From an uncultured Pseudomonadales bacterium (GTDB lineage: Bacteria > Patescibacteriota > Microgenomatia > UBA1400 > UBA1396): 64,000 nt of DNA. Shown here in pieces: positions 1 through 64,000 of this stretch. The notes beneath the pieces were generated by a model. The model ran no database searches, was not told where the DNA came from, and worked only from the letters and a program-made list of their open reading frames with translations. The stretch spans positions 13,716-77,715 of the forward strand of contig CAZEEI010000003.1 of assembly GCA_964511175.1 (NCBI GenBank). The letters run 5' to 3'. Numbering within the stretch: the first letter of the stretch is position 1; every line of letters starts with the position of its first letter. A program made the position numbers and the translations under genes.

Positions 1-304
1 CGTTTACTTTAATCCTAAGGATTTTGCCGAAGACCTCAAAAAGTCAGGTACTTACGTGCCAGCAGTCCGTCCCGGTAAACCAACCGCCAACTTACTAATG
101 CGTATTCTCACCCGTATTTCTTTGGTAGGCGGACTTTATTTGGGTACAGTGGCCTTGTTGCCGATTTTGGCGCAAAAAGCAACCGGTGTGAACACTCTAA
201 CTGTGGGCGGTACCGGCCTATTAATCGTGGTTTCGGTAATTTTAGAAATGGTAAGGGCGGTGGAGGCGCAACTAGTACAGGATCAATATGAACAATACAT
301 CTGA
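1..304 (+). CDS. secY: Preprotein translocase SecY, C-terminal fragment; the gene starts upstream of the window
   Basis: Frame 2 reads ...FNPKDFAEDLKKSGTYVPAVRPGKPTANLL...GGTGLLIVVSV..., the conserved SecY C-terminus. It sits before adk as in the spc operon. Confidence 0.9.
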   Translation, partial: VYFNPKDFAEDLKKSGTYVPAVRPGKPTANLLMRILTRISLVGGLYLGTVALLPILAQKATGVNTLTVGGTGLLIVVSVILEMVRAVEAQLVQDQYEQYI

Positions 305-884
305 ATCCCAACCTAAACAGCCGATGAAGATTGTTTTGATCGGTATCCAGGGAGCTGGCAAATCAACTCAGGGCAATTTGCTGGCGGAAAAATACCAAAT
401 TCCCTATCTTTCTTCTGGTCATATTTTTCGGGAAATGGCCAAAGAAAAGGCTCCTTTGGGACGTTACATCAAAGAAACGATGAATGCCGGCGCCTTAATC
501 CCAGACGACAAAGTATTGGAAATTGTGGAAGAATATTTATCGCGGGACGAATACCAAAAGGGTTACATTTTGGATGGGTTTCCCCGTACTATTGCCCAGG
601 CCGAAGCTTTCAGCAACGGGGTGACAGCGGTAGTTTATCTAGACGTTTCCGACCGTGAAGCTCTGTGGCGTATTGCTGGCCGCATCCTTAACTCGGCTGA
701 AGTGCGGGAAGATGAGACGTTGCCGGCCATCCGTAAACGTATCTCCCAATTTCACGAATTTACCGAACCAGTGATTGAGTATTATCGCCGAAAGGGTATT
801 CTGGAAGACGTTGATGGCGAGCGGGATGTCCAAACCATTTTCGTTGACATTTGTGCACGATTGGAAAAAAGCCATAGGGCCTGA
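288..884 (+). CDS. adk: Adenylate kinase
   Basis: P-loop GIQGAGKSTQG with the AK fold motifs. An AGGAT Shine-Dalgarno precedes 288, and an alternative start, MKIVLIG, lies at 321. Confidence 0.9.
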   Translation: MNNTSESQPKQPMKIVLIGIQGAGKSTQGNLLAEKYQIPYLSSGHIFREMAKEKAPLGRYIKETMNAGALIPDDKVLEIVEEYLSRDEYQKGYILDGFPRTIAQAEAFSNGVTAVVYLDVSDREALWRIAGRILNSAEVREDETLPAIRKRISQFHEFTEPVIEYYRRKGILEDVDGERDVQTIFVDICARLEKSHRA

Positions 885-989
885 TTAGGGGCTTGAGGAA
901 GTCTGGTAATTTTGATACAATTCGACTTCTGTAAAAGGACTAGAGAAAAAGTAAAAGGAGTATAACTGAAACAACAGCGCGCTGACGTT

Positions 990-1238
990 TTGGCTGTCCA
1001 AGGGACAGTCACCGAAGCTCTGCCCAACACGATGTTTAGGGTACAGGTCACGGAAGGCCCGGCCGAAATGATTGGACGGATCATTCTGTGTACGCTGACT
1101 GGCAATATGCGCCGCTTTAGTATCCGGGTTTTGCCTGGTGATATGGTTTTGGCTGATGTTTCGATCTACGACACCAGCAAGGGACGTATCACTCGCCGCC
1201 TGCGAGAAGGTGATCTAGGTTTGGGAAAGAACTTATGA
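990..1238 (+). CDS. infA: Translation initiation factor IF-1; TTG start, exact start uncertain
   Basis: QGTVTEALPNTMFRV...ILPGD...YD.SKGRI matches the IF-1 S1-like fold. Confidence 0.85.
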   Translation: MAVQGTVTEALPNTMFRVQVTEGPAEMIGRIILCTLTGNMRRFSIRVLPGDMVLADVSIYDTSKGRITRRLREGDLGLGKNL

Positions 1239-1348
1239 AGTATAAGACAAGTATTAAGCCACGCTGTATGCAGTGCAAAACAATACGTCGCAAAGGGGTG
1301 CGGCAAATTCGTTGTGTCAACCGCCGTCACAACCAAACTCAGGGTTAA
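1235..1348 (+). CDS. rpmJ: 50S ribosomal protein L36; 37 aa, absent from the ORF track because it is under 60 aa
   Basis: MKYKTSIKPRCMQCKTIRRKGVRQIRCVNRRHNQTQG. The ATG overlaps the infA stop (ATGA), giving the canonical infA-rpmJ-rpsM order. Confidence 0.9.
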   Translation: MKYKTSIKPRCMQCKTIRRKGVRQIRCVNRRHNQTQG

Positions 1349-1359
1349 GAAGGAAAATT

Positions 1360-1767
1360 ATGCCTCGTATCGCCGGTATCGATCTCCCAATCCACAAAAG
1401 AATGTTCATTGCTTTAACCTATATTCATGGCGTTGGTCGAGCGAACGCTAAGCTCATTTTGCAAAAAGCTAATGTTGATGCTCAAAAGCGAGTTGAGGAA
1501 CTAACTCCGGAAGAAATTAGCCGTTTGCAGAAAGTAATTGAAACAGGTTACGTAGTGGAAGGTAATCTCCGCCGCAGTGTGCGTGATGCCATTGAACGGT
1601 TAAAGCGTATCGGTTCCTACCGCGGTATCCGCCACCTGCGTGGTTTACCAGTGCGTGGTCAGCGAACCCGGACCAACGCCCGTACTGGCCGTGGCAAACG
1701 CCGCACCGTGGGTGCTTTAACTAAGGACATGGCCGCCAAGTTAGAAACTCAGGCGAAAAAGGCATAA
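1360..1767 (+). CDS. rpsM: 30S ribosomal protein S13
   Basis: MPRIAGIDLP...HGVGR..., with an AGGAAA Shine-Dalgarno upstream of the ATG at 1360. The track ORF starts earlier, at 1273. Confidence 0.95.
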   Translation: MPRIAGIDLPIHKRMFIALTYIHGVGRANAKLILQKANVDAQKRVEELTPEEISRLQKVIETGYVVEGNLRRSVRDAIERLKRIGSYRGIRHLRGLPVRGQRTRTNARTGRGKRRTVGALTKDMAAKLETQAKKA

Positions 1768-1782
1768 GGAAAATAACACCAT

Positions 1783-2178
1783 ATGATGAGACCAAAGCAA
1801 TCTAAAGCAGCAAAGAAGAAAGTAATTCAGGCCGTACCTAGTGGTCGGATTTACGTTAACGCTACTTTCAATAACACTATTGTTACCATTGCTGATGGGC
1901 AAGGTAATGTTTTGGTTAATACCTCTACCGGCCAGGTCGGTTTTGCCGGTTCACGCAAGTCTACTCCCTATGCCGCTACCGTTACGATCGAACAAGCCGT
2001 AGAAAAGTCGCGCGCCTATGGCTTGCGAACCGCTGAATTGTTCATTAAAGGTCCCGGCCCCGGTCGTGACGCCGCCCTGCGGGTGGTAAAAAATGCTGGT
2101 ATTCACTTAACGATGATCGCCGATGTGACGCCGATTCCGCACAACGGTACGAAAGCGAGGAAGATCCGCCATGGCTAG
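1783..2178 (+). CDS. rpsK: 30S ribosomal protein S11
   Basis: S11 signature sequence, in alpha-operon position. Confidence 0.95.
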   Translation: MMRPKQSKAAKKKVIQAVPSGRIYVNATFNNTIVTIADGQGNVLVNTSTGQVGFAGSRKSTPYAATVTIEQAVEKSRAYGLRTAELFIKGPGPGRDAALRVVKNAGIHLTMIADVTPIPHNGTKARKIRHG

Positions 2179-2779
2179 ATATATTGGACCGAAAAATAAA
2201 TTAGCTCGTAAACTTGGTCAGGATTTGGGCTTGAAGTCTAATCCGCTCAAGGTAGCGCGCCGATTAAACATTTTACCCGGATCGCACGGTAAAAAAATGC
2301 GCCGTAAGCAGTCGGAGTATGGCCGTCAGTTGGCGGAAAAGCAGAAGCTGCGTTTTGTGTATGGCGTTCAGGAGAAATACCTGTCTAAGTTGTACACCAT
2401 AGCGATGCAGACGCCCTCAGCCACTGGTCAAGCCCTGCTGAAATTACTAGAACGCCGCCTGGACAACGTGGTTTTCCGACTCGGATTGGCCCCTACCCGC
2501 GCTGCCGCGCGACAATTGGTCAACCATGGTCACATTAAAGTTGGGGATAAACGTTTGTCCGTGGCTTCTTACCGCGTGCAAGTAGGTGACACCATCACTT
2601 TAAGCGATAAAGCGGCTAAGATTCCCGCCACAGCCGAATTATTGTCCAACAAAACAATCGGTGTTCCCAAGTGGTTGGAACGGCAGGCAACCATCGGTAA
2701 GGTTATGACTCTACCGGAGCGCGACGACATTACCGAAGGCATAGACGAGCAATTAGTGGTTGAGTACTATTCAAGATAA
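2171..2779 (+). CDS. rpsD: 30S ribosomal protein S4
   Basis: MARYIGPKNKLARKLG... together with an S4 domain. Confidence 0.95.
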   Translation: MARYIGPKNKLARKLGQDLGLKSNPLKVARRLNILPGSHGKKMRRKQSEYGRQLAEKQKLRFVYGVQEKYLSKLYTIAMQTPSATGQALLKLLERRLDNVVFRLGLAPTRAAARQLVNHGHIKVGDKRLSVASYRVQVGDTITLSDKAAKIPATAELLSNKTIGVPKWLERQATIGKVMTLPERDDITEGIDEQLVVEYYSR

Positions 2780-2787
2780 GGAGAATT

Positions 2788-3714
2788 ATGATTAAACCAG
2801 TTTTTAACGTGGCGATCGCCAACCAAGAAGACAATTTTGTCCAGTTTGTTCTGGAACCGCTTGAGCGTGGTTACGGCCACACTTTAGGTAACGCTTTGCG
2901 TCGGGTTCTGCTTTCTTCGATCGAAGGCCACGCCATTACCCGTGCCAAAATTAAGGGTGCTGATCATCAATTTTCGACGATCAAAGGTGCCACTGAGGAT
3001 GTGGTAGAAATTTTGCTTAACATCAAGGAAATTCGGGTAGAGTCCAGTTTGGATGACGTTTCTACTTTAACTTTGTCGGCTAAGGGTGGTGAAGTCACCG
3101 CTGGCCAGATTAATTGCCCGGCTGGAGTTAAGATCATTAATCCCAATATACATTTGGCTACGCTGGCCGCTAATGCCACGTTGGAAATGGAACTAACCGT
3201 CGAAAAAGGCATGGGTTACAGCGCCGCCACGGATCGGGAAGCCGGTAGTGTTTCCGGAGAATTGTTGGTGGATGCTTTATACTCCCCAATCACGAAGGTA
3301 GCTTATGATGTTGAAGAAACTCGGGTTGGTCAGCGCACCGACTATGATCGCTTAATCCTGAAGATTTGGACGGATGGTACGATCGACGCACGCCGGGCAT
3401 TAGACCAAGCCGCTGAGACCCTCATCGTGCATTTCCAGCAGGTGATTAATCCTACTGATGTGATGAAGAAAGTTACCGCCCCAACGGTTCGCCTCGTTAA
3501 TGAAGCAGCTCACCTCACCATTGAAGAACTAGATTTGCCCACCCGGATCGCTAATGCTTTGCGTAAAGGCGGTTATAATACAGTTGGAGATTTGGCCAAA
3601 GCCACCCAATCACAGGTGTCGCTGGTCAAAAACTTGGGAGGCAAATCGGTCAATATTGTCGCCGAGGCAATGGGTAAGGTCGGCGCCTCTTTTAAGGAAG
3701 AAAGCCAAGCTTAA
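2788..3714 (+). CDS. rpoA: DNA-directed RNA polymerase subunit alpha
   Basis: N-terminal dimerisation domain followed by a C-terminal domain, in alpha-operon order. Confidence 0.95.
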   Translation: MIKPVFNVAIANQEDNFVQFVLEPLERGYGHTLGNALRRVLLSSIEGHAITRAKIKGADHQFSTIKGATEDVVEILLNIKEIRVESSLDDVSTLTLSAKGGEVTAGQINCPAGVKIINPNIHLATLAANATLEMELTVEKGMGYSAATDREAGSVSGELLVDALYSPITKVAYDVEETRVGQRTDYDRLILKIWTDGTIDARRALDQAAETLIVHFQQVINPTDVMKKVTAPTVRLVNEAAHLTIEELDLPTRIANALRKGGYNTVGDLAKATQSQVSLVKNLGGKSVNIVAEAMGKVGASFKEESQA

Positions 3715-3735
3715 AGATATACTGTTAAGGAAGTT

Positions 3736-4203
3736 ATGCGTCACCGAGTCAAAGATAAACACTTTAATCGCGATACCAAAGGGCGGAAAGCCTTGTTTAA
3801 GAGCTTGCTTTTAGCCTTGTTCGAACATGGTGCTATTGAAACTACCGAGACCAAAGCTAAGGCCATGAAGCGCCTGGCGGATAAAGTGATTGGTCGGGCG
3901 ATGCCCCGTACTTTAAACGCCCGTCGCGTTTTGGAGCGTTTCTTTGGTTCCAAACAAGCGGTTAACCGCGTTGTCGACGGTGTAGCACCAACCATGCAGG
4001 GTAGAATGTCTGGTTTTACCCGAATTGTACGTTTGGGTCACCGCCGGGGTGATGATGCCGAGATGGTGAAGTTAGAATTGGTTAACCCACCGGTGGATAA
4101 GCCAGCGGTAACGGTAGCAACACCAGAGGTTAAACTGAAACCAGTCAAGGCTAAAAACACCTCGGCCAAGACCAAAAAAGCGGTTAAAGTTTCCCAGAAA
4201 TAA
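3736..4203 (+). CDS. rplQ: 50S ribosomal protein L17
   Basis: L17 family sequence directly after rpoA. Confidence 0.93.
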   Translation: MRHRVKDKHFNRDTKGRKALFKSLLLALFEHGAIETTETKAKAMKRLADKVIGRAMPRTLNARRVLERFFGSKQAVNRVVDGVAPTMQGRMSGFTRIVRLGHRRGDDAEMVKLELVNPPVDKPAVTVATPEVKLKPVKAKNTSAKTKKAVKVSQK

Positions 4204-4211
4204 GGCATCCT

Positions 4212-4637
4212 ATGATTAAAACGTACATGCAAAAAAAAGAAGAAGTGGTGCGCCAGTGGCATCTCATTGATGCTCAGGGTCGGATTTTAGGGGAAGTGGC
4301 TACGGAGATTGCTAATCTATTGACCGGCAAACATAAACCAACTTTTACCCCACATGTTGATGGTGGTGATTACGTGGTACTAATTAATGCTCAAAAAGTG
4401 GTGGTGACTGGCAATAAAGCCACGGACAAAAAATATTATCGCCACTCACGTTATCCGGGCAGCTTAAAGGAAGAGAGTTTTGCCACGTTGCTGGCTCGTA
4501 ATCCGGAACGCCTTTTCAATCAGGCTGTTAAAGGCATGTTGCCAAAGAATAAACATCAGGAACCGCGTCTGCGCCGCTTGAAGGTATTTCCCGGTGCCGA
4601 ACATTCCTATGCCGACAAGTTAGGATCAGTGAAGTAA
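4212..4637 (+). CDS. rplM: 50S ribosomal protein L13
   Basis: L13 family sequence in the conserved rplM-rpsI pairing. Confidence 0.93.
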   Translation: MIKTYMQKKEEVVRQWHLIDAQGRILGEVATEIANLLTGKHKPTFTPHVDGGDYVVLINAQKVVVTGNKATDKKYYRHSRYPGSLKEESFATLLARNPERLFNQAVKGMLPKNKHQEPRLRRLKVFPGAEHSYADKLGSVK

Positions 4638-4646
4638 GGATTTTTT

Positions 4647-5156
4647 ATGGCCAAGCAATTTAAAAAAGCTCCTCATAAAGTGCAGAAAATAGTTAAGAAA
4701 GCCGTGCCGGTTAGAGCCAAGGCAACCGTTGCCTCGCGCGGCGGTAAAGTTACGCCGCCCAGCGGTGCTTACGTAGCGGCCATCGGTCGCCGCAAAGTGG
4801 CTACCGCCCGCGTCCGTCTTTATCAGCAAGCCGGTGATTATTCGGTTAACGAACTGCCAATGGCCGAGTATTTTGCTACCCTAATTAGTCCAGAAGTGCG
4901 TTTTTTGGAACCGTTCCGGGCTACCGGCACAGTTGGCAAGTTTGCCGTTAGTGTTAAAGTTAACGGCTCCGGTGCTTCAGCCCAGCTGGATGCTGCTGTA
5001 TTAGGTATTGCCCGGGCTTTAATTAAAATCGACGCAGGTTTTCGTCAGCCTCTGCGTGCCGCCGGTTTGTTAACCAGTGACCCACGTATGAAAGAAACGC
5101 GCAAACCTAATACTGGTGGTAAGGCACGCCGGAAGCGTCAGTCGCCAAAGCGTTAA
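4647..5156 (+). CDS. rpsI: 30S ribosomal protein S9; carries an N-terminal extension
   Basis: The C-terminus ...GGKARRKRQSPKR is typical of S9. Confidence 0.93.
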   Translation: MAKQFKKAPHKVQKIVKKAVPVRAKATVASRGGKVTPPSGAYVAAIGRRKVATARVRLYQQAGDYSVNELPMAEYFATLISPEVRFLEPFRATGTVGKFAVSVKVNGSGASAQLDAAVLGIARALIKIDAGFRQPLRAAGLLTSDPRMKETRKPNTGGKARRKRQSPKR

Positions 5157-5205
5157 ACTCTGGGTAGGATTTTCTCGTCGATTGATGTGTTAAAATGCTT
5201 TCTAT

Positions 5206-5910
5206 ATGAGTTCTACAGAGACAGACCGACCGGAAGTACAACACGAGGTAGAGGTGGTTCAAGAGGGATTCGATCAACGATTAATAGAATTCAGTTGGGC
5301 GGCCGATTTTCTCAAGCAAGAAGTTCCTGCCTACGTTGAGATTCAGAGTTATGAGCAACTGGCTAATCAATTTGTTGCAAAATTTGTCAGAGGTCAATTA
5401 ATTCAAAGGATGGGTGAATCCGGTCAGCCAACAATATCGGAGCTTAGAACAGAGGATTTGGCTGATCGATTTGCCAAGTGGTTTGCTCCGCTCATCGAGT
5501 TGATTGTTAAACAAAATTATCGTCCAAAGGGAGCTACGGTTTTGCAATTGACGCACGCTGATGTTCCAAAAACGCAACAAATAGCACTTGGCTTGGTGGC
5601 AGAATCTGGTGTGCATCCACCAATTGATGCAAGGATAAATACTGTCCTAAGTGATTTTTCCTGGATGAAAAAAGATCGCGTTGAGTCGACTATTGCGGTG
5701 CTAATTCGGGAATATAGCATCAATAATATTGGTCAACTAGAACGGGTGCTTCATGATCTTTTCATCAATCGTAGTAAAGGCACGCCCTCCAAACCAGTAT
5801 TGGGCGGTGAGGATTTTATGATTAAGCTATCTTCCGAATTACTTAAAGACCTTTACAGCCTTCCCTTTATTTTTACCAAGGCTTATGCCTCCCGGATATT
5901 AGCAAGCTAA
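5206..5910 (+). CDS. Hypothetical protein
   Basis: ORF of 234 aa with no motif I recognise. It lies between rpsI and dnaX. Confidence 0.5.
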   Translation: MSSTETDRPEVQHEVEVVQEGFDQRLIEFSWAADFLKQEVPAYVEIQSYEQLANQFVAKFVRGQLIQRMGESGQPTISELRTEDLADRFAKWFAPLIELIVKQNYRPKGATVLQLTHADVPKTQQIALGLVAESGVHPPIDARINTVLSDFSWMKKDRVESTIAVLIREYSINNIGQLERVLHDLFINRSKGTPSKPVLGGEDFMIKLSSELLKDLYSLPFIFTKAYASRILAS

Positions 5911-5954
5911 ACACCACTTAAGCTTCGTTTGCTCAATCTGCTAAGATACCCTCT

Positions 5955-7469
5955 GTGGCATGGTATCGCAAATATCGACCCCAACGCATTGCTGATTTGC
6001 AAATTAAGCCGGTACGTGAGCAGTTATTGGCTGTTTTGCAGTCTGGCCAGGTGGCTCACGCCTACTTATTTGCCGGACCCAAAGGTACAGGCAAAACTTC
6101 CGCCGCCCGCATTTTGGCGCGGGTTTTAAACGATCCCGCCAATGCTAAAGTGGTGCAACAGGGTAAGGGTAAATTGCGGGAACCAGATTCCGCCAATCCG
6201 CTGTTGGCGAGAATCGCGGCGGGGCAGTCGCAGGTGGTGATTGAGCTGGATGCGGCGAGCCACCGGGGCATAGACGACGTTCGCCATTTGCAAGAAATGA
6301 TTGCGGTAGCACCGGCCGAGGGGTTAGTGCGGGTGGTTATTCTCGACGAAGCACACATGTTAACCAACGAGGCTTTTAATGCTTTACTCAAGTCACTTGA
6401 GGAACCACCGGAACGGGTGATATTTGTTTTAGCTACGACCGAACCGCACCGGGTGCCGGTCACCATCCAGTCGCGCTGCGAAATGATCCAATTCCGCCAG
6501 GCCACCACCGCGGAAATCGAGGCGGTTTTAGAACAAGTAGCAGCTGGGGAAAAAATTAAGTTAACGGCCGAACAGATCAAGCTTTTAGCCGAAGCCGCCC
6601 AAGGTAGTTTTCGGGATGCAGTAAAGTATTTTGAGCAGGTGGCGCGCGGCGGGGCGGTGGATGATAGCCAACTTGCCCAGCTTACTTTTGGTCAGCAACG
6701 TTTAGCACTTTTACTACATGCCCTCGCCGCGCGCGATAGTGCCGCCGCCGTTCAGTTTTTTCAAGACGTACGGCAAAAAGGAGAAAATTGGTCGGCTTTA
6801 GAAGTGGCCATGGTGACCGCTCTACAGAATCGGCTGCACCGCGCCCTCATTCGCCAGGAAAAGAAATCGACGGCTCAAACCTTGGCGAGTTTACTCGATC
6901 ATTTAGTTCAGCGACTAGGCGGATCGGAGCCGGTAGATGGTATTAAGTTAGAGATTGCCTGTTTGACTTGGTGTCTTGGGGATGGGAAGGAGAGAGAATC
7001 CACTGAGTGTGATGAAGCAGACCAACCAGCCGCCACCGTGGCTTGCGCCCGTCCTATTCCCACCACTCAAACCACCTTAGCGGCGGCCAAGGAACAGGCT
7101 AAGGCTACTGCCCCACCCGTGACCGAATTACACCTTGATCCAGAGGAAGTTGCCGCTCGCTGGCCGCAAATTCTCTTGTTGGCCCGCACTAAGAGTCAAG
7201 TTTTGGAGGCAATTCTGCGCCAAGCCCAGCTGGGTACAATCGCTGATTCCCGTCTCGAACTGGTTTTTACCCACGGTTTCCACCAAGAGCAACTCAACAC
7301 ACCCAAATATCAGCTAGCTTTTTTGTCCGTGCTGGCGGAGGCCTTGGGCGAAGGGGCAAGTTTTGTTATTAGAGTACAGCCGCTGGAACCACCGGTAACA
7401 TCGGCCGCTAATCAGGGTAATGATTTATTACTCAAAGCGGTCGAGGAGGCTGTTTTGTCTCTCGACTAA
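5955..7469 (+). CDS. dnaX: DNA polymerase III subunit gamma/tau; GTG start
   Basis: AAA+ Walker A GPKGTGKTS, the clamp-loader box and a tau-type C-terminus. Confidence 0.92.
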   Translation: MAWYRKYRPQRIADLQIKPVREQLLAVLQSGQVAHAYLFAGPKGTGKTSAARILARVLNDPANAKVVQQGKGKLREPDSANPLLARIAAGQSQVVIELDAASHRGIDDVRHLQEMIAVAPAEGLVRVVILDEAHMLTNEAFNALLKSLEEPPERVIFVLATTEPHRVPVTIQSRCEMIQFRQATTAEIEAVLEQVAAGEKIKLTAEQIKLLAEAAQGSFRDAVKYFEQVARGGAVDDSQLAQLTFGQQRLALLLHALAARDSAAAVQFFQDVRQKGENWSALEVAMVTALQNRLHRALIRQEKKSTAQTLASLLDHLVQRLGGSEPVDGIKLEIACLTWCLGDGKERESTECDEADQPAATVACARPIPTTQTTLAAAKEQAKATAPPVTELHLDPEEVAARWPQILLLARTKSQVLEAILRQAQLGTIADSRLELVFTHGFHQEQLNTPKYQLAFLSVLAEALGEGASFVIRVQPLEPPVTSAANQGNDLLLKAVEEAVLSLD

Positions 7470-7509
7470 GTATGGTACAGTTGGCGTACGTAAAGAAAGG
7501 AAAAAGAAT

Positions 7510-7791
7510 ATGCAAAACCCTCTCAAAGCACTTGGCGACTTGAATCAGTTGCGCAAGCAAGCTCTCCAGATGCAAAAAGATTTGGCTCAACAGCAGATTG
7601 TGGTCGAAGAAGGTGACGTCAAAGTGGTAATCACCGGTGACCAGCGCATTATTGAGTTTAGTGTCCAAGGAGTTACCTCCGATGTGGCCGTGACAGCGCT
7701 CAACCAGGCCATTAAAAAATCGCAAGAGATGGCTGCTGCCAAGTTGCAAGAGATGACTGGCGGCTTGGGCGGCATGATGGGCGGCCGCTAA
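7510..7791 (+). CDS. ybaB: Nucleoid-associated protein YbaB/EbfC
   Basis: About 94 aa, from MQNPLK to GGMMGGR, placed between dnaX and recR as is conserved. The track ORF starts earlier, at 7420. Confidence 0.85.
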   Translation: MQNPLKALGDLNQLRKQALQMQKDLAQQQIVVEEGDVKVVITGDQRIIEFSVQGVTSDVAVTALNQAIKKSQEMAAAKLQEMTGGLGGMMGGR

Positions 7792-7804
7792 ACCTTACCC
7801 AGTT

Positions 7805-8410
7805 ATGAAGTTACCGCGATCCGTTCGGGCTTTAACCGAACAGTTTGAGCGTTTGCCTGGTATTGGGCCAAAAACAGCCCAGCGTTTGGCCTTGTATCTT
7901 CTGCATGTTCCTGATCACGTTTTGGCTGATTTTGCTCAGGATTTAACCACCTTGAAAGCCAATACCCGTTTTTGTAGTGAGTGTCACTTAATCGGTGAGG
8001 CGCAGCAGTGCGATATCTGTACCGATGAGACGCGCGACCGCACCATTATCTGCATAGTCGAACAGCCTTTGGATGTCATTGCGCTGGAGCAGGCCGGTCA
8101 GTATCACGGCCTCTACCACGTCCTGCACGGGGTCATTTCGCCGCTGGAGAACGTAGGACCGGACGAGTTATACTTGCGCGACATTCTTAGTCGCCTAGAC
8201 GGTGTAGAGGAAGTGATTGTCGCTACTAATGCCACCATGGAGGGCGAAGCTACGGCTTTATACTTGGAACGCCTCATTCGCGAGGCCGGCCATCCGTCGG
8301 ACGAGCTTAAAATTACCCGCATTGGCCACGGTTTACCCATTGGCGCCAATATCGAGTTTGCCGATGGTATTACCTTGGCTCGGGCTCTTGAGGGACGGCG
8401 GGAGATTTAG
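7805..8410 (+). CDS. recR: Recombination protein RecR
   Basis: HhH motif, a C4 zinc finger (CSEC...CDIC) and a Toprim domain. Confidence 0.92.
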   Translation: MKLPRSVRALTEQFERLPGIGPKTAQRLALYLLHVPDHVLADFAQDLTTLKANTRFCSECHLIGEAQQCDICTDETRDRTIICIVEQPLDVIALEQAGQYHGLYHVLHGVISPLENVGPDELYLRDILSRLDGVEEVIVATNATMEGEATALYLERLIREAGHPSDELKITRIGHGLPIGANIEFADGITLARALEGRREI

Positions 8411-8450
8411 CAGGCTTGGCGGCTTATCTCAAAATGGTTAAAACTGGTAA

Positions 8451-8530
8451 TTGTACAAAAGTGATACCGATTTTGTACAAGATAATTGGTCGAACTGTAC
8501 AACTCTTAGTTTTGCCGTTTTTGATATATT
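8451..8530 (+). promoter_or_regulatory. Putative operator/promoter module: three TTGTACAA-type palindromic boxes at 22-bp phasing, followed by GTTTTGCCGTTTTTGATATATT (extended -10 TGaTATATT)
   Basis: Boxes at 8451, 8473 and 8495 (CTGTACAA). The -10 begins 20 nt after the last box. The same architecture recurs at 24759-24857 and 39839-39920. Confidence 0.55.
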
Positions 8531-8580
8531 GCCAACTACCTCAACTTGACGCTGATACCCAGACATTCTACGCTGTTGGC

Positions 8581-9243
8581 ATGGATAATCAGCCGCCAGT
8601 ACCGGTGGGTACCCCAATATCTAGTACGCCGCCGCCCCAACCAATAGCACAGATTTTTCAACCCCAAGACGTTCACGCCAACGTCAATGTTAGTGTTGTG
8701 CCGCGCGAAAACGGCTGGGTACAAACTGCTCCCGTTGATCCAGCTACACTTGGTTCCACGGACGTTGTTCCACCGGTTGTTATGCCTGCACCTCAGCCTA
8801 CTGCACCGCTACCAATCGAACCAGTTGTCCAGCCTCCGTCGGTTCCCCAACCAGAATCACCGGCCGTACCACCACCACAAGCAGAAGAAAAGCCGTCCGC
8901 CGCAGACGAAGGCAAGCCAGCCAAAGGCGACGAGGATAAATCACCACTTGAGATTCTCGAAGAAATTTTGGCCAATGCCGGTGAGGAAAAGGCCGAGCAA
9001 GAGAAAGAGGCCGCTGCTAAAAAAGCAGCTGCTGATCAGGAAAAGGCTGCCATGGCCGCCAAAGAAGCGCAGTTTAAGGAGGAAGCCGCCCAAAAAATCG
9101 CCGCCATCGCGCCGGAACTACAAGCCGCGCAGCAGCAGCGCGACAATATCGATGCCCAGCACCCAGAGGCTAAAAGCGATCAGTTGACGCCAGACCTAAC
9201 CATCAACCAACTGCGCCACGAAACGACGCTTAAGTCCGAATAA
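8581..9243 (+). CDS. Proline-rich, low-complexity protein with an Ala/Glu/Lys-rich coiled-coil C-terminus; start assigned to an internal ATG
   Basis: PxxP-rich N-terminal half followed by AEEKA-type repeats. The track ORF starts at 8416, but 8416-8580 overlaps a conserved non-coding module. Confidence 0.6.
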   Translation: MDNQPPVPVGTPISSTPPPQPIAQIFQPQDVHANVNVSVVPRENGWVQTAPVDPATLGSTDVVPPVVMPAPQPTAPLPIEPVVQPPSVPQPESPAVPPPQAEEKPSAADEGKPAKGDEDKSPLEILEEILANAGEEKAEQEKEAAAKKAAADQEKAAMAAKEAQFKEEAAQKIAAIAPELQAAQQQRDNIDAQHPEAKSDQLTPDLTINQLRHETTLKSE

Positions 9244-9300
9244 CTAATTATCTTAATTAGTCACAATCGACCATAAGCTATAATAACTAAAATAAACAGC

Positions 9301-10533
9301 ATGGATATCTATAACACCTTAACACAATCGGTTGAAACCATTAGTAATCTACCAAACAAGAACAAATTTGGTGTTTATACTTGTGGTCCCACCGTTTACG
9401 ACTACGCCCACTTAGGTCATATGCGCAAGTACACTATGGATGACATTTTGCTGCGCACGCTGCGACTAGCCGGTTTTCCGGTTAAGCACGTTATGAACAT
9501 TACTGACGTCGGCCACCTGGTTTCTGATGCCGATACCGGCGAAGATAAAATGGAGAAAGGCGCCCGCCGGACGGGTAAAACCGTTTGGGAAGTGGCCAAG
9601 TTTTTTGAGGACGACTTCTGGCGTAAGTTTGATCTGATGGGTCTGATTCGCCCGGACATTGCGCCCCGCGCTACCGACCATATCCCGGAGCAGATCGAGT
9701 TAGTCCAAGCTTTGGAGAAAAATGGCTTCACCTACGTTATACCTGGCGATGGTGTGTATTTTGATACCAGTAAAGACCCACACTACGGTGAACTGGCCCA
9801 TCTTAAACTCAGTCAACAACAGGAGGGGGCGAGGATTGGTGTAGTTGAAGGTAAGCGCAATGCCAGCGATTTTGCCTTATGGAAGTTTTCACCTCAAGAT
9901 CAACAGCGACAAATGGAGTGGGAATCGCCTTGGGGGATTGGTTTCCCGGGTTGGCATATCGAATGTTCCGCTATGAGTATGAAATATTTGGGTTCGCAGT
10001 TCGCCCTACATACTGGTGGTATTGACCATATTCCCGTTCATCACCCTAACGAAATTGCTCAAGCCGAAAACGCCACCGGTAAAAGACCCTTTGTGCGTTA
10101 CTGGGTACACCACAACTTTTTGCGGATCGATGGACAAAAAATGAGTAAGTCTCTGCAGAACTTCTACACTTTGGAAGACATTGTGGCCAAAGGATTTTCA
10201 CCGATGGCTCTCAAATTGCTTTTCCTGCAGGCGCATTACCGTGACGAGCTGAACTTTACCTGGGACAGTTTGGCGGCGGCGCAAAAAGGTTACGAGCGGC
10301 TACAACGGCAGATCCAGAAATTACTGGCGGCGGCGGGTTACCAAAATCTCGAAGAAGTGCCAGATTTGGTGGGAGAACCATCGCCGGAACTGGCGCGCTT
10401 TATCGAGTTAATGGAAAATGACCTGAAGACGCCGCAGGCACTGGCGATCATGTGGGGAACGCTTAAGGGTGCCAGTTCAGCTGAGTTGCCGGATTTGAAG
10501 CGGATGTTGGGGTATTTTGGGTTAGAGGTATAG
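9301..10533 (+). CDS. cysS: Cysteinyl-tRNA synthetase (class I); short form of 410 aa
   Basis: HIGH-type motif (HLGHMR), KMSKS, and CysRS zinc-binding cysteines. Confidence 0.85.
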   Translation: MDIYNTLTQSVETISNLPNKNKFGVYTCGPTVYDYAHLGHMRKYTMDDILLRTLRLAGFPVKHVMNITDVGHLVSDADTGEDKMEKGARRTGKTVWEVAKFFEDDFWRKFDLMGLIRPDIAPRATDHIPEQIELVQALEKNGFTYVIPGDGVYFDTSKDPHYGELAHLKLSQQQEGARIGVVEGKRNASDFALWKFSPQDQQRQMEWESPWGIGFPGWHIECSAMSMKYLGSQFALHTGGIDHIPVHHPNEIAQAENATGKRPFVRYWVHHNFLRIDGQKMSKSLQNFYTLEDIVAKGFSPMALKLLFLQAHYRDELNFTWDSLAAAQKGYERLQRQIQKLLAAAGYQNLEEVPDLVGEPSPELARFIELMENDLKTPQALAIMWGTLKGASSAELPDLKRMLGYFGLEV

Positions 10534-10564
10534 TATTTTTGACCTTAACCTATGATATCTTGTG

Positions 10565-10578
10565 AATATCTAGATATT
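10565..10578 (+). promoter_or_regulatory. 14-bp palindrome AATATCTAGATATT in the hsdM upstream region; candidate operator
   Basis: Perfect core palindrome ATATCTAGATAT about 55 nt upstream of the hsdM start. The downstream HsdM carries an N-terminal HTH domain. Confidence 0.4.
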
Positions 10579-10633
10579 TACAAATCATATTTTTCTGCTA
10601 CAGTGAGCCCATGAGCAAACGAGCAGAAACAAT

Positions 10634-12340
10634 ATGAACAATTCCAACCAGCCCCAATCTCTCCTGTTAAGTATCGGTCAAGTAGCCAAAATCTTTGGTA
10701 TTCATCAAGATACCCTGAGGAATTGGGAAAAAAGGGGAATATTAACACCACTAAGGGTTGGGGCACGTAGAGATCGTCGTTACAAACAGGCAGACATTGA
10801 AAAGATTGTCGACAAAGACCTAGGCAGCTTGTTAGTCGAGATCAGCGAGCAAAAAATAACGCTCACGCAACTTAAACAATTTTTATGGAAAAGCGCCGAC
10901 ATTCTTAGGGGGAAAATCGACAGCAGTGATTATAAAAAGTACATCTTTGGGCTTTTATTTTACAAGCGAATCAGTGATACCTGGGACGAAGAATATCAGA
11001 TAACTCTGGATGAATATCATGATGAGGCGCTAGCCTTAGCTGACTATAATCACCGATTCCAAGTACCCAGGGATTGTCAGTGGTCAGTGATTACTGAGAC
11101 TTCAAAAAATATTGGGCAAAAACTAAACGACATTTTCGATAAGATTACTAATGTAAACAGCCCAAAACTAGATAAGATTTTTGCTGACCTTGACTTTGCC
11201 AACAAAGACCGCTTTCCAAATGAAACACTTCAACGACTAATTAACCACTTCTCTCAGTATAACTTTGGTAATACCTACATTAACTCTGATCTTCTAGGCG
11301 ATGCCTACGAGTACCTTATTGGCCAATTTGCAGCCGATGCAGGTAAGAAAGGCGGAGAATTCTATACCCCCCGCGAAGTTGAGCGCGTCATTATTAATAT
11401 TGTTAAGCCACATCAAAAGGACCACATCTATGACCCCACCGTAGGTTCAGGTGGCTTTCTTCTTGAGGCGTATAACTATCTTAAAAATAAGTCTGGAGAA
11501 CAGATTGCCCGCAGCCTATATCTCTATGGGCAAGAAATCAACCTCAGCACTTTTGCCATTGCCAAGATTAACATGTTCCTGCATGGACTGGATAGCGCCG
11601 ACATTAGGCGTGGTGATACACTGGCTAACCCGCAATTCCTTAACGATGTAGGCAATCTGCAAACCTTTGATATTGTTGTGGCTAATCCCCCATACTCCAT
11701 TAAGGATTGGGAGTTCGAACTATTCAAAAGTGACAAATATGGTCGAACGGAGGGTTTTGACCAGCCACCTAAAAAGAATGCTGATTACGCTTTTGTTCTC
11801 CATATTCTCAAGTCGATGAACGCCAATGGTCGGGCCGGGGTGGTATTACCGCACGGCGTTTTGTTTCGCGGCGGGAGTGAAGGGCGTATCCGTGAGCAAA
11901 TTATTAAAAGTGACCTTTTAGAGGCCATCGTGGCCCTGCCAGCTAAGCTATTCTATGGTACTGGTATTCCAGCCGCCATCCTGATCTTTAACAGAAACAA
12001 GCCGGAACATAAAAAGGGCAAGGTTCTCATTATTGATGGCGAACACGATTATTTGGAAGGTAAAAATCAAAATACGCTCAGGAAACAGGATATAGACAAA
12101 ATTGTTAAGGCTTATGACCAGTATGGGGATGCTGAAAAGTACGCCAAAGTAGTAGGTGTTAAAGAGATTGAAGAAAACGATTTCAACCTCAATGTCAGAC
12201 GCTACATTGACTCGACGGATGAGCAGGAAATGATTGATGTCAAGCAGGTTTGGAGTGAAATTAAACAGTTGGAAATAGAAAGAGACGAGATTGATAAAAA
12301 AGTGACAGGTTTTATTAAGGAGCTAGGCTATGACGATTAA
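10634..12340 (+). CDS. hsdM: Type I restriction-modification methyltransferase subunit HsdM, with an N-terminal MerR/excisionase-like HTH domain
   Basis: HTH at aa 10-60 (IGQVAKIFGIHQDTLRNWEKRG), then an HsdM_N-like helical domain and an N6-adenine methyltransferase with the NPPY motif (VVANPPYS). Confidence 0.9.
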   Translation: MNNSNQPQSLLLSIGQVAKIFGIHQDTLRNWEKRGILTPLRVGARRDRRYKQADIEKIVDKDLGSLLVEISEQKITLTQLKQFLWKSADILRGKIDSSDYKKYIFGLLFYKRISDTWDEEYQITLDEYHDEALALADYNHRFQVPRDCQWSVITETSKNIGQKLNDIFDKITNVNSPKLDKIFADLDFANKDRFPNETLQRLINHFSQYNFGNTYINSDLLGDAYEYLIGQFAADAGKKGGEFYTPREVERVIINIVKPHQKDHIYDPTVGSGGFLLEAYNYLKNKSGEQIARSLYLYGQEINLSTFAIAKINMFLHGLDSADIRRGDTLANPQFLNDVGNLQTFDIVVANPPYSIKDWEFELFKSDKYGRTEGFDQPPKKNADYAFVLHILKSMNANGRAGVVLPHGVLFRGGSEGRIREQIIKSDLLEAIVALPAKLFYGTGIPAAILIFNRNKPEHKKGKVLIIDGEHDYLEGKNQNTLRKQDIDKIVKAYDQYGDAEKYAKVVGVKEIEENDFNLNVRRYIDSTDEQEMIDVKQVWSEIKQLEIERDEIDKKVTGFIKELGYDD

Positions 12341-13154
12341 ACTAGTCATTTTTGAAGAAATCAAGCGCACCAATGAGTACCAATCAGAATATTGGTCGGC
12401 ACGGCAATTAGCCAGGGCTTTGGAGTATAAAGATTACCGCAATTTTGAAACGGTGCTTGGAAAAGCCAAAGAAGCGTGTAAAAACAGTGGTCAATCGGTA
12501 GAAGATCATTTCGGTGATGTCACCGACATGATCGAAGTCGGTAAAACTGCTTCACGAGAAATTAGTGATACCTATCTGTCCCGGTACGCTTGTTATTTGG
12601 TTGTACAAAATGCTGATCCGGCTAAAGAAATAGTCGCTTTGGGGCAAACCTATTTTGCGATCCAAACCAGAAAGCAAGAAGTTCAGGAGCAGCTTGTCGA
12701 AGATCAGAAACGATTGTTTTTGCGGGATGAAGTTACCACGCACAATAAACATCTGGCAGAAACGGCCTCTAAGGCTGGAGTGAAAAACTATGCTGTCTTT
12801 ACTAACTATGGCTATATGGGGTTATACGGTGGTTTGAAAGTGCAGGATCTCCACAAACAGAAGAGGCTTAAGAAGAGCCAGAAGATTTTAGATCACATGG
12901 GTAGTGAAGAGCTGGCAGCCAATTTATTCCGTGCTACTCAAACCGATGCCAAGATTAAGCGGGAGCAGATCCAAGGTGAGGCCAGAGCTAATCAAGCCCA
13001 TTTTGTTGTGGGCAGAAAGGTTAGGCAGACGATTGGAGAATTAGGCGGAACCATGCCGGAGAAGTTGCCAACTCCCGACGGGGTGGGACGGGCAAAGACT
13101 AGAGCTAATAAGTTGGCGGCGCAGAAGAGAAAAGAGTTGGAAAAGTCGACATGA
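12330..13154 (+). CDS. dinD: DinD/RhuM-family protein (DNA-damage-inducible protein D-like), embedded in the R-M operon
   Basis: Strong resemblance to DinD (..YWSARQLA..L.Y.D.RNF..VL.KA..AC..SG.....HF......YLSRYACYLVVQNADP..IALGQTYFAIQTR). Confidence 0.75.
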   Translation: MTIKLVIFEEIKRTNEYQSEYWSARQLARALEYKDYRNFETVLGKAKEACKNSGQSVEDHFGDVTDMIEVGKTASREISDTYLSRYACYLVVQNADPAKEIVALGQTYFAIQTRKQEVQEQLVEDQKRLFLRDEVTTHNKHLAETASKAGVKNYAVFTNYGYMGLYGGLKVQDLHKQKRLKKSQKILDHMGSEELAANLFRATQTDAKIKREQIQGEARANQAHFVVGRKVRQTIGELGGTMPEKLPTPDGVGRAKTRANKLAAQKRKELEKST

Positions 13155-14341
13155 AAAACCAAATGACAAGCAACTGGCAGGCAAAGCAAATTAAGGACTT
13201 GCTCGATTACGAGCGTCCTGATAAATATATTGTTGAAAACACATACTATATTGACTCAGGAACTCCAGTGCTGACCGCTAATAAATCCTTTATTTTGGGT
13301 TATACAGATGAAGAAACAGGTATCTACGATAATGTACCCGCAATAATTTTTGATGATTTTACAACAGACAGTAAATTTGTTGATTTTCCTTTCAAAGTTA
13401 AGTCATCCGCAATTAAAATTCTAAAAGAAAAAAGCAAAGAGGTGGATATAAGGTTTGTATTTGAGAGAATGAAATCCATCAATTTCCCTACAGGAAATCA
13501 TAAGCGATATTATATCTCTCAATACCAAAACATGAAGATTGCAGTACCCTCTTTGCCTATTCAGAAAAAAATATCCAACATTCTTTCTACTATTGATGAA
13601 GCTATTCAAAAAACGGATCAAATAATCAAAAAAACTAAAAAACTCAAGCAAGGGCTAATGAACGAATTACTAACGAAGGGTATTGGGCATAAAAAGTTTA
13701 AAAAGACAAAAATCGGTGAGATTCCTAAAAAGTGGAAAGTAACTTCTATTCTGGATTCTGATATACAAATCATTGACGGCGATAGAGGCCTTAGCTATCC
13801 CAACAAGAACGATTTTTCTAATGAAGGATATTGCTTATTCTTAAGCGCTAGAAATTTTATTGATGATCATTTTGATTTTAGAGAATACGTCTTTATTTCT
13901 AAAGAAAAAGATAATCAACTGAGAAAAGGCAAACTGAAAAAAGGGGATGTCGTTCTCACTACAAGAGGTACTGTTGGAAGTGTGGCAATTTATAATGATT
14001 CAGTTCCATTTGAGGACATTAGAATTAACTCAGGAATGTTAATTTTTCGTGCAGAGGGTGAAATCGACAATAATTTCCTTTATTTTTTACTAAAAAGTCC
14101 GTACTTTAAGGAAAGATATAATCAGTTGGGGTCTGGTTCAGCGCAACCTCAACTTCCGATTAGGAGTTTAAGAAATCTATTAATACCAATACCTACTATT
14201 GACGAACAGCGCGAAATAGCGAGCAAATTATCTTTTTTGGATTTAAAACATGATAAAGAAATTGCACAATTATTGAACTTAAAAATGCTTAAGAGTGGCT
14301 TGATGTACGATATTTTTAACCAGAAAGTACAAATTAACTAA
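13151..14341 (+). CDS. hsdS: Type I restriction-modification specificity subunit HsdS
   Basis: Two target-recognition domains separated by conserved coiled-coil spacers. Very AT-rich. Confidence 0.85.
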   Translation: MKNQMTSNWQAKQIKDLLDYERPDKYIVENTYYIDSGTPVLTANKSFILGYTDEETGIYDNVPAIIFDDFTTDSKFVDFPFKVKSSAIKILKEKSKEVDIRFVFERMKSINFPTGNHKRYYISQYQNMKIAVPSLPIQKKISNILSTIDEAIQKTDQIIKKTKKLKQGLMNELLTKGIGHKKFKKTKIGEIPKKWKVTSILDSDIQIIDGDRGLSYPNKNDFSNEGYCLFLSARNFIDDHFDFREYVFISKEKDNQLRKGKLKKGDVVLTTRGTVGSVAIYNDSVPFEDIRINSGMLIFRAEGEIDNNFLYFLLKSPYFKERYNQLGSGSAQPQLPIRSLRNLLIPIPTIDEQREIASKLSFLDLKHDKEIAQLLNLKMLKSGLMYDIFNQKVQIN

Positions 14342-14342
14342 T

Positions 14343-15215
14343 ATGAGTACATCAAGTAGATTTGACCAATTTTTAAGCAATATCAAACTAACATCTGATC
14401 AACTTGCCGATGCAAAGACTAAGTACGATGGAGTCTGTAAAAAAATACATGATCATTACTATTCGAGTGACTATGATGGTTCTACAAAACTACTTATTGG
14501 TTCTTATGGAAAGAGAACAAATATCCGTCCAGCACGAGATGTAGATGTGATTTTCATGCTTCCAGCCTCTGAATACAAACAATCAACAAATGATTATAAT
14601 TACCAGTCTTCTCTACTGCAAAAGATAAAACGCATTTTAGAAGAAAAATACCCCGATACTGACATTTGTGGCGATGGACCAGTTGTTGTCGTTAATTTTA
14701 GTAACAATCATTTTATTGAAGTAGTTCCTGCCATTGAGTTAACAAATGACAAATTTTATATTCCTTCTACAAGTAGTGGTGGCTACTGGAAGCTTGACGA
14801 CCCTCGAGCTTTATATAGGTTCATCAACGACTCAGACAATAACACCAACGGTAACACACGAAATCTTATCCGTATGATAAAAAAATGGCAGGACTCTTGT
14901 AATGTTCCAGTTAAGTCACTTGTTATAGAAATCAGAGCAGTATTATTTTTAATTGATTATGAATACAAAGATAAAGGTTCTACATACTATGACTGGATGA
15001 TTAGAGATTATTTCAAACAACTCATCGAGAAAACCAACAACACATATATTTTACCTGGATTAACCGAGAAAATTTATTACGGTGATGCTTGGAAATCAAA
15101 AGCAAAGACAGCTTATGCTCGTGCAATAAAAGCCTGTCAGTATGAGTCAGATAAAGAAGAAACATTAGCGGCCGAAGAATGGAAGAAAATATTCGGTGAA
15201 GACTATTGGTATTAA
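14343..15215 (+). CDS. cGAS/DncV-like (SMODS-type) Pol-beta superfamily nucleotidyltransferase
   Basis: hGSYGKRTNIRPARDVDVIFML gives the GS...DxD catalytic pattern, and a third acidic residue lies in the strand HFIEVVPA. The gene sits 1 nt after hsdS and is followed by an overlapping 2-TM partner. Confidence 0.65.
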   Translation: MSTSSRFDQFLSNIKLTSDQLADAKTKYDGVCKKIHDHYYSSDYDGSTKLLIGSYGKRTNIRPARDVDVIFMLPASEYKQSTNDYNYQSSLLQKIKRILEEKYPDTDICGDGPVVVVNFSNNHFIEVVPAIELTNDKFYIPSTSSGGYWKLDDPRALYRFINDSDNNTNGNTRNLIRMIKKWQDSCNVPVKSLVIEIRAVLFLIDYEYKDKGSTYYDWMIRDYFKQLIEKTNNTYILPGLTEKIYYGDAWKSKAKTAYARAIKACQYESDKEETLAAEEWKKIFGEDYWY

Positions 15216-15790
15216 ATATGGACAAAACAAATTTAGAAGTTATCAGGGAGTCTTTCGGCAAAGTTTGCTACTCTCACAAAACTCACGAAAAGGACTGCGA
15301 AATACAATCTAGGTACGCAACAATGGTGAAGTGGGTAAATATCGCTCTAATTGCCACCACGACAGGATCATTACTTAGCACATTGCTTGCTGATCAAAAC
15401 CTGATTGTTGTCAGTGCTATTTTTTCCTCCATCACGCTAGGTTTCAGCATTTTTCAAATCAGCTTTAATCCAGAAAAAAAGGCAGCGAGGTACAAACAGG
15501 TAGCTAACTCCCTGTGGCTTATTAGAGAAAAATACGTAAGCCTAATGGCCGATATTATTAACTCAAGTGTTAAGGAGAAAGAAATTATTAAACGCAGAGA
15601 CGAATTGATGAATGAACTTGATTTTCTTTATAAAGCTGCACCAAGCACCAGTAGCTCTGCATACGAAAAGGCTGGGGTTGCTCTACAGTTAAACGAGGAG
15701 CTTACATTTTCTGATAAAGAAATTAATCAATTCCTCCCAAATAGTTTGCATATTACGAGTCCAAAAAAGAATAAGCATTATGAAATTTAA
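15206..15790 (+). CDS. Two-transmembrane SLATT-like putative effector
   Basis: Two hydrophobic helices (WVNIALIATTTGSLLSTLL and LIVVSAIFSSITLGFSIFQISF) followed by a charged helical tail. Start and stop both overlap neighbouring genes, so it is translationally coupled to the nucleotidyltransferase and to hsdR. Confidence 0.55.
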   Translation: MVLNMDKTNLEVIRESFGKVCYSHKTHEKDCEIQSRYATMVKWVNIALIATTTGSLLSTLLADQNLIVVSAIFSSITLGFSIFQISFNPEKKAARYKQVANSLWLIREKYVSLMADIINSSVKEKEIIKRRDELMNELDFLYKAAPSTSSSAYEKAGVALQLNEELTFSDKEINQFLPNSLHITSPKKNKHYEI

Positions 15791-18719
15791 CGAACAGCAC
15801 ACCGTCGAAAATCATATCATCAAGTTTCTATCCATAACTCTTGGCTATGAGTACATCAAGCCAGAGGAGTTTGCCCTTTTGCGGGAGCTTGAAAACCAGT
15901 ATTTGGTTACTTCACACCTGGCAGAAGCCATTAAACAGATCAACAACCTAACCGATGATACCGAAGTGCAAAGTGTTATCAGAGAAATAAAGAAGATTGA
16001 CTCCAATGAGGGCTTCTTAGACCTGATGAGAAACGGGGTCAATCTCAAGGATCCTTCGACGGGCAAGACGAAGGATTACGCGGTTGTTGACGCCGACAAT
16101 CCCGAAAATAATCGTTTTGTCGTTACTAATCAATTTTATTTTGAAGGTAATCTGGAAAACATCAGAACCGATGTGATGGTTTTCTTGAATGGTATCCCTG
16201 TAGTCGATATCGAGGCCAAAAGCCCCACTGCCTCAACTAGTGTTAGTTACGAGAACGCCATTGGCCAGATCAAACGCTATGAGAGAGCGGCCATGAAACT
16301 CTTTTGGCCCAATATGTTTAATATAGCTACTGATGGATTAAAGACTGTTTATGGTACTACTTACGCCCCAGATCAGTATTTTCTGCAATGGCGTGATGAT
16401 GAGCTTGAAAAGAAACTAGGCAGACAATTAGAGATGACTTTGGCGGCACTATTGGACAAAGAGAGATTATTGGACATTATCAAGAACTTTATTCTTTTTG
16501 AACAAACCAAAGATGGCCGCATTAAAAAGATGGCTCGTTATCAGCAGTTAAGGGCCACCAATAAGATTCTGGAGCGAGTACGGGGTGGCGAAAAAAGACG
16601 TGGCTTAGTTTGGCATACTCAGGGTTCCGGCAAGTCACTCACGATGTTTTTCACTGCGTGGAAGCTAAGGTTTTCTAAAGAATTGAAGAATCCTAAGGTT
16701 TTTATATTAGTAGATCGAATTGACCTTGATGACCAGATTTATGACACGTTCGTCAATGCAGGCGGCACAAACGTTATACGAGTGACTTCTAGGCGTGATC
16801 TTCAGGAAAAAATCACCAATGATGAGCGAGGTATCTTTATCTCGACCATCGAAAAATTCAACGAACTGCCGCTTGATTTAGACAATCCTAATGAGAACAT
16901 TATTGTCCTTTCTGATGAAGCGCACCGGACTAACGAGGGTGTGGCGGCGATTAAATTGCGGGATTCTATGGGAAAGGCATTTTTCTTTGGCTTTACCGGT
17001 ACACCGATTGACAAAAAAACACTCAATACTCATCGTAATTTTGGTCAAGAGGGTGAGAGGTATTTGGATTATTACTCAATTCAGCAGGCTATTGATGATG
17101 GGGCAACCCTGCCGGTCACCTATGAAGCAAGGTTATCTAAATTTTTTATTAACGAGGATCGAATTGATGAGCAATTCGACGCAGTAACACAGGATCTCAG
17201 TGCAGAACAAAAACAGCTAATTATGAGGCGCTTTGGTAAGAAAGAGGCCTTGATCAAACTCGATCAACGGATGAGGATCATTGCTCAGGATATTATTGAT
17301 CACTATAGGCTTTATATTGAACCCAATGGTTTCAAAGCGCAAATTGTCTGCTATGACCGGGAAGAGACGGCTAAATATAAACAATTGCTGGATGAGCTGG
17401 TGTCCCCCGAATGTACGGCGGTGGTGTATTCATCTGGAGATCCAAATACAGATAGTGAGCGCTTGCGCGAGTACAACACGACTAAATCTCAGCGTGAACA
17501 GATAATTGCTTCTTTTAAGGATCCAAATAGTTCTCTCAAATTGCTTCTGGTCTGTGACATGCTTTTAACCGGTTTTGATGCGCCAATTGAGCAGGCAATG
17601 TACCTGGACAAGCCTCTAAGAGACCATAATTTACTACAAGCAATTGCTCGGACAAACCGTACTTATCCTCATAAGGGTTGTGGCAAAATTATTGACTACT
17701 ACGGCATTACGCGCAATCTCTATGATGCTCTTAATTTTGACGAGAGCATCATTGATTCAGCTTTGATTGATCTTGATTATTTGAAGCAGGAGTTTCTCGA
17801 AATACTGGGTGAAATTAAAGATATTTTTGTTGGCATCAATCAGGAAGATCCGTCCATCAACAACCTCAGAGTTTGTCTGAAAATTTTTATTGATAATGAG
17901 GATAAGCAGAGATTCTTTACCGACAAGTATTCCAGGATGAAGCTATTATTTGAGGTATTATCTCCCGATCCTTTCTTGGGTGAATATATTCGCATTTTTG
18001 AGTGGATTACTAGTGTTTATATTGCTTTTGTCAATGAGTTTCGATCGGAAAACTTGGCAATGAACGCTTTTAGGAATGGTGATATTCCCACTTTTGGTGA
18101 ATATGGGGAAAAAGTCAAAAAACTTATTCAAGACAATCTGGATTATGAGGGCATTACCAAAAACTTTCGAGAATTAAATATTAATGATATTTACACTCTC
18201 GAGCGTCTGGACAAAATGGATGATGAAGAAAAAGCACTAGCACTCGAAAAAATGCTCAGCCAGGAAATTACAGCCAATCTTGACACAGACCCCACTTTTC
18301 AGAAGTTTAGTGAAAGACTTAGAGCCATTCGTGAGGAGTTTGAGCATCATCAGATTGATCTTTCGGAACGAATTAAACGCTATTACGAGTTAATGAATGA
18401 CATTAAAAATAAAAATGACTTGGCTAAAGAACTGGGACTAAATCTGAGAGAATACGGTTTATATCTAATTTGTCAGGAATATATACCAGAAACTTCTCAA
18501 TCAGTGTTAACCGATTTATCTAGAGATTTGTCAAGAAGAATAGAATCAATTCTCGACGTAGATTGGCAAACCTCCTCAAAACGTGAGGAATTTTTGAAAG
18601 GTATTAAACAGGCAATACAAGAGGTTATTTTAAGGGATTATCGGGGAAGAATTAAAGTAGGTGCTTTCCCCAAAATGCTCAATAGGTTGGTGGATATAAC
18701 TTTTAAAAAATTTACCTAG
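15780..18719 (+). CDS. hsdR: Type I restriction enzyme R subunit HsdR
   Basis: SF2 helicase motifs (TQGSGKSLTMFF, DEAHR), the ResIII/HsdR family and a long C-terminal domain. Confidence 0.92.
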   Translation: MKFNEQHTVENHIIKFLSITLGYEYIKPEEFALLRELENQYLVTSHLAEAIKQINNLTDDTEVQSVIREIKKIDSNEGFLDLMRNGVNLKDPSTGKTKDYAVVDADNPENNRFVVTNQFYFEGNLENIRTDVMVFLNGIPVVDIEAKSPTASTSVSYENAIGQIKRYERAAMKLFWPNMFNIATDGLKTVYGTTYAPDQYFLQWRDDELEKKLGRQLEMTLAALLDKERLLDIIKNFILFEQTKDGRIKKMARYQQLRATNKILERVRGGEKRRGLVWHTQGSGKSLTMFFTAWKLRFSKELKNPKVFILVDRIDLDDQIYDTFVNAGGTNVIRVTSRRDLQEKITNDERGIFISTIEKFNELPLDLDNPNENIIVLSDEAHRTNEGVAAIKLRDSMGKAFFFGFTGTPIDKKTLNTHRNFGQEGERYLDYYSIQQAIDDGATLPVTYEARLSKFFINEDRIDEQFDAVTQDLSAEQKQLIMRRFGKKEALIKLDQRMRIIAQDIIDHYRLYIEPNGFKAQIVCYDREETAKYKQLLDELVSPECTAVVYSSGDPNTDSERLREYNTTKSQREQIIASFKDPNSSLKLLLVCDMLLTGFDAPIEQAMYLDKPLRDHNLLQAIARTNRTYPHKGCGKIIDYYGITRNLYDALNFDESIIDSALIDLDYLKQEFLEILGEIKDIFVGINQEDPSINNLRVCLKIFIDNEDKQRFFTDKYSRMKLLFEVLSPDPFLGEYIRIFEWITSVYIAFVNEFRSENLAMNAFRNGDIPTFGEYGEKVKKLIQDNLDYEGITKNFRELNINDIYTLERLDKMDDEEKALALEKMLSQEITANLDTDPTFQKFSERLRAIREEFEHHQIDLSERIKRYYELMNDIKNKNDLAKELGLNLREYGLYLICQEYIPETSQSVLTDLSRDLSRRIESILDVDWQTSSKREEFLKGIKQAIQEVILRDYRGRIKVGAFPKMLNRLVDITFKKFT

Positions 18720-18867
18720 CCAACAAAAAAACGCCCGGGGCGGTTCTTTGCACTTGCCACTCCATTACTGGGGTGTCGTCTTGTCTGTTTAATGGTAGCA
18801 AAATTGGTTTTTCTGTCAAGGTGTTAACCGTGGACCTAAGAAAAAAAAGTTTCGTTTTAGGAAAAAA

Positions 18868-21801
18868 CTAAGGCCGATACTTGAGTTCTTCCACCAGGTA
18901 CCTACCGGTTTCCGACAACGGATTCTGAGCAACCTGCGCCGGACTGCCGGCCGCTACGACACGACCGCCATCATCGCCGCCGCCGGGACCCAAGTCAATC
19001 AGCCAATCGGCATTCTTGATCACGTCCAGATTATGTTCGATTAGTACTACCGAATTACCCTGGCGAATTAATTTATCCAGCACGTCCAGGAGTTTGCGAA
19101 CGTCTTCAAAATGGAGGCCGGTGGTTGGTTCGTCCAGCAGGTAGAGTGTATGGACAGTGGTGTTGGTAGTGAGTTCTTTGGCCAATTTGACGCGCTGGGC
19201 TTCACCGCCGGAAAGAGTGGGAGCCGGCTGACCAAGCTTAATGTAACCCAGGCCAACCTCGAGCAGAGTCTGTAGCTTCTGCTGCACTTTTTTATAGTGG
19301 GCAAAAAACTGGGCTGCTTCTTCAATAGTCATTGCTAAAACTTCGGCAATCGTCTTGTCGTGGTAGTGTACTTCCAGGGTTTCACGGTTGTAACGACTGC
19401 CGTGGCAAACGTCGCAATCCACGTAAATATCTGGCAAAAACTGCATTTCGATCTTAACCTGACCCTCACCCTGACAAGCTTCACAGCGACCGCCCTTGAC
19501 GTTGAAACTAAAGCGACCTGGTTTGTAGCCGCGCTCCTTGGCGTCATGAGTCTCGGCAAAAACTTCGCGGATGAGATCAAAAACTTTGGTGTAGGTTGCA
19601 GGGTTGGAGCGCGGCGTACGGCCGATCGGGCTCTGGTCAATTAGAGCTAGCCGCTTAATGTTTTCGTAGCCGTTAATTGCTGTCACCGGACCAGGTGTGG
19701 CGGTCGAAACGCGATCAAGAAGTAGGAGCAGGTTTTGGTAAAGAGTGTCGTAGAGCAGGGTTGATTTACCGGAGCCGGATAAGCCGGTGATGCAGGTGAG
19801 CTGGTGCAGCGGGATTTCGACCGTCAGATTTTGCAAATTATGGGCAGTAGCGCCGTGGATCATCAGTGATTTTCCCCGCTGGCTAAGCGGTTGAGTGCGC
19901 GGTGCCAACCAAATGTCTTGTCGCCGGCTCAGGTAGGCGCCGGTGAGGGATTTTTTGTTTTTAATGATATCGGCTGGTTCGCCTTGGGCAATAACGTGAC
20001 CGCCGTGAACACCGGCGCCGGGGCCAAAGTCAATCAGTTGGTCGCTGGTTAACATGACATCGCGGTCGTGTTCGACTACCACTACCGTGTTGCCCAAATC
20101 ACGCAAGTGTTTGAGCGTAGTAATTAGCCGATGGTTATCTTTTTGGTGCAAGCCGATGGTTGGTTCATCCAAAACATACAGGACGCCGGAAAGACCGGTG
20201 CCGATTTGCGAGGCCAGGCGAATACGCTGCGCTTCGCCGCCAGCTAAGGTATTGGCTTCCCGCGCGAGCGTCAGGTAGGACAACCCCACGGATACCAGGA
20301 AGTTAAGGCGGGTAATGATTTCTTTAGCAATCGGTTCCACCACCTGACGCTCGCGCGCGGTTAAATCCAAGTTTTGTTCCAGCAGATTACTGATCCAAGT
20401 TAAAGCTTCGTTGATGCTAAATTCGGTAACGTCCGCAATCGACAGATCTCCAATGGTGACTGCTAAACTTTCCGGTTTAAGCCGTCGGCCCTGACAATCG
20501 GGACAAGCGTTTTTTTGCATAAAACGTTCAATTTCCTGTCGAATATAGTCGGAACTGGACTCGCGGTAGCGCCGTTCTAAATTAGGAATGAATCCCTCAA
20601 AGTTTTCCCGGATCAGGGTTTCTTCACCAAAGCGGTTGGTGCCGCGGACGGTATAAACTGTATCGCTGCCGTACATTAACTCCTGCTGTAACTCGGCCGC
20701 CAGATCGCGCCAGGGTTTACGCCAATCTTCGCCATACTCTTCGACAATTGTACGTACAATGCGGGCAAACCAAGTATCGCTCTCCAGCATGCGGGCAAAG
20801 GGAATGATGGCTCCTTCCGACAGGGTGAGACTGGGTGCAATCAGTTTGTTTAACTCAATAGCCAGAATAGTCCCCAAGCCGCTGCAGCGGGCGCAGGCGC
20901 CGTGGGGCGTGTTAAATGAGAACATCCGCGGTTCAATTTCTGGTACCGGCAAGCCGGTGCTGGGGTAGACGCGTTTTTCCGTGAATTCGCGCCGCTCGAG
21001 TTTTTTAGGATGATCAGGAAAAGTCAGGCCGGCATCCAGGACGAAGGCCACATCCACCCAACCATCGGATAGGGCCAGGGCTTGTTCGATGTCACCGTTA
21101 AGGCGTGATCGGAGGGCGTGTTGCTCACTGGTGTCGGCGAGTTGTTGGGAAGAGATCACCACCCGGTCGACAATGGCAGCGATGGCGTGTTTATTATTTT
21201 TGAATAAAGTAATTTCGTCACGCAAATCATAGAGATCACCATCGATTAGCGCCTGGGAATAACCCTTCTGGCGTAGGTTGGCGAACAGCGATTGGAATTC
21301 GCCCTTGCGATCTTTAATGACTGGTGCCAGGACGAGGAAGCGGACGGGGGCTTCAATCGCGCGCCGGCCGACCTCAGCAAACAGTTCGTCCAGGATTTGA
21401 TCCAAGGAAAAAGGCATCACTTCTTCACCGGTCTGCGGGTCGTGCGGTCGGCCGGCGCGCGCAAACAGCAGCCGCAAATAATCGTAAACTTCCGTAATTG
21501 TGCCGACGGTAGAGCGCGGGTTATGGGAAGTAGTTTTTTGATCGATCGAAATAGCTGGTGACAGGCCGGTAATACTTTCAACTTTAGGCTTTTGCATCAC
21601 GCCTAAAAACTGGCGCGCGTAAGCGGAAAGCGATTCTACATAACGCCGCTGCCCTTCGGCGTATAACGTGTCAAAAGCAAAAGAAGATTTGCCCGAACCA
21701 GACAAGCCGGTGACTACTACCAGTTTATTCTTGGGAATATCCAAATCGATGTTCTGGAGGTTATGTTCTTGCGCCCCGCGCACACTAATTAAGTCGGCCA
21801 T
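18868..21801 (-). CDS. uvrA: Excinuclease ABC subunit A
   Basis: Two ABC ATPase modules (GLSGSGKSS and GLSGSGKST) plus zinc fingers. Full length, 977 aa. Confidence 0.95.
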
Positions 21802-21876
21802 GAAGGTCAGTATTATACGTTAATTACGGCCGAATTGCTAGCTAACGTGGGTCGCCACTACCGGAGTTGGATGTGT

Positions 21877-22434
21877 TTAAGTAGACAAAGGTAAGCGAGT
21901 ATAACATTGTTCAAATAATGTTGGGTCGAATTGCGTAATTTGCCAATGGATTAACTTGTCGGCGCCATCACTTTCGATAGTAATAATATTTTTCTTGATG
22001 AAAAATTCCGAGGGATAATCTCCTAAATCGGTAGTGACGATACAGGAATTTGGGTAAAGCATAGCTCTACCCATCAAAGTTAGGTCTACCACAGAGGGGC
22101 TGTATCGCCTTTTTTTAAATTGCTGAGTAATAATTCTGGATATTACTAAAGCATTATGCAAAACCTGTTGGAATATATGTTGGTCATTAGGACAGTCTAA
22201 AAAAGGCTCATTGGATAAAAGAGACTCCTTTTTAAGGATGTAACTCAGCTCAAACGTATTGCGCAGGAATTCAAGCCTGACTAGAGGATCAACGATAAAG
22301 AATTGAGTAGGAAACAACTCAAGTAGTGCATGGTTGCAAATCTCGTTTTCACTAAAGTCGCTTAAAATGCCAGTATCAAGAAAAATCCAGCTGCTCAGCA
22401 ACCGCTTCTGCTTGTCTTTGTCGTAGAATATCAT
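21877..22434 (-). CDS. PIN-domain protein; putative type II toxin/ribonuclease
   Basis: N-terminal WIFLDTGIL is a PIN Asp-box. The gene is AT-rich and pairs with an overlapping small upstream ORF. Confidence 0.5.
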   Translation of the reverse strand: MIFYDKDKQKRLLSSWIFLDTGILSDFSENEICNHALLELFPTQFFIVDPLVRLEFLRNTFELSYILKKESLLSNEPFLDCPNDQHIFQQVLHNALVISRIITQQFKKRRYSPSVVDLTLMGRAMLYPNSCIVTTDLGDYPSEFFIKKNIITIESDGADKLIHWQITQFDPTLFEQCYTRLPLST

Positions 22435-22567
22435 CGTTTCTTTCCCTTAGTTTTTCAGTATCCTGCAAGAACCGTTTCATTTTCTGTAGGAGTAGGGTAT
22501 TAGTTCCAGGGTTTCTGACGGGTGGTTTGGTTTTAATTGTTCCGATATAAACTTGCGTTTGAGGCAT
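22376..22567 (-). CDS. Small protein upstream of and overlapping the PIN gene; putative antitoxin
   Basis: 63 aa and charged. Its stop overlaps the PIN gene 5' end, in the usual TA arrangement. Confidence 0.35.
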   Translation of the reverse strand: MPQTQVYIGTIKTKPPVRNPGTNTLLLQKMKRFLQDTEKLRERNDDILRQRQAEAVAEQLDFS

Positions 22568-22619
22568 TGTGTTCCTTATTTGTTAATAATATACCGCAAT
22601 AGTTACCAAAATCGAACAT

Positions 22620-24047
22620 TTATTGTTGTTGCAAAATATGAACTTTAACGTTGCCGCCGCAGCTGTACACTTTTTGCTCAGTCGAAAGACCAAACAAAGT
22701 TAGCTCATGGAAGCTAGTTTCGCCATGACGATAAGTACCATTGTCCACGACAACCGCCATTTTCTTAGCTTGCCCTGGTTCACGATACTCGTCTTTTACC
22801 TGACAGCCCGCCCGGCGCATGAAGTAACGGTGTTCGGGACCGTTGTGAAAGGGCAATAAATCGGTTTCTACACTGACGTATAAAGGAGCGGTTTCAGCGG
22901 CACAAACTTGGGCAAAACAGGCCGTTAGTTCAGCGACGGTACGGGGAGCACGGGTAAAGTAATGTCGTAGCTGGAGAGGGCGCAGCCAGTAAGCGGCCAA
23001 GATCAACACTACCAGGATGGCTAAGCGCCGGTGTAGGGCAGCAATGGCAAAAAATAACAAAGTGGCCATCGCAAAAATATAATGTTTTTGGATCGCTACT
23101 GGTGACAGCATGGTTAAACCGATGGTGAGGCCGGTTAACCAACCTAGCGTTACCCAGTCGCTCGACAAAGCGGCTGGTTCGCGGCGGTGCTGGTACCAGT
23201 ACACACCGATGGCCGCTATTAACATAATAATCAAAACCCAACCCAGCCAAATCGATTCGGTGGCTAAAAGCTGTTGCGGTAAGGCCATAATTTTAGTTAG
23301 CCACGGGGCGTTGGGTTGACCCGCTTGGTCCGGGCGTAACAGAGCTTGGGTTAACAGAAAGTGGTGGCGTAGTTCGAAAATAATAGTGCCGGCGTTGATA
23401 ATCAAACCACTCAAGGCCAAGCCGGCTACCCAGCGCCAAACTTTGCCTCGTAACTGCCAAATCGCCACTAGGCCAAAAGCAATCAGAGCTGGGGCAGCGG
23501 AGTAGTTAAATGAAACTGCCAGGGCGAGAAAAAAAGTGGTGAGCAACACATTGGTCCAACTTACTTGATCGCGGAGGCGCAAATAACCCAGGGTAGCCAG
23601 AGCCAAAAACGGTCCTAAGAAGGATGGATTCCAGACGAAGCGGTTTTGGTCGATAAATTGCGGGTGGATAGTCATGAGAGCAAAGACCAACAGCCAGATG
23701 CGTTGGCGCCGCGGGCGCTCGCGCGTCAGCCAGAGGCCAAAACCAAAAGTAATTAAATAGATAATGGCGCAAGTAATCAGAGTGGTCAGCGGCGAGCGCC
23801 CGCTCAACCAATAAATCGGATAGAAAATATAGAAATACCAAGCACTTTGGTTAAATGGCAGAGCACTGGTCTGCGGTCCCAGCAGCGGCGGTTTGCCGGT
23901 TTGTTCCCAATCCAGCAGAACCAAAAAATCGCGACCCATGTCGTTAATAAATAGTAAAGACTGATCGATGCGATAAAAGCGGAGAAAGAGGAAAAAAATA
24001 ATGAGCAATAGCGCGAAGATTCCAACTTGTTTTTGCGCTGCCGTCAT
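22620..24047 (-). CDS. Polytopic membrane protein; putative GT-C-fold glycosyltransferase
   Basis: Roughly 12 predicted TM helices with a large first loop containing acidic residues (INDMGRDF). Confidence 0.45.
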   Translation of the reverse strand: MTAAQKQVGIFALLLIIFFLFLRFYRIDQSLLFINDMGRDFLVLLDWEQTGKPPLLGPQTSALPFNQSAWYFYIFYPIYWLSGRSPLTTLITCAIIYLITFGFGLWLTRERPRRQRIWLLVFALMTIHPQFIDQNRFVWNPSFLGPFLALATLGYLRLRDQVSWTNVLLTTFFLALAVSFNYSAAPALIAFGLVAIWQLRGKVWRWVAGLALSGLIINAGTIIFELRHHFLLTQALLRPDQAGQPNAPWLTKIMALPQQLLATESIWLGWVLIIMLIAAIGVYWYQHRREPAALSSDWVTLGWLTGLTIGLTMLSPVAIQKHYIFAMATLLFFAIAALHRRLAILVVLILAAYWLRPLQLRHYFTRAPRTVAELTACFAQVCAAETAPLYVSVETDLLPFHNGPEHRYFMRRAGCQVKDEYREPGQAKKMAVVVDNGTYRHGETSFHELTLFGLSTEQKVYSCGGNVKVHILQQQ

Positions 24048-24094
24048 ACTTAGATTGTAAGGGACAACCAGGTGTTATAGTAAGGGGGAAGCGC

Positions 24095-24571
24095 ATGAAA
24101 TTTCACCAGCGATTATTCCCCCATTTTTTCGCTAAAGAGCCGATCCCGCCGATTACCAATCGCGACCTGCAACAAGCGATCACCCGAGTAAAGCAAGCGG
24201 TTTCATTGATGGCGGCCATTCAAATGGCACTGGATATTATGGCCGATAAATACTGTTCGCGGCACTTTATGACTTATCTATTGCTTTATCGCTTATTCGA
24301 AAAAGATCCAAACAAGTTGTGGCAAAGAAGTGGTTTTTTGCACTGCACCCAGCAGAATTATTTACTACGGGTTTTACTGATCAAAAGCGGCTGGTTGACC
24401 GAAAACCAAATTCATTTGAACTATAGTTTGGTTTGGTATATTTCGCCGCATCAATTCTTGCGGTTGATTTTACCAACCAGGCCAGTGGCGGTTGATCCCT
24501 GGAATTATGATCAAGGTGTACCACTGGGCTGTTACGCGGTGGGTTTTGGTAGTCGGAAACTTAAAAGTTAA
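24095..24571 (+). CDS. Hypothetical protein; possible transglutaminase-like Cys-His-Asp fold
   Basis: KYCSRHF resembles the GxCxxFA transglutaminase core, followed by ..SPHQF.. and ..DPW.. at the expected spacing. Confidence 0.35.
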   Translation: MKFHQRLFPHFFAKEPIPPITNRDLQQAITRVKQAVSLMAAIQMALDIMADKYCSRHFMTYLLLYRLFEKDPNKLWQRSGFLHCTQQNYLLRVLLIKSGWLTENQIHLNYSLVWYISPHQFLRLILPTRPVAVDPWNYDQGVPLGCYAVGFGSRKLKS

Positions 24572-24758
24572 TAATGTTGCGGGGCAAGGAATCGGACCTT
24601 GTCTGCGAGATTATGAGCCTCACGTGCAACCGTACACTACCCCGCGCGACAGGGACTTATTATAGCACAATGTTAAGGAATCCGGCGCCTACGGCCGCCA
24701 ACAATGGTGGTAATTGTTAGATTTAGGCCTAGTGTATCAAAATGACCAAAACCGATAG

Positions 24759-24857
24759 TTGTACAACTTACCTCGAGTCCAGTCTCAATAGAAAAGACCC
24801 CACCAGATTGTAGTTGTACAACTGTTGGTTTTGCCAATTTTGATATGTCGGCTCCGG
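24759..24857 (+). promoter_or_regulatory. Second copy of the TTGTACAA operator/promoter module (boxes at 24759 and 24824, then GGTTTTGCCAATTTTGATATG)
   Basis: The -10-like TGaTATG begins 20 nt after the last box. It lies upstream of the GT4 gene, whose GTG start is at 24886. Confidence 0.5.
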
Positions 24858-24885
24858 CTTTTTAAAAGCACGCTACAATAACTTT

Positions 24886-25977
24886 GTGAAGGTCGCTCTA
24901 ATCCATGACTATTTGCGCGAATACGGCGGGGCCGAGCGCGTAGTGGAAGCTTTGCACGGGATGTTTCCGGAAGCACCATTGTATGTGGCTTTCTACGATC
25001 CCGCCACGCTCGGCCCGCAGAACCAACGCTTCGCTAACTGGGACATTCGCCAAACGTCTCTAACCAAACTGCCTTTTTACCGCCGCTTATTTTCGCCTTA
25101 TCGGATTTTTTCGGCTTGGGCTTTCCGTCAGTTGGATTTGCGTGAGTTCGATCTAATTATTTCTTCGACTAACATGTATATGGCTAAAGCCGTGCGGCAG
25201 CGTCCGGATGCCCGCCATTTCAGTTATATCCATACACCACCGCGTTCGTTATACGGTTTTACGACCCAAACCAATTGGCGCCGTAACCCATTGCTGCGGT
25301 TGGGCGGCTCATTAATCAACGTCTGGATGCGTCGACTTGATTACCAAACGGCCCAGAACCCCGATGTTCTAATCGCCAACTCCCGCACCACGCAGGAGCG
25401 CATTCAAAGATATTACCGCCGTAGTTCCACGATTATTTACCCGCCAGTAGCCTTGGTTGACGCTGAGCCAGCTGTTTTACCGTCCGACCAGCGTAATTAT
25501 GTGTTATTTGTGGGACGACTGGCCTATAGCAAACATCCAGAGCTGGTGGTCGAAGTTTGCCGTAAATTGAATTTACCGCTGAAAGTGGTGGGGGTTGGTA
25601 CGCTGCTGGCCGATCTGCGCGCTCAGGCTGGCGAAAAAACGGAGTTCTTGGGATCGGTGAGCGATGCTGAGCTAGTTGGACTTTACCAGCACGCGCGGCT
25701 CGCCGTTTTTCCGGCGGAAGATGAGGATTTTGGGATTGTGCCGATCGAAGCCATGGCCACCGGCACGCCGGTGATGGCGCACTACTCCGGCGAGCCGCGC
25801 TATACCGTAACCGGTGGTCTGTCTGGTTTCCACGTCAAATCGCTCGATCCAGCCGACTGGCAGGACGTTGTGCAAAAAGCTTGGGAACATCAGTGGGACT
25901 ACCACGCCATTCAAACTTCGGTGGCGGAGTTTTCGTTAAAAAACTTCCAACAGCGGTGGAATGAATTACTGGCTTGA
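24886..25977 (+). CDS. Glycosyltransferase family 4 (GT-B, group 1); GTG start
   Basis: N-terminal MKVALIHDYL..GGAERV plus the C-terminal EDFGIVPIEAMA motif (E-x7-E-like). Confidence 0.8.
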   Translation: MKVALIHDYLREYGGAERVVEALHGMFPEAPLYVAFYDPATLGPQNQRFANWDIRQTSLTKLPFYRRLFSPYRIFSAWAFRQLDLREFDLIISSTNMYMAKAVRQRPDARHFSYIHTPPRSLYGFTTQTNWRRNPLLRLGGSLINVWMRRLDYQTAQNPDVLIANSRTTQERIQRYYRRSSTIIYPPVALVDAEPAVLPSDQRNYVLFVGRLAYSKHPELVVEVCRKLNLPLKVVGVGTLLADLRAQAGEKTEFLGSVSDAELVGLYQHARLAVFPAEDEDFGIVPIEAMATGTPVMAHYSGEPRYTVTGGLSGFHVKSLDPADWQDVVQKAWEHQWDYHAIQTSVAEFSLKNFQQRWNELLA

Positions 25978-26011
25978 GGTAGAATACGGCAATTACTAAC
26001 TAGAGATTTTT

Positions 26012-26620
26012 ATGATTGCCACTGCACCCGAACGAATTCGACTTGATTATTCTCTCGATCCGTTGAAGCAGGCCTTAGAGGCGTATTCTCCAGAACAGCT
26101 GCTGGTTTTATACCGCGGTCGCGACAAAGGTGCTGAAGAGGGCAGTAACTTAAACTGGACGATTGATCCGTTTTATGCTCTTTTTCACGCCGGAATATGG
26201 GGAGTGGATGATTATCCAGATAACTACGGCACACTAAGTTATACGGTTGCGCCGCTAACCAAAACAATCAGTTTTGATTCCCGTACCAGTTCTTACCGAA
26301 TCTTATCTTTACCATGGGGCAGCCGCCAATTAGTGCCTGGAGAAATACAGCGCTTATTAAACTGGCGAATTATTACTAGCCAGCAAGAAGCCCTGGTTGA
26401 GCCGGAACTGCGCCAAGCGATTGGTCGTGGTGGTGTAATTGGGGTTGATTGGCCCCAATCAGAAACCGCTAAAATCGAAGCCGATCGGCTTCGCTCACAA
26501 CTATTGTACCGCACGTTAATGTCGAATGACCCCTTGGCCGACCAAGCTTGGCAGCAAGTTCTACCAAACGCTTCACTTGATTTATTAAGATTAATTGCCG
26601 CCAAATATAATCAGCATTAA
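26012..26620 (+). CDS. Hypothetical protein
   Basis: 202-aa ORF with no recognised motif. Confidence 0.45.
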   Translation: MIATAPERIRLDYSLDPLKQALEAYSPEQLLVLYRGRDKGAEEGSNLNWTIDPFYALFHAGIWGVDDYPDNYGTLSYTVAPLTKTISFDSRTSSYRILSLPWGSRQLVPGEIQRLLNWRIITSQQEALVEPELRQAIGRGGVIGVDWPQSETAKIEADRLRSQLLYRTLMSNDPLADQAWQQVLPNASLDLLRLIAAKYNQH

Positions 26621-28059
26621 GGAGCAGGCACCGTAGCTGGTGTTGTGGCCGCCGCACCAGGTGTAGGCACCAGGCGCAAGTACATGACCGAATTAGCCGG
26701 CATAAATAAAGTAGTGGCCAACTCATCAGTCTCTGTAGACAGATCGACTTTACGCGAAGAACCGCCCAAATCGGTAATTTCCAGTTGATAGCTGCCAGGA
26801 AAGACGTTCTTAAAGGTAAGCGGTACGTTTTCTACGTGCGCAGCGTAACGGTCATAATTAGCCACTAACATTTCAGTAAAGAAGCCATTTTTGGTAGCCA
26901 AAGCCTTCACCCAGGTACCCCGACCATTAAGCTGGAGCACATTACCGCTAATCCGATTCATGAGGCGTAAGGCTAAATAACGCGGCTTAATATTGGCGCC
27001 AAACTCGTGGTTAGTCAGCAAACCCCAGCGCCCCCAACGTTCTTGACCCTTAGGATCCTTACCGTCTTCTACTTCAAAGACAAAACCACGGTCAATGGCT
27101 CCCACCATTTCAATACCGGCTGCTGCGGTATGAGCCGCACCCAAGTTGCCGTCATAACCGGCGTGATTATTACTATCATGACCAAACTCCGTGATGTGCA
27201 GTTGCAAGTTGGCCAGAGCTGGATTAGCGGCTTTCCATTCGTTGGCCAGAGCGAAATCCTTACGGAATTGTTCAATGTCCAAGTTATAACGATGCCAAGA
27301 GAAAAAGTCGAGCCGCAAGCCGTTCTCCTGAGTGTACTTAGTTAGGGTTCGAAACCAATTTTCATACAAGGCGGTAGTGGCAGGACCACCAAAACTATAC
27401 GGCTGGGCGTTTTTTACCTGGGCTCGGCCACGGTCAGCGTAACTGTAAAGGGTTAAGTAATTGCGGTCGCCGTAAGTTTTCCAACCGCCAAACAGGTCAG
27501 GCTCGTTCCATACTTCGTAAATAATGTTGGGAATTTTTTTATCACCCGAATAGTGCTGGATAGTGGCGCGAATGGTCTCCTGCCAGTATTCCCATTTTTG
27601 CGGCGGGCTGGTAATTTGGCCGTCGCTAGCAATGGTGGCTGGCATGTACGAAAGGGCGATATAGGGTTTGGCACCCGTGGCCAGGATATCGTCAATGAGA
27701 GGATCTAATTTGCTGAAGTCAAAACGCAAAGTTTCACCATCTTTTTGGACAATGTCGTAGAAGGAATAGATATGATCCAAACGGATATACTGCGGGTTTA
27801 AGGCACTAACTTTACCCTTAATGTCAGTTAGGCGCCAATTGCTCATTTCACCACCCTGAGCCAGATTTTGCCAAGGTTTAGTGAGTGGTCCAACTTCCTG
27901 GCGTACGTCGACTACTAAATTGGCGGGAGTACCGGAAGCGCCAGCCAAAAATTGACGTACTACTTTTAGTTGGGCAGCCCCCACGATTCCGGCTATGGCT
28001 ACTAAAATAACGGGCACAAGCTGCAAAAAAAGTTTCCAACGCGACACTAATCGAGGCAT
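26617..28059 (-). CDS. Membrane-anchored or secreted clan GH-A glycoside hydrolase (GH5/GH39-like)
   Basis: N-terminal TM/signal anchor, YEVWNEPD (acid/base) and ITEFG (nucleophile) motifs. Confidence 0.65.
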   Translation of the reverse strand: MPRLVSRWKLFLQLVPVILVAIAGIVGAAQLKVVRQFLAGASGTPANLVVDVRQEVGPLTKPWQNLAQGGEMSNWRLTDIKGKVSALNPQYIRLDHIYSFYDIVQKDGETLRFDFSKLDPLIDDILATGAKPYIALSYMPATIASDGQITSPPQKWEYWQETIRATIQHYSGDKKIPNIIYEVWNEPDLFGGWKTYGDRNYLTLYSYADRGRAQVKNAQPYSFGGPATTALYENWFRTLTKYTQENGLRLDFFSWHRYNLDIEQFRKDFALANEWKAANPALANLQLHITEFGHDSNNHAGYDGNLGAAHTAAAGIEMVGAIDRGFVFEVEDGKDPKGQERWGRWGLLTNHEFGANIKPRYLALRLMNRISGNVLQLNGRGTWVKALATKNGFFTEMLVANYDRYAAHVENVPLTFKNVFPGSYQLEITDLGGSSRKVDLSTETDELATTLFMPANSVMYLRLVPTPGAAATTPATVPAP

Positions 28060-28095
28060 AAATGCAGTTTACCTGTCCTGCGTAGCGCTTGGCAA

Positions 28096-28142
28096 GGGGT
28101 CAGACCCATGGCAGGGTCAGACCCTGCCATGGGTCTGACCCC
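28096..28142. repeat. 47-nt perfect palindrome, two 23-nt arms around a single central A, with core CCATGG
   Basis: GGGGTCAGACCCATGGCAGGGTC-A-GACCCTGCCATGGGTCTGACCCC. It is flanked by the outer inverted repeat TTGGCAAG (28089-28096) and CTTGCCAA (28153-28160). Confidence 0.8.
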
Positions 28143-28144
28143 TA

Positions 28145-28171
28145 ATAGCACTCTTGCCAAAATACTGCTAA
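28145..28171 (+). promoter_or_regulatory. CIRCE-like HrcA operator (aTAGCACTC-N9-tACTGCTAA)
   Basis: Matches the consensus TTAGCACTC-N9-GAGTGCTAA with about 3 mismatches, and lies about 20 nt upstream of hrcA. Confidence 0.7.
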
Positions 28172-28191
28172 TGAGTTAGAGTAGAGCCGCT

Positions 28192-28917
28192 ATGGTAGAT
28201 CTAACGGGACGCCAAATTCAAATCCTGCGGGCCATTGTCGAAAAGTACATGGAAACCGCCGAGGCGGTTGGTTCGGAAACTATCGACAAAAAGTTTAACT
28301 TTGGTGTTTCGCCGGCAACCATCCGTAATGAGATGGTTTATTTGGCCGAACAGGGTTATTTGCGCAAACCGCATAGTTCGGCGGGGCGTATTCCCACTTC
28401 CCAGGCTATCAAATTTTATGTCCGTGAGTTGATGCGTGAGAAAGATCTATCCGTGGCCGATGAAGTTTCGCTCAAAGAACGCATTTGGTCTAATCGCACG
28501 CAAGTAGCGGATCTTTTTAACGAAGCCGCTCACATTTTAGCCGAACGTGCCCGCTGTATCGGTCTGATTATGGACAGCGAAGATGGTCATTTGTACCACT
28601 CCGGCTACGCCCACATTCTGACTTTTCCCGAATTCGATAACATTGATGTGACTCGCACCGTGCTTACTCTCATCGAGGAGTTTCATGCCATGCAGGAAAT
28701 TTTCGATTACGCGCGTGGCGAGGAACCAGTTCACTTGGTACTGGGAGAGGACTTGGGCAATCAATATTTGGAACCGGTCGGTTTTGTCTTTACCGACGTC
28801 CAGGTTGGCAGTACTAAATATAACCTAAGCGTAATCGGACCGACGCGCATGGATTATGCTTACGTGATGCCGATGATGAAGTACTTCCGTGGCTTGATTG
28901 TGGAATTGATCGGTTAA
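28192..28917 (+). CDS. hrcA: Heat-inducible transcription repressor HrcA; short, 241 aa
   Basis: N-terminal winged-helix (LRAIVEKYMETAEAVGSETI...IRNEMVYLAEQGYL) in front of grpE-dnaK-dnaJ. Confidence 0.85.
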   Translation: MVDLTGRQIQILRAIVEKYMETAEAVGSETIDKKFNFGVSPATIRNEMVYLAEQGYLRKPHSSAGRIPTSQAIKFYVRELMREKDLSVADEVSLKERIWSNRTQVADLFNEAAHILAERARCIGLIMDSEDGHLYHSGYAHILTFPEFDNIDVTRTVLTLIEEFHAMQEIFDYARGEEPVHLVLGEDLGNQYLEPVGFVFTDVQVGSTKYNLSVIGPTRMDYAYVMPMMKYFRGLIVELIG

Positions 28918-28944
28918 AACATCAGATTTAAAGGGGAAAAATAA

Positions 28945-29445
28945 ATGGCGAAAACCAACGCTACTAATACTAATGAAGATCAGGAGCAGCAACTAGTGCG
29001 TTTGGCGCAACTGGAGCAGGAGCTGGCCGCCAGCCAGGAGGCGCATAAGCGTGCACTGGCTGATTTTGCCAACCTGAAACAGCGTACAGTAGCGCAGCAG
29101 CAACAGCAGCGCGAACAGGCCTGTCGGGATTTGATGTTGGCCTTACTGCCGACCCTAGATAGTCTTAATTTAGCTATGGTTCACCAGACGGATCCAGGAC
29201 TAAACCTAATCGTGGCTGAGTTTCAGCGGGTTCTGAGCAGATACGGTCTTCAGCCCATTGCGGCGCGTGGCCAAGTTTTTGATCCCCACACCATGGAGGC
29301 CGTTGGTACGGCTCCTGGTCCCCAAGATCAAGTGATTAGCGAAGAGCAGCTTGGTTACCAACTTAACGGCATCATTTTACGACCGACTCGCGTTATCGTG
29401 GGAGCCGGCTCTAATTCAGAAAAAAAGCAAGAGGAAAAGGAGTAG
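28945..29445 (+). CDS. grpE: Nucleotide exchange factor GrpE
   Basis: Coiled-coil N-terminus, the DFANLKQRT motif, and operon position. Confidence 0.85.
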
Positions 29446-29446
29446 T

Positions 29447-31354
29447 ATGGCAAAAATTATTGGTATCGATTTAGGCACCACCAACTCTGCGGTAGCGGTC
29501 ATGCAGGGTGGTAAAGCGGTAATCATTCCTTCGGCGGAAGGGCGTAACACTTTTCCTTCGATTGTGGAACCAGTGAAGCAATTGGTGGGTGACGCGGCCA
29601 AGCGCCAGATGATTCTTAACCCGCAAAACACGGTCGTATCAGTGAAGCGTCTCATGGGTCGCCGCTTTGGTGATGCAGAAGTGAAGAAAGTGCAAGAGCA
29701 CTTCACTTATGAAGTGGCTAAAGGCAAGGACAACCAAGCGGTAGTTAAAGTCAGCGATAAACAATACACGCCGCAGGAAATTTCCGCCAAAATTTTGCAG
29801 AAAGCCAAGGTTGATGCTGAAGCTTTCCTGGGCGAAAGTGTTGATCGCGCTGTGATTACGGTGCCAGCTTATTTTGACGATTCCCAGCGCCAGGCTACCA
29901 AGCAAGCGGGCGAGATTGCTGGTCTCAAAGTAGAACGCATCATCAACGAACCAACCGCTTCATCTCTGGCTTATGGTTTGGACAAGAAGAACAACGAAGT
30001 GATTGCTGTTTACGATTTAGGCGGTGGCACGTTTGATATCTCTATTCTCGAAATCGGTGATGGTGTATTTGAAGTTAAGTCAACTAACGGTGATACCTTC
30101 CTAGGAGGCAACGACTTTGACGGGGTGGTGATCGACTGGATTGTTGCCGAATTTAAGAAGGAGCACGGTGTTGATCTTAGTAAAGATCGTCAAGCGCTAC
30201 AGCGGATTCGTGATGCGGCCGAAAAAGCCAAGATTGAACTGTCTTCGGCAGTAGAGACGGAGATTAATCAGCCTTTCATTACCCAGGGCAGCGAGGGGCC
30301 GCTACACTTAACTTTAACCCTGACCCGCGCCAAGCTGGAAGAGCTGGTAGCTGATCTAATTGCTAAAACTTTTGAACCGGTTAAACAGGCGTTGAAAGAT
30401 GCTGGTGTCAAAGCGGCTGACATCAACGAAGTGGTGTTGGTGGGTGGTATGACCCGGATGCCTAAAGTTATGGCTGAGGTCGAAAAATTCTTTGGCAAGA
30501 AACCCAACCAGAGCGTCAACCCGGATGAGGTAGTGGCCTTAGGTGCCGCTATTCAAGGTGGAGTGATTGCCGGTGACGTACAAGATATTGTGTTACTAGA
30601 CGTTACACCTTTGACGCTGGGTGTGGAAACATTGGGCAGCGTGCGTACGCCGCTGATTACACGCAACACGACAGTGCCAACTAGCAAGTCACAGACTTTC
30701 TCTACGGCGGCTGATAACCAGACGCAGGTAGAAATTCACGTCCTGCAAGGCGAGCGCGAAATGGCGGCAGACAACAAGTCACTGGGACGCTTTGTCCTAG
30801 ACGGGATTCCGCCCGCACCACGCGGTATGCCACAGATTGAAGTTACTTATGACATTGACAGCAACGGCATTCTGCACGTTTCGGCTAAGGAGAAAAACAC
30901 CGGCAAGGAAGCCAAGATTACCATCCAAAACGCCACTAACCTTTCCGAAGAAGAAGTCGAAAAAATGAAGGCGGAAGCGGAGAAGTACGCAGCGCAGGAC
31001 AAGCAGAAACGGGAAACCGTGGAAGCCCGCAACCACGCCCAGGGTGTGGTTGCCGAACTGCGTAAACAGATGAAGGATTATGGCGACAAGCTGGAAGAAG
31101 CCGATAAGAAGAAGATCGAAGAGCAGCTGACCAAACTGGAAGAGCTGACCCAAGACCAAAACGCCGACAAAGAAACCATCGATAAAGCGGTGGACGAAAC
31201 TTTTGCCGCTGCGCAGAAGATTGGTGAAGTGATGCAGAAGGCGCAAGCGCAGGCACCTAAAGCGGAAGAAGGTGAAGCCAAGTCGGACGAGAAAAAGTCG
31301 ACAGACGACAAGGGTTCAGCCGAAGAAGGTGAAGTTGTTGAGGGTGATGAGTAG
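29447..31354 (+). CDS. dnaK: Chaperone DnaK (Hsp70)
   Basis: [18 protein letters not shown]..., DLGGGTFD, and a C-terminal EEVD-like acidic tail. The ATG at 29447 is preceded by GGAG; the track ORF starts earlier, at 29351. Confidence 0.95.
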
Positions 31355-31363
31355 AACTAGCCT

Positions 31364-32224
31364 ATGGCCACGAAGCGCGACTACTACGAGATCCTGGATG
31401 TGGCCAAATCGGCTACCGCCGCGGAGATTAAGAAAGCTTACCGCAAGCTGGCGCTGACGTACCACCCGGACCGCAACAAAGAGAAAGACGCCGAAGCTAA
31501 GTTTAAGGAAATTAATGAGGCCTACGAGGTTTTAAGCAACGAACAAAAACGTGCCGCTTACGACCGTTTTGGCCACGCGGCGTTTGATGCCGCGGCCGGT
31601 ATGGGCGGTAACCCGTTTGCGGGCGGCTCTCGCCAAGGTCCGTTTACTTACACTTATTCCACTGGCGGTGGATCGCCGTTTGGCCAAGACATGGGTTTTG
31701 ATTTCTCCGACCCGTTTGAGATTTTTGAACAGTTTTTTGGCGGCGGCTTTGCCGCCGCCCACCAACGCCGGCCGCGGTATTCACTGGCTATTTCTTTTGA
31801 AGAAGCAATGCGAGGTACGGAAAAGCACGTTACGATCGATGGTAAAAAGCACACGATCAAGGTTCCGGCTGGGGCTGATGACGGTACGCGGATTCGGTTT
31901 GAAAAATTTGATATTACGATTGAGGTGACACCGGATTCCCGTTGGCGCCGCGACGGTTATGATCTTTTTGCGGATACGGAAATTGACTTTTTTACCGCTG
32001 TTTTAGGTGGTGAAGCCCAGATTCCCACGCTGGACGGATCACTTAAGTTGAAGATTCGCCCTGGCACACAGTCACACACTCTGGTTCGCTTGCGCAGTAT
32101 GGGTGTGCCGCACCTGCGCGGCAGCGGCAAAGGCGATCTTTACGTGCGGCTGATGGTGAAAGTACCGGAAAAACTCACTCGTGAACAGAAAAAAGCCCTT
32201 GCTAATGCACAAAATCTTTTCTAA
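31364..32224 (+). CDS. dnaJ: J-domain co-chaperone (DnaJ/CbpA-type, lacking the Cys-rich zinc-finger domain)
   Basis: J domain with HPD (YHPDRN), a G/F-rich linker, and a C-terminal substrate-binding domain with no CxxCxGxG repeats. Confidence 0.8.
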
Positions 32225-32233
32225 GCTAGAGTT

Positions 32234-33358
32234 ATGTTTAAACGTTTATTGAGTGGATTGTTTTTGGCGGTTTTAGTTTTAGCGATGGCGGTAGTTCCAG
32301 CGCGTGCCGCCGAAGCAAGGTTGACTACAGACCCGGTGATAGTTGCTTCCCAGAAGACGGACAGTTGGGCCGATGGTCCCCACTTCTTTGCCGATCGCCG
32401 CGTGGAACTCAAAGATGATTATCTTGGTAGTGTTTACGTAGCTGGCGGTGACGTTGAGATTACCGGTGCAATTGACGGCGATCTGATTGTGGCTGGCAGT
32501 AGTATCGTAATTGCCGGTTCGGTAACCCAGGATGTGTACGCGGCTGGCGGAACGGTAACCGTCACCGGTAATATTGGCGGCAACTTAACAGTGGCGGGCG
32601 GCGAAGTAATTATTGCGGATACTGGCAAAGTGGCTCAAGCCGTGATTGCTGGCGCACGCGTTTACCGCCAATCAGGGACGGTTTTGGGCGATGTTTTAGC
32701 AGGTGCTCAGGACGCTAACCTAGATGGTGCGGTGGGGCAAAGCGCTCGCTTTGAGGCTGATCGTCTTAATATCAGTGACCGCGCCGTAGTAGGCGAACAA
32801 TTAACGGCGGAAGTACGTCGGGAGGCCAATATTAGTGATGCGGCCAAGATTACCGGTGAGCGCAACGTGACGGTTAAACCGCAAACTAAGTACGAAAAGA
32901 AGATTTCACCGATAAGTTGGTCGGCTCACTGGCTGTTGAGTCTGGTTGGTCGGTTAATCGTGATGACCTTGGCCGTAGCTCTCTTTGGCCAGGTATTAAA
33001 GCGGGCGGGCGCTGTCTTTGACCGACGCTGGCCCGATGCGTTTTGGAAGGGTGCCGCTTTTACGGTTTTAGTTCCATTCTTGGTTTTGGCTTTAGTAATT
33101 ACTATCATCGGTTTGCCGGCAGCCATGACGGTGGGATTGCTTTATATCTTGGTGATGACCACTGCCTGGGTGGTGCCTGGTTTTTGGCTAGGCCAGCGGT
33201 TAGTACCCAAAACCTCGCTTTATCTCCAGGGCGCGGCGGGCGCGGCGATCATTAGTCTAGTGGGTGTCATTCCAATCTTAGGTTGGTTGGTACGATTCTT
33301 ACTGGCGGTGCTAGGTGTGGGAGCTTTGCTTAATCTCTGGCGACGCGCAGGTAAATAG
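32234..33358 (+). CDS. Signal-peptide-bearing beta-helical repeat (bactofilin/DUF4097-like) protein with a C-terminal polytopic membrane domain
   Basis: Signal peptide ...PARAAEA, then repeats of V.VAGG.V.ItG.I.GdL.VaG, then about 4-5 TM helices. It is the last gene of the hrcA-dnaK operon. Confidence 0.5.
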   Translation: MFKRLLSGLFLAVLVLAMAVVPARAAEARLTTDPVIVASQKTDSWADGPHFFADRRVELKDDYLGSVYVAGGDVEITGAIDGDLIVAGSSIVIAGSVTQDVYAAGGTVTVTGNIGGNLTVAGGEVIIADTGKVAQAVIAGARVYRQSGTVLGDVLAGAQDANLDGAVGQSARFEADRLNISDRAVVGEQLTAEVRREANISDAAKITGERNVTVKPQTKYEKKISPISWSAHWLLSLVGRLIVMTLAVALFGQVLKRAGAVFDRRWPDAFWKGAAFTVLVPFLVLALVITIIGLPAAMTVGLLYILVMTTAWVVPGFWLGQRLVPKTSLYLQGAAGAAIISLVGVIPILGWLVRFLLAVLGVGALLNLWRRAGK

Positions 33359-33428
33359 AGCAACTGTAATCTTCTTACCTTTGCTCGATTTTAGTGTATA
33401 ATCTACCCTGTCCTTGAACCTTGATCGA

Positions 33429-33450
33429 GGCGGGTGTTCCCGCCTTTTTT
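33429..33450 (+). terminator. Rho-independent terminator (GGCGGG-tgtt-CCCGCC followed by TTTTTT)
   Basis: 6-bp GC stem plus a T6 tract immediately after the dnaK-operon's last gene. Confidence 0.75.
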
Positions 33451-33486
33451 AATAAAAGGACACCAAACAGTTAACAAGGAGTCAGC

Positions 33487-34731
33487 ATGTCGAATAGCAT
33501 GATTAGAAGCGGATTTTTAGCCCTGCTGGAACAAGTGGCTAAGGAACGCAACATTCCCGTGGATAAAGTTGTGGAATCTATCGAGCAAGCCATTGAGGCC
33601 GCTTTACGCAAGGATCGTCCGGAATTATTTGAAGAAGAAGAGTACGACGCCGAAGGTAACCTCATCCCTGGAAAAGTACATTTCCAGGTGGAGTTGGACC
33701 GCACGGAAGGTTCAGCTCGTATTTTCCGGATCGAAGATGATAAAAAAGACGATGTTACGCCGGCTGGTTTTGGCCGCATTGCCTCTCAAACTGCTAAGAA
33801 CGTAATCTTTCAGAAAGTACGCGAAGCCGAGCGCGACGCCATGATCGCTGATTTTAGTGAACGCGTTGGTACCTTGGTTCAAGGTTTAGTGGTCCGTTAT
33901 GACGGTCGCAATGCGATCGTTGATCTTGGCCGTGGCCAAGCGATGATGCCGCCGGAAGAACAGATGCGCGGCGAGTTCTACAAGCCCAACATGCGTGTAA
34001 CGGTGCTCGTGAAGGATATTCGCGATACTTTCCGCGGCAAACAAGTAGTTGTTTCGCGGGCAGACAAAGATTTGATTGTTAAGTTGTTTACACGTGAGGT
34101 GCCGGAGTTAGCTTCTGGTGCCGTCCAGATTAAGGGTATTGCCCGTGAGGCTGGTGTGCGCACTAAAATTGCGGTTTTCTCTGATCAGTCAGGGGTTGAC
34201 CCAGTGGGTTCCTGCGTGGGTCAGCGGGGTGTGCGGGTACAAGAAGTAATTCGCGAAGTTAATAACGAAAAAATCGATATTATCCAGTTTGCCGAAGATC
34301 CCAAAATGTATCTCGCCGCGGCCTTAGGGCCAGCGGAATCCTTGGTGATCGAAGTTGATGCCAAAACTAATGTGGCGACAGTTACCGCACCGGACGACCA
34401 GCTCCCGCTGGCCATCGGCCGCGGCGGCCAGAACGTGCGTTTGGCGGCTAAACTGACCGGCTACCAGATTGTTGTGAAATCAGCCACCGGTAAGCAAGAA
34501 GCGGCTGTGACCGGTGAAGAAGAGTACGAAATCGACCAGATCAAAGGTCTGAACGAAGCAACCCGTACTCACCTTATCGAAAATCGTGTTACCACTTTAG
34601 AGGATTTGCGCCGCAAGTGGGGCGACGAGCGTTTTACAAGTGCCTTGGTTGAAGATCAGAGCGCCTTAATCGCGCCAGCCGTTGCCGCCTACCAAGCTGA
34701 ATTGGATGCGCAGACCAGAAGTGAAGTCTAA
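33487..34731 (+). CDS. nusA: Transcription termination/antitermination factor NusA
   Basis: NusA N-terminal domain, S1 and KH domains; nusA-infB linkage. Confidence 0.92.
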   Translation: MSNSMIRSGFLALLEQVAKERNIPVDKVVESIEQAIEAALRKDRPELFEEEEYDAEGNLIPGKVHFQVELDRTEGSARIFRIEDDKKDDVTPAGFGRIASQTAKNVIFQKVREAERDAMIADFSERVGTLVQGLVVRYDGRNAIVDLGRGQAMMPPEEQMRGEFYKPNMRVTVLVKDIRDTFRGKQVVVSRADKDLIVKLFTREVPELASGAVQIKGIAREAGVRTKIAVFSDQSGVDPVGSCVGQRGVRVQEVIREVNNEKIDIIQFAEDPKMYLAAALGPAESLVIEVDAKTNVATVTAPDDQLPLAIGRGGQNVRLAAKLTGYQIVVKSATGKQEAAVTGEEEYEIDQIKGLNEATRTHLIENRVTTLEDLRRKWGDERFTSALVEDQSALIAPAVAAYQAELDAQTRSEV

Positions 34732-34749
34732 TAAAAAAGGAAATAAAGC

Positions 34750-36183
34750 ATGGCGTTACAACCGCGACCACCTGTCGTGACCATCATGGGGCACGTCGAC
34801 CATGGCAAGACGAGCCTCTTGGATTATATTCGCCAGACACGGGTGGCGGCCGGTGAAGCGGGTGGCATTACCCAACATATCGGTGCTTACCAAGCTGAGT
34901 TCCATGGTCAGAAGATTACTTTCATTGATACTCCCGGACACGCGGCTTTTTCACAAATGCGTTCGCGCGGTGCGCAAATTACGGATATTGTCGTGCTAGT
35001 AGTAGCGGCTGATGACGGCGTCATGCCCCAGACCGTGGAGTCCATTCAACATATCAAGAAATCCGGCGTCGCTTACGTTGTGGCCATCAATAAAATGGAT
35101 GCTCCTGGCGCTTCCGCCGAAATGGTGAAGGCCCAATTAACCGAAAAGGAAGTTTACGTTACCGGTTATGGTGGTGATATTGACGCTATCGAAATTTCCG
35201 CTAAAACTGGCCAGGGCGTGGACCAACTGCTCGAAACTTTGGTGACGATGGGTGAGCTGCTAGAGTTAAAAGCCGATCCTGACGGTGAGTTAGTGGCGGT
35301 GGTGATCGAATCCAGTAAACACAAATCACGGGGATCGGTTGCTACCTTGTTGGTTCGCAACGGTACCTTGTCTCTACGGGAAACGGTTTATGCTGGTACC
35401 ATTCCTTGCTCGGTACGGTTAATGTCGGATGCCTTAGGCAAGCCTTGTCAAACAGCTGGGCCGGCTATGCCGATTGAAGTAGCGGGTTTTGACGCTGTGC
35501 CGCCGGTGGGTGCGGTAGTGACACGTCAGCCACAAGCCACGGAAACTATATCCCAGACTACCACTGCTTTGGTTGTGCCTACTTTAACCGAAGCTCAAAA
35601 ATTAAAGATTATTCTCAAAGCTGATTTTGTCGGGACGCTAGAAGCGATTCGGCACAACTTGGCTTCCGATAATCTCGAGATTATTGCCGAAGGGGTTGGC
35701 GATGTTTTAGAATCAGACGTACAGCTGGCCGAAACAACCGGTTCGCTGATTATTACTTTCCAGGTTAAAACGCCAACCGCGATCCAGAAACTGGCTCAAC
35801 GTAGTGGCGTAAAGATCCAGTCTTATCAGATTATTTATGATTTGTTGGAAGATATTCAGAAAAAGCTGCTACGTCTTTTGGCTCCTGATATTAATGAACA
35901 TGAAACCGGTCGAGCCGAAGTAATTCAGATCTTTAGCATCCGTGGCGAGCAAGTTTTGGGTTGTAAAGTAATGTCTGGCCTCATTCGTAAAGGTGACACT
36001 ATTCACCTCAAACATGGTGACACGGTGCTGGGTGACGCTAAAATCCTTTCTCTCAAACAGAGTAAGACCGAAATTAATACTGCCGACGAGGGGCTGGAGT
36101 TTGGTTTGCAGTTAGATAAACCGATCGCTGCCGTGCTGGTAGGCGACTTAGTTACTGCTTTTACGGTTGCTGCAGAGGTCTAA
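34750..36183 (+). CDS. infB: Translation initiation factor IF-2; short form starting at the G domain
   Basis: [12 protein letters not shown] and DTPGH G-domain motifs, with a C-terminal beta-barrel. Confidence 0.92.
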
Positions 36184-36231
36184 CTGCCGCTATCTTCCCA
36201 TTATTCTTGTTTTCGGGTAAAATACGTTACT

Positions 36232-37236
36232 ATGCAAAACACTAACTTAGACCTATCGGCTTTAGCGGCAGCTTACGAGAAGGCGCAGAGTGCAGTGGTT
36301 TTCATTCACCCCCAGGCTACTTATGATGCGGTGGCGGCAGCTTTAGCCCTGCATTTAGCCCTGCGCGAGGCTGGCAAAAGTTGCGCGGTAGTTTGTGTAG
36401 AGCCCATGCGGGTGGAGTTTTCGCGCCTGGTGGCTATTGATCAGGTTCATACTGAAGCCGGCAATCGTGATTTGGTGATTTCTTTTGCCTATACGGAAGA
36501 GCAAGTAGACAAAGTAAGTTATAACGTTGATGAAGATAACGGCCGTTTCGAGTTAGTGGTAGCTCCCAAGACTGGTGGACAACCCCTAGATCCCAGCAGC
36601 ATTGAGTTTCGCCGCACCGGCTTATCGGCGGATCTGGTGTTCTTGTTTGGTTATCATAGTCTGAGCGAGTTAGAAACAATTTACGACAAAGAAAAATACA
36701 CGATTGATAGTGCGTATACCGTGGCAGTAACCCAAAATAAGATTGCGCCCTACGCTAAATTACATCTCACCTTGCAGCCGGAGCAGTTGTCTTACGCTGA
36801 ACTAGTCTACTTTATTGTTCGCCAACTGCAGATTGCGGAGATTAAAGACGATTTAGCGACTAATATTTTGTCCGGTATCGAGTACGCTACCGATCGTTTT
36901 GCCCAAGCTAATTTGGCACCACGTACCTTTGAAACGATTGCTAATTTAATGCGCCGCGGCGCCCGTCGTGACGCAGACAATCCGGCTTTCCAGTATTTGG
37001 GTATGCCGATTCGCCAAAGCACCAATCAACCGGCACCCGTAGGTGAATCAGGCTGGGCTGATCAAGCTATGCCGTTTACCGGCGGTCCGCAAACCATCCA
37101 GTTAGGTGGTAGCCATCCTAATACCAATATGGTAATGCCAGCCATGCCGCCAGCTGCCGTTCAACCAACTGCAACTGTTCAACCGCAAACCGTTTCCCCA
37201 GGTGATTTTGCCCGGGCGATGTCTAACCGTTCTTAA
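36232..37236 (+). CDS. Hypothetical protein; possibly a degenerate DHH/DHHA1 (NrnA-like) phosphoesterase
   Basis: Occupies the position after infB where nrnA is often found, but lacks the canonical DHH residues. Has a Pro/Thr-rich C-terminus. Confidence 0.3.
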
Positions 37237-38300
37237 GCGGTTTTAGTTTTGCTTTGGCGTGAGGCTTTAATTTTGTCCCAAACTTTACGCTTAATTTCTT
37301 CCATCATTTTGGGATCTTCCTCAAGAACCGCTTTGGCGTTTTCTCGCCCTTGAGCAAAGGTGGCACCGTTATATTTATAGAAAGCACCGGCTTTTTCCAA
37401 TACTTCCATTTCAGTAGCTACATCCAGAACTCCGCCCGACTGAGAAATACCGGAAGCAGCCATCATGTCAAACTCGGTAGTGCGGAAAGGTGGAGCAACT
37501 TTATTTTTGACCACCCGCGCTCGATGGTGGGTACCAACTACTAAGTCGCCTTCTTGGATATTGCCGGTCTTGCGCATATCCAGGCGGATAGAGGCATAGA
37601 ACTTTAAGGCTTGGCCACCAGCAGTAGTTTCCGGATTGCCAAACATGACACCGATCTTGATCCGGAGTTGGTTGGTAAAGATAACCACTGTCTGCGATTT
37701 ACTAATGACGGCTGCCAATTTACGCATCGCCTTAGACATTAGACGCGCTTGGGTACCAACTGAGGCATCCGACATTTCGCCTTCAATTTCTGATTTGGGT
37801 ACGAGGGCGGCTACCGAATCAATCACCAGCACATCGATACCACCGGAACGGATCAAAGTTTCCGCAATTTCCAGGGCTTGCTCGCCGTAATCTGGTTGGG
37901 AAATAAGTAAGTCATCCAGATTAACGCCAATCGCTTGGGCGCGTTCGGGATCCAGAGCGTGTTCAGCATCAATAAAGGCAGCCACACCACCCTGTTTCTG
38001 GGCTTCCGCAATAACGTGGAGACAAACAGTAGTTTTACCAGATGCCTCCGGACCATAAATTTCCACTACCCGGCCGCGAGGTAACCCGCCAACACCCAGA
38101 GCCAAATCCAGTGGCAGACACTGGGTAGAGATAACGGGCATCGAATACATGCCGTCCAATCTGGCGCCAAGACGCATAATCGAACCGTCGCCGTGGCTTT
38201 TTTGAATTTGCTTTAACGCAATCTCAATCGCTTCCCGCCTTTGCTGATTAATGCCCTCTGGTGCCTGACTGGTGGTACCCGAATCACTAGCTTTCGCCAT
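37233..38300 (-). CDS. recA: Recombinase RecA
   Basis: Walker [10 protein letters not shown], the L1/L2 loops, and strong overall RecA similarity. Confidence 0.95.
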
Positions 38301-38357
38301 ATTCTAATCCTCCCTTAAGTAGTGGCCTTATTATGACAGGAGAAAGTAACCCAAAGG

Positions 38358-38690
38358 TTACACCGAAGGATCTTTTTTGGGAAACTTCGGAAACTTATCC
38401 TGCCATTCAGTCGCCGTTTGTTTGATTGCCGTTAATTGTTTTTTGGTCTTGGGCGTAATTAGTTCGCCAGAATGTTCATCGATTTGTTTTTTCCAGTCGC
38501 GCAAAACCTCGTGTCCTTGCTTAGTTCCAAATAAGAACATGCCGGTAATACCGCCCAATAGTCCCAGTAGAAACCCCACCCCAAAATTACCGCCATCACT
38601 TTCAGGGGGAACCACGGTCGACGAATTAGTTGAGGTTTTACTTTTCCGCATCATCGCTTTGTTTCTTAATGAAATGGGCAAAAGATTCAA
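38358..38690 (-). CDS. YtxH-like small membrane protein
   Basis: GFLLGLLGGITGMFLFG helix followed by a charged helical tail. Confidence 0.5.
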   Translation of the reverse strand: MNLLPISLRNKAMMRKSKTSTNSSTVVPPESDGGNFGVGFLLGLLGGITGMFLFGTKQGHEVLRDWKKQIDEHSGELITPKTKKQLTAIKQTATEWQDKFPKFPKKDPSV

Positions 38691-38913
38691 ACATTTTTAG
38701 ACCAACCTTCATGCCCTGCATCATGCCGCCTAGGTTTTGTAGGGGTGCAAAGGCGCGATCCAAAGTTTGTTCGAGCACCTCTGCCAGTTCGTTAAAACGT
38801 TGCAATGAGCGACGCATTTCTTGAAGAACCAAAATGGTTTGCACACCCACCACAACTAAAATGATTGATAGTACCGCCGCAACAACAGTCAGGACAATAA
38901 CGAGTGGATCCAT
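38638..38913 (-). CDS. DUF948-like membrane-anchored small protein
   Basis: N-terminal TM helix plus a coiled tail. Pairs with the YtxH-like gene, as in Firmicutes. Confidence 0.45.
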   Translation of the reverse strand: MDPLVIVLTVVAAVLSIILVVVGVQTILVLQEMRRSLQRFNELAEVLEQTLDRAFAPLQNLGGMMQGMKVGLKMFESFAHFIKKQSDDAEK

Positions 38914-38937
38914 ATTCCTAATCTAAGCACGGAGTGG

Positions 38938-38946
38938 TGATATAAT
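38938..38946 (+). promoter_or_regulatory. Extended -10 promoter element TGaTATAAT
   Basis: A perfect TGnTATAAT about 160 nt upstream of the racemase start. The leader it would produce ends in a terminator hairpin. Confidence 0.5.
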
Positions 38947-39065
38947 CAACCCTTATGAATCAGAGCAATCGAGTTCTAAATTGGCATTATTATTTAACTG
39001 CTAAAAGCGGAAGGGTTAGTTTGGCTCAAAAAATCTAAAAAATAGAAAAAAGTCACATCAGTACA

Positions 39066-39089
39066 CCCCTCCGCCCAGAGGGGTTTTTT
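39066..39089 (+). terminator. Rho-independent terminator/attenuator hairpin (CCCCTC-cgccca-GAGGGG plus T6) just before the racemase Shine-Dalgarno
   Basis: 6-bp GC-rich stem and a TTTTTT tract, ending about 17 nt before the ATG at 39107. Confidence 0.6.
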
Positions 39090-39106
39090 GTGGCAGAAAG
39101 GAAAAT

Positions 39107-39805
39107 ATGACTAGAAAAACAGTAGGTATTTTAGGCGGCATGGGAGCACGGGCTAGTGTGCGGTTTTATGATGAAGTAATCCAATCCTGTACCGCAGTCT
39201 TTGGTGTGCAGGAAAATGATCAATTTCCGCGCTTATTAATCTCGAATTTACCCATTCCAGACATTATCGGCGATAACAGCAACCCAACTATTGCTCGCCG
39301 AATGATTGTCGAGGAGGGAAAGCGTTTGGTTCAGGCAGGGGCTGAGTGTCTAATTATGGCTTGTAATACCGCTCACGTGGCTTTGCCACAACTGCGCCAA
39401 TCTGTATCGGTGGAGGTATTGGACCTAGTAGCCGAGACAGTTGCCGCTGTGCCGCTTCCGCTTAAACGAGTTGGCGTGCTAGCCACACCCACTACCTTGT
39501 TGACCGAACTTTACCAACAGGCGTTGGCTAAACAGGGTAAAACCACTCTCTTGCCGACGCGCGCTGAACAAGCAGTTTTGGAAAATGCGATTCGAACAAC
39601 GATTGCCGGTACCAATGGTCGAGCCGAAACGCGTCGGCTAATTAAAATTACTAATCGTCTGCAACGCGACGGGGCGGCGGCCGTTATTTTAGGCTGCACG
39701 GAACTGGGTTTAATACTATCCGCCAGTGATTTAGCGATACCAATGATTGATTCAGTGGTGGCCGGCGCTAATAAAGTGGCGCGAATTGGTTTGGGCAAGG
39801 TATAA
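39107..39805 (+). CDS. Asp/Glu/hydantoin racemase family protein (aspartate racemase-like)
   Basis: GILGGMGARAS and the CNTAH motif with the two catalytic Cys contexts. Confidence 0.8.
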   Translation: MTRKTVGILGGMGARASVRFYDEVIQSCTAVFGVQENDQFPRLLISNLPIPDIIGDNSNPTIARRMIVEEGKRLVQAGAECLIMACNTAHVALPQLRQSVSVEVLDLVAETVAAVPLPLKRVGVLATPTTLLTELYQQALAKQGKTTLLPTRAEQAVLENAIRTTIAGTNGRAETRRLIKITNRLQRDGAAAVILGCTELGLILSASDLAIPMIDSVVAGANKVARIGLGKV

Positions 39806-39838
39806 GATTGGAGTGTATTAAAAGTTGTCTTTTCTGGT

Positions 39839-39920
39839 TTTGTACAAAATCAGCCACCAAGTTGTGCAAGAATGTACGCGAATTTGTACAAAACGCGCCC
39901 AAGCGGTTTTTGATATACAA
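39839..39920 (+). promoter_or_regulatory. Third copy of the TTGTACAA module (boxes at 39839, 39862 (TTGTGCAA) and 39884, then GGTTTTTGATATACA); no annotated downstream gene on the + strand
   Basis: Same 22-bp box phasing and the same 20-nt spacing to TGaTATA as the site at 8451-8530. It lies in a convergent intergenic region. Confidence 0.45.
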
Positions 39921-39926
39921 CGCAGG

Positions 39927-40553
39927 TTACTCGACAGTTAAGAAAATGATTGTTTCAGCAACCCGGCCGCGGCGGTCGGTGGCTTGGATAACTACTGTTC
40001 TTTCGCCTGGAGGCAGATCAAGTTCATAAGCAAAGCGTCCTTGCGGATCAAGCGACACCGCCTCGGTGTTAATGGTTAAGGCCGTATTACTGCTAGTTTT
40101 GCCAACCACACTAAAGGGGGTGGCGACGGTTTCGTAGTTATGCGGCGAGGTAACAGTTAAGGGTGGCGGTTGGCCTAGTTGTCGCCACTGCCAAATCAGC
40201 CCGCCGCCGCCGACTAGGGCGACTAAAATCAAGGCCAACAACGATAGGATACGGGGAGTAATCACCCAGTGCCATCGCGGGCGGCGGCGGGCCTTTTTAC
40301 CAACCATATCTATTTCGCGATAAGCTAGGTCGCGGCGGAAGAGAGCTAAGACATTTTCCTCAGGTAAACCAATTTCCGGCGCCATCAGCCGAACATAGCC
40401 ACGCACTAGGGCTTGAGCTGGCAACCGCGTCAGGTCTTCGGCCTCCAGCGCTTCAATAAAATCAACCGGCACTGCAGTACATCGGGCCAATTCCGCCACA
40501 CTTAACTGTTTTTGTTGACGGTAATCCCGCAGAACGTGGCCAATGGTTTTCAT
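39927..40553 (-). CDS. RodZ-like protein (XRE-type HTH, a single TM and a C-terminal domain)
   Basis: N-terminal HTH (LRDYRQQKQLSVAELARCTAV), central TM (ILSLLALILVALVGGGG), downstream of and overlapping ftsK. Confidence 0.6.
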   Translation of the reverse strand: MKTIGHVLRDYRQQKQLSVAELARCTAVPVDFIEALEAEDLTRLPAQALVRGYVRLMAPEIGLPEENVLALFRRDLAYREIDMVGKKARRRPRWHWVITPRILSLLALILVALVGGGGLIWQWRQLGQPPPLTVTSPHNYETVATPFSVVGKTSSNTALTINTEAVSLDPQGRFAYELDLPPGERTVVIQATDRRGRVAETIIFLTVE

Positions 40554-42691
40554 GATTGTTTTGGTTCGCTGCCTTGCAGGAACTGATGGGCGGCGGTGGT
40601 ATTAATCTCACGCGGTTTGGCGCCGTTGACGGCTCCTACAATACCAAGAGCGTGCAGTTGGTCCAAAATACGGGCGGCACGGTTATAACCCACCGATAAA
40701 CGCCGTTGAATATAAGAAGAAGAAGCTTCACCTTTTTCCAAAATGACCCGGATCGCCTCACCAATCAGCTCATCATGCTCTTCGGCGCCATCCTTATTGC
40801 CTCCCACGACATTGCTTTGGAACTTGGTCACGATCTCCTCTTCGTAAGCCGGAGTAGTGTTTTGTTTCTTGAGGAAGTCGATCAACCCTCTGATTTCCTG
40901 ATCGGAAACAAAAGTGCCTTGGATACGCACCGGCTTGGCCTGATCCGGCGGAATATATAACATATCGCCACGGCCCAACAACTTTTCCGCACCGGGCGTA
41001 TCCAAAATGACCCGTGAATCGATGTTGGAAGAGACGTTAAAGGCAATACGCGCCGGAATGTTGGCTTTAATTAAGCCGGTAATGATATCGACGGAAGGAC
41101 GCTGTGTGGAGATCAACAGGTGAATACCTACTGCCCGGGCCATTTGGGCGAGACGCGCAATTGATTCTTCTACCTCGGAAGGAGAGTACATGATGATATC
41201 GGCCAATTCATCAATAACAATGACAATGTAGGGCATTGCCTGGAAACCGGAGGCTTCGTTAAAGCTGGCAATGTTGCGCACCCCCACTTCCTGGAAAACT
41301 TTGTAACGTTTTTCCATTTCGGAACAAGCCCATTTCAAGGCGGCGATTACTTTCTTTGGTTCGACAATAACCGGCGTTAACAGGTGGGGAATATCGTTGT
41401 ACTGGGTTAATTCCACCCGTTTAGGATCAACCATGATGAACTTAACTTCGGTGGGGGCGGCGCGGAACAAGATAGAAGCAATAAAGGCGTTGACGGCCAC
41501 CGATTTACCTGAGCCAGTAGCACCAGCAATCAAAGCGTGCGGCATCTTGGCTACGTCGGCTACCACCTCTTTACCAGCCACGTCCAGGCCTAGTGAAACC
41601 GCCAGCTTGGAGGGGTTCTTTTTCATATCCGGTGACATTAAAACTTGCCGCAGAGTCACCACTTGGAGAGAGCGGTTAGGCACTTCAATGCCCACTAAAT
41701 CCCGTCCTGGAATGGGAGCTTCAATACGAATTTGACCAGTAGGAGCGGCCAGCGCCAATGCCAAGTCATTAGCTAGGGAAGTAATTTTGGTCAGTTTAGT
41801 GCCAACCGACGGGCGAATAGCGTACTGAGTGACGGCAGGACCAATGTTCACTTCTACCATCTGGGTTTTAATACCAAAGGAATCGAGGGTTTGTTCAATC
41901 ATCTGCGCGTTTTGTTTGACGTCGCCAGCATCAGCTGTATTGCCGCGTTTGGCACTCAGTAGTGACAAGGGTGGATACTCCCAAGCTTGATCGGAAGGCT
42001 GGTTGGCCAGCGGTGTGGTTGATGAAGTATCTTCCAAATCAAGAGTCGGCGAAAGCGGTTTATTAACTTTATAAGGTTCATTGGGAGCGGCCGTGTTAGT
42101 TGCCGGCGCAGCCTCAGTGGGCGCCTTTTTCTTCATTAAATTAATACCGGGTATGCGAAAGCCGGAGGTTTTTTCCACAACTTGATCTTTATTACTCGTC
42201 TTATCAACCGATTTGTGATTGATCTCCACAATCGTGCCGAGGAAATAAAATATTTCCCGCAGGGAAGTATCGGTGAGAATTAGAAAACCAGCTAACCCCA
42301 GCAAAGAAAAAACTATTGTCACCCCTAGGGGTTGAATTAATTCAGCGAAATTAGCAAATAAGGTGTGTCCCAAATCACCACTTTGGCGGGTGATCAAAAT
42401 GGATAAGAAAAACAAAAACGAACCCACTAAAACTTGCGGTTTGGCAAAAGACCATTTAGCGCCGGTTAACACCATACCCATGCAAATAAAGAGAAAAGGC
42501 AGAAGCAGACTGACTACCCCAAAATTTTGTCGCAGTACTTCGTTAACGGCTTGCAGCGATTCGCCCTGTCCGGAAAAAGAAATAATAGTCAAACCGGCTA
42601 GGGCAAAAAACAGCAAACTACCCAGCGAATAAACAGTCTCAATACGTAACCTTAATTTAAATGGTGATCTCTTGCGGCCGCGCCTCCCCAT
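40550..42691 (-). CDS. ftsK: DNA translocase FtsK/SpoIIIE
   Basis: N-terminal TM helices, a Pro/Thr linker, and a motor domain with Walker A GATGSGKS and the gamma winged helix. Confidence 0.92.
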   Translation of the reverse strand: MGRRGRKRSPFKLRLRIETVYSLGSLLFFALAGLTIISFSGQGESLQAVNEVLRQNFGVVSLLLPFLFICMGMVLTGAKWSFAKPQVLVGSFLFFLSILITRQSGDLGHTLFANFAELIQPLGVTIVFSLLGLAGFLILTDTSLREIFYFLGTIVEINHKSVDKTSNKDQVVEKTSGFRIPGINLMKKKAPTEAAPATNTAAPNEPYKVNKPLSPTLDLEDTSSTTPLANQPSDQAWEYPPLSLLSAKRGNTADAGDVKQNAQMIEQTLDSFGIKTQMVEVNIGPAVTQYAIRPSVGTKLTKITSLANDLALALAAPTGQIRIEAPIPGRDLVGIEVPNRSLQVVTLRQVLMSPDMKKNPSKLAVSLGLDVAGKEVVADVAKMPHALIAGATGSGKSVAVNAFIASILFRAAPTEVKFIMVDPKRVELTQYNDIPHLLTPVIVEPKKVIAALKWACSEMEKRYKVFQEVGVRNIASFNEASGFQAMPYIVIVIDELADIIMYSPSEVEESIARLAQMARAVGIHLLISTQRPSVDIITGLIKANIPARIAFNVSSNIDSRVILDTPGAEKLLGRGDMLYIPPDQAKPVRIQGTFVSDQEIRGLIDFLKKQNTTPAYEEEIVTKFQSNVVGGNKDGAEEHDELIGEAIRVILEKGEASSSYIQRRLSVGYNRAARILDQLHALGIVGAVNGAKPREINTTAAHQFLQGSEPKQS

Positions 42692-42750
42692 AGACTACTA
42701 CTTTATCACTTCACCCCAGGGGTTTACAATCTAGGAGAAAGCGAGGCGTT

Positions 42751-44160
42751 ATGCAGAAAACCAAAATCGTAGCCACAATCGGTCCTTCTTCCGATACAGA
42801 GGAAAAAATTACCGCTCTGATTCAAGCTGGCGCTAACGTTTTTCGCTTTAACATGAAACACGGTGACGTAGCTTGGCATACGGAACGCATTCAGCGGGCG
42901 CAAGCCGTTGCTGATCGTTTAAACGTTTCTATTGGTATTTTAATTGATCTACAAGGTCCGGAGATTCGGATCGAAACCCTTAATAAAGAACCGGTGACGG
43001 TAGTTAAGGGTGAAGAAATTCTCCTGTCGGCTGACTTTGTTTCTGGGCGTAAAGGTTTTCGTGTGCCCGATCCGCTGGTGATCAATGGCTTACAAGTTGG
43101 CGACCAAGTACTGATCGATGACGGTTTCTTAGAGTTTAAAGTAGTACGACGGGATGAGCAGGGATTAGTTTTACAAGCCGCCGCCGATTATCTGATTAAT
43201 AATCGCAAGGGCATGAATTTACCTGGCGTGCACTTAGAGTTGGCTTCTTTGATTGAAGACGATTTTAAGAAGTTGGATATGGCCGCCCAGGAAAAGGTGG
43301 ATTTTGTGGCGCTTTCTTTTGTGCGCACCGCTGAGGATCTGCGTATTTTGCGGTCCGAAATGGCAAAGCGTCAAATTAATGCCCACATTGTGGCTAAAAT
43401 CGAAAACGCCAAAGCGATTGAAAACCTAGACGAAATTATTAGCGAATGCGACGCCGTCATGGTGGCGCGGGGCGATTTGGCAGTGGAAATACCTTACGAA
43501 GAACTAACTTACTGGCAGAAGACCATCATCCACAAGTGCCGTCAGGCGGGCAAGGCCGTCATTACGGCGACCCAAATGTTACAGTCAATGATTGATAGTC
43601 CGCGCCCCACCCGGGCGGAGGTATCGGATGTGGCTAACGCTGTATTTGATGGCACCGATGCGGTAATGTTGTCGGGAGAAACGGCGCAGGGTAATTATCC
43701 AGAAGAAGCGGTAAAAGCCATGCACCGCATTGCGGAGTTTAATGAGGCCAAAGTAATGTTACCACCCCTGGAAGAGACGCACGCTTTATCCCAAACGGAA
43801 AGCATAACGCGCGCCGTCACTACTTTACTGGGACAACGACGAGCCTTTGATATTTCCGCGATTGTCGTCTTTACCGAAACCGGTGAGACGGCGCGCAAAT
43901 TGGCTCGTTTCCGTCCTGAACTGCCGATCATCGCTTTGACCGAAACCGCCAAAACCTGTGATGAACTTTGTCTCAGTTATGGTGTTTACCCCTTGGTAAT
44001 GGAGTTTCCGGAGGGCGATATCGTGTCGCTGGAGCCGATCATCGCCAAACTGAAAGATCTGAAAATTATTCATACCGGCGACCGCTTAATGTTTGTCCAC
44101 GGTCATCGCTGGAAGGAACCAGGTTTAACGAACACACTTTCGGTTAAAGAAGTGGTCTAA
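42751..44160 (+). CDS. pyk: Pyruvate kinase
   Basis: MQKTKIVATIGP..., the PK barrel motifs and MVARGDLAVE. Confidence 0.92.
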   Translation: MQKTKIVATIGPSSDTEEKITALIQAGANVFRFNMKHGDVAWHTERIQRAQAVADRLNVSIGILIDLQGPEIRIETLNKEPVTVVKGEEILLSADFVSGRKGFRVPDPLVINGLQVGDQVLIDDGFLEFKVVRRDEQGLVLQAAADYLINNRKGMNLPGVHLELASLIEDDFKKLDMAAQEKVDFVALSFVRTAEDLRILRSEMAKRQINAHIVAKIENAKAIENLDEIISECDAVMVARGDLAVEIPYEELTYWQKTIIHKCRQAGKAVITATQMLQSMIDSPRPTRAEVSDVANAVFDGTDAVMLSGETAQGNYPEEAVKAMHRIAEFNEAKVMLPPLEETHALSQTESITRAVTTLLGQRRAFDISAIVVFTETGETARKLARFRPELPIIALTETAKTCDELCLSYGVYPLVMEFPEGDIVSLEPIIAKLKDLKIIHTGDRLMFVHGHRWKEPGLTNTLSVKEVV

Positions 44161-44161
44161 C

Positions 44162-44791
44162 ATGAAACAACTGCTCTATACGACGGGCAATGCGGCTAAG
44201 TTTGCGGAAGTTAATCATTTGGCCAATCAGTTAGGCTTTAATTTATTGAGCCGTCGCGATGTTGGCCTTGACCTGGATCCAGAAGAAACTGGTCAGACCC
44301 TGGAAGAGAATGCGGCTCTTAAAGTGCATGCCTATCAGCAGTTTTTGCCGGAGGATGTGTACGTTATCGCCGACGATACCGGGGTAGAAATTGATGCGCT
44401 CGGTGGTGAACCCGGCATCTACGTGCGCCGCTGGCGGGAACGGTCACGTCAGATGAGTGATACGGAGATTATTGAATACGCCATTGAGCGTTTGCAGGGC
44501 ATTCCGCCCGCCCGCCGCGGCGCCCAAATGCGGACGGTTTTAGCCTTAGGACACCCGAGCGGCGAAATAGAGTTGTTTGACGGGGTAATTCGGGGGGTGA
44601 TTGTCGAACAACCCACACCACAACCAATTCCTGGCTTTCCGTTTGCTTCACTTTTGTACGTTCCGGAATATCAGATGATGCTGGGAGAAATGCGCCAGTT
44701 GTCCAGCCAACAGCAGATGCAGTATCCCACCCAACGCGGCCGGGCTCTTACTAAATTATTGCAGCGCTGGCGGGAGATTACGGTGGCTTAA
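44162..44791 (+). CDS. rdgB: Non-canonical purine NTP pyrophosphatase (RdgB/Ham1)
   Basis: TGNAAKFAE...DDTGVEIDALGGEPGIY, the Ham1 family pattern. Confidence 0.85.
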   Translation: MKQLLYTTGNAAKFAEVNHLANQLGFNLLSRRDVGLDLDPEETGQTLEENAALKVHAYQQFLPEDVYVIADDTGVEIDALGGEPGIYVRRWRERSRQMSDTEIIEYAIERLQGIPPARRGAQMRTVLALGHPSGEIELFDGVIRGVIVEQPTPQPIPGFPFASLLYVPEYQMMLGEMRQLSSQQQMQYPTQRGRALTKLLQRWREITVA

Positions 44792-44793
44792 GA

Positions 44794-44822
44794 TTGACAA
44801 AAAGAACGGAAACGAGTATAAA
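44794..44822 (+). promoter_or_regulatory. Sigma70-like promoter TTGACA-N17-TATAAA
   Basis: Consensus -35 with 17-bp spacing, directly after the rdgB stop. Confidence 0.5.
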
Positions 44823-44872
44823 CTAAACCATCTCGATTCTGGCAAGCTATTCTAAGATAGCCAAGCGAAAAG

Positions 44873-44896
44873 TCCCTCCCGGTGAGGGATTTTTTG
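44873..44896 (+). terminator. Rho-independent terminator (TCCCTC-ccggt-GAGGGA plus T6)
   Basis: Stem-loop with a T tract about 50 nt downstream of the promoter at 44794. Confidence 0.7.
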
Positions 44897-44935
44897 TAAT
44901 TATTTGGTAATTTTCTTTTGTTAAAAGTAATAGGT

Positions 44936-45003
44936 GGGCCCGACTTGGGTAGTAAGCCGGAATCGAGAACCTGGCTGTGGGGGTTCGAATCCCCTCGGGT
45001 CCA
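44936..45003 (+). ncRNA. tRNA-like element: good acceptor stem and T-arm (GGGGG-TTCGAAT-CCCCT), but a non-canonical middle and no encoded CCA
   Basis: 5' GGGCCCG pairs with 3' CGGGTCC (one G-U) with discriminator A. The central hairpin AGCCGG-(10 nt)-CTGGCT does not fit a 5/7/5 anticodon arm. Total length 68 nt. Confidence 0.35.
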
Positions 45004-45061
45004 CGTTTTTAGTCAGATAAAATTATTTTTCTTTCTGATACTTTTTGATATAATAACAGCA

Positions 45062-45328
45062 ATGAAATCACGAGAAAAACAACCGCAAAGTTTAATTGAG
45101 GCCATATCTTTTTTTGCGACTGAATCAAATTTGGCTCTGTTGGTAATGGCTAGGATTTACCTTGACCATTATCTTCTCGATGAAAATCAGAACAATCTGG
45201 ACGCCGATATTAGAGAAAAAGTGGTAGACTTCCGGACTATGCTGGAAAATTTGTGTACAGCTATGCCCTACGATCGCCAACAGATTCAACGTCGAGCGGC
45301 TAATTTACACCGCCTTCTCACTTGCTAG
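45062..45328 (+). CDS. Small hypothetical protein in an AT-rich islet next to the tRNA-like element
   Basis: 88 aa, beginning MKSREKQ. A TTTTTGATATAAT extended -10 lies about 12 nt upstream. The track ORF at 44918 overlaps the tRNA-like element. Confidence 0.4.
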   Translation: MKSREKQPQSLIEAISFFATESNLALLVMARIYLDHYLLDENQNNLDADIREKVVDFRTMLENLCTAMPYDRQQIQRRAANLHRLLTC

Positions 45329-46971
45329 TTAGCACGATAAATAAACCAAATTGGTTTACCGTCCAGATTATTCACTAAACTAAGTACCGGATATTTTTCC
45401 GGCTGGGTAGTGACAGCGTGCAGGCCGAATTCGGTGCCGGTACTGGTGCCAAAGAACCAGTTTTGAAAAGCCAAACGTTCCAACTGATCCCTCGGCGCAC
45501 TTTCTTCTTCCGCTTGTACCAGAAGTGGATCGACTGTTTGGGTGAAGAACAAATACATGGCCGGCCGACCGTACTGGCGAGACACAAAAATCGGTTCATT
45601 ATTTTGCCGCAAAGTAGTTAATTGGTCGAACAACTGCTGGTAGCCATACTGCCATTCGCCGGCGTACTGGAGGCGATACTGCGTCATAAAGTAGAAAGCG
45701 AGTACCAGCCAACTACCCAATATGCCGATTACCGTCAGCGGCGCAACCAAGCGGCGGATCAATAACCAACGATTGGACAGATAATCGGTAATAACGACTA
45801 AGCCAAGTCCAGACAATACTGCCAGCCAAGGACTAAGCGGCAAAGCGCGCAAGGCGTGCGGGGTGGTGACGGTAAGGGCGGCGGCCAACGGTGCCGCCGC
45901 AGTGAGGGTCAAGAATGCCCACCACTGTCGACGCGATCGCCAATGACTGGCGCCATAGGCCAAACCGATCAAGATAGTTAGTAACTCCCAGGGGTATAAA
46001 GCGCCAAACCACTGCGAAGTATGGCGGGGGTTAACGTCGCCCCGGCCGAACAAAAATTGCGGACTAAAGTGATCCAGATAATGAGCGGCGATAGTTTCGC
46101 CCCAGAACCAGTAACGGTGGTAAAGAACACGGCTCAGCAGGCTGAAATGATTAGCTTCCCGCAGAGCGTTAGATCGTTCAACCGGTTTGGTTTGGGCGAA
46201 GACCGAAGTTTCCGCAATCCGTTGCTGGATGGCCGGTGTGCGTAAAACCAATAGAATCGGCAACACCATGACTACGCCAACCAGCACAGCTGGTATCCAA
46301 GGTTGCCAGAAACGGCGAGGTTGTTTTTTGAGGAGCGACCAGTTGAAATTAAAGCCGAAAATAATCAGCGCAAACAGGGGGGCGAGGACGCGCGCGCCGT
46401 GGTAAGTGTACATCGATAGGGCAAAACAAATGGCAGCAGCGACGCTACTAAACCAGAATGACCGGCGCGCGCGCTGGCTGCTTGACCGATCGAGTGCTTC
46501 AGTAAGTAGTAGTGCGCCGGTTAACAATAGGAAAGTAGCTAAATTAGTTTCAAAACCAACCCGACCCACTTGCCATGACCAGGGTTGGACGGCCAAAACA
46601 AAACTGGACCAGCCAGCCACCTTAGTATTGGTCCAGCGCTTTAGGAGAAAATAAAGTACCATTACCGTACCGGCGCTGGCCAGGATAGCCGGCAGTCGTA
46701 CGGCAAAACTGTTAAGTCCAAATAGAGCAATCGCCGGCACTAAAGTATAAAAATACAGGGCTGGTTTGTAATCGCCAAAAGAGGGGAAAGCCACAATCGG
46801 CCAGGCGTTGCCGTGGTGATCGCGGCCGGTGCGCAGGATCGAGTAAGCATCATAACCTAAAGCAGCCTCTTCCCAATAAGGGCTGGGTGGTGACCAAGTT
46901 GCTCCCCAGACGCGTAAGCCCAAAGCAACCAGAAATAACACTAATGGCAGCCAGTGCTCCCAGCGTTTCAT
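45325..46971 (-). CDS. GT-C glycosyltransferase, PMT/ArnT-like (GT39/GT83 family)
   Basis: First-loop acidic motif YWEEAALGYDAYSIL and about 12 TM helices. Confidence 0.75.
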   Translation of the reverse strand: MKRWEHWLPLVLFLVALGLRVWGATWSPPSPYWEEAALGYDAYSILRTGRDHHGNAWPIVAFPSFGDYKPALYFYTLVPAIALFGLNSFAVRLPAILASAGTVMVLYFLLKRWTNTKVAGWSSFVLAVQPWSWQVGRVGFETNLATFLLLTGALLLTEALDRSSSQRARRSFWFSSVAAAICFALSMYTYHGARVLAPLFALIIFGFNFNWSLLKKQPRRFWQPWIPAVLVGVVMVLPILLVLRTPAIQQRIAETSVFAQTKPVERSNALREANHFSLLSRVLYHRYWFWGETIAAHYLDHFSPQFLFGRGDVNPRHTSQWFGALYPWELLTILIGLAYGASHWRSRRQWWAFLTLTAAAPLAAALTVTTPHALRALPLSPWLAVLSGLGLVVITDYLSNRWLLIRRLVAPLTVIGILGSWLVLAFYFMTQYRLQYAGEWQYGYQQLFDQLTTLRQNNEPIFVSRQYGRPAMYLFFTQTVDPLLVQAEEESAPRDQLERLAFQNWFFGTSTGTEFGLHAVTTQPEKYPVLSLVNNLDGKPIWFIYRAN

Positions 46972-48692
46972 AAGGACCTTGCCTCCGCCACCCAGAAAAT
47001 AACTTGGCCGGTGTGATCGGTAATGGTTTCGTGCAGTTGTAGGCGTGGGTCAGCTAGTTGTTGCGGACTAATTTCCGTGGGTTGAAGAAAGAGGATCAGT
47101 CGCTGGTTAACGGTTCTGGCCCAAATATCATCCCAATGAATAGTTTCGAACGACAAATTACCAATTCTTTTAACGTGCTGGAAACCCTCATCATCAACCG
47201 GATAGTACTCAACCGTGCGGTGGAATTGTTGTGGATCAATCCGATTTTTCCAGAGATACCAAATGTACGGTGAAGAGGCTGGCGACTGAACGATTAACTG
47301 GGCGTTTTCATTTTGATAATGCGGTACTGCCTCTGCCCAACGCGACCACTTTTCTTCACTAAAGCGGTAATCCTGCTGCGGCGCGATCACTAAATAATTT
47401 ATTTCGTAGCGCAGGATCGAGAGAATAATGATGCCGCTTAGGCCAACCCCAAACACTAGATGAGACCGCCAAGTTGTTAAAGCTTGCCACACCGCTACTA
47501 TGCCAATGGCCGCGCAAATTTCCAGTAGCGGGAAAATGGGTGAAAGGCGAATCGTATGTTGAGGAGCGACAGTAAGGGAGGGGGCAACTAAGCCGCAGAT
47601 CAGCCACAACCACAATACCGAGACGATCGGATTGGTTCGCCGCCGCCATAGTTCAGCCAAACCAATCAAGAGAAATGGTGCGATAAACAAATGTAAATTG
47701 CCGATCCCGGTTTGGTTGTGGACGTGATGATCGGTGGTAGAGGTAAAAAGGAAATCAGTGGAGAGTGTTTCGACTAGGTGGCTGGCAAAGATAGCGGCAG
47801 TTTCCGTCCAACGATTGGCGATTAATTTGTCCGCCAACGTATTACCTAACAGAGCCTGACGGTAGAGCACCCAACGATCGGCGAGAACTTCGGTAGCAAA
47901 CGGATTAATACCAGCTAGTTTAGTTTGGTTGGCCGACCACACCCCGCCAAACCAGAGTAGAGCCAGGGTAATGCCGCCAATCATGAGACCGCCCAGTATT
48001 CCCGGTCGATCGTACTTAGTTAAGGAGCGGTGGTTAAGAATGATTAGTCCAACTATCATCAGCGGCACCAAAATTTGGTAGGAGTGATAAGTCAACATGC
48101 TCAGGGAAAAACCACCAGCTGATACCAGCCACCACCACCGTTCGTAGCGGGGTTGGGATTGAGCTTCCAACCAAGCCACTAACCCACTCAAAAAGAAAGC
48201 CATGGCCAAATGTGCTTCATAGGCCACGCGCGAAAAGTGGTTGCCCCAAGGGCTAATGGCCACTAGAAGCATAGCCACTAAGGGTAGATAGCGAACTTTA
48301 AATGACGGTTTGGTTTTGGTGACCAGGTGCCAACCGATTCGTCCTACCAGACCAATGACCACCAAGCCGGCCAGAAACGATGGTAGTTTAACTACCCAAT
48401 CGCCAGTGCCCAGTGTAGCTACCAAAGGAATTAAGGTATAAACATAACCTGGTAGTTTTTGATCGCCGAAGGAAGCTAGAGAAACGGGCCAGGATATGCC
48501 ATGTTCATCTTGGCCGGAACGCCACAGTGACCAAGCGTTATAACCCAAAGCGGCCTCATCGCGGTTTAAACCGATTGGAACTTGACCAAACCAAGGCAGA
48601 CGAATCGCCAGAGCTAACAGTAAGATAGCGGTAATCCACCACTTAAGGTTTTTCATAGAAGTAAAAAGCACCATAACCATCGGCTCGTTCAA
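46968..48692 (-). CDS. GT-C glycosyltransferase, PMT/ArnT-like; paralog of the gene at 45325
   Basis: LNRDEAALGYNAWSL motif in a polytopic protein. Confidence 0.75.
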   Translation of the reverse strand: MNEPMVMVLFTSMKNLKWWITAILLLALAIRLPWFGQVPIGLNRDEAALGYNAWSLWRSGQDEHGISWPVSLASFGDQKLPGYVYTLIPLVATLGTGDWVVKLPSFLAGLVVIGLVGRIGWHLVTKTKPSFKVRYLPLVAMLLVAISPWGNHFSRVAYEAHLAMAFFLSGLVAWLEAQSQPRYERWWWLVSAGGFSLSMLTYHSYQILVPLMIVGLIILNHRSLTKYDRPGILGGLMIGGITLALLWFGGVWSANQTKLAGINPFATEVLADRWVLYRQALLGNTLADKLIANRWTETAAIFASHLVETLSTDFLFTSTTDHHVHNQTGIGNLHLFIAPFLLIGLAELWRRRTNPIVSVLWLWLICGLVAPSLTVAPQHTIRLSPIFPLLEICAAIGIVAVWQALTTWRSHLVFGVGLSGIIILSILRYEINYLVIAPQQDYRFSEEKWSRWAEAVPHYQNENAQLIVQSPASSPYIWYLWKNRIDPQQFHRTVEYYPVDDEGFQHVKRIGNLSFETIHWDDIWARTVNQRLILFLQPTEISPQQLADPRLQLHETITDHTGQVIFWVAEARSL

Positions 48693-50250
48693 CCACGTAA
48701 GCTGGCACCCCCGCTATTCTTTCTGCTGGGCTGGTAACGATCACATCATAGTGGTTTAGATCATTTGGTTCAATTGAACCGAAAGTGACCTGGGGTACCA
48801 ACTGACTGCGGTAGACATTTGGCGGGATATCCAGCCCAAATCCGAAGAAAATCGCCGGCTGGCCATAGGCATCAGTGAACTTGATGTTTTTTCCGGCTTG
48901 ACGGTAGCGATCGGTTATTTGGACAGCCGGCAGATAACCCTGCATCCAGGCGGCACTAGCACTGGCTTGATAAGGTCCCTGGTAAAAACGCCAAAAATTA
49001 GCTAGTTCTAGACCGGAAAAAAGGATCAACATTCCAACTACCGAGGTGAAAATTAAGTGTTTTAAATCGTGGCGCAGTTCATCGATTGCGGTCACCATTA
49101 GCATAATGAAGGCTGGCAGTGATAGTATAGCCCGATTAGCGTGGGGCAGTTCGAACCCTAAAGCCGCCGGCAAAATACCAATGATAACCAACAATACCCA
49201 AAAGCAGGCTGGTATCGTCGCTGACTGCTCCCGACGTTGCCAAATCCGCTGCCACCAGGAAGCATTGGTTAAGCAGTCCAGTCCGTGGCCTAAAACATAG
49301 CTAACTCCGAGGATTACCAACAACATTTGGCTATAAGTCAGTACTCCCCACTGACTGGTACCATGACGCAGGGTATCGGTTTGTCCCCAGACTAAAAACT
49401 GAAAACTTAAGTGGACCAGCAGGCCATGTAAAACGGCGGCGAGGTTAGTCAGCAAACTGCCTCCCTGGCTAAAGATGAGAGTTTGCCCAGCACGAACCGC
49501 TCCCGAGCCGATGATGACGCTCATGGCTAAGGGCAGAGCGAGCATACCGGTAGGGATGGCGACCGCCGCTAAAGTTAAGCGATTATCCCGCCACCACTGA
49601 CGCGAGCGGTACCAACTGAAGCCAGCCATGAGTAACAAGGCCAAAGGAATGACAATTTTAGCCGAATGATAAGTGTATAACGCGCCTAGTGTACCCACTG
49701 CGCCTACTGCCAACCAGCGCCAATCGACTTTTTTCTGCTGGCTAATCTCAACCCAGCTCAGTAGTAGGAGTAGATAGAAAAATAAGGCCAGTCCAGACTC
49801 AAAAGCGACCCGGGAAAACAAAAGATGCCAAGGGGCAACTAGCAACAGCCAGCCGCTAAGCAAACCCAGCCAGCGGTGGTTAAAGTTACGGGCGCCTAGT
49901 CGGATCATTAAGCCCACACTCGCAATGCCAGCCAGCGCAAAAGGCAGGCGTACCACCCAAGGTTTGAGGCCGAGCAGCGTCGTAAAAAGTCCGGTCAAAT
50001 ACATAGCTAGCGGTGCTTTGTAATCGCCAAAAGATTGAAAAGTGAGCGGCAAAAAATGAGCGTACTCATCGCGGCGGGTGGTAATTACCATCTTACCAAT
50101 GTAACCCAACGCTGCCTCATCCCAGCTCATACCAGGGGGAGCGGCACCTAGCCGCCACAGCCGCGTGGCCGCGGCCAGAAACAAAACAAAACCAACCGCG
50201 CACCAGTAGTAACGATTGTCTTTGGAAAAGGCTTTTTGCCACCAACGCAT
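48643..50250 (-). CDS. GT-C glycosyltransferase, PMT/ArnT-like; third tandem paralog
   Basis: MSWDEAALGYIGKM motif in a polytopic protein. Confidence 0.75.
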   Translation of the reverse strand: MRWWQKAFSKDNRYYWCAVGFVLFLAAATRLWRLGAAPPGMSWDEAALGYIGKMVITTRRDEYAHFLPLTFQSFGDYKAPLAMYLTGLFTTLLGLKPWVVRLPFALAGIASVGLMIRLGARNFNHRWLGLLSGWLLLVAPWHLLFSRVAFESGLALFFYLLLLLSWVEISQQKKVDWRWLAVGAVGTLGALYTYHSAKIVIPLALLLMAGFSWYRSRQWWRDNRLTLAAVAIPTGMLALPLAMSVIIGSGAVRAGQTLIFSQGGSLLTNLAAVLHGLLVHLSFQFLVWGQTDTLRHGTSQWGVLTYSQMLLVILGVSYVLGHGLDCLTNASWWQRIWQRREQSATIPACFWVLLVIIGILPAALGFELPHANRAILSLPAFIMLMVTAIDELRHDLKHLIFTSVVGMLILFSGLELANFWRFYQGPYQASASAAWMQGYLPAVQITDRYRQAGKNIKFTDAYGQPAIFFGFGLDIPPNVYRSQLVPQVTFGSIEPNDLNHYDVIVTSPAERIAGVPAYVVERADGYGAFYFYEKP

Positions 50251-50299
50251 GAGGCTATTGTGGCACAGAGACGGCAGAAAATAAACGTATCGCGGCGCG

Positions 50300-50308
50300 T
50301 GGTATAAT
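50300..50308 (+). promoter_or_regulatory. Extended -10 TGgTATAAT promoter for the gene at 50378
   Basis: Perfect TGnTATAAT about 70 nt upstream of the start codon. Confidence 0.5.
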
Positions 50309-50377
50309 ACTAGCGTTTAGGCGAAGGCAGCGCTAACATAGGTGTCACTTGTAATTATCTGCCTTAGATAGGAATGT

Positions 50378-50686
50378 ATGAGTAAAAGACCAGCGACTAC
50401 AAGGGAGAAGGCTGCGAGGTCGCTGCCAGAGACAGCCACGATTGCTGTTATGCAATCCTTTTTACGACAGGAATCAGACGCTCGCGATCAAAATTCGTTA
50501 GCAGCGATTCGGACGTTAGTCGCTAAGATAAAAACAATGACCGGTTTGCGCAATGTGATCTTTGCTTGCAAATTAGGCGCTATTGATTTGAGTACCAGAG
50601 ATGGGCAAAGGAGACAGTGGCTGTTGGATATAGTGCAATCAGCTATCACTACTTTAATTGAAAAAGAAAAGCAACAAACGCGTTAA
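50378..50686 (+). CDS. Small hypothetical protein; paralog of the gene at 51274
   Basis: Shares the 5' region TAGATAGGA(GA)ATGTATG and the N-terminal pattern ..M.SFLR..S with the gene at 51274. Confidence 0.45.
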   Translation: MSKRPATTREKAARSLPETATIAVMQSFLRQESDARDQNSLAAIRTLVAKIKTMTGLRNVIFACKLGAIDLSTRDGQRRQWLLDIVQSAITTLIEKEKQQTR

Positions 50687-51150
50687 CGCACTGTCTGGTA
50701 GTCTTCGAATTCAGGCCAAGGGTTGGATCCATCGGACACAAATCGTTGGGTTTTAACATCATAGTGGTAGTACAGCACGTAGGACTCCCCTCGGAGATCA
50801 ACTATTGTTGTGAAAAAAATGTCCCTCCCCCATTCGGTTGCCAATTTAACAATGGTGGGTATTAATTCTCCAGCCGGTGTTATGGAGAGAGGATCACAAA
50901 CAAAAGCTGTTTCTACGGATGAACCGTCTTCAACACGTGAATGGCAGCCGTCGTCAGTTTCCTTAGCCTTGCTCCCACTTTTGTCTCCGCCTTTATTACG
51001 CCTAGAAGCATTGTCTGCGATTATCGCATCAATGGACATCGCATTAATATAGTACTGCCGAGCTTCGGCATGTTTACCCCTATTGGTTAATATATCGCCC
51101 ATCAACGTACGAAGCGCACTCTCAAGACGTAAATTACTCATACAAAACAC
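50683..51150 (-). CDS. Hypothetical protein with an N-terminal TPR-like helix pair
   Basis: GKHAEARQYYINAMSID is a TPR-like motif. Convergent with the gene at 50378. Confidence 0.4.
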   Translation of the reverse strand: MFCMSNLRLESALRTLMGDILTNRGKHAEARQYYINAMSIDAIIADNASRRNKGGDKSGSKAKETDDGCHSRVEDGSSVETAFVCDPLSITPAGELIPTIVKLATEWGRDIFFTTIVDLRGESYVLYYHYDVKTQRFVSDGSNPWPEFEDYQTVR

Positions 51151-51233
51151 CTTTCCTTAGTAGATGCTAGCGATTATTGGGCAGTATACAACATGAGGTA
51201 AAAATTACCAAGTAATTTGTTAATTGAGTGCTA

Positions 51234-51242
51234 TGTTACAAT
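51234..51242 (+). promoter_or_regulatory. Extended -10 TGtTACAAT promoter for the gene at 51274
   Basis: A TGnTACAAT lies about 30 nt upstream of the start. Confidence 0.45.
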
Positions 51243-51273
51243 GATAGCCAACTTGTCCTAGATAGGAGAATGT

Positions 51274-51816
51274 ATGTTGGGTGATAGTCGAGAGGTGGAG
51301 TGCGCAGCAGGAACGGTATCCCAAGCAGAAACCAAAATTTCGCAGGAGGCGCTACAGGCTTTTGGTGCGATGGAGTCTTTTTTAAGGTCTAACTCCGAGA
51401 CTATGTTAGAGAAAGAAGAAGTTAAGGCCGCCATCGATGCGGTGCCGGTTTTGGGAGAGTTGCAGACCCTGCTTTTTCATTTTCGTTTAGGCTCGTATAG
51501 TTCTGAGACGATGTTGCAATGCAAACTTAACTACTTGAGTCAGGTGGTTAATGAAGCCATGACTCAATTAATTAACCAAAGGAATGCAGATCAAGAACGA
51601 TTAGAAGGTATGATTGTTGCTGCTCAGAGGGATAGCACCGCGGACATGGACTTGATTTTGCCAGGGATAAGGGCAGTGGCAGCGCGACTAGATCTTGATG
51701 GACTAGAGAGTGCCTATAACCGCTTTCGTACTTGGTCTGGCAATAGTCGATTCGAGCGTGCCTTCTCAATTCTTAAGGAAACCTTAGAGGCGAGAAAAAG
51801 TGTGCCTGTTCGATAG
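51274..51816 (+). CDS. Hypothetical protein; paralog of the gene at 50378
   Basis: See the entry at 50378. Confidence 0.45.
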   Translation: MLGDSREVECAAGTVSQAETKISQEALQAFGAMESFLRSNSETMLEKEEVKAAIDAVPVLGELQTLLFHFRLGSYSSETMLQCKLNYLSQVVNEAMTQLINQRNADQERLEGMIVAAQRDSTADMDLILPGIRAVAARLDLDGLESAYNRFRTWSGNSRFERAFSILKETLEARKSVPVR

Positions 51817-51836
51817 TAGTAAATTATTTTGCTAAA

Positions 51837-52784
51837 TTAAGACTGAGCCAGCACTTGTCGGTCGGTAAGCTGCCAGAGCTGGTTAACTTGGTGACGTCGC
51901 CTTAAAAGTAAAGGTAATTGTTTTGTTGCCCGAATAAAACCAGCTAGCACTGTCCCCTTGGTTCGCCAGTTAGTGATCGTTAAATGGTACGGCAGCCACA
52001 GTAAGTGTTGGATCAATAGCGATTGGTCGGTAATATTTTTCCAAACGATTAGAAACTGGTTTTTACAACTGACAATTTCAGTCTGACGCTGGCCAAATAC
52101 CGTAATGTTAGTGGTTTCGTGCTGGTGAAGTACTAGAGCAGCTGGTTCAAAGGCGATTTTCCAGCCGTGTTTGAGCGCGCGGTAGGACAGATCACGATCT
52201 TCCTGGTAGGCCGGATAAAACAAGGTATCCATCCCACCGATAGCTAAAAACTTGGCGCGGTCGACCATCATACTGCCGCCGGTGGTCCAAAGGGTATCGT
52301 GTTTAGTTTGATCCGGGTCGTACCAGTGGACTAAAAGACCGCGCCGGAAACCACCCGTGCCACGACCGGATACTTTGGCGCCTGGTTTGTCTTGGTCTAC
52401 TTCGGCACAACCCACCGCAAACATCAGTGGATCGCTGAACCACGCTAGGAGTGTGGCAACAATATCTTTGGTCAGCGGCGAAACGTCATTGTTGAGCAAA
52501 AAAATGAACGGGTGTTGCGCCGCTTTTATGCCAGTATTGACAGCGGCGGCAAAACGCTGATTGGAGTGATGCTGCGCTAAGGTTAAGTCGATGCCCTTAG
52601 TTTGGTAGCGTGGTGCCAGAGTGCGTACCCAGTTGGCGGTGTCATCGGTTGAAGCGTCATCGACAATGACGATTTCATCACCGGCGCGTAAAACCTTAGC
52701 TACCTCCGGCAAATGCTTGGCCAACAGAAGGCGGGCGTTGTAGGTGGGGATGACAACTGAGACCGGGACAGGCGCGCGCGGCAT
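51837..52784 (-). CDS. Glycosyltransferase family 2
   Basis: VSVVIPTYNAR...DDASTDDT, with a DxD motif. Confidence 0.85.
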   Translation of the reverse strand: MPRAPVPVSVVIPTYNARLLLAKHLPEVAKVLRAGDEIVIVDDASTDDTANWVRTLAPRYQTKGIDLTLAQHHSNQRFAAAVNTGIKAAQHPFIFLLNNDVSPLTKDIVATLLAWFSDPLMFAVGCAEVDQDKPGAKVSGRGTGGFRRGLLVHWYDPDQTKHDTLWTTGGSMMVDRAKFLAIGGMDTLFYPAYQEDRDLSYRALKHGWKIAFEPAALVLHQHETTNITVFGQRQTEIVSCKNQFLIVWKNITDQSLLIQHLLWLPYHLTITNWRTKGTVLAGFIRATKQLPLLLRRRHQVNQLWQLTDRQVLAQS

Positions 52785-53905
52785 TAAACCTCCAGCATTT
52801 GGTCGATAGTTTGGCAGAATCGTTCTAAGGAAAAAGTCGCCGCTTTGGTCCGCGCCGCGCGCGCCAGCTCAGTATGTGCTTTAACGCCCTGGCGCAGAAT
52901 GTGGTTAGTTAATTCGTCTAACTGAGCGGTGGTGGCAAAACGGAAACCGTTAACACCATGGTCAACACTTTCCTTGAGGCCACCGCGGTCAACTACTAAG
53001 GGAATGCAGCCGTGCGCCATGGCTTCAATCGTACTCATGCCAAAGTGCTCCACGCGCTGGGGTTCTTGTTCTTCATCGATCTGGTAGCCGGCGGCGTGCC
53101 AAAAGAGCAAACTTTCGTCGTAAAGACGGTGCAGTCGCTCGTAGGATATGTCGTGGTAGAACTTGACCGGATAGTGTCCCACTTTTTGTTTGAGGCGGCG
53201 GACGAAATCACTATGGATACTGCCTGGTTCTACTCCGCCTACTAAAACGAGGGAAAGTTTTTTCCGGCTCCAGTTGTATTTTTCGTAGCCAGTGAGAAAA
53301 GCTTCCAGGAGAATATCCTGGCGCTTGGCGTGGACATCGGTATGCTCCGGGTCAAAGAAGCGACCCACCGCAATAATCTGGTTTTTCTTTTTGGTTAAAT
53401 CGGGGAAGGGCAAATGGCTGGTATCGACGTAAGGATAATGAATAAAAGGAATGTCGATTTGCCAAGATTCCTGTACCGCCCGTTGGGTAAAAGCAGAATT
53501 GGCGTTGCGAACTTGCCAAGACATTAGTTTTTGGCGGGCGAACCAGCCGCGGTGCTGGTTACGGAACGGGATCTGAATGTGTAAAACATTTTTAGGAGCG
53601 CCGGCCCAAAATAGACTACCATCAGTGGCGTACCAAAAAACATCGTAATGTCGTGTTTCTTGCCAGTGGGTAAGCGGGTTACCGCGACCGGAGGCCAACG
53701 GTGAGGGTCGCCACTGGACGCGTGACAAATCAAGGGCAAATAAGCGTTCGTATTCTCGCGCCCGACCATCAATATCTTTGACCGTATGGGGAATTAAAAT
53801 ACTAACTTGATGATTTTGGGATAAATACCAAGCCGTAGTGAGGAGATGTTTTTCGCCGCCGCCCGCGTGCTTAGGTAAATAAGGAGAATAAATACCAATC
53901 TTCAT
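52784..53905 (-). CDS. Glycosyltransferase family 4; start assigned to the internal MKIGIYSPY
   Basis: GT-B fold with the EHFGMSTIEAMA motif. The ATG at 53905 overlaps the upstream GT2 stop (ATGA); the track ORF extends to 54061. Confidence 0.8.
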   Translation of the reverse strand: MKIGIYSPYLPKHAGGGEKHLLTTAWYLSQNHQVSILIPHTVKDIDGRAREYERLFALDLSRVQWRPSPLASGRGNPLTHWQETRHYDVFWYATDGSLFWAGAPKNVLHIQIPFRNQHRGWFARQKLMSWQVRNANSAFTQRAVQESWQIDIPFIHYPYVDTSHLPFPDLTKKKNQIIAVGRFFDPEHTDVHAKRQDILLEAFLTGYEKYNWSRKKLSLVLVGGVEPGSIHSDFVRRLKQKVGHYPVKFYHDISYERLHRLYDESLLFWHAAGYQIDEEQEPQRVEHFGMSTIEAMAHGCIPLVVDRGGLKESVDHGVNGFRFATTAQLDELTNHILRQGVKAHTELARAARTKAATFSLERFCQTIDQMLEV

Positions 53906-54759
53906 GATGCCCGCCACTGCTTCTGGATTTCTTCCTCGATTCGTTCGTAACGTTTTGGGAGCGGCGGCTTTTGTTGCAACTCCCAGAGCCGAACGTAAAC
54001 TAAAAAGCGGTTCATGGTTTGAATCATGGCTTCGATCAAACCTTCGGCGCCATCTTTCCAAGCCAACTGCCAGCCTACCCGCTTACCAAAATCAAAGACC
54101 ACTATTTTGATCAGACGCAGTGGTCCGACGCGTGGGTGATTAGCATCCAGTAGAAGTTGAGCTTCGGTATCAGTCCACTCAATCGATTTGCGCAGGCCGT
54201 CGAATAAACTGCGGTGGGTTAAATGGACGAGCGGTTCCTCGATCGCGCCCAGCCGACCCACGATTTCCGCGTGTTCGTGCACATCACCGACCCAATTTTT
54301 CAGACGATCGCGCCGCATTAGGCGCAGCAGAGCATCATTTTCCCAGCCACCGTGTTGCATCCAGCGGCCGTAGTGGATATTGTTGCGCTTGAGAGTGTAG
54401 GCGTCAAAGTCAGGCCGGCGGATCCGGCTTTGAATGGCTTTAGCCAGCGCCGGCGTCACCCGTTCGTCAGCATCAATGTAGAGTAGCCAGTCGCCCGTAG
54501 CATGTTGAGCGGCCTCATTCCGCCAGGCCGAAAAATTTTTACCAGTAGCCTGCACCACCGTGGCGCCTGCCCGACGGGCAATACCTTTAGTGCGATCGGT
54601 AGAGCCGGTATCCAACAAAATAATCTCATTGGCCCAGCGCAAAGTTTCCAAGCAATTAACAATCATCATCTCTTCATTTTTCGCAATGACGATCGCGGTC
54701 AACTGGGGGTTTAATTCAGTCGGTGTGGTAGTAAGCGCATTTGCCATAGTGGTCACCAA
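53902..54759 (-). CDS. Glycosyltransferase family 2
   Basis: TAIVIAKNEE...LDTGSTD...DADE. Confidence 0.85.
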   Translation of the reverse strand: MVTTMANALTTTPTELNPQLTAIVIAKNEEMMIVNCLETLRWANEIILLDTGSTDRTKGIARRAGATVVQATGKNFSAWRNEAAQHATGDWLLYIDADERVTPALAKAIQSRIRRPDFDAYTLKRNNIHYGRWMQHGGWENDALLRLMRRDRLKNWVGDVHEHAEIVGRLGAIEEPLVHLTHRSLFDGLRKSIEWTDTEAQLLLDANHPRVGPLRLIKIVVFDFGKRVGWQLAWKDGAEGLIEAMIQTMNRFLVYVRLWELQQKPPLPKRYERIEEEIQKQWRAS

Positions 54760-55636
54760 TGACGTCTAGTATAGCGCGTCGCACCGCCTGGTTGCCAGAG
54801 CGGTACTGCTGCACTAATTGTTTGAGTAGAAACAACTTAGTACGCCAAGGCGCATAAGTAAAGCCCAAACGGTAACGGTTACGGGTTTGATAGTACTGGT
54901 GCAGAGTTGAGCCAGCGCCGGAAGAGCCGGCGTTGTCGTGCCAGACTACTGCTTCTGGTTGGTAGATTGTTTGGTATCCTGCCCGCTGGAGGCGTAGCGA
55001 CAGCTCAACATCTTCCCAGTATAAAAAGTATTTTTCATCGAAGCCGCCTAACTTGGCTAACAAATGGGGACGTAGGGCAACACAACAGCCGGTGACAAAA
55101 GGAGTTGGTTCAAGCTCATCATATTGGCCACGATCGATCTCATCGACGGCGCGGTGAAAAGTATACATTTCCGGCCAATCGATGGCGCCGCCGCCGTACC
55201 AAAACACCTGGCCTTTTTCTGCCGTCTGGTAACCAGATTGAAATTCGCGGCCAGCGGTAAAATAAATTTTGGGTACTACGGCACCGCATAGCGGCCGCGC
55301 GTGGAGGGTATGGTGCAGAGTAGCGATCGCCGTCGGCTCAACTGTAGCGTCGTCGTTAAGCAAAACAATGGTATCAGGGTCCAAGTTATTCCGCGCAAAC
55401 TGGATGCCGGCATTATTACCGCCAGTAAAACCCAGATTTTGTTCAGTGCGGATTACCGTTAGCCAATCGGCAAATTCGGTGAGCAGAACTTCGGCCGATT
55501 CTGCCGCAGCATTATCGACCACAATAGGCGAAATGTTGAGGTCGCCTTTACTTCGGCGCAAAGACTGTAGGCAAGTACGCACATTAGGTAGCGAACGATA
55601 ATGAATAATAATGACAGCAACGTGGTTATTGGTCAT
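54716..55636 (-). CDS. Glycosyltransferase family 2
   Basis: VAVIIIHYRS...VVDNA...LNDD. Confidence 0.8.
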   Translation of the reverse strand: MTNNHVAVIIIHYRSLPNVRTCLQSLRRSKGDLNISPIVVDNAAAESAEVLLTEFADWLTVIRTEQNLGFTGGNNAGIQFARNNLDPDTIVLLNDDATVEPTAIATLHHTLHARPLCGAVVPKIYFTAGREFQSGYQTAEKGQVFWYGGGAIDWPEMYTFHRAVDEIDRGQYDELEPTPFVTGCCVALRPHLLAKLGGFDEKYFLYWEDVELSLRLQRAGYQTIYQPEAVVWHDNAGSSGAGSTLHQYYQTRNRYRLGFTYAPWRTKLFLLKQLVQQYRSGNQAVRRAILDVIGDHYGKCAYYHTD

Positions 55637-56535
55637 TGGTTAAAGATTTGCTTGATTTTAGCCAGCCACCGTCGCAAGCCACTTGATTGTTCGTACTCTC
55701 GTTTGGCTTCCCACCAACGGGCGTCGCGGGCATATTTTTGGAGAATGGCGGATAGTTTGGGCGGTTCATTTTTATCGGCAAAACCACGGTGTTCCCAACT
55801 TTGAGCCACTTCCATGACGCTGGTACATCCTTGCAGGATACTAAGGAATTCGCCGTGGCGGCCATCTTGACAGCCAGACTGGGCGTAATAACGGTTGAGT
55901 AACTCGGTAAAAAATGCCCCTAATGGATCAAGATCTTTGTCCGCCGCCGTAGCATTTTGCGCCGCCACAATCGCCGCGTAGCGTTGGGCTCGGTCCCAAT
56001 ATTCGTCTATGCCATTGTAGTTGTAATGGATAATGGCCACTTTTTCGTCTGGCGGTAAGTAAATAGCTTTACCGCTCACTTTTGGCACGCTATGGATTTG
56101 TGGCAACCAGGTTACTGCGTCACGCCGAAACAGGCGCAGTTGGTAATCCGGCCACCAGCCGGTGTGCATGAATTTGCCAAAGATAATATTTTGGCGAGGT
56201 AGAAAATAAGCATCAGCTTCCGGATCGCTGATCAACTTAATCAGTTGATCCCGTAATTGTTCGGACAGAATTTCGTCCGCATCTAGAATTAAAATCCAGT
56301 CACCGCTGGCCGCGGCAATAGCAGCGTTACGTGCCGGTTCCACATAACCCACATCGTCATGAAAAAACACCCGCGCGTCAAACATTGCCGCCACGTCAGT
56401 AGTGGCGTCGGTGCTGTGCATATCCATCACCACAATTTCGTCAACCACTTCTTTAGCGCTGTGCAAGCACCGCTCCAGAGTTCCGGCGGCGTTTTTGGTA
56501 TTAACTACTAGACTTAAATTTGGTTTCATCGCCAT
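55633..56535 (-). CDS. Glycosyltransferase family 2
   Basis: LSLVVNTKN...MDMHSTD...LDADE. Confidence 0.8.
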   Translation of the reverse strand: MAMKPNLSLVVNTKNAAGTLERCLHSAKEVVDEIVVMDMHSTDATTDVAAMFDARVFFHDDVGYVEPARNAAIAAASGDWILILDADEILSEQLRDQLIKLISDPEADAYFLPRQNIIFGKFMHTGWWPDYQLRLFRRDAVTWLPQIHSVPKVSGKAIYLPPDEKVAIIHYNYNGIDEYWDRAQRYAAIVAAQNATAADKDLDPLGAFFTELLNRYYAQSGCQDGRHGEFLSILQGCTSVMEVAQSWEHRGFADKNEPPKLSAILQKYARDARWWEAKREYEQSSGLRRWLAKIKQIFNQ

Positions 56536-58049
56536 ATTCCTAAAGATTGTAGTTCGCTTTTGAGGCTCTTCCAGCCTACCAAAAGAAAGGCCAGTGTGTA
56601 TACACCACTAGTCAATAACATACCGCTGCCTAAGTATAGGAAAGATCGCGACCAAAAGCTCCAGCCGATTAGCCCCACGGCAATCATGGCACTAGTGGCC
56701 GCCAATTGCCGCCAAATTGCTGGCCAGACGCGAAAGGGTACAACTTGGCGTAGCAGATAAATCGTGGCTACCGAAGAAAAGCCAATCAAAGCGGAAGCAA
56801 CGGCCACGCCATTAAAGCCAATCAACCAAACTGCTATGGGGGAAATAGTCCAAGTGAGCACGGTCCACATAATCATCAACTTCAACGTTTTATTGATTTC
56901 ACCGATGGCATTGAGCGTGTTGGTGAGCGGTGTGGAAATGGATCCCCAAGCGATATTGACGGCAAAGAAAACAAACGACCAAACTGCCGGCGTCCATTTG
57001 GTGTATTGCGGGACGAGCTGGAGAATCGGGAAAAGGAAAAGTGACATGCCGGCCAAAAGCGGCAGGATCAGCAAGGTGATAAAGTATAGCGTTTTATGCA
57101 AAGCCCGCGCTAGTCGCTCCTTGTCATGTTGAAGGCGAGCGAAGGTGGGAAAAGTAACGGCCATGACGTTGTTAACGCTAAATTGTTGTGGAAAAGTCAC
57201 CCACCGCCGTGCCCACGCGATATAGCCCAACTGGTTGAGCGGCAGGAAGGAACCCAGCACGACGATAAATAAGTCGTCTTTAATTCGAGCCAATAGATCA
57301 TTGAGTTGGAACTTAGCCCCAAAGCGCAGCAGGTGACGAAACGCTGACCAGTCGAAACCAAAACCAAAGGGCCAGCGCTTAATGGCGTACATAGTTATTA
57401 CGCCCGCCAGTCCCCGCAACACTACGGCGACGGTGTAGCTAGTGATACCCCAACCTTGCCAAGCCAGGATAATCGTGGTGCCGTGGAAAATAGTGTTCTC
57501 CACAATGCCGGGGATAACGATCTGGTCAAAACGCAACTCACGTTCCAGTAGAATCGAAGGAATAGTTTTAAGAGAAGCCAAAAAGAACGAGCTGGCTAGG
57601 GCGTACAACAGAGCCAATTCGGCAGTGCCAAAACCACGACCCCTCCAATAGGGAGTCAGGGCTACCAAAATACCGGCAATCACCAGCGACAAAACTTGTT
57701 GGACGGTGAAAGTGGTGCGCATTTCCGGCACAGTAGGCGATTCTTTCTTTTGTACCAGCGAGGCAGCCAGACCGATATCGGACAAAAAAGTAAAAAGACC
57801 GATTACGGCCGTAACCAGGTAGTAGACACCAAATTCGGCTTCGGTTAGGAAAGCACTTAGTACGGCCGCGGCAACCAAGGCCATGCCATATAACCAAAAG
57901 GAACGGATCGAGTAACTAAGTACCCCTTTTACCGAACGCTGTTTGACTTGCTGCAGCGATTCGGTGGTAATTTCCGCCAATTCCGCTTCATTATCTGTTT
58001 CGCGGTTAGAGATAATATTTTTAAGAGTAGTTTCAGTGAGTGGTTTCAT
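56526..58049 (-). CDS. Polysaccharide/oligosaccharide flippase (Wzx-like, MOP superfamily)
   Basis: About 12-14 TM helices with a polysaccharide-biosynthesis-protein-like N-terminus. Confidence 0.7.
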   Translation of the reverse strand: MKPLTETTLKNIISNRETDNEAELAEITTESLQQVKQRSVKGVLSYSIRSFWLYGMALVAAAVLSAFLTEAEFGVYYLVTAVIGLFTFLSDIGLAASLVQKKESPTVPEMRTTFTVQQVLSLVIAGILVALTPYWRGRGFGTAELALLYALASSFFLASLKTIPSILLERELRFDQIVIPGIVENTIFHGTTIILAWQGWGITSYTVAVVLRGLAGVITMYAIKRWPFGFGFDWSAFRHLLRFGAKFQLNDLLARIKDDLFIVVLGSFLPLNQLGYIAWARRWVTFPQQFSVNNVMAVTFPTFARLQHDKERLARALHKTLYFITLLILPLLAGMSLFLFPILQLVPQYTKWTPAVWSFVFFAVNIAWGSISTPLTNTLNAIGEINKTLKLMIMWTVLTWTISPIAVWLIGFNGVAVASALIGFSSVATIYLLRQVVPFRVWPAIWRQLAATSAMIAVGLIGWSFWSRSFLYLGSGMLLTSGVYTLAFLLVGWKSLKSELQSLGIWR

Positions 58050-59740
58050 CGTCCTTTTCTCCGTTTAACTGACCAAGTAGCCATAGCGGCAAGGCTAATC
58101 CAGGCCAGTTCACTAACTAGCAGTGTACGCCAACGCCAAGGAGTGGGGGTAAAGCGGGCGCCCACACTAGTCACTGGTTTGGTGAATTGATGCTGTCGCC
58201 GTCCATCCGGCAAAAGCAGTGGCGTGATGGGTTGATCATTAACATAGTATTCCCATCCCGGAAAATCGGCGATATTCCAAGTGATAGTACCAGCGGATTG
58301 ATCGGTAAACAGGAGTAATTCCTGCGGCCGGTTTAGTTCCCAACGAGTGCTATTGTCTGGTTCGACGACAATCCGTTGATCTGGAGCCACTGGCGGTAGA
58401 GAGCGGTTGAAGGTGAGTGGTAAATAATCCGGCAAGATTTCACTCATTTGGGTGCGGATCCGCTGGGGATCGGTGTAGTAGTAACCATCATCTTCGGGTA
58501 AAAACTTTTCGGGACGGTGGAAAGACCACTGGCCAATCAACACCAGCCCAATTAAGCCCAAGCCAGTCAGCCAGCGATAAAGTGGAGCGTGAATACGGCT
58601 CACACCCCAACTAGCTACGGCGGTCAAAAGGACAATCGCTACTCCCAAAAAACGCCAGGGAAATTGGATGAAGGGTAAAATGGGAACTGCTTCCCAAATT
58701 AGTTGGGAATGGGTTAGGGTGAGGGCGAGTGAGCCAACTGCCGCCAAGCCGAAGCTGATAATTAGGTAGTCGCGCTCGTCGCCGGACCAACGGTGTTTTT
58801 TTTGCCACTGGTGCCAAACACGGTGAATTAAATTTAAGCCGGTTAGAGCGACAGCGGCAATCAAAGGCCAACCGAGGTGAAAACTAAAGCCGTCGTTAGG
58901 GCCAAACTCGGAACCGCCGTAACCCCAGTGTGGCAGGAAAAGTTGGCGGATATACAAGAAATGGAGGTGGTAGTCAAAATAGCCAGAGAGTATTTCGCCG
59001 ATTGTGGTTTGGTCTTTTTCCAGCCAGGCTGGTAGGGCGTAAAACAAACTGAGCAGTAGGCCCAGTAGGCCGGCCATGATTAGGGTGAAACTTTTGTGGC
59101 GGCGGCGGGGCTGGGTGGTTAACCAAATGTTTAGTAAGCCGAGGGTATAGAGAATGGGTAATGCCAGCAAAGCAGTAAGATTGTGGGTCAAAACTAGGGC
59201 GGCTGTCCAAAAGGCGGTGTAGATTAAACCGCGGCGCGCGTGTTGGGGAATCAGCCAGAGGCCGTACAAAATCCAGGGCAGGATACCGATGGCGAAAACT
59301 TCGTTCAGCGCGCCGCGCACATATAAATCCACGGCACGATAGGGCGCAGCTAGCAGCAAGGTGGCTCCCACCAAACCAGCAACTCGACCCCAACGGCGCA
59401 AAAACAAATACATGCCGGTAAACGCCAATAGCCCCGTTAGGGCAAACACCATTTTAACCGACCAAACCGGCGTCAGTCCCAAGCTGTTGAGCACGACACT
59501 CAAGAAGGAAGGTAGCGGACCATAGAATAGGAATAAAGGCATACCGTAGCCAAAGCCTAAGTTTTGCGCCCAGATCGCCGGCCACTGCCCGGCATCCAGC
59601 GCCCGTTTCATCTCCACTAGGCGGGCTACGTGGGTAAAGTCATGTACCCGGAAAAAAGTCGGTTGGAAAAAAGCCCAGCTAAACGCCGCTAACAAAACGA
59701 GCGACAGAGATAAGACGAACCAGTTTTTTAAGTACTTCAT
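58046..59740 (-). CDS. Polytopic membrane protein; putative GT-C glycosyltransferase (YfhO/DUF2079-like)
   Basis: Many TM helices, a large C-terminal periplasmic domain, and RVHDFTHV in the first loop. Confidence 0.45.
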   Translation of the reverse strand: MKYLKNWFVLSLSLVLLAAFSWAFFQPTFFRVHDFTHVARLVEMKRALDAGQWPAIWAQNLGFGYGMPLFLFYGPLPSFLSVVLNSLGLTPVWSVKMVFALTGLLAFTGMYLFLRRWGRVAGLVGATLLLAAPYRAVDLYVRGALNEVFAIGILPWILYGLWLIPQHARRGLIYTAFWTAALVLTHNLTALLALPILYTLGLLNIWLTTQPRRRHKSFTLIMAGLLGLLLSLFYALPAWLEKDQTTIGEILSGYFDYHLHFLYIRQLFLPHWGYGGSEFGPNDGFSFHLGWPLIAAVALTGLNLIHRVWHQWQKKHRWSGDERDYLIISFGLAAVGSLALTLTHSQLIWEAVPILPFIQFPWRFLGVAIVLLTAVASWGVSRIHAPLYRWLTGLGLIGLVLIGQWSFHRPEKFLPEDDGYYYTDPQRIRTQMSEILPDYLPLTFNRSLPPVAPDQRIVVEPDNSTRWELNRPQELLLFTDQSAGTITWNIADFPGWEYYVNDQPITPLLLPDGRRQHQFTKPVTSVGARFTPTPWRWRTLLVSELAWISLAAMATWSVKRRKGR

Positions 59741-61287
59741 AACACCTCATATAACTCTAGATCGGTAGCCCCGTAAGGACGCGGATAACGAGCCAATAGT
59801 TTGACCTGATCAGCCGGCACTTCCATTCGGTTAGCGTTGACGACCAGCCAAGTCGGATGATCCAATGCCTCAGCCCGGACCCAATCGGGCAGGTATTTTA
59901 CTGGATATTGTTCCAAACCCTCGATCCGCAGGTATTGAATTTCCGGTGCGCGGTCAAAGTACATCAGTAAGCCATCTGGCAGAGTACCAAAGGAACCTTC
60001 TGTAACCACGGTGGTGCGTTCCCCGCGACGCGCGCGAGTCAGCAATTGGTCACGAATGGCGGTTAGGCCATGGCCGGAAGACCAACTAGTTAAGTATTGT
60101 TCCCGATCGGCTAGGACAAAAGGAATCTGGTTGGGAGTAAAGTAACTAAGCAGCATAAAACGTAGTGAGCCGATCAGAAAGAAGCCAACCAGAACCACAA
60201 ACACCAGGCGGAAGAAACCATCTTTGGCGTGATCGACCATCTGCCAAGCTTCGGCCGTAAATAGTGCGGCGCTCAAAGTTAGGAAAGGCGCAACCGGCAA
60301 AAAGTAGCGCGGGTGTAGAGTACGGCCGTAAACGACCAGGGGTGCGGCCATCATTGCGGCGCCTAACCACCAGAGCCAATGGCGTCGATTTTGCCGTGAA
60401 AGTAGCAGAGCAATAGCGCTGAGTGACAACAATTCGGGCCGCAAGTAAGCACTAAGCCACTGCAGTAATCGACCGACATTATCTAAGGAAGTCCGCCACT
60501 GTCCAGCTAGTAATTCAGCGGTGGTAAAAGTGAAATCATTAGAGCGGCCGAACAAACTGCCAAAGTTTGGTTGCAGGCGCAGGGAGTAAAAGATGAGCAG
60601 ACCTAGCAAACCAGCACTGCCAAAGTAAATCAGCCGCCCCAGCCACTCGCGCCAGGCCAGTGAACGTAGTGGCCGGTGGTCAAGACACCAGGGTCCCGAG
60701 AGAGCAAAGGCGACAAAAAAGGGAGCTAAGAAAAGGGCCGGCGTTTTGGTCCAAAGAGCTAATCCCCAACCTAGGCCGCCAACCAAAACGCCGGCCCAGC
60801 GTCGCCCCGGAAAATGGATTAAAGTCAGACCGACTATGGTCACACTCAACCACAAAGTCAATGTCGCATCCAGCAGTGCCATGCGGTGGTGGAAGAACCA
60901 AAACGGAGCCAGCAGAATAATCGACGCGCTGGCCAGTCGGGCAATGCGGTTGCCCCCATAACGTCGCACCAGCCAGTCGCTGGTGGCCAGTTGGCCTAAA
61001 CCAACCACCACACTAACCAGCCGACCAGCCCACAACGGATCGTTGGCTACCGTCAGAAAAGGGGTTAACATCCAGATAAATAAGGGAGGTTTACCATCGT
61101 TAAGCGAAAAGAAAGCATAGCGGGACGGTTCGTGCAAAATCAACTGAGCCCAGCGAATATAAATGGCTTCGTCGGCAAAAACCGGCAGAGTAGTGAGTCG
61201 AATTAGGCGTGAAGCCAGATACAGCAACCCGGCGCCAACCGCGCTCAGCCACGGTAACCAGCGCGCCGACTGCCAGTGTTTGGTCAT
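59737..61287 (-). CDS. GT-C glycosyltransferase, ArnT/PMT-like (GT83/GT39)
   Basis: FADEAIYIRWAQ motif and a polytopic topology. Confidence 0.7.
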   Translation of the reverse strand: MTKHWQSARWLPWLSAVGAGLLYLASRLIRLTTLPVFADEAIYIRWAQLILHEPSRYAFFSLNDGKPPLFIWMLTPFLTVANDPLWAGRLVSVVVGLGQLATSDWLVRRYGGNRIARLASASIILLAPFWFFHHRMALLDATLTLWLSVTIVGLTLIHFPGRRWAGVLVGGLGWGLALWTKTPALFLAPFFVAFALSGPWCLDHRPLRSLAWREWLGRLIYFGSAGLLGLLIFYSLRLQPNFGSLFGRSNDFTFTTAELLAGQWRTSLDNVGRLLQWLSAYLRPELLSLSAIALLLSRQNRRHWLWWLGAAMMAAPLVVYGRTLHPRYFLPVAPFLTLSAALFTAEAWQMVDHAKDGFFRLVFVVLVGFFLIGSLRFMLLSYFTPNQIPFVLADREQYLTSWSSGHGLTAIRDQLLTRARRGERTTVVTEGSFGTLPDGLLMYFDRAPEIQYLRIEGLEQYPVKYLPDWVRAEALDHPTWLVVNANRMEVPADQVKLLARYPRPYGATDLELYEVL

Positions 61288-61342
61288 GATTTTATTGTAG
61301 GGGAGAAGGGGTGATTATGCCATCAAGAGTTATAATTGTCCT

Positions 61343-61852
61343 GTGTCTAACGACCTCAAATTAATCGCCAATGATTTTAATCACAGTCAAGCCCTTTTTG
61401 ATGCGCAAAAATTAGTTTTACAACAACTTCTTCAGGGTTTCGATGTTTTAATTGAACACTTTGGCAGCACCGCCATTCCTGGCACTATTGGCAAAGGCAT
61501 CATCGATATTTTGGTTTCGGTAAACGAAGAAGATCAGCTGAAGATTAAGGATTTACTGATATCATCCGGTTACCGCCGGGGTGAACTTAATAAAAAACCG
61601 GACGGTCGACTTTTCTTTTGTAACGTAATGGGGCAAAGCCAAGCCGGCGATATCCATTTACATTTAGTAATTAAGAATTCAGAAAACCGACTGCAAGTTA
61701 TTCGTTTTCGCGATTATTTACTCAGTCATCCGAAAGAAATAGAACTCTACAACCAGGAAAAACGACGTTTGGCTAAAACTACCGGCTATAACCGACATGA
61801 ATATACATCCCAGAAAGCTGGATTTATCAGGAAGCTGATCGGTAAGGCCTAG
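61343..61852 (+). CDS. GrpB/UPF0157 family protein (nucleotidyltransferase-like)
   Basis: HFGSTAIPGTIGKGIIDILV matches the GrpB signature. Confidence 0.75.
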   Translation: MSNDLKLIANDFNHSQALFDAQKLVLQQLLQGFDVLIEHFGSTAIPGTIGKGIIDILVSVNEEDQLKIKDLLISSGYRRGELNKKPDGRLFFCNVMGQSQAGDIHLHLVIKNSENRLQVIRFRDYLLSHPKEIELYNQEKRRLAKTTGYNRHEYTSQKAGFIRKLIGKA

Positions 61853-62124
61853 TTATTGTGTAGAGTATAGTTTTGCAACAATACGCCATACATTAAATAC
61901 CGTTCAATGGCCTCCGAGGAAAGATCGTTGGTCTCAACTTGATTAATCTGATCGGCGATATCTTTGATGTATCTTTTCTTAGCTTGCTGGGCAAGTGGTT
62001 TTGACCAACGCTTGGCTTCCTGTAAAAAACGTTTTGCTGCAGCGATCGATCCCCGTTGTTGCAAACTAACTACGCGAAACAGATCGTTCGAAAGTGAACC
62101 CACTAAAAGAATGTTGTCGGTCAT
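61849..62124 (-). CDS. Small hypothetical protein
   Basis: 91-aa ORF with no recognised motif. Confidence 0.35.
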   Translation of the reverse strand: MTDNILLVGSLSNDLFRVVSLQQRGSIAAAKRFLQEAKRWSKPLAQQAKKRYIKDIADQINQVETNDLSSEAIERYLMYGVLLQNYTLHNN

Positions 62125-62181
62125 AGCATTGCTCTAAGGATCATGACCGTATGATAACAAATTAGTTGCTGACGAAAAGAG

Positions 62182-63093
62182 TTACATCGGGCCCAGTACG
62201 CCAGCCACGGCAATCACTCCAGTAATCACTTTATCCTCAAAAATATCGTCGTCGAACGCTTGGCCCTCGCCCGCTTCTAGTATTTCGGCAATAAGATTAT
62301 CTTCGGTAAGGGTTTCATCTTCCTGGGAATAAATGGCCATCATTTCCGCGAAGGTAATCCCCAGCTGGTTAACAACCACTTCCCGTACGAGTGCGTTTTG
62401 ATATGCCTCTAAACGGCTGTCGCTGATCCAACCTAAGCCGCCTTCCGCTTTACCGCGCCGCCAAACAGCGAAAATATCGGCAAAGCGGCCACGGCGCAAG
62501 TTTTCCAAAATAAGTACATCGGTCATCGCCGTTAGGAAATAATCTTTACGTTGAGCCATCGGAATCTCTAATTTTCGGTAGGTTTGAGTCATAAAGCGTT
62601 CAATAAAGTGGCAGATCAAAAAGTGCATTTGCGCTAGTACGTGTTCAGGTGCAATTTGCGTGAATCCCCAAATGGCTTGATCGGAGCGCAGATCACCGTC
62701 CTGCGGTTTTAATCCGGCGTCGGCAATATCTTGCCCGTTTTGCATCCGCTCGCGCAGTTCGGTTAAAGCTGCTTGGTAAAGAGGAGACTGGGGGTCTAAA
62801 GCTTCATTTAGTGTCTGGATCATGGTTTGGCGATGTGGGCCCAGTTCAGCCAAGAGCGAATCGGCGCCCGGTTTCCCCCTGGACTGGTTAACATCGGCAA
62901 TGATTTTTGTGTCATCAGGAGATAAAGCGATTAATCTTTTCAAAAGCAGCCGATAAGCAAAGAAAGTATGACCAATCTCTGCCTGATTCTCTGGTGAGGC
63001 AAAGTTAGCGCGGGTTTGCTCTAACCGATCAAACTTCAATTGGTCGGCAAAATGCTGCACGTGGGAGCTGATGGTTTCAAGCGGAAACTTCAT
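62182..63093 (-). CDS. Hypothetical protein, translationally coupled to the upstream histidine kinase; not a response regulator
   Basis: Its ATG overlaps the HK stop (ATGA). There is no receiver-domain motif, and the C-terminus is hydrophobic. Confidence 0.5.
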   Translation of the reverse strand: MKFPLETISSHVQHFADQLKFDRLEQTRANFASPENQAEIGHTFFAYRLLLKRLIALSPDDTKIIADVNQSRGKPGADSLLAELGPHRQTMIQTLNEALDPQSPLYQAALTELRERMQNGQDIADAGLKPQDGDLRSDQAIWGFTQIAPEHVLAQMHFLICHFIERFMTQTYRKLEIPMAQRKDYFLTAMTDVLILENLRRGRFADIFAVWRRGKAEGGLGWISDSRLEAYQNALVREVVVNQLGITFAEMMAIYSQEDETLTEDNLIAEILEAGEGQAFDDDIFEDKVITGVIAVAGVLGPM

Positions 63094-64000
63094 TGGTTGT
63101 ATTGTACAACGGTTGGTTTTTCGGTTTTGGTGATACCGACTGGCAAGATTACCGTCACTGTGGTTCCGTGATTCAACTGCGATTCATATTGACATTCGCC
63201 ACCAAACTTTTTCTGTATTGTTTCTTGGACAAAAGCCACACCCAAGCCGGTACCACCTCGCTTTTGGGTGTAGAAGCGCTGGCCCAACCGCCGCAGTTGA
63301 GCAGTTGACATGCCTTTACCATTATCTTTAACCATAATCATAATTTTTCTTTTTTGTTGAGTGGCTCGCAAGCTGATTTTTCCGCCCGATTGATCGATTA
63401 GTGCTTCCAAGCTATTTTGCACCAGGTTTAATAAAACTTGGCGGAGTAAAGTTAAATCGCCAGCAATGGTAAGATCGACCGGGCAAAATAAACGTAACTC
63501 CACTTGTTGGCGGACTAAAAGGTGATGCACCACGTGCTGCACTTCGCTAAAGACCGCGCTAATTTTGATGTTGGTTGATGTGGCCGGTTCATTTTTTAAA
63601 TGACTGCGTGCCTGCCGGAGAACACTACAGGCATAGCCGAGACAAGATTCTAAGTCACTGCGTTGCCGATTAGAAAGTTGCGGACCGATTTCGGTAACAA
63701 TATTACTTAAAGTCGAAAGTGGCCCCGATAAATTGTGTAAGACCGCCGCTGCGTAATATCCCAGAGTTTGTAAAGTGGAAGCAGTTTGCCACTGAGACGA
63801 CAAGGCCAGAGCCTGCTCTTCGCGTTCTTGGCCAAGCCGTTGTACTAAGTGTCGTAGCCACAACAGTTGTTGAGTATGGTGGCGGCGCTGTTGAATTAGC
63901 CGGATACTTTCCAACCAGCCGCTTAGAAGTAAAAAAGCCAAAATTGGTAGGGAGGCTATGGTTGAGCGATTAAACCAAAGTAAAATAATTAACCACGCGT
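63090..64000 (-). CDS. Sensor histidine kinase; 5'-partial, continuing beyond the window
   Basis: H-box region LHNLSGPLSTL..., HATPase_c motifs (DNGKGM, GGTGLGVA), and an N-terminal TM region that runs off the window end. Confidence 0.8.
   Translation of the reverse strand, partial: AWLIILLWFNRSTIASLPILAFLLLSGWLESIRLIQQRRHHTQQLLWLRHLVQRLGQEREEQALALSSQWQTASTLQTLGYYAAAVLHNLSGPLSTLSNIVTEIGPQLSNRQRSDLESCLGYACSVLRQARSHLKNEPATSTNIKISAVFSEVQHVVHHLLVRQQVELRLFCPVDLTIAGDLTLLRQVLLNLVQNSLEALIDQSGGKISLRATQQKRKIMIMVKDNGKGMSTAQLRRLGQRFYTQKRGGTGLGVAFVQETIQKKFGGECQYESQLNHGTTVTVILPVGITKTEKPTVVQYNQ

Follow-up and report, generated by a model that had tools for sequence, protein, structure and literature searches.

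A CBASS-like gene pair occupies a cargo slot of a type I restriction-modification operon in a Patescibacteria genome

Several type I restriction-modification (R-M) loci have a further defence system embedded between hsdS and hsdR, a site from which DarTG2 (PMC12255303) and TgvAB of V. cholerae VPI-2 (PMC11411939) have already been published. The EPEC RRDM island shows the order rptR-hsdM-hsdS-darTG2-hsdR-M48 peptidase (PMC12255303); likewise, prrC of EcoprrI lies within the hsd locus, and its product senses the inhibition of the enzyme (reviewed in PMC12707154). The Rlo genes of Campylobacter show the same position between hsdS and hsdR. Payne et al. surveyed RefSeq genomes for 'guilt-by-embedding' cargo of BREX, DISARM and type I R-M systems (bioRxiv 10.1101/2024.01.29.577857); neither their text nor the supplementary files consulted mention CBASS. 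As for type I CBASS itself, the EcCdnF04-SLATT6 system is able to protect E. coli by a factor of at least 10^4 when present alone (bioRxiv 10.1101/2023.05.21.541620).

The locus described here is contained in a stretch of 64,000 nucleotides, referred to as the window, and it shares with RRDM, TgvAB, PrrC and Rlo the insertion site between hsdS and hsdR, the orientation of the embedded genes and an equally tight operon coupling. In contrast with these systems, its cargo is a predicted type I CBASS, for which no description at this site was found in the literature searched; it also has a second slot, between hsdM and hsdS, that holds a dinD gene, and its host is a CPR bacterium. As in EPEC RRDM, a helix-turn-helix (HTH) regulator is encoded at the 5' end together with repeat operators; however, RptR is a separate protein whereas the HTH of the window is fused to HsdM. 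A YgjP/M48-like peptidase gene follows hsdR in three related loci (L001, L002 and L004), but not in the window's copy. The cargo resembles that reported by Payne et al. in being co-oriented and mostly defence-related or of unknown function, and DinD (PDC-S13), PDC-S06, PDC-S19 and PDC-S32, all of them PADLOC PDC families, occur in the two slots of the present lineage. That survey covered RefSeq genomes, whereas a single CPR-borne R-M lineage is considered here, in which approximately 95% of 43 metagenomic loci have the slot occupied and the cargo falls into at least 33 clusters.

Six ORFs of the + strand, all of them full length, extend from 10634 to 18719 and encode HsdM, DinD, HsdS, a CD-NTase (SMODS), a SLATT_4 protein and HsdR; they are flanked by cysS (9301-10533, + strand) and uvrA (18868-21801, - strand). 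Consecutive genes overlap by 11 and 4 nt at the first two junctions, are separated by 1 nt at the third, and overlap by 10 and 11 nt at the last two. The overlap at the fourth junction, between the cyclase and the SLATT gene, follows from the TTG start at 15206, while the ATG at 15218 leaves a gap of 2 nt. Judged from the sequence, translational coupling is kept at all the junctions, and the tight spacing and overlaps suggest that the six genes are co-transcribed. A first-pass annotation had proposed six co-directional ORFs with touching or overlapping ends between cysS and uvrA; each of the junctions it gave was recovered exactly, both neighbours were confirmed by their coordinates, and the profiles of Pfam, NCBIfam and PADLOC bear out the identities it assigned to the six genes. 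Of the span that it proposed, 10565-18719, the end is correct, but hsdM starts at 10634 and not at 10565.

The R-M backbone shows the expected domains. HsdM (10634-12340, 568 aa) matches the Pfam families N6_Mtase (E 3e-108) and HsdM_N (E 5e-24) as well as TIGR00497 (280 bits, cutoff 243), and its translation contains DPTVGSGGF and NPPY, i.e., SAM-binding and catalytic motifs; its N-terminal residues 11-60 form the fused HTH, of the MerR/HTH_17 type (MerR_1, E 2e-10). HsdS (13151-14341, 396 aa) matches Methylase_S (E 2e-22) across two stretches that represent two target-recognition domains, and PADLOC Specificity_I (E 9e-60) along residues 28-396. Its gene is the most variable of the backbone, alignable to relatives only in the C-terminal half with 33-64% identity. 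HsdR (15780-18719, 979 aa) matches TIGR00348 (549 bits, cutoff 285) and the Pfam families HSDR_N, SWI2_SNF2, T1R_D3-like and T1RH-like_C, an architecture composed of an N-terminal nuclease of the PD-(D/E)xK type, an SF2 translocase with Walker A and DEAH motifs, and an assembly domain at the C-terminus; the motifs GSGKS, DEAH and D..EAK are present in its translation. By their domains and motifs these three proteins constitute a complete type I R-M system, with predicted methylation and restriction activities. The slot between hsdM and hsdS is filled by dinD (12330-13154, 274 aa), whose product has a Bro-N domain and matches NF008573 (371 bits, cutoff 242; residues 7-266) and PADLOC PDC-S13 (E 2e-111). 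A dinD gene holds this slot in five relatives, L096 and L098 among them, and is absent in L001, L002 and L004.

The fourth gene (14343-15215, 290 aa) had been taken for a SMODS/CD-NTase cyclase in the first-pass annotation, and the profile searches support this view with matches to Pfam SMODS (E 2e-31, 109.8 bits, cutoff 26.5) and PADLOC Cyclase (E 4e-97). Since the SMODS cutoff is passed and the NCBIfam equivalog cutoffs are missed (CBASS_cyclase_b, 121 of 200 bits; CBASS_cyclase_a, 66 of 200; cGAS, 21 of 150), the protein is a member of the superfamily and not of the named equivalogs. A profile of the cyclase gave a full-length match to CdnD of P. aeruginosa (6P8U, E 1.6e-21), and this clade-D enzyme type is the nearest with a solved structure, at only about 22% identity. 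Residues G53-S54, D66, D68 and E126 are invariant among 29 homologs with identities down to 49%, and align with the catalytic motifs of CdnD; the third catalytic residue is Glu (E126), in contrast with the Asp of CdnD and characterised CD-NTases. The AlphaFold model (pLDDT 93.3) shows a Pol-beta-type nucleotidyltransferase core and a C-terminal helical lobe, and all of its top 50 Foldseek matches in the PDB are CD-NTases or cGAS, the best one being CdnD 6P82 (TM 0.78-0.81). The modelled product thus has the CD-NTase fold that is known from cGAS and DncV.

The fifth gene (15206-15790) encodes 194 aa if translation starts at the TTG (15206) or 190 aa if it starts at the ATG (15218), the latter being the typical length of homologs. 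As anticipated by the first reading, the product is a SLATT protein: it matches Pfam SLATT_4 (PF18186) along positions 4-165 of 165 (E 8e-52, 175.7 bits, cutoff 27), NCBIfam NF033632 (130 bits, cutoff 55) and PADLOC Effector 2TM (E 2e-60). Two hydrophobic helices, at approximately 43-61 and 65-87, are evident in the hydropathy profile, and the AlphaFold model (pLDDT 82.8) is all-helical, with helices at 2-57 and 63-82 followed by four more. SLATT_4 has no structurally solved relative, and the literature searched contained no experimental study of this family, the precedent found being SLATT_6; from this precedent and the family context, SLATT_4 may act as a nucleotide-triggered membrane permeabiliser. 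Apart from the CD-NTase and the adjoining effector gene, the island contains only hsdM, dinD, hsdS and hsdR, with no Cap2/Cap3 and no HORMA/TRIP13 genes. By gene content the pair is therefore a minimal type I CBASS with predicted anti-phage activity. It has in common with EcCdnF04-SLATT6 the succession of a CD-NTase and a 2TM effector of the SLATT superfamily, the limitation to two genes without those accessory components, the CD-NTase fold and the GS/DxD motifs; it differs in that the effector is SLATT_4 and not SLATT_6, in the third catalytic residue, and in its location inside the operon of another system.

The promoter/operator region of hsdM comprises positions 10546-10604. In the upstream-region alignment, the + strand element at 10546..10568, TAACCTATGATATCTTGTGAA, appears as a degenerate version of the tandem CCTATGAA repeat that is kept upstream of hsdM across the R-M lineage, and it could function as an operator. 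Among the loci with an HTH-fused HsdM, 30 of 37 carry CCTATGA no more than 160 nt upstream, mostly within TAACCTATGAAAACCTATGAA and adjoining a -35-like TTGAC(A). In the window, a 24-bp palindrome, TTGTGAATATCTAGATATTTACAA (10560-10583), overlaps a sigma-70-like promoter match, both being included in 10560..10604 of the + strand; this match consists of TTTACA at 10577 and a TG-extended TACAGT whose last base is 10604. The number of promoter-like matches that a consensus scan detected in the region equals the chance expectation, and the argument for this one is its position, 30 nt before the ATG of hsdM. Downstream of hsdR no significant terminator was detected. Autoregulation of the operon is probable, given the HTH fused to HsdM and the tandem-repeat operator that is conserved in the promoter of the lineage.

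Another characteristic feature of the locus is its base composition. The island has a GC content of 0.392 versus 0.494 for the remainder of the window, and none of 199 other windows of 8.1 kb fell below 0.481 (sd 0.008); its tetranucleotide distance, 0.39, is three times the maximum found elsewhere (0.129). The minimum spans hsdS, the cyclase and the SLATT gene (0.327, 0.346 and 0.371), and the AT-richness that had been noticed at first sight, strongest in precisely these genes, is thus far beyond chance. The dnaX-ybaB-recR-ORF-cysS...uvrA backbone is conserved in three relatives, whose CysS proteins are 71-76% identical; in all three the island is absent and the cysS-uvrA gap has unrelated or minimal content. 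The comparison of this junction that had been suggested thus shows a shared backbone without the island, and the six-gene arrangement was not found to be an ancestral state of ordinary composition. Since the island is a compositional outlier and is absent from the conserved junction of three relatives, it was acquired. The claim that it was acquired recently holds only in the sense that its composition is not ameliorated. No close donor was found, and at the nucleotide level no relative exceeds approximately 78% identity. Consistent with acquisition, the R-M module is low in GC in every host and becomes conspicuous only in those of higher GC. A search for an integrase, a tRNA or a flanking repeat that could explain the arrival of the island yielded none.

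The hsdS-cyclase-SLATT-hsdR nesting had been regarded as an unusual composite architecture, a view that is not sustained given that the site is published, that the slot is nearly always occupied in this R-M lineage, and that the nesting is also present in at least three further CPR genomes (L001, L002 and L004), in another CPR R-M of only distant relationship (L092) and in an Arcobacter plasmid. Among the window, L001, L002 and L004, the nesting persists and the R-M subunits are 71-81% identical, as functional linkage would predict. This could be explained if the CD-NTase and SLATT proteins were held inactive by HsdMS/HsdR and triggered abortive infection once restriction is disabled by a phage anti-restriction protein (Ocr, ArdA or Stp-like), so that the nesting would reflect a physical interaction with the R-M complex beyond co-transcription. 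The position corresponds to that of prrC in EcoprrI (PMC12707154), type I CBASS is without a known dedicated sensor module, and the recurrence in L092 and Arcobacter also fits. If true, this would be the first CBASS triggered by the lost integrity of another immune system.

Nevertheless, the behaviour of the slot and of the cassette argues against such a dependence. The hsdS|hsdR slot is filled in 41 of the 43 close relatives of the window's R-M, metagenomic loci that include some near-duplicates, with 0.6-2.5 kb between the two genes; its content amounts to at least 33 unrelated protein clusters, many without annotation, and the annotated ones include Shedu SduA, a DUF6602/NucC-like nuclease, PDC-S19, PDC-S32, PDC-S06, DinD-like genes and a different CBASS formed by a CD-NTase with Cap15. 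A cyclase/SLATT pair 81%/72% identical to that of the window is located outside any R-M in L005, and more divergent cassette homologs, with no more than 62% identity, stand alone in mobile elements. Of 80 species-representative loci of the cassette family, only 2 are nested and 75 have no adjacent hsd genes; conversely, a scan of 80 HsdR-relative loci found the SMODS/SLATT cassette in none of them. Homology to the nearest backbones, L096 and L098, ends at the dinD/hsdS junction (13140) and restarts at the start of hsdR (15779), while homology to the free-standing cassette of L005 is limited to 14338-15794, and these breakpoints coincide with gene boundaries. Ranking the relatives by their cassette and by their backbone gives discordant orders, L001 having the cassette closest to that of the window yet the most distant HsdM and HsdR, which suggests cassette exchange and not co-evolution. 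Furthermore, CD-NTase and SLATT operons function alone in E. coli (bioRxiv 10.1101/2023.05.21.541620). Control of the pair by the R-M complex is therefore unlikely, and the CBASS pair of the window exemplifies a slot whose cargo differs among related operons, i.e., a variation on a known theme.

From these results, we consider it likely that the locus represents an autonomous type I CBASS carried as cargo by a horizontally acquired type I R-M operon, which is mobile and probably autoregulated. The region from about 10546 to 18730 would be a single-operon defence island in the variable cysS-uvrA gap of a Woesebacteria-like member of the Patescibacteria. Its chassis belongs to the R-M lineage with HTH-fused HsdM, in which the two slots, hsdM|hsdS and hsdS|hsdR, are filled with different defence genes by different relatives, here with dinD and the minimal CBASS, respectively. 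The CD-NTase would sense infection and produce a cyclic or linear oligonucleotide signal, and SLATT_4 would respond by permeabilising the membrane, leading to abortive infection. The pair would share the transcription and mobility of the R-M operon, but most likely not its biochemistry; restriction would be the first line and CBASS the back-up against phages that escape it. Co-transcription and layered immunity, as put forward in the first-pass annotation, remain the most reasonable reading.

Alternatively, the cassette or even the whole island could be a decaying or silent passenger, kept only by its linkage to a selfish, post-segregationally stabilising R-M; in agreement with this, type I R-M modules show mobility and, in some cases, addiction, and one automated pipeline called the SLATT gene at only 81 aa. 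However, the sequence concerned is 100% identical and the short call is an artefact of the gene caller; the six ORFs are full length with their catalytic and structural motifs intact, the catalytic residues of the cyclase are invariant in homologs as distant as 49% identity, and coupling appears to be kept at each junction, which makes a passenger role quite improbable. Inverse signalling, in which a constitutive nucleotide keeps the 2TM effector closed until phage sponges or nucleases deplete it and the pore opens, has a precedent in Panoptes, formed by a nucleotide synthase and a 2TM effector (PMC12657230), and would suit a minimal pair without a sensor domain, but is very improbable given that the Panoptes synthase is a miniature CRISPR-Cas10-type enzyme (PMC12657230) whereas that of the window is by its modelled fold a CD-NTase closest to CdnD, and that characterised type I CBASS with a CD-NTase and a SLATT protein behave conventionally (bioRxiv 10.1101/2023.05.21.541620).

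The autonomous-cargo interpretation extends a documented pattern of embedding and overturns nothing in current understanding. Few data on phage defence are available for the ultra-small Patescibacteria, and this genome would contain a layered-defence operon that combines restriction, DinD and an abortive-infection CBASS. More useful than the single locus is the result that the HTH-HsdM type I R-M lineage behaves as a cargo platform, with a conserved promoter/operator and two slots that are nearly always filled. The related operons represent a natural, isogenic-like set in which the synergy of the cargo with the host R-M, or its dependence on it, could be tested. Because the hsdS|hsdR slot alone holds so many different clusters, many of them unannotated, this lineage offers a confined set of loci in which new defence genes can be sought by 'guilt-by-embedding'.

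The six genes of the island were called as co-directional ORFs on the forward strand, in the order hsdM (10634-12340), dinD (12330-13154), hsdS (13151-14341), cyclase (14343-15215), SLATT (15206-15790) and hsdR (15780-18719). Each junction is either an overlap of 4-11 nt or a gap of 1-2 nt, and the positions given for these touching or overlapping genes in the first-pass annotation match these calls. In SRR8925802 the island has 100% identity to that of the window. The island is flanked by cysS (9301-10533, forward strand) and by the convergent uvrA (18868-21801, reverse strand). Profiles from Pfam, NCBIfam and PADLOC upheld all six gene annotations: HsdM matches N6_Mtase (E 3e-108) and scores above the cutoff of TIGR00497, DinD reaches 371 bits with NF008573 (cutoff 242) and E 2e-111 with PADLOC PDC-S13, HsdS has two target-recognition domains, and HsdR reaches 549 bits with TIGR00348 (cutoff 285).

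The two middle ORFs, proposed earlier to encode a nucleotidyltransferase and its membrane effector, also match strongly. The cyclase matches Pfam SMODS (E 2e-31) and PADLOC 'Cyclase' (E 4e-97), and an alignment of 29 homologs shows no variation at residues G53-S54, D66, D68 and E126. Its profile aligns over the full length with CdnD from P. aeruginosa (E 1.6e-21) with the GS and DxD motifs in register, the third catalytic position being Glu in the window's cyclase family and Asp in CdnD. The top 50 PDB matches of its AlphaFold model (pLDDT 93.3) are all CD-NTase/cGAS proteins, with a best TM of 0.78-0.81. Since the cutoff of the NCBIfam CBASS-cyclase equivalog is not reached (121 versus 200 bits), the protein is a CD-NTase that we name without a clade. 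The SLATT gene matches the full SLATT_4 model (E 8e-52) and the PADLOC '2TM effector' (E 2e-60); its product shows two adjacent hydrophobic helices and an all-helical predicted model, and neither sequence nor fold searches returned a solved relative of SLATT_4. Because homologs have 181-198 residues, the ATG at 15218 is favoured as the start of this gene. Automated annotation under-calls it, given that an independent assembly, 100% identical over 4.9 kb, has only 81 residues called for this gene (L178:2864-3448), a gene-caller artefact, and that the exact 190-residue protein is absent from a collection of 5.8 billion proteins, where the best match is 85% identical. Both SMODS and SLATT were reportedly defined by Burroughs et al. 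in 2015 (NAR 43:10633).

The horizontal acquisition claimed for the island is borne out by its deviant composition and by its absence from the cysS-uvrA gap of three relatives. The GC content is 0.392 versus 0.494 in the remainder of the window, where the lowest value among 199 windows of 8.1 kb is 0.481 (sd 0.008), and its tetranucleotide distance from the background of the window reaches 0.39, a value that elsewhere is at most 0.129. By gene, GC is 0.42 in hsdM, 0.45 in dinD, 0.33 in hsdS, 0.35 in the cyclase, 0.37 in SLATT and 0.40 in hsdR, so that the AT-richness was correctly described as strongest from hsdS through the two-transmembrane gene. The host is a member of the Patescibacteria, and its nearest named CysS matches are from Candidatus Woesebacteria. 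The gene order dnaX-ybaB-recR-ORF-cysS ... uvrA is conserved in three relatives, L093, L094 and L095, whose CysS is 71-76% identical; in L094 and L095 the gap holds only two small ORFs, in L093 about 7 kb of unrelated genes, and none of the three has hsd or SMODS genes between cysS and uvrA. The content of this gap therefore varies between genomes, and the 8.2-kb island was inserted into it. Relatives of the R-M module have a low GC content (0.28-0.45) in every host found, equal to that of the flanks in low-GC hosts and an outlier in higher-GC hosts such as that of the window, which points to a low-GC CPR pool as the origin of the transfer.

No integrase, adjacent tRNA or flanking repeat marks the island borders; the only tRNA in the window is a tRNA-Met at 24576, not adjacent to the island. 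The cassette is bracketed by two exact copies of a 15-nt direct repeat, TATGAGTACATCAAG (14342-14356 and 15846-15860); however, each copy occurs alone in a lineage that does not have the other (at the cyclase start of the free-standing cassette L005, and in hsdR of L127), so it is read as a juxtaposition, by coincidence or microhomology, instead of a target-site duplication. In three CPR genomes uvrA lies about 0.1-9 kb from a SMODS-SLATT cassette (L004:17157-18064, L005:1-1473 and window 18868-21801), the immediate context of the cassette being different in each; in this group, the surroundings of uvrA may be a hotspot where defence genes recur. Just past uvrA, at 21877-22567 on the reverse strand, two small ORFs (185 and 63 residues) overlap each other; neither has a Pfam match and the larger has a low GC content (0.378), and they may be another small acquired module, for example a toxin-antitoxin-like pair. 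On the opposite flank, CysS (9301-10533) and its closest relatives have 403-425 residues; most other Patescibacteria CysS have about 470-485, with an additional domain, PF23493, at the C terminus.

The nested arrangement had been considered an unusual composite architecture; it proved less unusual than that. The closest cyclase homologs (78-87% identical) are found in three other CPR contigs, L001, L002 and L004, in the order MerR-HsdM, HsdS, SMODS, SLATT_4 and HsdR, each in a different chromosomal neighbourhood and without DinD. These three have a YgjP/M48-like peptidase gene 3' of hsdR, as does the EPEC RRDM island (PMC12255303), whereas the window module does not. The pair is also nested outside CPR, in the plasmid of Arcobacter sp. 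AZ-2023 (L179, CP146529.1, 52724-67569), with the order hsdM-RhuM-hsdS-[cyclase homolog]-SLATT-[DUF87 ATPase and RNA-binding-domain protein]-hsdR; the cyclase homolog has 431 residues and is annotated as 'hypothetical', and the ATPase/RNA-binding pair resembles a cluster of two genes that the RptR paper (PMC12255303) places between hsdS and hsdR. Among 80 species-representative genomes with a family member, the pair is nested in two (L014 and L092), and in three a type I R-M system is adjacent but does not enclose it. L092, with HsdM and HsdR about 30-33% and cyclase 34% identical to those of the window, also has the pair between hsdS and hsdR, with Fic/DOC and two hypothetical genes between hsdM and hsdS and a Bro-N gene downstream. 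A further candidate, L015 (hsdM-hsdS-[Mrr_cat and M78 peptidase]-cyclase-SLATT-hypothetical), was not counted, given that no hsdR is seen before the contig end. The cassette also occurs on its own: L005 has a cyclase and a SLATT protein 81% and 72% identical in a different defence island without hsd genes, and more distant homologs (62% identity or less) form two-gene cassettes that stand alone within mobile elements. Among phage collections, INPHARED gave only two partial matches and IMG/VR two distant ones; in one of the latter (L177) the pair follows hsdMSR and is not nested.

At the nucleotide level, homology to related loci starts and stops at gene boundaries. With the nearest backbones, L096 and L098, homology runs through hsdM-dinD, ends at 13140 and restarts at 15779, at the hsdR start; with L001, L002 and L004 it ends at 12340 (hsdM stop) and restarts within the 3' end of hsdS, continuing through the cyclase, SLATT and hsdR; and with L005 it covers only 14338-15794. 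Similarity rankings are incongruent, since in L001 the closest cassette (87% and 85%) is combined with the most distant HsdM (75%) and HsdR (71%). By these breakpoints and rankings, the island is a mosaic of backbone, DinD module, variable hsdS and CBASS cassette.

A scan of metagenome contigs with the window HsdR gave 80 loci (30-87% identity), none of which has the window-type pair. In 43 loci of the close lineage (HsdR at least 55% identical, some near-duplicates) both hsdS and hsdR are resolved; the gap between them is 0.6-2.5 kb in 41 and empty in the other two. At least 33 unrelated protein clusters occupy this slot, and those annotated include Shedu SduA, a DUF6602/NucC-like PD-(D/E)xK nuclease, DUF3644/PDC-S19, PDC-S32, DinD-like genes and an AAA_13/PDC-S06 (PrrC/RloC-like) ATPase. 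In one locus with an HsdR 77% identical, the slot is occupied (L112:2884-4424) by a second type I CBASS, unrelated to that of the window: its CD-NTase (PADLOC Cyclase PDLC00788, E 6e-87) is a different one, and its effector, Cap15, combines TM helices with a receptor domain for cyclic dinucleotides. The hsdM|hsdS slot is often filled too, and at least five loci have DinD there, like the window. In distant lineages (HsdR 30-38% identical) the hsdS|hsdR slot is empty in 8 of 12. Within this mobile CPR type I R-M lineage, the composite is one allele at a hypervariable slot for defence cargo.

Residues 11-60 of HsdM (10664-10813) form an N-terminal fused HTH of the MerR/HTH_17 type. This fusion is present in 37 loci, 30 of which have CCTATGA within 160 nt upstream, usually as part of TAACCTATGAAAACCTATGAA, a 10-bp-spaced tandem repeat abutting a -35-like TTGAC(A); the repeat precedes hsdM in L001, L002, L004, L096, L098, L103, L106, L107, L113, L119, L144, L155 and other loci. 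Comparison of upstream regions located a degenerate copy of it in the window at 10546-10568, followed on its 3' side by a 24-bp palindrome that overlaps a -35/-10-like pair (10577-10604); the CCTATGAA repeat and palindrome (10546-10583) make up the putative operator. The promoter scan gave as many matches as expected by chance, and the only one used, upstream of hsdM, was chosen for its position and its conserved neighbour. The tandem repeat is probably an autoregulatory operator of the whole cargo-carrying operon, and we infer a single autoregulated promoter that would drive it whatever the cargo. A comparable arrangement is that of the EPEC hsdM-hsdS-darTG2-hsdR island (PMC12255303), where the repressor, RptR, is a separate protein. 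An imperfect inverted repeat with 31-nt arms, 38 nt apart and 71% complementary, runs from the end of hsdS into the beginning of the cyclase gene (14278-14377); in the mRNA it could mask the ribosome-binding site of the cyclase. Only 148 bp (18720-18867) separate the hsdR and uvrA stops; a candidate terminator there (A-run/GC hairpin/T-run, 18725-18750) was discarded, as shuffled sequence folds equally well (z 0.58).

Previously, DarTG2 (PMC12255303), TgvAB (PMC11411939), and PrrC and RloF (PMC11411939; PMC12707154) were documented between hsdS and hsdR, and embedded defence genes were surveyed systematically as 'guilt-by-embedding'; the terms 'CBASS' and 'DinD' are absent from the text and the searched supplements of that study, Payne 2024 (bioRxiv 10.1101/2024.01.29.577857). 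A full-text literature search, with the founding SMODS/SLATT paper outside its coverage, returned no description of CBASS or SMODS-SLATT inside a type I R-M system, and in the Panoptes paper hsd genes appear only as strain genotypes (PMC12657230). Layered immunity on an acquired and presumably co-transcribed island, as suggested in the first-pass annotation, is still the best reading. Within it, the CBASS cassette is quite likely autonomous: type I CBASS operons of a CD-NTase and a SLATT effector alone protect E. coli at least 10^4-fold (bioRxiv 10.1101/2023.05.21.541620). The evidence favours this autonomy over a guard wired to the R-M system, as PrrC is, which we consider improbable.

The main contribution of this analysis is the cargo-platform pattern, together with the unannotated genes it exposes. 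Cargo clusters C0 and C3 had no Pfam or PADLOC match in the profile scan, and C5, C9, C11 and others lay outside the annotation scan; several unannotated clusters look like small membrane proteins. These slot genes, for example L096:6166-6996, L116:4051-4671, L103:6202-8001, L146:7228-7995 and L122:528-1166 (within loci L096-L159), are candidates for undescribed defence genes.

What the first reader, a model, noticed from the sequence alone, without database searches (positions are those of the whole stretch)
10565..10830. HsdM with a fused N-terminal MerR/excisionase-type HTH, and a perfect palindrome (AATATCTAGATATT) in its promoter: a candidate built-in controller of the R-M operon
Type I HsdM normally begins with the HsdM_N helical domain. 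Here about 60 residues of a classic HTH (IGQVAKIFGIHQDTLRNWEKRGILTP) come before it. A 14-bp palindrome sits about 55 nt upstream of the start, in the right place for an operator. This would be a C-protein-like autoregulation solution, fused to the methyltransferase rather than encoded as a separate controller. Tight control would matter for an operon that also carries an abortive-infection module.
Basis: partly seen in the sequence, partly recalled or inferred. Interest (0 to 1): 0.6.

Follow-up and report, generated by a model that had tools for sequence, protein, structure and literature searches.

The report
HsdM with fused regulator domain

Summary
hsdM (10634-12340) encodes a MerR/HTH_17-type winged helix at aa 11-60, ahead of HsdM_N and N6_Mtase. 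The domain is translated, under purifying selection, and present in all 120 closest homologues, which are Patescibacteria (CPR) proteins.

The 14-bp palindrome (10565-10578) exists but is not supported as an operator:
- The window holds about as many such palindromes as shuffled sequence does.
- It is absent from all 203 loci fetched.
- It contains no copy of the conserved unit described below.

What is conserved is a tandem direct repeat, ACCTATGAAA-ACCTATGAA, with a 10-bp period. It sits 2-17 nt upstream of a near-consensus -35. It is found upstream of 58 of 58 HTH-bearing hsdM loci and 1 of 20 HTH-less ones. In the window it lies at 10548-10567, with the second unit degenerate, and it is the only strong match in 64 kb.

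The domain's best structural match is BldC, a monomeric MerR-like protein that binds direct repeats head-to-tail.

Best reading: HsdM autoregulates, probably represses, the whole hsd and defence-cargo operon through this repeat. It is a Type I counterpart of the fused-HTH Type II methylases (SsoII/Ecl18kI) and of the separate repressor RptR. Binding and its sign are inferred, not shown.

The parts
10548..10567 (+). Candidate operator: a tandem direct repeat with a 10-bp period. Unit 1 is ACCTATGATA (10548-10557) and matches the consensus. Unit 2 is TCTTGTGAAT (10558-10567) and is degenerate, with core CTTGTGAA against CCTATGAA.
   Evidence: A 22-nt matrix built from orthologous promoters, window excluded, scores 18.0 bits at 10547-10568. 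The next best score in 64 kb on both strands is 3.9 bits. With a single-unit matrix, unit 1 scores 14.4 bits and unit 2 less than 2. The motif is conserved in orthologues while the flanks carry about 0 bits.
10565..10578 (.). It fills the gap between the repeat and the -35, overlapping 3 nt of unit 2 and 2 nt of the -35.
   Evidence: Present. Not enriched. Absent from 203 loci. No similar sites in the window beyond chance. Weak all-A/T hairpin, -3.5 kcal/mol.
10577..10604 (+). Predicted promoter: -35 TTTACA (10577-10582), a 16-nt spacer, and an extended -10 TGcTACAGT (10596-10604).
   Evidence: It is the only promoter-like site in the spacer. It has the same geometry as orthologues, namely repeat, gap, TTGACA, 16-17 nt, -10. 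The window gap is 10 nt, as in its closest relatives.
10611..10637 (+). An 8-codon leader ORF (MSKRAETI). It starts 6 nt after the -10, and its TGA overlaps the hsdM ATG (ATGA).
   Evidence: Read from the sequence. In 21 orthologous promoters an ATG lies 4-8 nt after the -10, a leaderless-like geometry. Function not tested.
10634..12340 (+). hsdM, 568 aa, with the fused N-terminal HTH.
   Evidence: TIGR00497 hsdM 280 bits (cut-off 242.75). Pfam domains. NPPY motif at aa 351.
10664..10813 (+). MerR/HTH_17-type winged helix-turn-helix (aa 11-60), BldC-like. It is followed by a low-confidence linker (aa 61-79, 10814-10870).
   Evidence: AlphaFold model with pLDDT about 85 over aa 11-60. Best Foldseek hits are the BldC-DNA complexes 6AMA and 6AMK (33% identity, rmsd 1.8-1.9 A). 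Residues D26, T27, L28, N30, W31, E32, G35, R41, R45, D47, R48 and Y50 are invariant.
12330..13154 (+). dinD-like Bro-N protein, optional cargo.
   Evidence: NF008573 DinD 371 bits. PADLOC PDC-S13. A DinD match is seen in 12 of the 83 related loci compared.
13151..14341 (+). hsdS specificity subunit.
   Evidence: Pfam Methylase_S. Only 21-68% identical among related loci (25-68% among the HTH-type loci), so specificities differ.
14343..15790 (+). CBASS-like cargo: an SMODS cyclase (14343-15215) and a SLATT_4 two-transmembrane effector (15206-15790).
15780..18719 (+). hsdR restriction subunit. It is the last gene of the operon, and all the genes overlap or abut.
   Evidence: Pfam HSDR_N, SWI2_SNF2 and T1RH-like_C. 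No excess of internal promoter-like sites.

Best explanation
HsdM is a bifunctional methylase and regulator. Its N-terminal BldC-like winged helix, joined by a linker of about 20 residues, binds the tandem direct repeat (consensus ACCTATGAAA-ACCTATGAA) immediately upstream of the -35 of the single operon promoter. One domain probably binds each 10-bp unit on one face of the helix. The two domains could come from the two HsdM subunits of an M2S1 complex, or from cooperative head-to-tail binding as in BldC.

Occupancy feeds back on transcription of the whole operon: hsdM, dinD, hsdS, the SMODS-SLATT pair and hsdR. I favour auto-repression. That would give a burst of expression on arrival in a naive cell, followed by a low steady state.

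The palindrome is incidental.

Shown here:
- the domain, its conservation and its fold;
- the conserved repeat and its fixed position next to the promoter;
- the co-occurrence of the repeat with the HTH.

Inferred:
- that this HTH is what binds the repeat;
- the stoichiometry;
- the sign of regulation.
For: 1. Domain. Three Pfam HTH models pass their cut-offs. PDB sequence hits are MerR-family proteins and BldC. The AlphaFold core is confident, with BldC-DNA complexes as best structural hits and Pukovnik Xis also matched. BldC's phosphate-contacting residues T27 and W31 and its wing arginine R48 are conserved, while its base-contacting K26 and R30 are replaced by D26 and N30 (contacts from PMC5859096).

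2. Cis element. Information content is confined to about 18 nt, with flanks near 0 bits, although synonymous sites are saturated.

3. Position. The repeat is always on the coding strand, 2-17 nt upstream of TTGACA/T with a 16-17-nt spacer. Where an extra gene is inserted, the repeat stays with the promoter and not with hsdM.

4. Co-occurrence. 58 of 58 HTH loci against 1 of 20 HTH-less loci. The HTH-less set includes two CPR relatives that are 73-81% identical in the methylase body but have lost both the HTH and the repeat.

5. Independent sample. Among 104 metagenome loci holding the exact 19-mer with enough downstream sequence, 43 of the 45 in which a -35-like hexamer follows have HTH-hsdM downstream.

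6. Not the methylation target. HsdS varies from 25 to 68% identity while the repeat stays constant.

7. Precedent. BldC binds direct repeats head-to-tail as a monomeric MerR-like domain (PMC5859096). Fused-HTH methylases auto-repress by steric exclusion (PMC2760811). RptR represses a Type I island through direct repeats (PMC12255303).

8. For repression rather than activation. The promoters are near-consensus, and the gaps between repeat and -35 (about 3, 9 and 15 nt) are not in helical phase.
Against: - There are no binding or expression data.
- In this window the second unit is degenerate. Only unit 1 scores as a single site, so regulation here may be weak or altered. L008 shows the same decay.
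- A site at about -40 to -60 is also where activators bind, and BldC can activate as well as repress (PMC6428758).
- The 58/58 count is partly circular, because the matrix was trained on 51 of those loci. The loci are also related by descent and by horizontal transfer of one cassette.
- The two HTH-less CPR controls are only two.
- The full-length model was too poor to say anything about the geometry of the two HTH domains.
Confidence: 0.65

Rival explanations
1. One reading: the HTH, as a dimer, binds the 14-bp palindrome AATATCTAGATATT, which acts as the operator.
For: The palindrome is perfect, lies next to and overlaps the -35, and has a local chance probability of about 0.009. HsdM is dimeric in M2S1 (established knowledge), so two-fold symmetry is conceivable.
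Against: It is absent from all 203 loci, including the 88%-identical L081. The window-wide count equals the shuffle expectation. Its right arm aligns with ordinary spacer plus -35 sequence in relatives. It contains no conserved unit. The domain lacks the MerR dimerisation helix, and its closest fold binds direct repeats.
Confidence: 0.05
2. The same HTH-repeat pairing, but as positive autoregulation. HsdM bound at about -40 to -60 would recruit RNA polymerase, giving a feed-forward switch.
For: The repeat lies where class I and class II activators and UP elements act. BldC activates some targets (PMC6428758). The window's own -35 (TTTACA) and -10 (TACAGT) are weaker than those of its relatives.
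Against: Most family promoters are near-consensus TTGACA-17-TATAAT/TAGACT and should not need an activator. The gaps of about 3, 9 and 15 nt are not phased by helical turns. The known regulatory methylases and RptR are repressors (PMC2760811, PMC12255303).
Confidence: 0.2
3. The HTH and the repeat are not partners. The repeat would be a promoter or UP-like element, or the site of a host factor. The HTH would serve another purpose, such as general DNA tethering of the methylase or an excisionase-like role in moving the cassette.
For: HTH_17 is the excisionase family, and Xis is among the structural hits. The cassette is clearly mobile among CPR lineages. The same HTH type is fused to many unrelated enzymes.
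Against: The repeat travels with the HTH across hosts labelled as many different CPR phyla, and is lost together with it. It has invariant C and G positions, unlike A/T-rich UP elements. No integrase flanks the island; cysS and uvrA do. The excisionase model TIGR01764 scores below its cut-off (20.1 against 28.8 bits).
Confidence: 0.1

Closest known systems
Regulatory Type II C5-methyltransferases with a fused N-terminal HTH (M.SsoII, M.Ecl18kI, M.EcoRII)
   Same: A region of about 70 residues containing an HTH is fused by a flexible linker to the methylase. It binds an operator at the system's own promoter, so one polypeptide both methylates and regulates (PMC3978073, PMC2760811, PMC12707154 section 11).
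   Different: Those are monomeric Type II cytosine-5 enzymes. Their operator lies between the R and M promoters, and the switch works by promoter competition. Here the enzyme is a Type I N6-adenine HsdM that works as M2S1, the HTH is of the MerR/BldC type, the conserved element is a tandem direct repeat upstream of the -35, and one promoter drives M, S, R and cargo together.
RptR repressor of Type I R-M defence islands (PMC12255303)
   Same: It provides transcriptional control of a Type I hsd operon with embedded defence cargo, through an array of direct repeats in the single island promoter.
   Different: RptR is a separate small all-helical dimer encoded as the first ORF. Its repeats each contain the palindrome TAGCTA and overlap the -10. 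Here the regulator is part of HsdM and the repeats lie upstream of the -35.
BldC (Streptomyces), PDB 6AMA and 6AMK
   Same: It is the best structural match. It is a minimal MerR-type winged helix without a dimerisation helix, it shares DNA-backbone-contacting residues (T27, W31 and the wing arginine R48), and it binds tandem direct repeats head-to-tail (PMC5859096).
   Different: BldC is a free-standing 68-residue global developmental regulator that recognises AATT-N4-C units. Here the domain is fused to an enzyme, the base-contacting positions differ (D26 and N30 in place of K26 and R30), and the unit is CCTATGAA.
C (controller) proteins of Type II R-M systems
   Same: Autogenous control of a restriction-modification operon by an HTH that binds next to or over the -35.
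   Different: C proteins are separate Xre/lambda-cI-type dimers that bind palindromic C-boxes and are usually co-transcribed with the endonuclease gene (PMC2175313, PMC12707154).

Membership tests
Type I R-M methyltransferase subunit HsdM | HsdM_N helical domain followed by a gamma-class N6-adenine methylase domain with the NPPY motif | tested here: met
   PF12161 at aa 80-206, PF02384 at aa 218-532, TIGR00497 at 280 bits against a cut-off of 242.75. NPPY at aa 351.
Type I R-M methyltransferase subunit HsdM | Encoded with hsdS and hsdR | tested here: met
   hsdS at 13151-14341 and hsdR at 15780-18719, in the same overlapping gene string.
Type I R-M methyltransferase subunit HsdM | M2S1 assembly and N6-adenine methylation of a bipartite site | not testable with these tools
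   Requires biochemistry or methylome data.
Canonical MerR-family regulators | N-terminal winged HTH of the MerR type | tested here: met
   PF13411 and PF00376 pass their cut-offs. MerR-family structures are among the sequence and fold hits.
Canonical MerR-family regulators | Long coiled-coil dimerisation helix and a C-terminal effector-binding domain | tested here: not met
   The wing is followed by a low-confidence linker and then HsdM_N. The NCBIfam equivalogs (MerR, CueR, ZntR, SoxR) match the N-terminal HTH region only (aa 12-72 at most) and score far below their cut-offs.
Canonical MerR-family regulators | Palindromic operator inside an over-long (19-20 bp) -35/-10 spacer | tested here: not met
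   The spacer is 16 nt here and 16-17 nt in relatives. The conserved element is a direct repeat upstream of the -35.
BldC family | Minimal MerR-like winged helix lacking a dimerisation domain | tested here: met
   The top Foldseek hits are 6AMA and 6AMK, with TM 0.67-0.74 normalised to BldC and 33% identity. phmmer E = 0.002. NF033787 HTH_BldC scores 27.9 bits, which is below its cut-off of 77.
BldC family | Free-standing small protein of about 70 residues | tested here: not met
   The domain is fused to a 490-residue methylase.
BldC family | Cooperative head-to-tail binding to tandem direct repeats | not testable with these tools
   A conserved tandem repeat with a 10-bp period is present. 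Binding itself is only inferred.
Fused-HTH regulatory methyltransferases (SsoII/Ecl18kI/EcoRII type) | N-terminal HTH region fused to the methylase through a linker | tested here: met
Fused-HTH regulatory methyltransferases (SsoII/Ecl18kI/EcoRII type) | Type II cytosine-5 methylase whose operator lies between the R and M promoters | tested here: not met
   This is an N6-adenine Type I HsdM with a single promoter and all genes co-directional.
Fused-HTH regulatory methyltransferases (SsoII/Ecl18kI/EcoRII type) | Demonstrated auto-repression | not testable with these tools
   Requires EMSA and reporter assays.
C proteins | Separate small Xre-type HTH protein with palindromic C-boxes | tested here: not met
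   There is no separate regulator ORF. The HTH is of the MerR type, and the only palindrome is not conserved.
Excisionase / recombination directionality factor | Small HTH_17 protein acting with an adjacent integrase at att sites | tested here: not met
   TIGR01764 scores 20.1 bits against a cut-off of 28.8. The island is flanked by cysS and uvrA, with no recombinase.
RptR-controlled Type I islands | rptR homologue as the first ORF of the island | not tested
   No RptR sequence was available for comparison. No separate ORF lies between the promoter and hsdM apart from the 8-codon leader.

The most novel reading that the evidence does not exclude
The HTH makes HsdM a one-component sensor, with promoter occupancy depending on what the methylase is doing. 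That could be free HsdM against M2S1 or R2M2S1, or engagement on unmethylated DNA, as reported for M.EcoRII. Expression of restriction and of the embedded abortive-infection cargo would then rise during phage attack or on entry to a new host.

The operator is the same in cassettes with different HsdS specificities. A resident HsdM would therefore cross-regulate any incoming cassette of the family, giving immunity or exclusion between Type I cassettes in CPR communities.
Probability: 0.15. Interest if true: 0.75.

Novelty: new variant of a known kind. Interest (0 to 1): 0.55.

Why it matters
Type I systems are textbook cases of post-translational control. A 2025 review notes 'surprisingly little information' on their transcriptional regulation (PMC12707154, section 20). 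The first dedicated repressor of a Type I island, RptR, was described only in 2025 (PMC12255303).

Here a large and well conserved HsdM clade in Patescibacteria carries the regulator inside the methylase, and the comparative data point to a precise 18-20-bp candidate operator. The idea can therefore be tested directly with a short peptide and an oligonucleotide.

The same promoter drives interchangeable defence cargo (CBASS-like pairs, a TIR protein, an OLD-like ATPase), so the module would control a whole defence island.

It also corrects database gene calls that begin inside the operator.

Tried and rejected
- Palindrome as operator: rejected. Not conserved, no enrichment, no unit match.
- Palindrome as a third degenerate repeat unit: no support. 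The single-unit matrix scores below 2 bits.
- Palindrome as the cysS terminator or an RNA element: rejected. No terminator-like site, a weak A/T hairpin of -3.5 kcal/mol, and no Rfam match.
- Repeat as the methylation target: rejected, because HsdS varies while the repeat is constant.
- Repeat bound by the DinD/Bro-N cargo protein: rejected. A DinD match is seen in only 12 of the 83 related loci compared.
- Separate HTH gene (split form): the one candidate examined, P0123 in L204, is an hsdM broken into three ORFs, probably by frameshifts.
- Search with the N-terminal 70 residues in the word-indexed protein database: uninformative, only 3 fragments.
- Full-length AlphaFold model: too poor to use, mean pLDDT 49.5.
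- BLASTP of the HTH against BldC: no alignment. phmmer, Foldseek and MAFFT did align them.
- Co-variation between HTH residues and T/G variants of the unit: inspected by eye only. The recognition helix DTLRNWE is invariant, so there was no signal.
- Literature: six full-text searches found no description of an HTH-HsdM fusion. A 2026 preprint on CPR methyltransferases mentions neither MerR nor HTH. The library covers open-access papers only.
Full report
WHAT IS IN THE SEQUENCE. The region lies at the left edge of an 8.3-kb, lower-G+C island (32-46% against about 50% in the flanks). The island sits between cysS (9301-10533) and uvrA (18868-21801, minus strand). The closest named CysS homologues are from Woesebacteria and other Patescibacteria, so the host is a CPR bacterium.

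The island is one string of overlapping or abutting genes:
- hsdM, 10634-12340
- a DinD/Bro-N protein, 12330-13154
- hsdS, 13151-14341
- an SMODS cyclase, 14343-15215
- a SLATT_4 two-transmembrane effector, 15206-15790
- hsdR, 15780-18719

Internal promoter-like sites are no more frequent than in shuffled sequence. The 100-nt spacer 10534-10633 is therefore the obvious control region.

THE HTH IS REAL.
- The only ORF across the region starts at ATG 10634. The frame is closed upstream of 10607.
- MerR_1, MerR and HTH_17 all exceed their Pfam gathering scores at aa 11-60. HsdM_N follows at aa 80-206 and N6_Mtase at aa 218-532.
- Every PADLOC Type I methylase profile starts matching only at aa 72-81. 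The first 70-80 residues are thus extra compared with ordinary HsdM.
- Against 59 orthologues, the HTH codons show pN 0.24 against a saturated pS of 0.87. The domain is translated and constrained.
- D26, T27, L28, N30, W31, E32, G35, R41, R45, D47, R48 and Y50 are invariant in a sample of 24 sequences.
- An AlphaFold model of aa 1-80 has pLDDT of about 85 over aa 11-60, with the order strand, helix, helix, two-strand wing, long helix.
- Its best Foldseek matches in the PDB are the BldC-DNA complexes 6AMA and 6AMK (33% identity, rmsd 1.8-1.9 A). MerR-family regulators and mycobacteriophage Pukovnik Xis follow. The Foldseek E-values are weak, about 0.01, because the domain is short.
- Sequence search of the PDB gives BrlR, TnrA and BldC.
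- In a MAFFT alignment, BldC's backbone-contacting residues T27 and W31 and its wing arginine R48 are conserved. Its base-contacting K26 and R30 correspond to D26 and N30 (BldC contacts from PMC5859096). This means the same way of gripping DNA but a different target sequence.

THE FUSION IS A FAMILY TRAIT.
- All 120 best database hits (74-100% identical) carry MerR plus HsdM_N plus N6_Mtase, apart from one entry whose HTH falls below the precomputed threshold. The named ones are Patescibacteria.
- In one genome per GTDB species, about 60 loci encode the fused form. Their record titles name many CPR phyla.
- The next relatives are proteobacterial, 43-50% identical, and begin at the equivalent of aa 64-75 without an HTH.

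THE PALINDROME DOES NOT HOLD UP.
- AATATCTAGATATT is at 10565-10578, exactly as described.
- The window contains five perfect palindromes of 14 bp or more. Dinucleotide shuffles give 4.35 +/- 2.3.
- No related site occurs in the window beyond chance.
- The sequence is absent from all 203 loci fetched. That includes L081, whose HsdM is 88% identical.
- Its right arm, AGATATTTAC, lines up with ordinary spacer plus -35 sequence in L002 and L003 (AGATATTTATTGACA).

WHAT IS CONSERVED INSTEAD. Lining up the sequence upstream of the orthologues revealed a tandem direct repeat, ACCTATGAAA-ACCTATGAA, with a 10-bp period.
- In 47 non-redundant promoters, information content is confined to about 18 positions, at 1-2.5 bits each. 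The flanks are near zero, although synonymous sites in the adjacent gene are saturated.
- The repeat is always on the coding strand.
- It lies 2-4 nt (33 loci), 8-11 nt (17 loci) or 13-17 nt (8 loci) upstream of a near-consensus TTGACA/T. A 16-17-nt spacer and a -10 follow.
- Where an extra gene is inserted between promoter and hsdM (L005, L012, L020, L030, L039, L081), the repeat stays with the promoter.
- A matrix built without the window finds one outstanding site in the 64 kb: 18.0 bits at 10547-10568, with the next best at 3.9 bits.
- In the window, unit 1 (10548-10557) matches the consensus. Unit 2 (10558-10567, core CTTGTGAA) is degenerate and scores below 2 bits on its own. L008 shows the same decay.
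- The window's predicted promoter is TTTACA (10577-10582), a 16-nt spacer, then TGcTACAGT (10596-10604). This places the window in the 8-11-nt gap class, with its closest relatives.
- The palindrome simply occupies that gap.

LINK BETWEEN THE HTH AND THE REPEAT.
- With a threshold of 8 bits, 58 of 58 HTH-bearing loci have the repeat upstream. Only 1 of 20 HTH-less loci does (L062, a borderline 11.4 bits).
- Two caveats apply. The matrix was trained on 51 of the 58 loci, and the loci are evolutionarily related.
- More telling are L041 and L051. These are CPR relatives 81% and 73% identical in the methylase body. They start exactly at the end of the linker and have no repeat.
Of these, 104 had at least 260 nt downstream.
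- Among the 45 of those loci in which a -35-like hexamer follows within 25 nt, 43 have HTH-hsdM downstream. The other occurrences are microsatellite-like arrays or unrelated contexts.
- HsdS identity ranges from 25 to 68% among the HTH-type loci, so the constant repeat is not the methylation target.
- A DinD match is seen in only 12 of the 83 related loci compared, and the other cargo is rarer still, so these proteins cannot be the binding partner.

MECHANISM. BldC is a monomeric MerR-like winged helix that binds tandem direct repeats head-to-tail and cooperatively (PMC5859096). A BldC-like domain paired with a conserved 10-bp-period direct repeat is a coherent match.

I infer that two HsdM N-terminal domains occupy the two units and modulate RNA polymerase access. 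The two domains could come from the two M subunits of M2S1, or from cooperative binding.

I favour repression, at roughly 3 to 1 over activation, for three reasons:
- The family's promoters are close to consensus.
- The gaps of about 3, 9 and 15 nt are not phased by whole helical turns.
- The known analogues are repressors. M.Ecl18kI excludes polymerase sterically (PMC2760811), and RptR represses a Type I island through direct repeats (PMC12255303).

Activation cannot be excluded. The site occupies classic activator territory, and BldC can do both (PMC6428758).

COMPARISON AND NOVELTY.
- Methylases with a fused regulatory HTH are known, but they are Type II cytosine-5 enzymes (PMC12707154 section 11, PMC3978073).
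- Transcriptional control of Type I systems is described as little known (PMC12707154 section 20). The one dedicated Type I repressor, RptR, is a separate protein.
- Six full-text searches and a 2026 CPR methyltransferase preprint gave no description of an HTH-HsdM fusion or its operator. The library covers open-access papers only.
- The proteins themselves are in public databases, annotated simply as HsdM.
- I therefore rate this a new variant of a known kind. It is not a canonical MerR regulator, since it lacks the dimerisation and effector domains and the spacer operator. It is not a C protein. It is not an excisionase, since no integrase is present and the model scores below its cut-off.

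LIMITS.
- Nothing here shows binding or its sign.
- The window's own operator is half-decayed.
- The full-length structure prediction failed (pLDDT 49.5).

Noticed in passing
window 10605-10637: An ATG at 10611, six nt after the predicted -10, opens an 8-codon ORF (MSKRAETI). Its TGA (10635-10637) overlaps the hsdM ATG (10634) as ATGA. In 21 orthologous promoters an ATG lies 4-8 nt after the -10, which suggests leaderless transcripts. In the window, hsdM may be translated by termination-reinitiation. The leader begins ATGAGCAAA, like the hsdM start of L002 and L003 (MSKS...).
   Followed up: partly
P0106, P0108, P0115, P0116, P0120 (581-aa gene calls); e.g. L018 5896-5960: Five database gene calls start at the ATG inside operator unit 1 (CCT ATG AAA ACC TAT GAA gives MKTYEHLTLYL...). 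They read through the repeat, the -35 and the -10. They are probably over-extended by 20 codons.
   Followed up: partly
window 12330-15790; L081 2045-5529; L082 5694-9704; L204 1821-2706: The hsd operon carries interchangeable defence cargo between hsdM, hsdS and hsdR. The window, L007 and L040 carry SMODS plus SLATT. L081 carries a CD-NTase plus Cap15. L082 carries KilA-N, DUF3800 and an OLD-like ATPase. L204 carries a ThsB-type TIR protein. A DinD/Bro-N (PADLOC PDC-S13) match is seen in 12 of the 83 related loci compared.
   Followed up: partly
P0124, P0127, P0133 and others: The same BldC-like HTH occurs as tandem arrays of 2-8 copies within single proteins. It is also fused to unrelated enzymes: an N6_N4 DNA methylase (P0181), a HAD hydrolase (P0150), a PAS histidine kinase (P0267), and large proteins with a Peptidase_S74 domain. 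Arrays of domains would suit arrays of direct repeats.
   Followed up: partly
L012 1723-1839; L020 5784-5900; L030 5784-5900; L039 2446-2580: A conserved, very basic 38-residue ORF (MAKTKTSAYGKQKQKIVPVRGYVKNGKRVKPHRRSTPN) lies between the repeat-bearing promoter and hsdM in four loci.
   Followed up: no
L053 about 172-220; L055 about 5908-5956: In these divergent relatives the operator region holds an extra inverted copy of the same unit. This forms a palindrome with 13-bp arms (CTCTTCCTATGTTAGCAACATAGGAAGAG) followed by a direct copy (GTTAGGAA). The arrangement of units can therefore vary between lineages.
   Followed up: no
L081 62-348: In the closest relative (88% identical HsdM) the repeat and promoter lie 287 nt upstream of hsdM. 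The intervening stretch is G+C-rich and begins with an ATG 7 nt after the -10. It looks like an inserted or decayed gene.
   Followed up: no
L204 108-1770: hsdM is split into three ORFs (HTH 62 aa, HsdM_N 186 aa, N6_Mtase 286 aa) behind a canonical repeat and promoter. The cause is probably frameshifts or sequencing errors.
   Followed up: partly
P0078, P0089 (780-783 aa): Two homologues carry the HTH, HsdM and also a Methylase_S domain in one polypeptide, that is, M-S fusions.
   Followed up: no
window 26476-26493, 35669-35684, 20747-20760, 48767-48780: These are the window's other perfect palindromes of 14-18 bp, for example CGAAGCCGATCGGCTTCG. They were seen while counting the background rate.
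   Followed up: no

Follow-up and report, generated by a model that had tools for sequence, protein, structure and literature searches.

Two-gene (Type I) CBASS operons with SLATT effectors have been studied in two distant relatives of the pair described here. The Type I CBASS of Lactococcus pUCCL631, with a 190-aa PF18186 (SLATT_4) effector, protects against phage (PMC11381338), and so do the CdnF-SLATT6 operons of E. coli (bioRxiv 10.1101/2023.05.21.541620). Like our pair, found in a window of 64,000 nucleotides (the whole stretch of DNA analyzed) of a Patescibacteria genome, they combine a SMODS/CD-NTase with a SLATT two-transmembrane (2TM) protein and lack ancillary Cap genes. In Pfam family and length, the Lactococcus effector equals that of the window, but the cyclase beside it has ca. 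400 aa with a C-terminal AGS-C domain (290 aa and no extra domain in the window), and the effector is listed ahead of the cyclase and not after it. The E. coli enzymes CdnF04/05 belong to clade F, whereas the nearest structure to the window cyclase is of clade D. No embedding in a Type I restriction-modification (R-M) system has been described for either of these SLATT CBASS, in contrast to the window pair, which lies inside one and has a candidate-phyla-radiation (CPR) host.

The best sequence match of the window cyclase was CdnD of Pseudomonas aeruginosa (PaCdnD; PDB 6P82, 6P8J, and 6P8U; Type III CBASS; E=8e-9), likewise an enzyme of ca. 300 aa with a GS...DxD...third-acidic site and no large activation loop, but with only ca. 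22% identity and an Asp as the third acidic residue where the window has Glu. HORMA and Trip13-like proteins control PaCdnD, and genes for them are absent at the window locus. The enzyme works with the nuclease NucC. Minimal pairs of an enzyme that synthesizes nucleotides or nucleic acid and a two-TM effector are also known from Panoptes (mCpol and 2TMbeta) and DRT10 (reverse transcriptase and SLATT_5), but their enzymes have Cas10 palm or reverse transcriptase folds, their effectors are 2TMbeta or SLATT_5, and Panoptes signals by inhibition.

Regarding position, PrrC of the EcoprrI Type Ic R-M system is likewise an abortive-infection effector encoded inside a Type I R-M locus in the same orientation. 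However, PrrC is an ABC-ATPase/tRNase, almost always R-M-linked and physically silenced by the R-M enzyme, whereas the CBASS cassette shows no sequence relationship to it and often stands alone. TgvAB of Vibrio cholerae VPI-2 is defense cargo nested in hsd genes in the same orientation, as in the window, and the “guilt-by-embedding” HEC/PDC candidates of Payne et al. include PDC-S13/DinD, to which the dinD gene of the window corresponds. According to these authors, 96.7% of embedded genes share the orientation of the host system, suggesting co-regulation, and a search of their text and supplements retrieved no mention of CBASS among the embedded systems. Unlike TgvAB and the HEC/PDC candidates, the cargo of the window is an already classified system. 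Both this kind of CBASS and the nesting of defense cargo in Type I R-M were established before, and the one unusual trait of the pair, an ordinary Type I (minimal, two-gene) CBASS anti-phage module, is its cargo position between hsdS and hsdR in a CPR bacterium. The features of the locus are collected in Table 1.

Table 1. Features of the hsd operon and its CBASS cassette (positions in the window)
Feature	Position (nt)	Strand	Evidence or remarks
Candidate operon promoter region	10546..10604	+	Promoter scan, palindrome, conserved block; presumed function
Conserved block TAACCTATGA	10546-10555		
24-bp palindrome	10560-10583		
-35/-10-like hexamers	10577-10604		TTTACA-16-TACAGT, extended TG
hsdM, Type I R-M methyltransferase, N-terminal MerR-type HTH	10634..12340	+	Pfam, TIGR00497
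dinD-like gene, Bro-N domain, between hsdM and hsdS	12330..13154	+	NF008573, PADLOC
hsdS, Type I specificity subunit, two target-recognition domains	13151..14341	+	Pfam, PADLOC
CD-NTase/SMODS nucleotide cyclase, 290 aa	14343..15215	+	Pfam, PADLOC, AF2, Foldseek
Cyclase motif GSYGKRT	14499-14519		aa 53-59
Cyclase motif DVDV	14538-14549		aa 66-69
Cyclase motif IEVVPA	14715-14732		aa 125-130
SLATT_4 two-TM effector, 190 aa	15218..15790	+	Pfam, PADLOC, NCBIfam, hydropathy, homologue starts
SLATT_4 conserved cytoplasmic motif RESFGxV..HKTHEK	15245-15292	+	
SLATT_4 TM1	15332-15391	+	Hydropathy; residues 39-58 (190-aa protein) or 43-62 (194-aa)
SLATT_4 TM2	15404-15463	+	Hydropathy; residues 63-82 (190-aa protein) or 67-86 (194-aa)
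SLATT_4 conserved cytoplasmic motif NEELTFSD	15692-15715	+	
hsdR, Type I restriction/translocase subunit	15780..18719	+	TIGR00348, Pfam
Terminator-like site	18573-18589		Within the last ca. 150 nt of hsdR

The cyclase and its SLATT_4 partner

The identity of the two proteins is directly supported by their families and folds, by the conservation of catalytic residues, and by the TM topology. The first one carries the Pfam SMODS domain (PF18144) over residues 1 to 157 (109.8 bits versus a gathering score of 26.5, E=2e-31) and matches the PADLOC oligonucleotide cyclase HMM along residues 5 to 286 (3.6e-97). Against the NCBIfam equivalogs CBASS_cyclase_a and CBASS_cyclase_b it scored 121.3 and 66.1 bits, under the 200-bit cut-off, and from its profiles we classify the protein as a CBASS-type cyclase outside these curated equivalog groups. 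The predicted catalytic motif comprises G53-S54, D66, D68, and E126; an alignment of 48 cyclase sequences shows no variation at G53, S54, or D66 and conservation of D68 and E126 in at least 90%. In PaCdnD, the residues aligned to this active site are D62/D64 and a third Asp. The sequence-only reading had proposed a minimal CBASS-like pair headed by a 290-aa Pol-beta nucleotidyltransferase (NTase) of the cGAS/DncV-like or SMODS type, with an hG[GS]...[DE]h[DE]h core and a third acidic strand, and in all of this (open reading frame, length, the three motifs, catalytic residues, and family) it agrees with the profiles and the alignment.

The fold comparison with DncV and CdnE that had been suggested there also came out in favor of a CD-NTase. 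The AlphaFold (AF2) model of the cyclase (pLDDT 93.6, pTM 0.90) has the bilobed cGAS/DncV-like fold, and its top 50 Foldseek matches in the PDB are all CD-NTases or cGAS, including CdnD, CdnB, CdnC, CdnG, DncV, CdnE, and cGAS itself, with PaCdnD as the best of these 50 (TM 0.79 to 0.82). The nearest solved enzymes come from clade D (PaCdnD), followed by B and C, with identities of ≤22% that are too low to call a clade or a product. No disordered segment under pLDDT 50 appears in the model, and therefore it has no counterpart of the ca. 30-aa protease-tripwire loop known from cyclases of clades A, G, and some D (Hobbs & Kranzusch 2026). Since clade D enzymes without this loop were unresponsive to protease in that study, activation by a protease tripwire is unlikely here, and no other recognizable regulatory loop or domain was found in the compact AF2 model.

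We give almost no credence to the idea that an unrelated Pol-beta NTase (MNT antitoxin, antibiotic NTase, or CCA-adding type) lies by chance beside a membrane protein. The matches that point in that direction, to the NCBIfam archaeal CCA-adding enzyme (23 bits versus a cut-off of 281) and anti-phage NTase (17 bits versus 350), are weak and far under their cut-offs, whereas the SMODS and CBASS cyclase profiles match over the full length, the 50 structural neighbors are of a single kind, and the pairing of the cyclase with a 2TM protein is conserved across 100 loci. NTP_transf_2 and KNTase gave no Pfam match on the cyclase at E≤0.01. Profiles and fold matches thus effectively refute an antibiotic NTase, MNT, or CCA-enzyme identity, and the picture that the sequence-only reading had named as fatal to its proposal, an NTase of that sort with a partner devoid of TM helices, is not what the locus contains.

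The second protein of the pair belongs to Pfam SLATT_4 (PF18186; 175.7 bits versus 27, E=8e-52) and was recovered by the PADLOC 2TM effector HMM (2.3e-60) and by NF033632 (130.1 bits versus a cut-off of 55). For both genes, the matches to the SMODS, SLATT_4, and PADLOC profiles are far beyond what chance would produce. Its two TM segments (Kyte-Doolittle 19-residue mean up to 1.95) are uncharged, joined by a 4-residue loop (DQNL), and bordered by K/R-rich flanks on either side, and the AlphaFold model (pLDDT 88) contains helices only, with TM1 and TM2 paired in a hairpin. Invariant residues of the effector are R10, K21, T22, H23, K25, E160, F164, and E168 (190-aa numbering). No solved homologue was retrieved either by sequence or by fold search, and signal sensing by SLATT proteins in general is unsolved (bioRxiv 10.64898/2026.04.29.721553).

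The mechanical open reading frame of the effector runs from a TTG at 15206 to 15790 and encodes 194 aa. Based on it, the sequence-only reading had described a 194-aa SLATT-like protein whose gene overlaps that of the cyclase by 10 nt, implying stoichiometric co-expression. However, nearly all of 40 aligned SLATT homologues start with MD(K/T)TNLQVIRESFG, which matches the ATG at 15218 (P0136, with an N-terminal extension resembling that of the window, is the visible exception), and gene calls in relatives place the SLATT start 1 to 3 nt past the cyclase stop. Because of these homologue starts and gene calls, the product is likely to have 190 aa and its gene to begin after a gap of 2 nt (TAAatATG), and we regard the TTG start and the overlap as an ORF-calling artifact. 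By these coordinates, the two genes appear tightly coupled but non-overlapping. Of the earlier description, the SLATT type (SLATT_4) and the two TM helices hold, the length should probably be shortened, and the co-expression argument was overstated, as it relied on a start codon unsupported by homologues.

The choice between TTG 15206 and ATG 15218, together with the cyclase scores under the NCBIfam equivalog cut-offs and a public gene call of just an 81-aa SLATT fragment, could be taken as signs of an inactive or decaying hitch-hiking remnant without current function. We consider this very improbable. The 81-aa call is a gene-caller artifact with no frameshift behind it, because the DNA of the public contig is identical to that of the window. 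Both open reading frames are full length with end-to-end profile matches and retain their catalytic and SLATT signature residues, and both genes are under purifying selection, with dN values of 0.07 to 0.29 despite saturated synonymous sites and dN/dS of 0.06 to 0.07 where computable.

The Type I R-M operon around the cassette

Rather than free-standing, the pair is embedded in a tight operon, hsdM(MerR-HTH)-dinD-hsdS-cyclase-SLATT_4-hsdR, located on an 8.3-kb low-GC island. The sequence-only reading had overlooked this context. The Patescibacteria host was assigned through CysS relatives. HsdM contains the Pfam domains N6_Mtase (3e-108), HsdM_N (5e-24), and MerR_1 (2e-10, residues 13 to 58), scores above the TIGR00497 cut-off (280 versus 242.75 bits), and has the motifs GSGGF (aa 271) and NPPY (aa 351). 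The dinD-like product matches NF008573, DNA damage-inducible protein D (371 bits versus a cut-off of 242), and the PADLOC candidate PDC-S13 (2e-111). In HsdS, Methylase_S is found in two stretches (1.7e-22), along with PADLOC Specificity_I (9e-60). HsdR reaches 549 bits with TIGR00348 (cut-off 284.55), includes HSDR_N, SWI2_SNF2, T1R_D3-like, and T1RH-like_C domains, and has the motifs DIEAK (aa 143), GSGKS (aa 282), and DEAH (aa 379). Judging from these domains and intact motifs, the Type I R-M system (HsdM, HsdS, and HsdR) appears complete. Spacing between consecutive genes is -11 nt (hsdM/dinD), -4 nt (dinD/hsdS), +1 nt (hsdS/cyclase), +2 nt (cyclase/SLATT_4), and -11 nt (SLATT_4/hsdR).

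HMM searches of the operon proteins detected no Cap2/Cap3 (E1-E2/JAB), HORMA/TRIP13, or other ancillary genes, which are likewise absent at the loci of the relatives. Since the neighbors of the pair are all hsd genes or dinD, it stands without such genes, and one cyclase with one effector and no ancillary genes is the composition of a Type I CBASS.

A candidate promoter region lies upstream of hsdM. Its first part, the block TAACCTATGA, is invariant at this place in the window and in the related loci L011, L012, and L014, and its -35/-10-like hexamers, ca. 30 nt before the hsdM ATG, are the sole promoter-like site between cysS and hsdM. The assignment is tentative, because promoter-like sites occur in this region just as often as expected after shuffling. 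The palindrome was considered as a conserved operator for the MerR-type HTH and discarded, as only the adjacent 10-nt block, and not the palindrome itself, is kept in related operons. Terminator-like sites, with counts within the shuffled expectation, are lacking from hsdM up to the last ca. 150 nt of hsdR, where a single one occurs, and nothing above that expectation was seen as a promoter or terminator internal to the cassette. At the borders of the island, the search for direct repeats or att-like sites yielded only short, chance-level repeats. Rfam revealed no structured RNAs in the island; its lone match was a tRNA-Met at 24.6 kb.

With no room for a separate promoter, a start codon coupled to the stop of hsdS, and a 3' end that overlaps hsdR, the cassette would be expressed as cargo of the complete Type I R-M operon, probably from a single promoter upstream of hsdM. 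Co-transcription of the operon would also be expected by analogy with characterized relatives.

Embedded and stand-alone relatives

Direct observations include operon packing and purifying selection, described above, as well as the repeated occurrence of the embedded layout and the existence of stand-alone cassettes, described here. The arrangement hsdS-cyclase-SLATT-(x)-hsdR recurs in the lineage of the window (L011, L012/L013, and L014), and was also found in L021, which has an unrelated R-M family (31% identity in HsdM and 35% in HsdR), and on the Arcobacter plasmid CP146529.1. The embedded layout arose independently in unrelated Type I R-M backgrounds and phyla. Further hsdS-cyclase junctions appear in L022, L037, and L069, and the window, L011, L012, L014, L021, and L102 all show a cyclase start codon coupled to the end of hsdS, at +1 or -4 nt.

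Stand-alone cassettes, outside Type I R-M, are present in L015/L016, L017, L019, and a Rhodococcus plasmid at 58 to 81% identity; copies outside R-M with 81%, 75%, 62%, and 58% are as close to the window cassette as the embedded ones. In the wider family, hsd genes lie within 5 kb at 6 of 80 metagenome loci, and at 1 of the 18 with adequate flanks. The position of the cassette relative to the R-M genes also varies: in L082 and L068 it precedes hsdM, in L009 it follows hsdR-YgjP, and in L059 it is divergent. What is kept is the pairing. Of the 80 metagenome loci, 61 extend for at least 700 nt past the cyclase, and in 59 of these a 2TM protein comes after it; a SLATT_4-type partner lies immediately downstream of the cyclase in 29 of the 61, as well as in L009-L021. 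Given the stand-alone copies, the varying position, and the low adjacency in the wider family, a fixed “R-M-CBASS hybrid system” was rejected as a general rule. Nevertheless, that cassettes sit right after hsdS repeatedly, in several R-M backgrounds unrelated to each other, could reflect more than co-localization.

These junctions bear on a guard function similar to that of PrrC, in which the cyclase or SLATT_4 would be kept latent by the surrounding HsdM2S1R2 enzyme, or would monitor it. Once R-M is disabled by an anti-restriction protein of a phage (Ocr, ArdA, or Stp-like), failed restriction would be converted into abortive infection. In a variant of the model, the loss of HsdMSR activity or DNA products generated by R-M would trigger the sensor-less cyclase. 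The independent occurrences of the embedded layout, the additional hsdS-cyclase junctions, and the coupled start codons all speak for such a link, and so does the slot itself, which we take to be the one occupied by prrC, between hsdS and hsdR, in the EcoprrI locus. However, the near-obligate linkage to Type I R-M that characterizes PrrC is not seen in the cassette family, where equally close copies live outside it, few metagenome loci have hsd genes nearby, and the position is variable. Within the lineage of the window, distances are incongruent: the cyclase is nearest to L011 (dN 0.07), while hsdR and hsdM are nearest to L012/L014, which indicates modular exchange and not co-evolution. Besides, Type I R-M systems are among the commonest neighbors in defense islands, and the embedding of unrelated systems in them is general. 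Coupling of the PrrC kind finds no support in the present analysis; we hold the guard to be unlikely and its variant equally so.

Proposed mode of action and significance

The preferred reading, which we consider probable, is an autonomous Type I CBASS abortive-infection module that is co-transcribed with a Type I R-M system and provides layered defense. By analogy with characterized relatives, from which cyclic-nucleotide synthesis, ligand gating of SLATT_4, membrane disruption, and the abortive-infection phenotype are extrapolated, the compact CD-NTase would make a cyclic oligonucleotide upon phage infection. SLATT_4, presumably held in the inner membrane by the tight hairpin of its two helices, with both termini cytoplasmic, would bind this signal through its conserved cytoplasmic helical domain and oligomerize, and membrane collapse would kill the cell ahead of the release of phage progeny. 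R-M and CBASS would most likely act as independent layers, with unmodified DNA being restricted first and CBASS suicide following upon failure.

The inverse logic, similar to Panoptes or to toxin-antitoxin systems, would have a constitutive cyclase product keep SLATT_4 closed until phage sponges or nucleases, by depleting cyclic nucleotides, release its toxicity. The two-gene cyclase and 2TM system mCpol-2TMbeta acts in this way (PMC12657230), some CD-NTases are constitutively active in vitro (bioRxiv 10.1101/2023.05.21.541620), and the lack of a recognizable regulatory loop or domain in the window cyclase would suit such a mode. However, Panoptes combines a Cas10-palm mCpol with 2TMbeta, and the window contains neither, having a Pol-beta-fold SMODS enzyme and a helical SLATT_4 instead; moreover, the SMODS and SLATT operons that have been tested act as conventional CBASS (PMC11381338; bioRxiv 10.1101/2023.05.21.541620). 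The inverse mode is therefore highly unlikely, and conventional Type I CBASS is preferred.

The pair in itself matters little, since tools like PADLOC would already call it as a textbook Type I CBASS, and the locus is one more example of defense cargo inside a Type I R-M operon. It does document a compact, accessory-free CD-NTase and SLATT_4 module in small-genome Patescibacteria (CPR), fixed within an R-M operon across several diverged genomes. No structure of a SLATT effector has been solved, and the 190-aa SLATT_4 would be a tractable study target because of its confident model and sharply conserved cytoplasmic motifs. The independent hsdS-to-cyclase junctions offer a cheap test case for whether embedding means co-regulation only or functional coupling too. 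If the guard model were true, it would supply the long-missing activation cue for loop-less minimal CD-NTases, and it would explain why the cassette has landed repeatedly directly after hsdS in unrelated R-M backgrounds.

The cyclase and its two-TM partner

Both ORFs lie at the positions given by the sequence-only reading. The first (14343-15215) encodes a protein of 290 aa, and the motifs attributed to it were found at aa 53 to 59 (GSYGKRT), aa 66 to 69 (DVDV), and aa 125 to 130 (IEVVPA). It matched Pfam SMODS (E = 2e-31; 110 bits, cut-off 26.5) and was covered end to end by the PADLOC profile for CBASS oligonucleotide cyclases (E = 3.6e-97), while neither of the NCBIfam equivalog cut-offs, CBASS_cyclase_a and _b, was reached. 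Across an alignment with 48 homologues that share 49 to 87% identity with it, G53, S54, and D66 were invariant and D68 and E126 were at least 90% conserved. The top PDB sequence match was Pseudomonas aeruginosa CdnD (PaCdnD; E = 8e-9), with whose catalytic D62/D64 and third Asp these residues align. When an AlphaFold2 model built from the same alignment (pLDDT 93.6, pTM 0.90) was compared with the PDB by Foldseek, its 50 best matches were all CD-NTases or cGAS, led by PaCdnD (TM 0.79 to 0.82) and followed by CdnB, CdnC, the Enterobacter cloacae and Salmonella CdnD, CdnG, DncV, CdnE, and cGAS; the proposed CD-NTase fold is thus borne out. Assignment to an antibiotic NTase or an MNT antitoxin, the outcome that would have spoken against this identity, had no signal in the Pfam and NCBIfam profiles or in the top 50 fold matches. 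Disordered segments (pLDDT below 50) are absent from the model, which hence lacks the activation loop of ca. 30 aa at which phage prohead proteases cut clade A, G, and some D enzymes; clade D enzymes without the loop did not respond to protease (Hobbs & Kranzusch 2026).

The second ORF was described as a 194-aa protein with two TM helices, a length obtained if the first TTG is taken as the start. Hydropathy supported the topology: two hydrophobic segments free of charged residues are joined by a loop of only four (DQNL), and the stretches outside them on both sides are rich in Lys and Arg, in keeping with an N-in/C-in hairpin. The 10-nt overlap with the cyclase gene did not hold. Nearly all of 40 aligned homologues start with MD(K/T)TNLQVIRESFG, which corresponds to the ATG at 15218, and gene calls in the relatives place the SLATT start 1 to 3 nt past the cyclase stop, so that the product is likely 190 aa long and begins 2 nt after the cyclase (TAAatATG). 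The 81-aa call in the public assembly is a gene-caller artefact, as that contig is identical to the window base for base. The protein matched SLATT_4 in Pfam (E = 8e-52) and NCBIfam (130 bits; cut-off 55), together with the PADLOC CBASS "2TM effector" profile (E = 2.3e-60). Its predicted model (pLDDT 88) is helical throughout, with a long N-terminal helix that continues as TM1, turns sharply into TM2, and leads on to a bundle of helices in the cytoplasm. Two cytoplasmic motifs are sharply conserved among SLATT_4 homologues, RESFGxVxYSHKTHEK ahead of TM1 and NEELTFSDxEIxxFLP near the C terminus, and we infer that they may form the ligand-sensing face. How SLATT proteins are gated was still termed an open question in April 2026 (bioRxiv 10.64898/2026.04.29.721553).

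The pair shows all the testable defining features of SMODS/CD-NTases, SLATT_4, and Type I CBASS, and its interpretation as a CBASS-type NTase with a SLATT two-TM partner proved correct by family, fold, and active site. Both genes are under purifying selection (dN 0.07 to 0.29, with synonymous sites saturated and dN/dS of ca. 0.06 where computable). Given this selection and the intact motifs, decay of the cassette is very improbable.

The Type I R-M operon and its island

The sequence-only reading did not include the surroundings of the pair, which is nested within a Type I restriction-modification (R-M) operon (see table). HsdM and HsdR score above the TIGRFAM cut-offs, and the catalytic motifs of both are intact. 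Successive genes from hsdM to hsdR are spaced by -11, -4, +1, +2, and -11 nt, leaving no space for an internal promoter, and a scan found no terminator-like site from hsdM up to the last ca. 150 nt of hsdR, where there is one at 18573-18589. Between cysS and hsdM, the sole promoter-like site is ca. 30 nt 5' of the hsdM ATG, with scan counts not above shuffled expectation. The N-terminal HTH of HsdM (MerR_1 in Pfam, 2e-10), within residues 1 to 60 (10634-10810), is also present in the HsdM of three R-M-embedded relatives (L011, L012, and L014). The stretch upstream of hsdM (10546-10604) contains a block of 10 nt, TAACCTATGA, that does not vary among these loci; the window alone also has a palindrome of 24 bp here, which overlaps the -35-like hexamer. 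These features point to possible autoregulation of the entire operon by HsdM, CBASS cargo included.

Features of the operon and of related R-M operons (window positions unless prefixed by a locus)
Feature	Position	Remarks
hsdM	10634-12340	N-terminal MerR-type HTH
dinD-like gene	12330-13154	Bro-N domain; NF008573, 371 bits; PADLOC candidate PDC-S13
hsdS	13151-14341	
Cyclase	14343-15215	between hsdS and SLATT_4
SLATT_4	15218-15790	ORF from TTG 15206; between cyclase and hsdR
hsdR	15780-18719	last gene of operon
YgjP/SprT-like genes	L011:12351-12920; L012:12361-12933; L014:11555-12127; L009:9182-9913; L102:16657-	

The slot between hsdM and hsdS also holds dinD in Lysinibacillus odysseyi (L009:3864-4763) and a RhuM-family gene in an Arcobacter plasmid (L102:5548-6531), and is unoccupied in L011, L012, and L014; with the cassette slot, this makes two separate cargo slots. 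In all related R-M operons examined, the gene 3' of hsdR encodes a YgjP/SprT-like metallopeptidase; this gene is absent from the window, where hsdR is followed by 148 nt (18720-18867) and then by convergent uvrA.

Between cysS and uvrA lies an 8.3-kb block with a GC content of 33 to 45%, against ca. 50% in the flanks. The block is missing from two sister genomes (CysS 76 and 71% identical) in which the cysS-uvrA synteny is preserved, and it is thus an acquired island. What lies between cysS and uvrA (window 9301-10533, compared with loci L104 and L105) varies within this lineage: the window has the R-M/CBASS island there, L104 has ABC-transporter/permease cargo, and L105 has two small genes. 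All CysS relatives with a name come from the Patescibacteria/CPR (best match, Candidatus Woesebacteria, 71%), which places the host in this group as well. Upstream of cysS, a 275-aa ORF (8416-9243) encodes a low-complexity protein with an extreme content of Pro, Ala, Glu, and Lys (PPVPVGTPISSTPPPQP...; EEKAEQEKEAAAKKAAADQEKAA), probably a surface or secreted one.

Distribution of the cassette inside and outside Type I R-M

The embedded layout is not a one-off. Three relatives (cyclase 78 to 87% identical) share the order hsdM-hsdS-cyclase-SLATT_4-hsdR-YgjP with HsdM 75 to 81% and HsdR 71 to 81% identical to those of the window, indicating that the operon travels as a unit. In L021 (cyclase 73%), the cassette occupies the hsdS-to-hsdR slot with extra cargo in an unrelated Type I family (HsdM 31%, HsdR 35%) and is an independent insertion. 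More distant arrangements are hsdM-RhuM-hsdS-cyclase-SLATT-DUF87-x-hsdR-SprT on the annotated Arcobacter plasmid (cyclase 36%) and hsdM-dinD-hsdS-hsdR-YgjP-cyclase-SLATT_4 in L. odysseyi (33%). Coupling between the stop of hsdS and the start of the cyclase (spacing of +1 or -4 nt) was seen in the window as well as in L011, L012, L014, L021, and L102.

This recurrent hsdS-to-cyclase junction would fit a guard function like that of PrrC, which occurs almost only inside Type I R-M (Payne et al.). However, the association of the cassette with R-M is far from obligate. Cassettes with 81, 75, 62, and 58% identity all lie outside Type I R-M, past a Dcm/PDC-M33 cluster, beside ApeA and HEPN/MNT genes, or on a conjugative element beside ardA. 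In a sample of 80 metagenome loci of the wider family (40 to 82% identity), hsd genes occurred within 5 kb in only six, and in one of the 18 with adequate flanks; where hsd genes were present, the cassette was upstream of hsdM, after hsdS, or divergent. Distances within the window lineage are also incongruent, the window cyclase being nearest to L011 (dN 0.07) and its hsdM and hsdR to L012 and L014, which points to modular exchange. A PrrC-like guard is unlikely in view of the numerous copies that stand alone, the varying position, and this mosaic history.

On a groundwater Patescibacteria contig (L015:2194-8004), the cassette (cyclase 81% identical) lies 3' of a Dcm methylase with Vsr, the PADLOC candidate system PDC-M33A/B/C, and two genes of unknown kind, the second of which overlaps the cyclase by 4 nt; even outside Type I R-M, it is thus appended promoterless to a DNA-modification-type defence cluster.

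Of the 80 metagenome loci, 61 have at least 700 nt 3' of the cyclase; there, 29 encode SLATT_4 as the effector, 30 encode a second 2TM type without Pfam match, and in 2 no effector was recognised. It looks as if effectors have been swapped onto one cyclase lineage, with about half of the family paired with a non-SLATT_4 2TM protein. This second type (L002:10837-11406, also L004, L006, and ca. 30 of the metagenome loci L022 to L101) has roughly 180 to 190 aa, begins ...CLYTSTSLFIWLR..., and has no Pfam match at E ≤ 0.01. Two loci carry a second cyclase homologue ca. 1.3 kb 3' of the first cyclase-SLATT_4 pair (L027:2488-3363 and L028:3156-4031) and may represent tandem CBASS cassettes.

Proposed function

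The best-supported reading of the pair is a conventional Type I CBASS, on the grounds of family, fold, active site, purifying selection, and experimental precedent. Phage defence has been described for a Type I CBASS of Lactococcus whose PF18186 effector has 190 aa (PMC11381338) and for Escherichia coli CdnF-SLATT6 operons, and the usual Type I pairing is a clade D, E, or F cyclase with a 2- or 4-TM effector (bioRxiv 10.1101/2023.05.21.541620). An infection cue would switch on the cyclase, and its cyclic oligonucleotide would bind SLATT_4, which would oligomerise in the inner membrane and cause cell death. Inverse signalling of the Panoptes kind is highly improbable, since both its cyclase and its effector family differ from those of the window (PMC12657230). 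As a Type I CBASS, the pair would borrow its expression from the R-M operon, so that restriction would form the first layer of defence and abortive infection the second.

Defence genes nested in Type I R-M operons are established (PrrC, TgvAB, and the "guilt-by-embedding" candidates); they are co-oriented in 96.7% of cases, and co-regulation has been suggested (Payne et al.). For CBASS as such cargo, we found no explicit report in the texts and supplements searched, which is weak evidence. The pair is real and ordinary in kind; its remaining value lies in the recurrent embedding in R-M and in the unsolved mechanism of SLATT.
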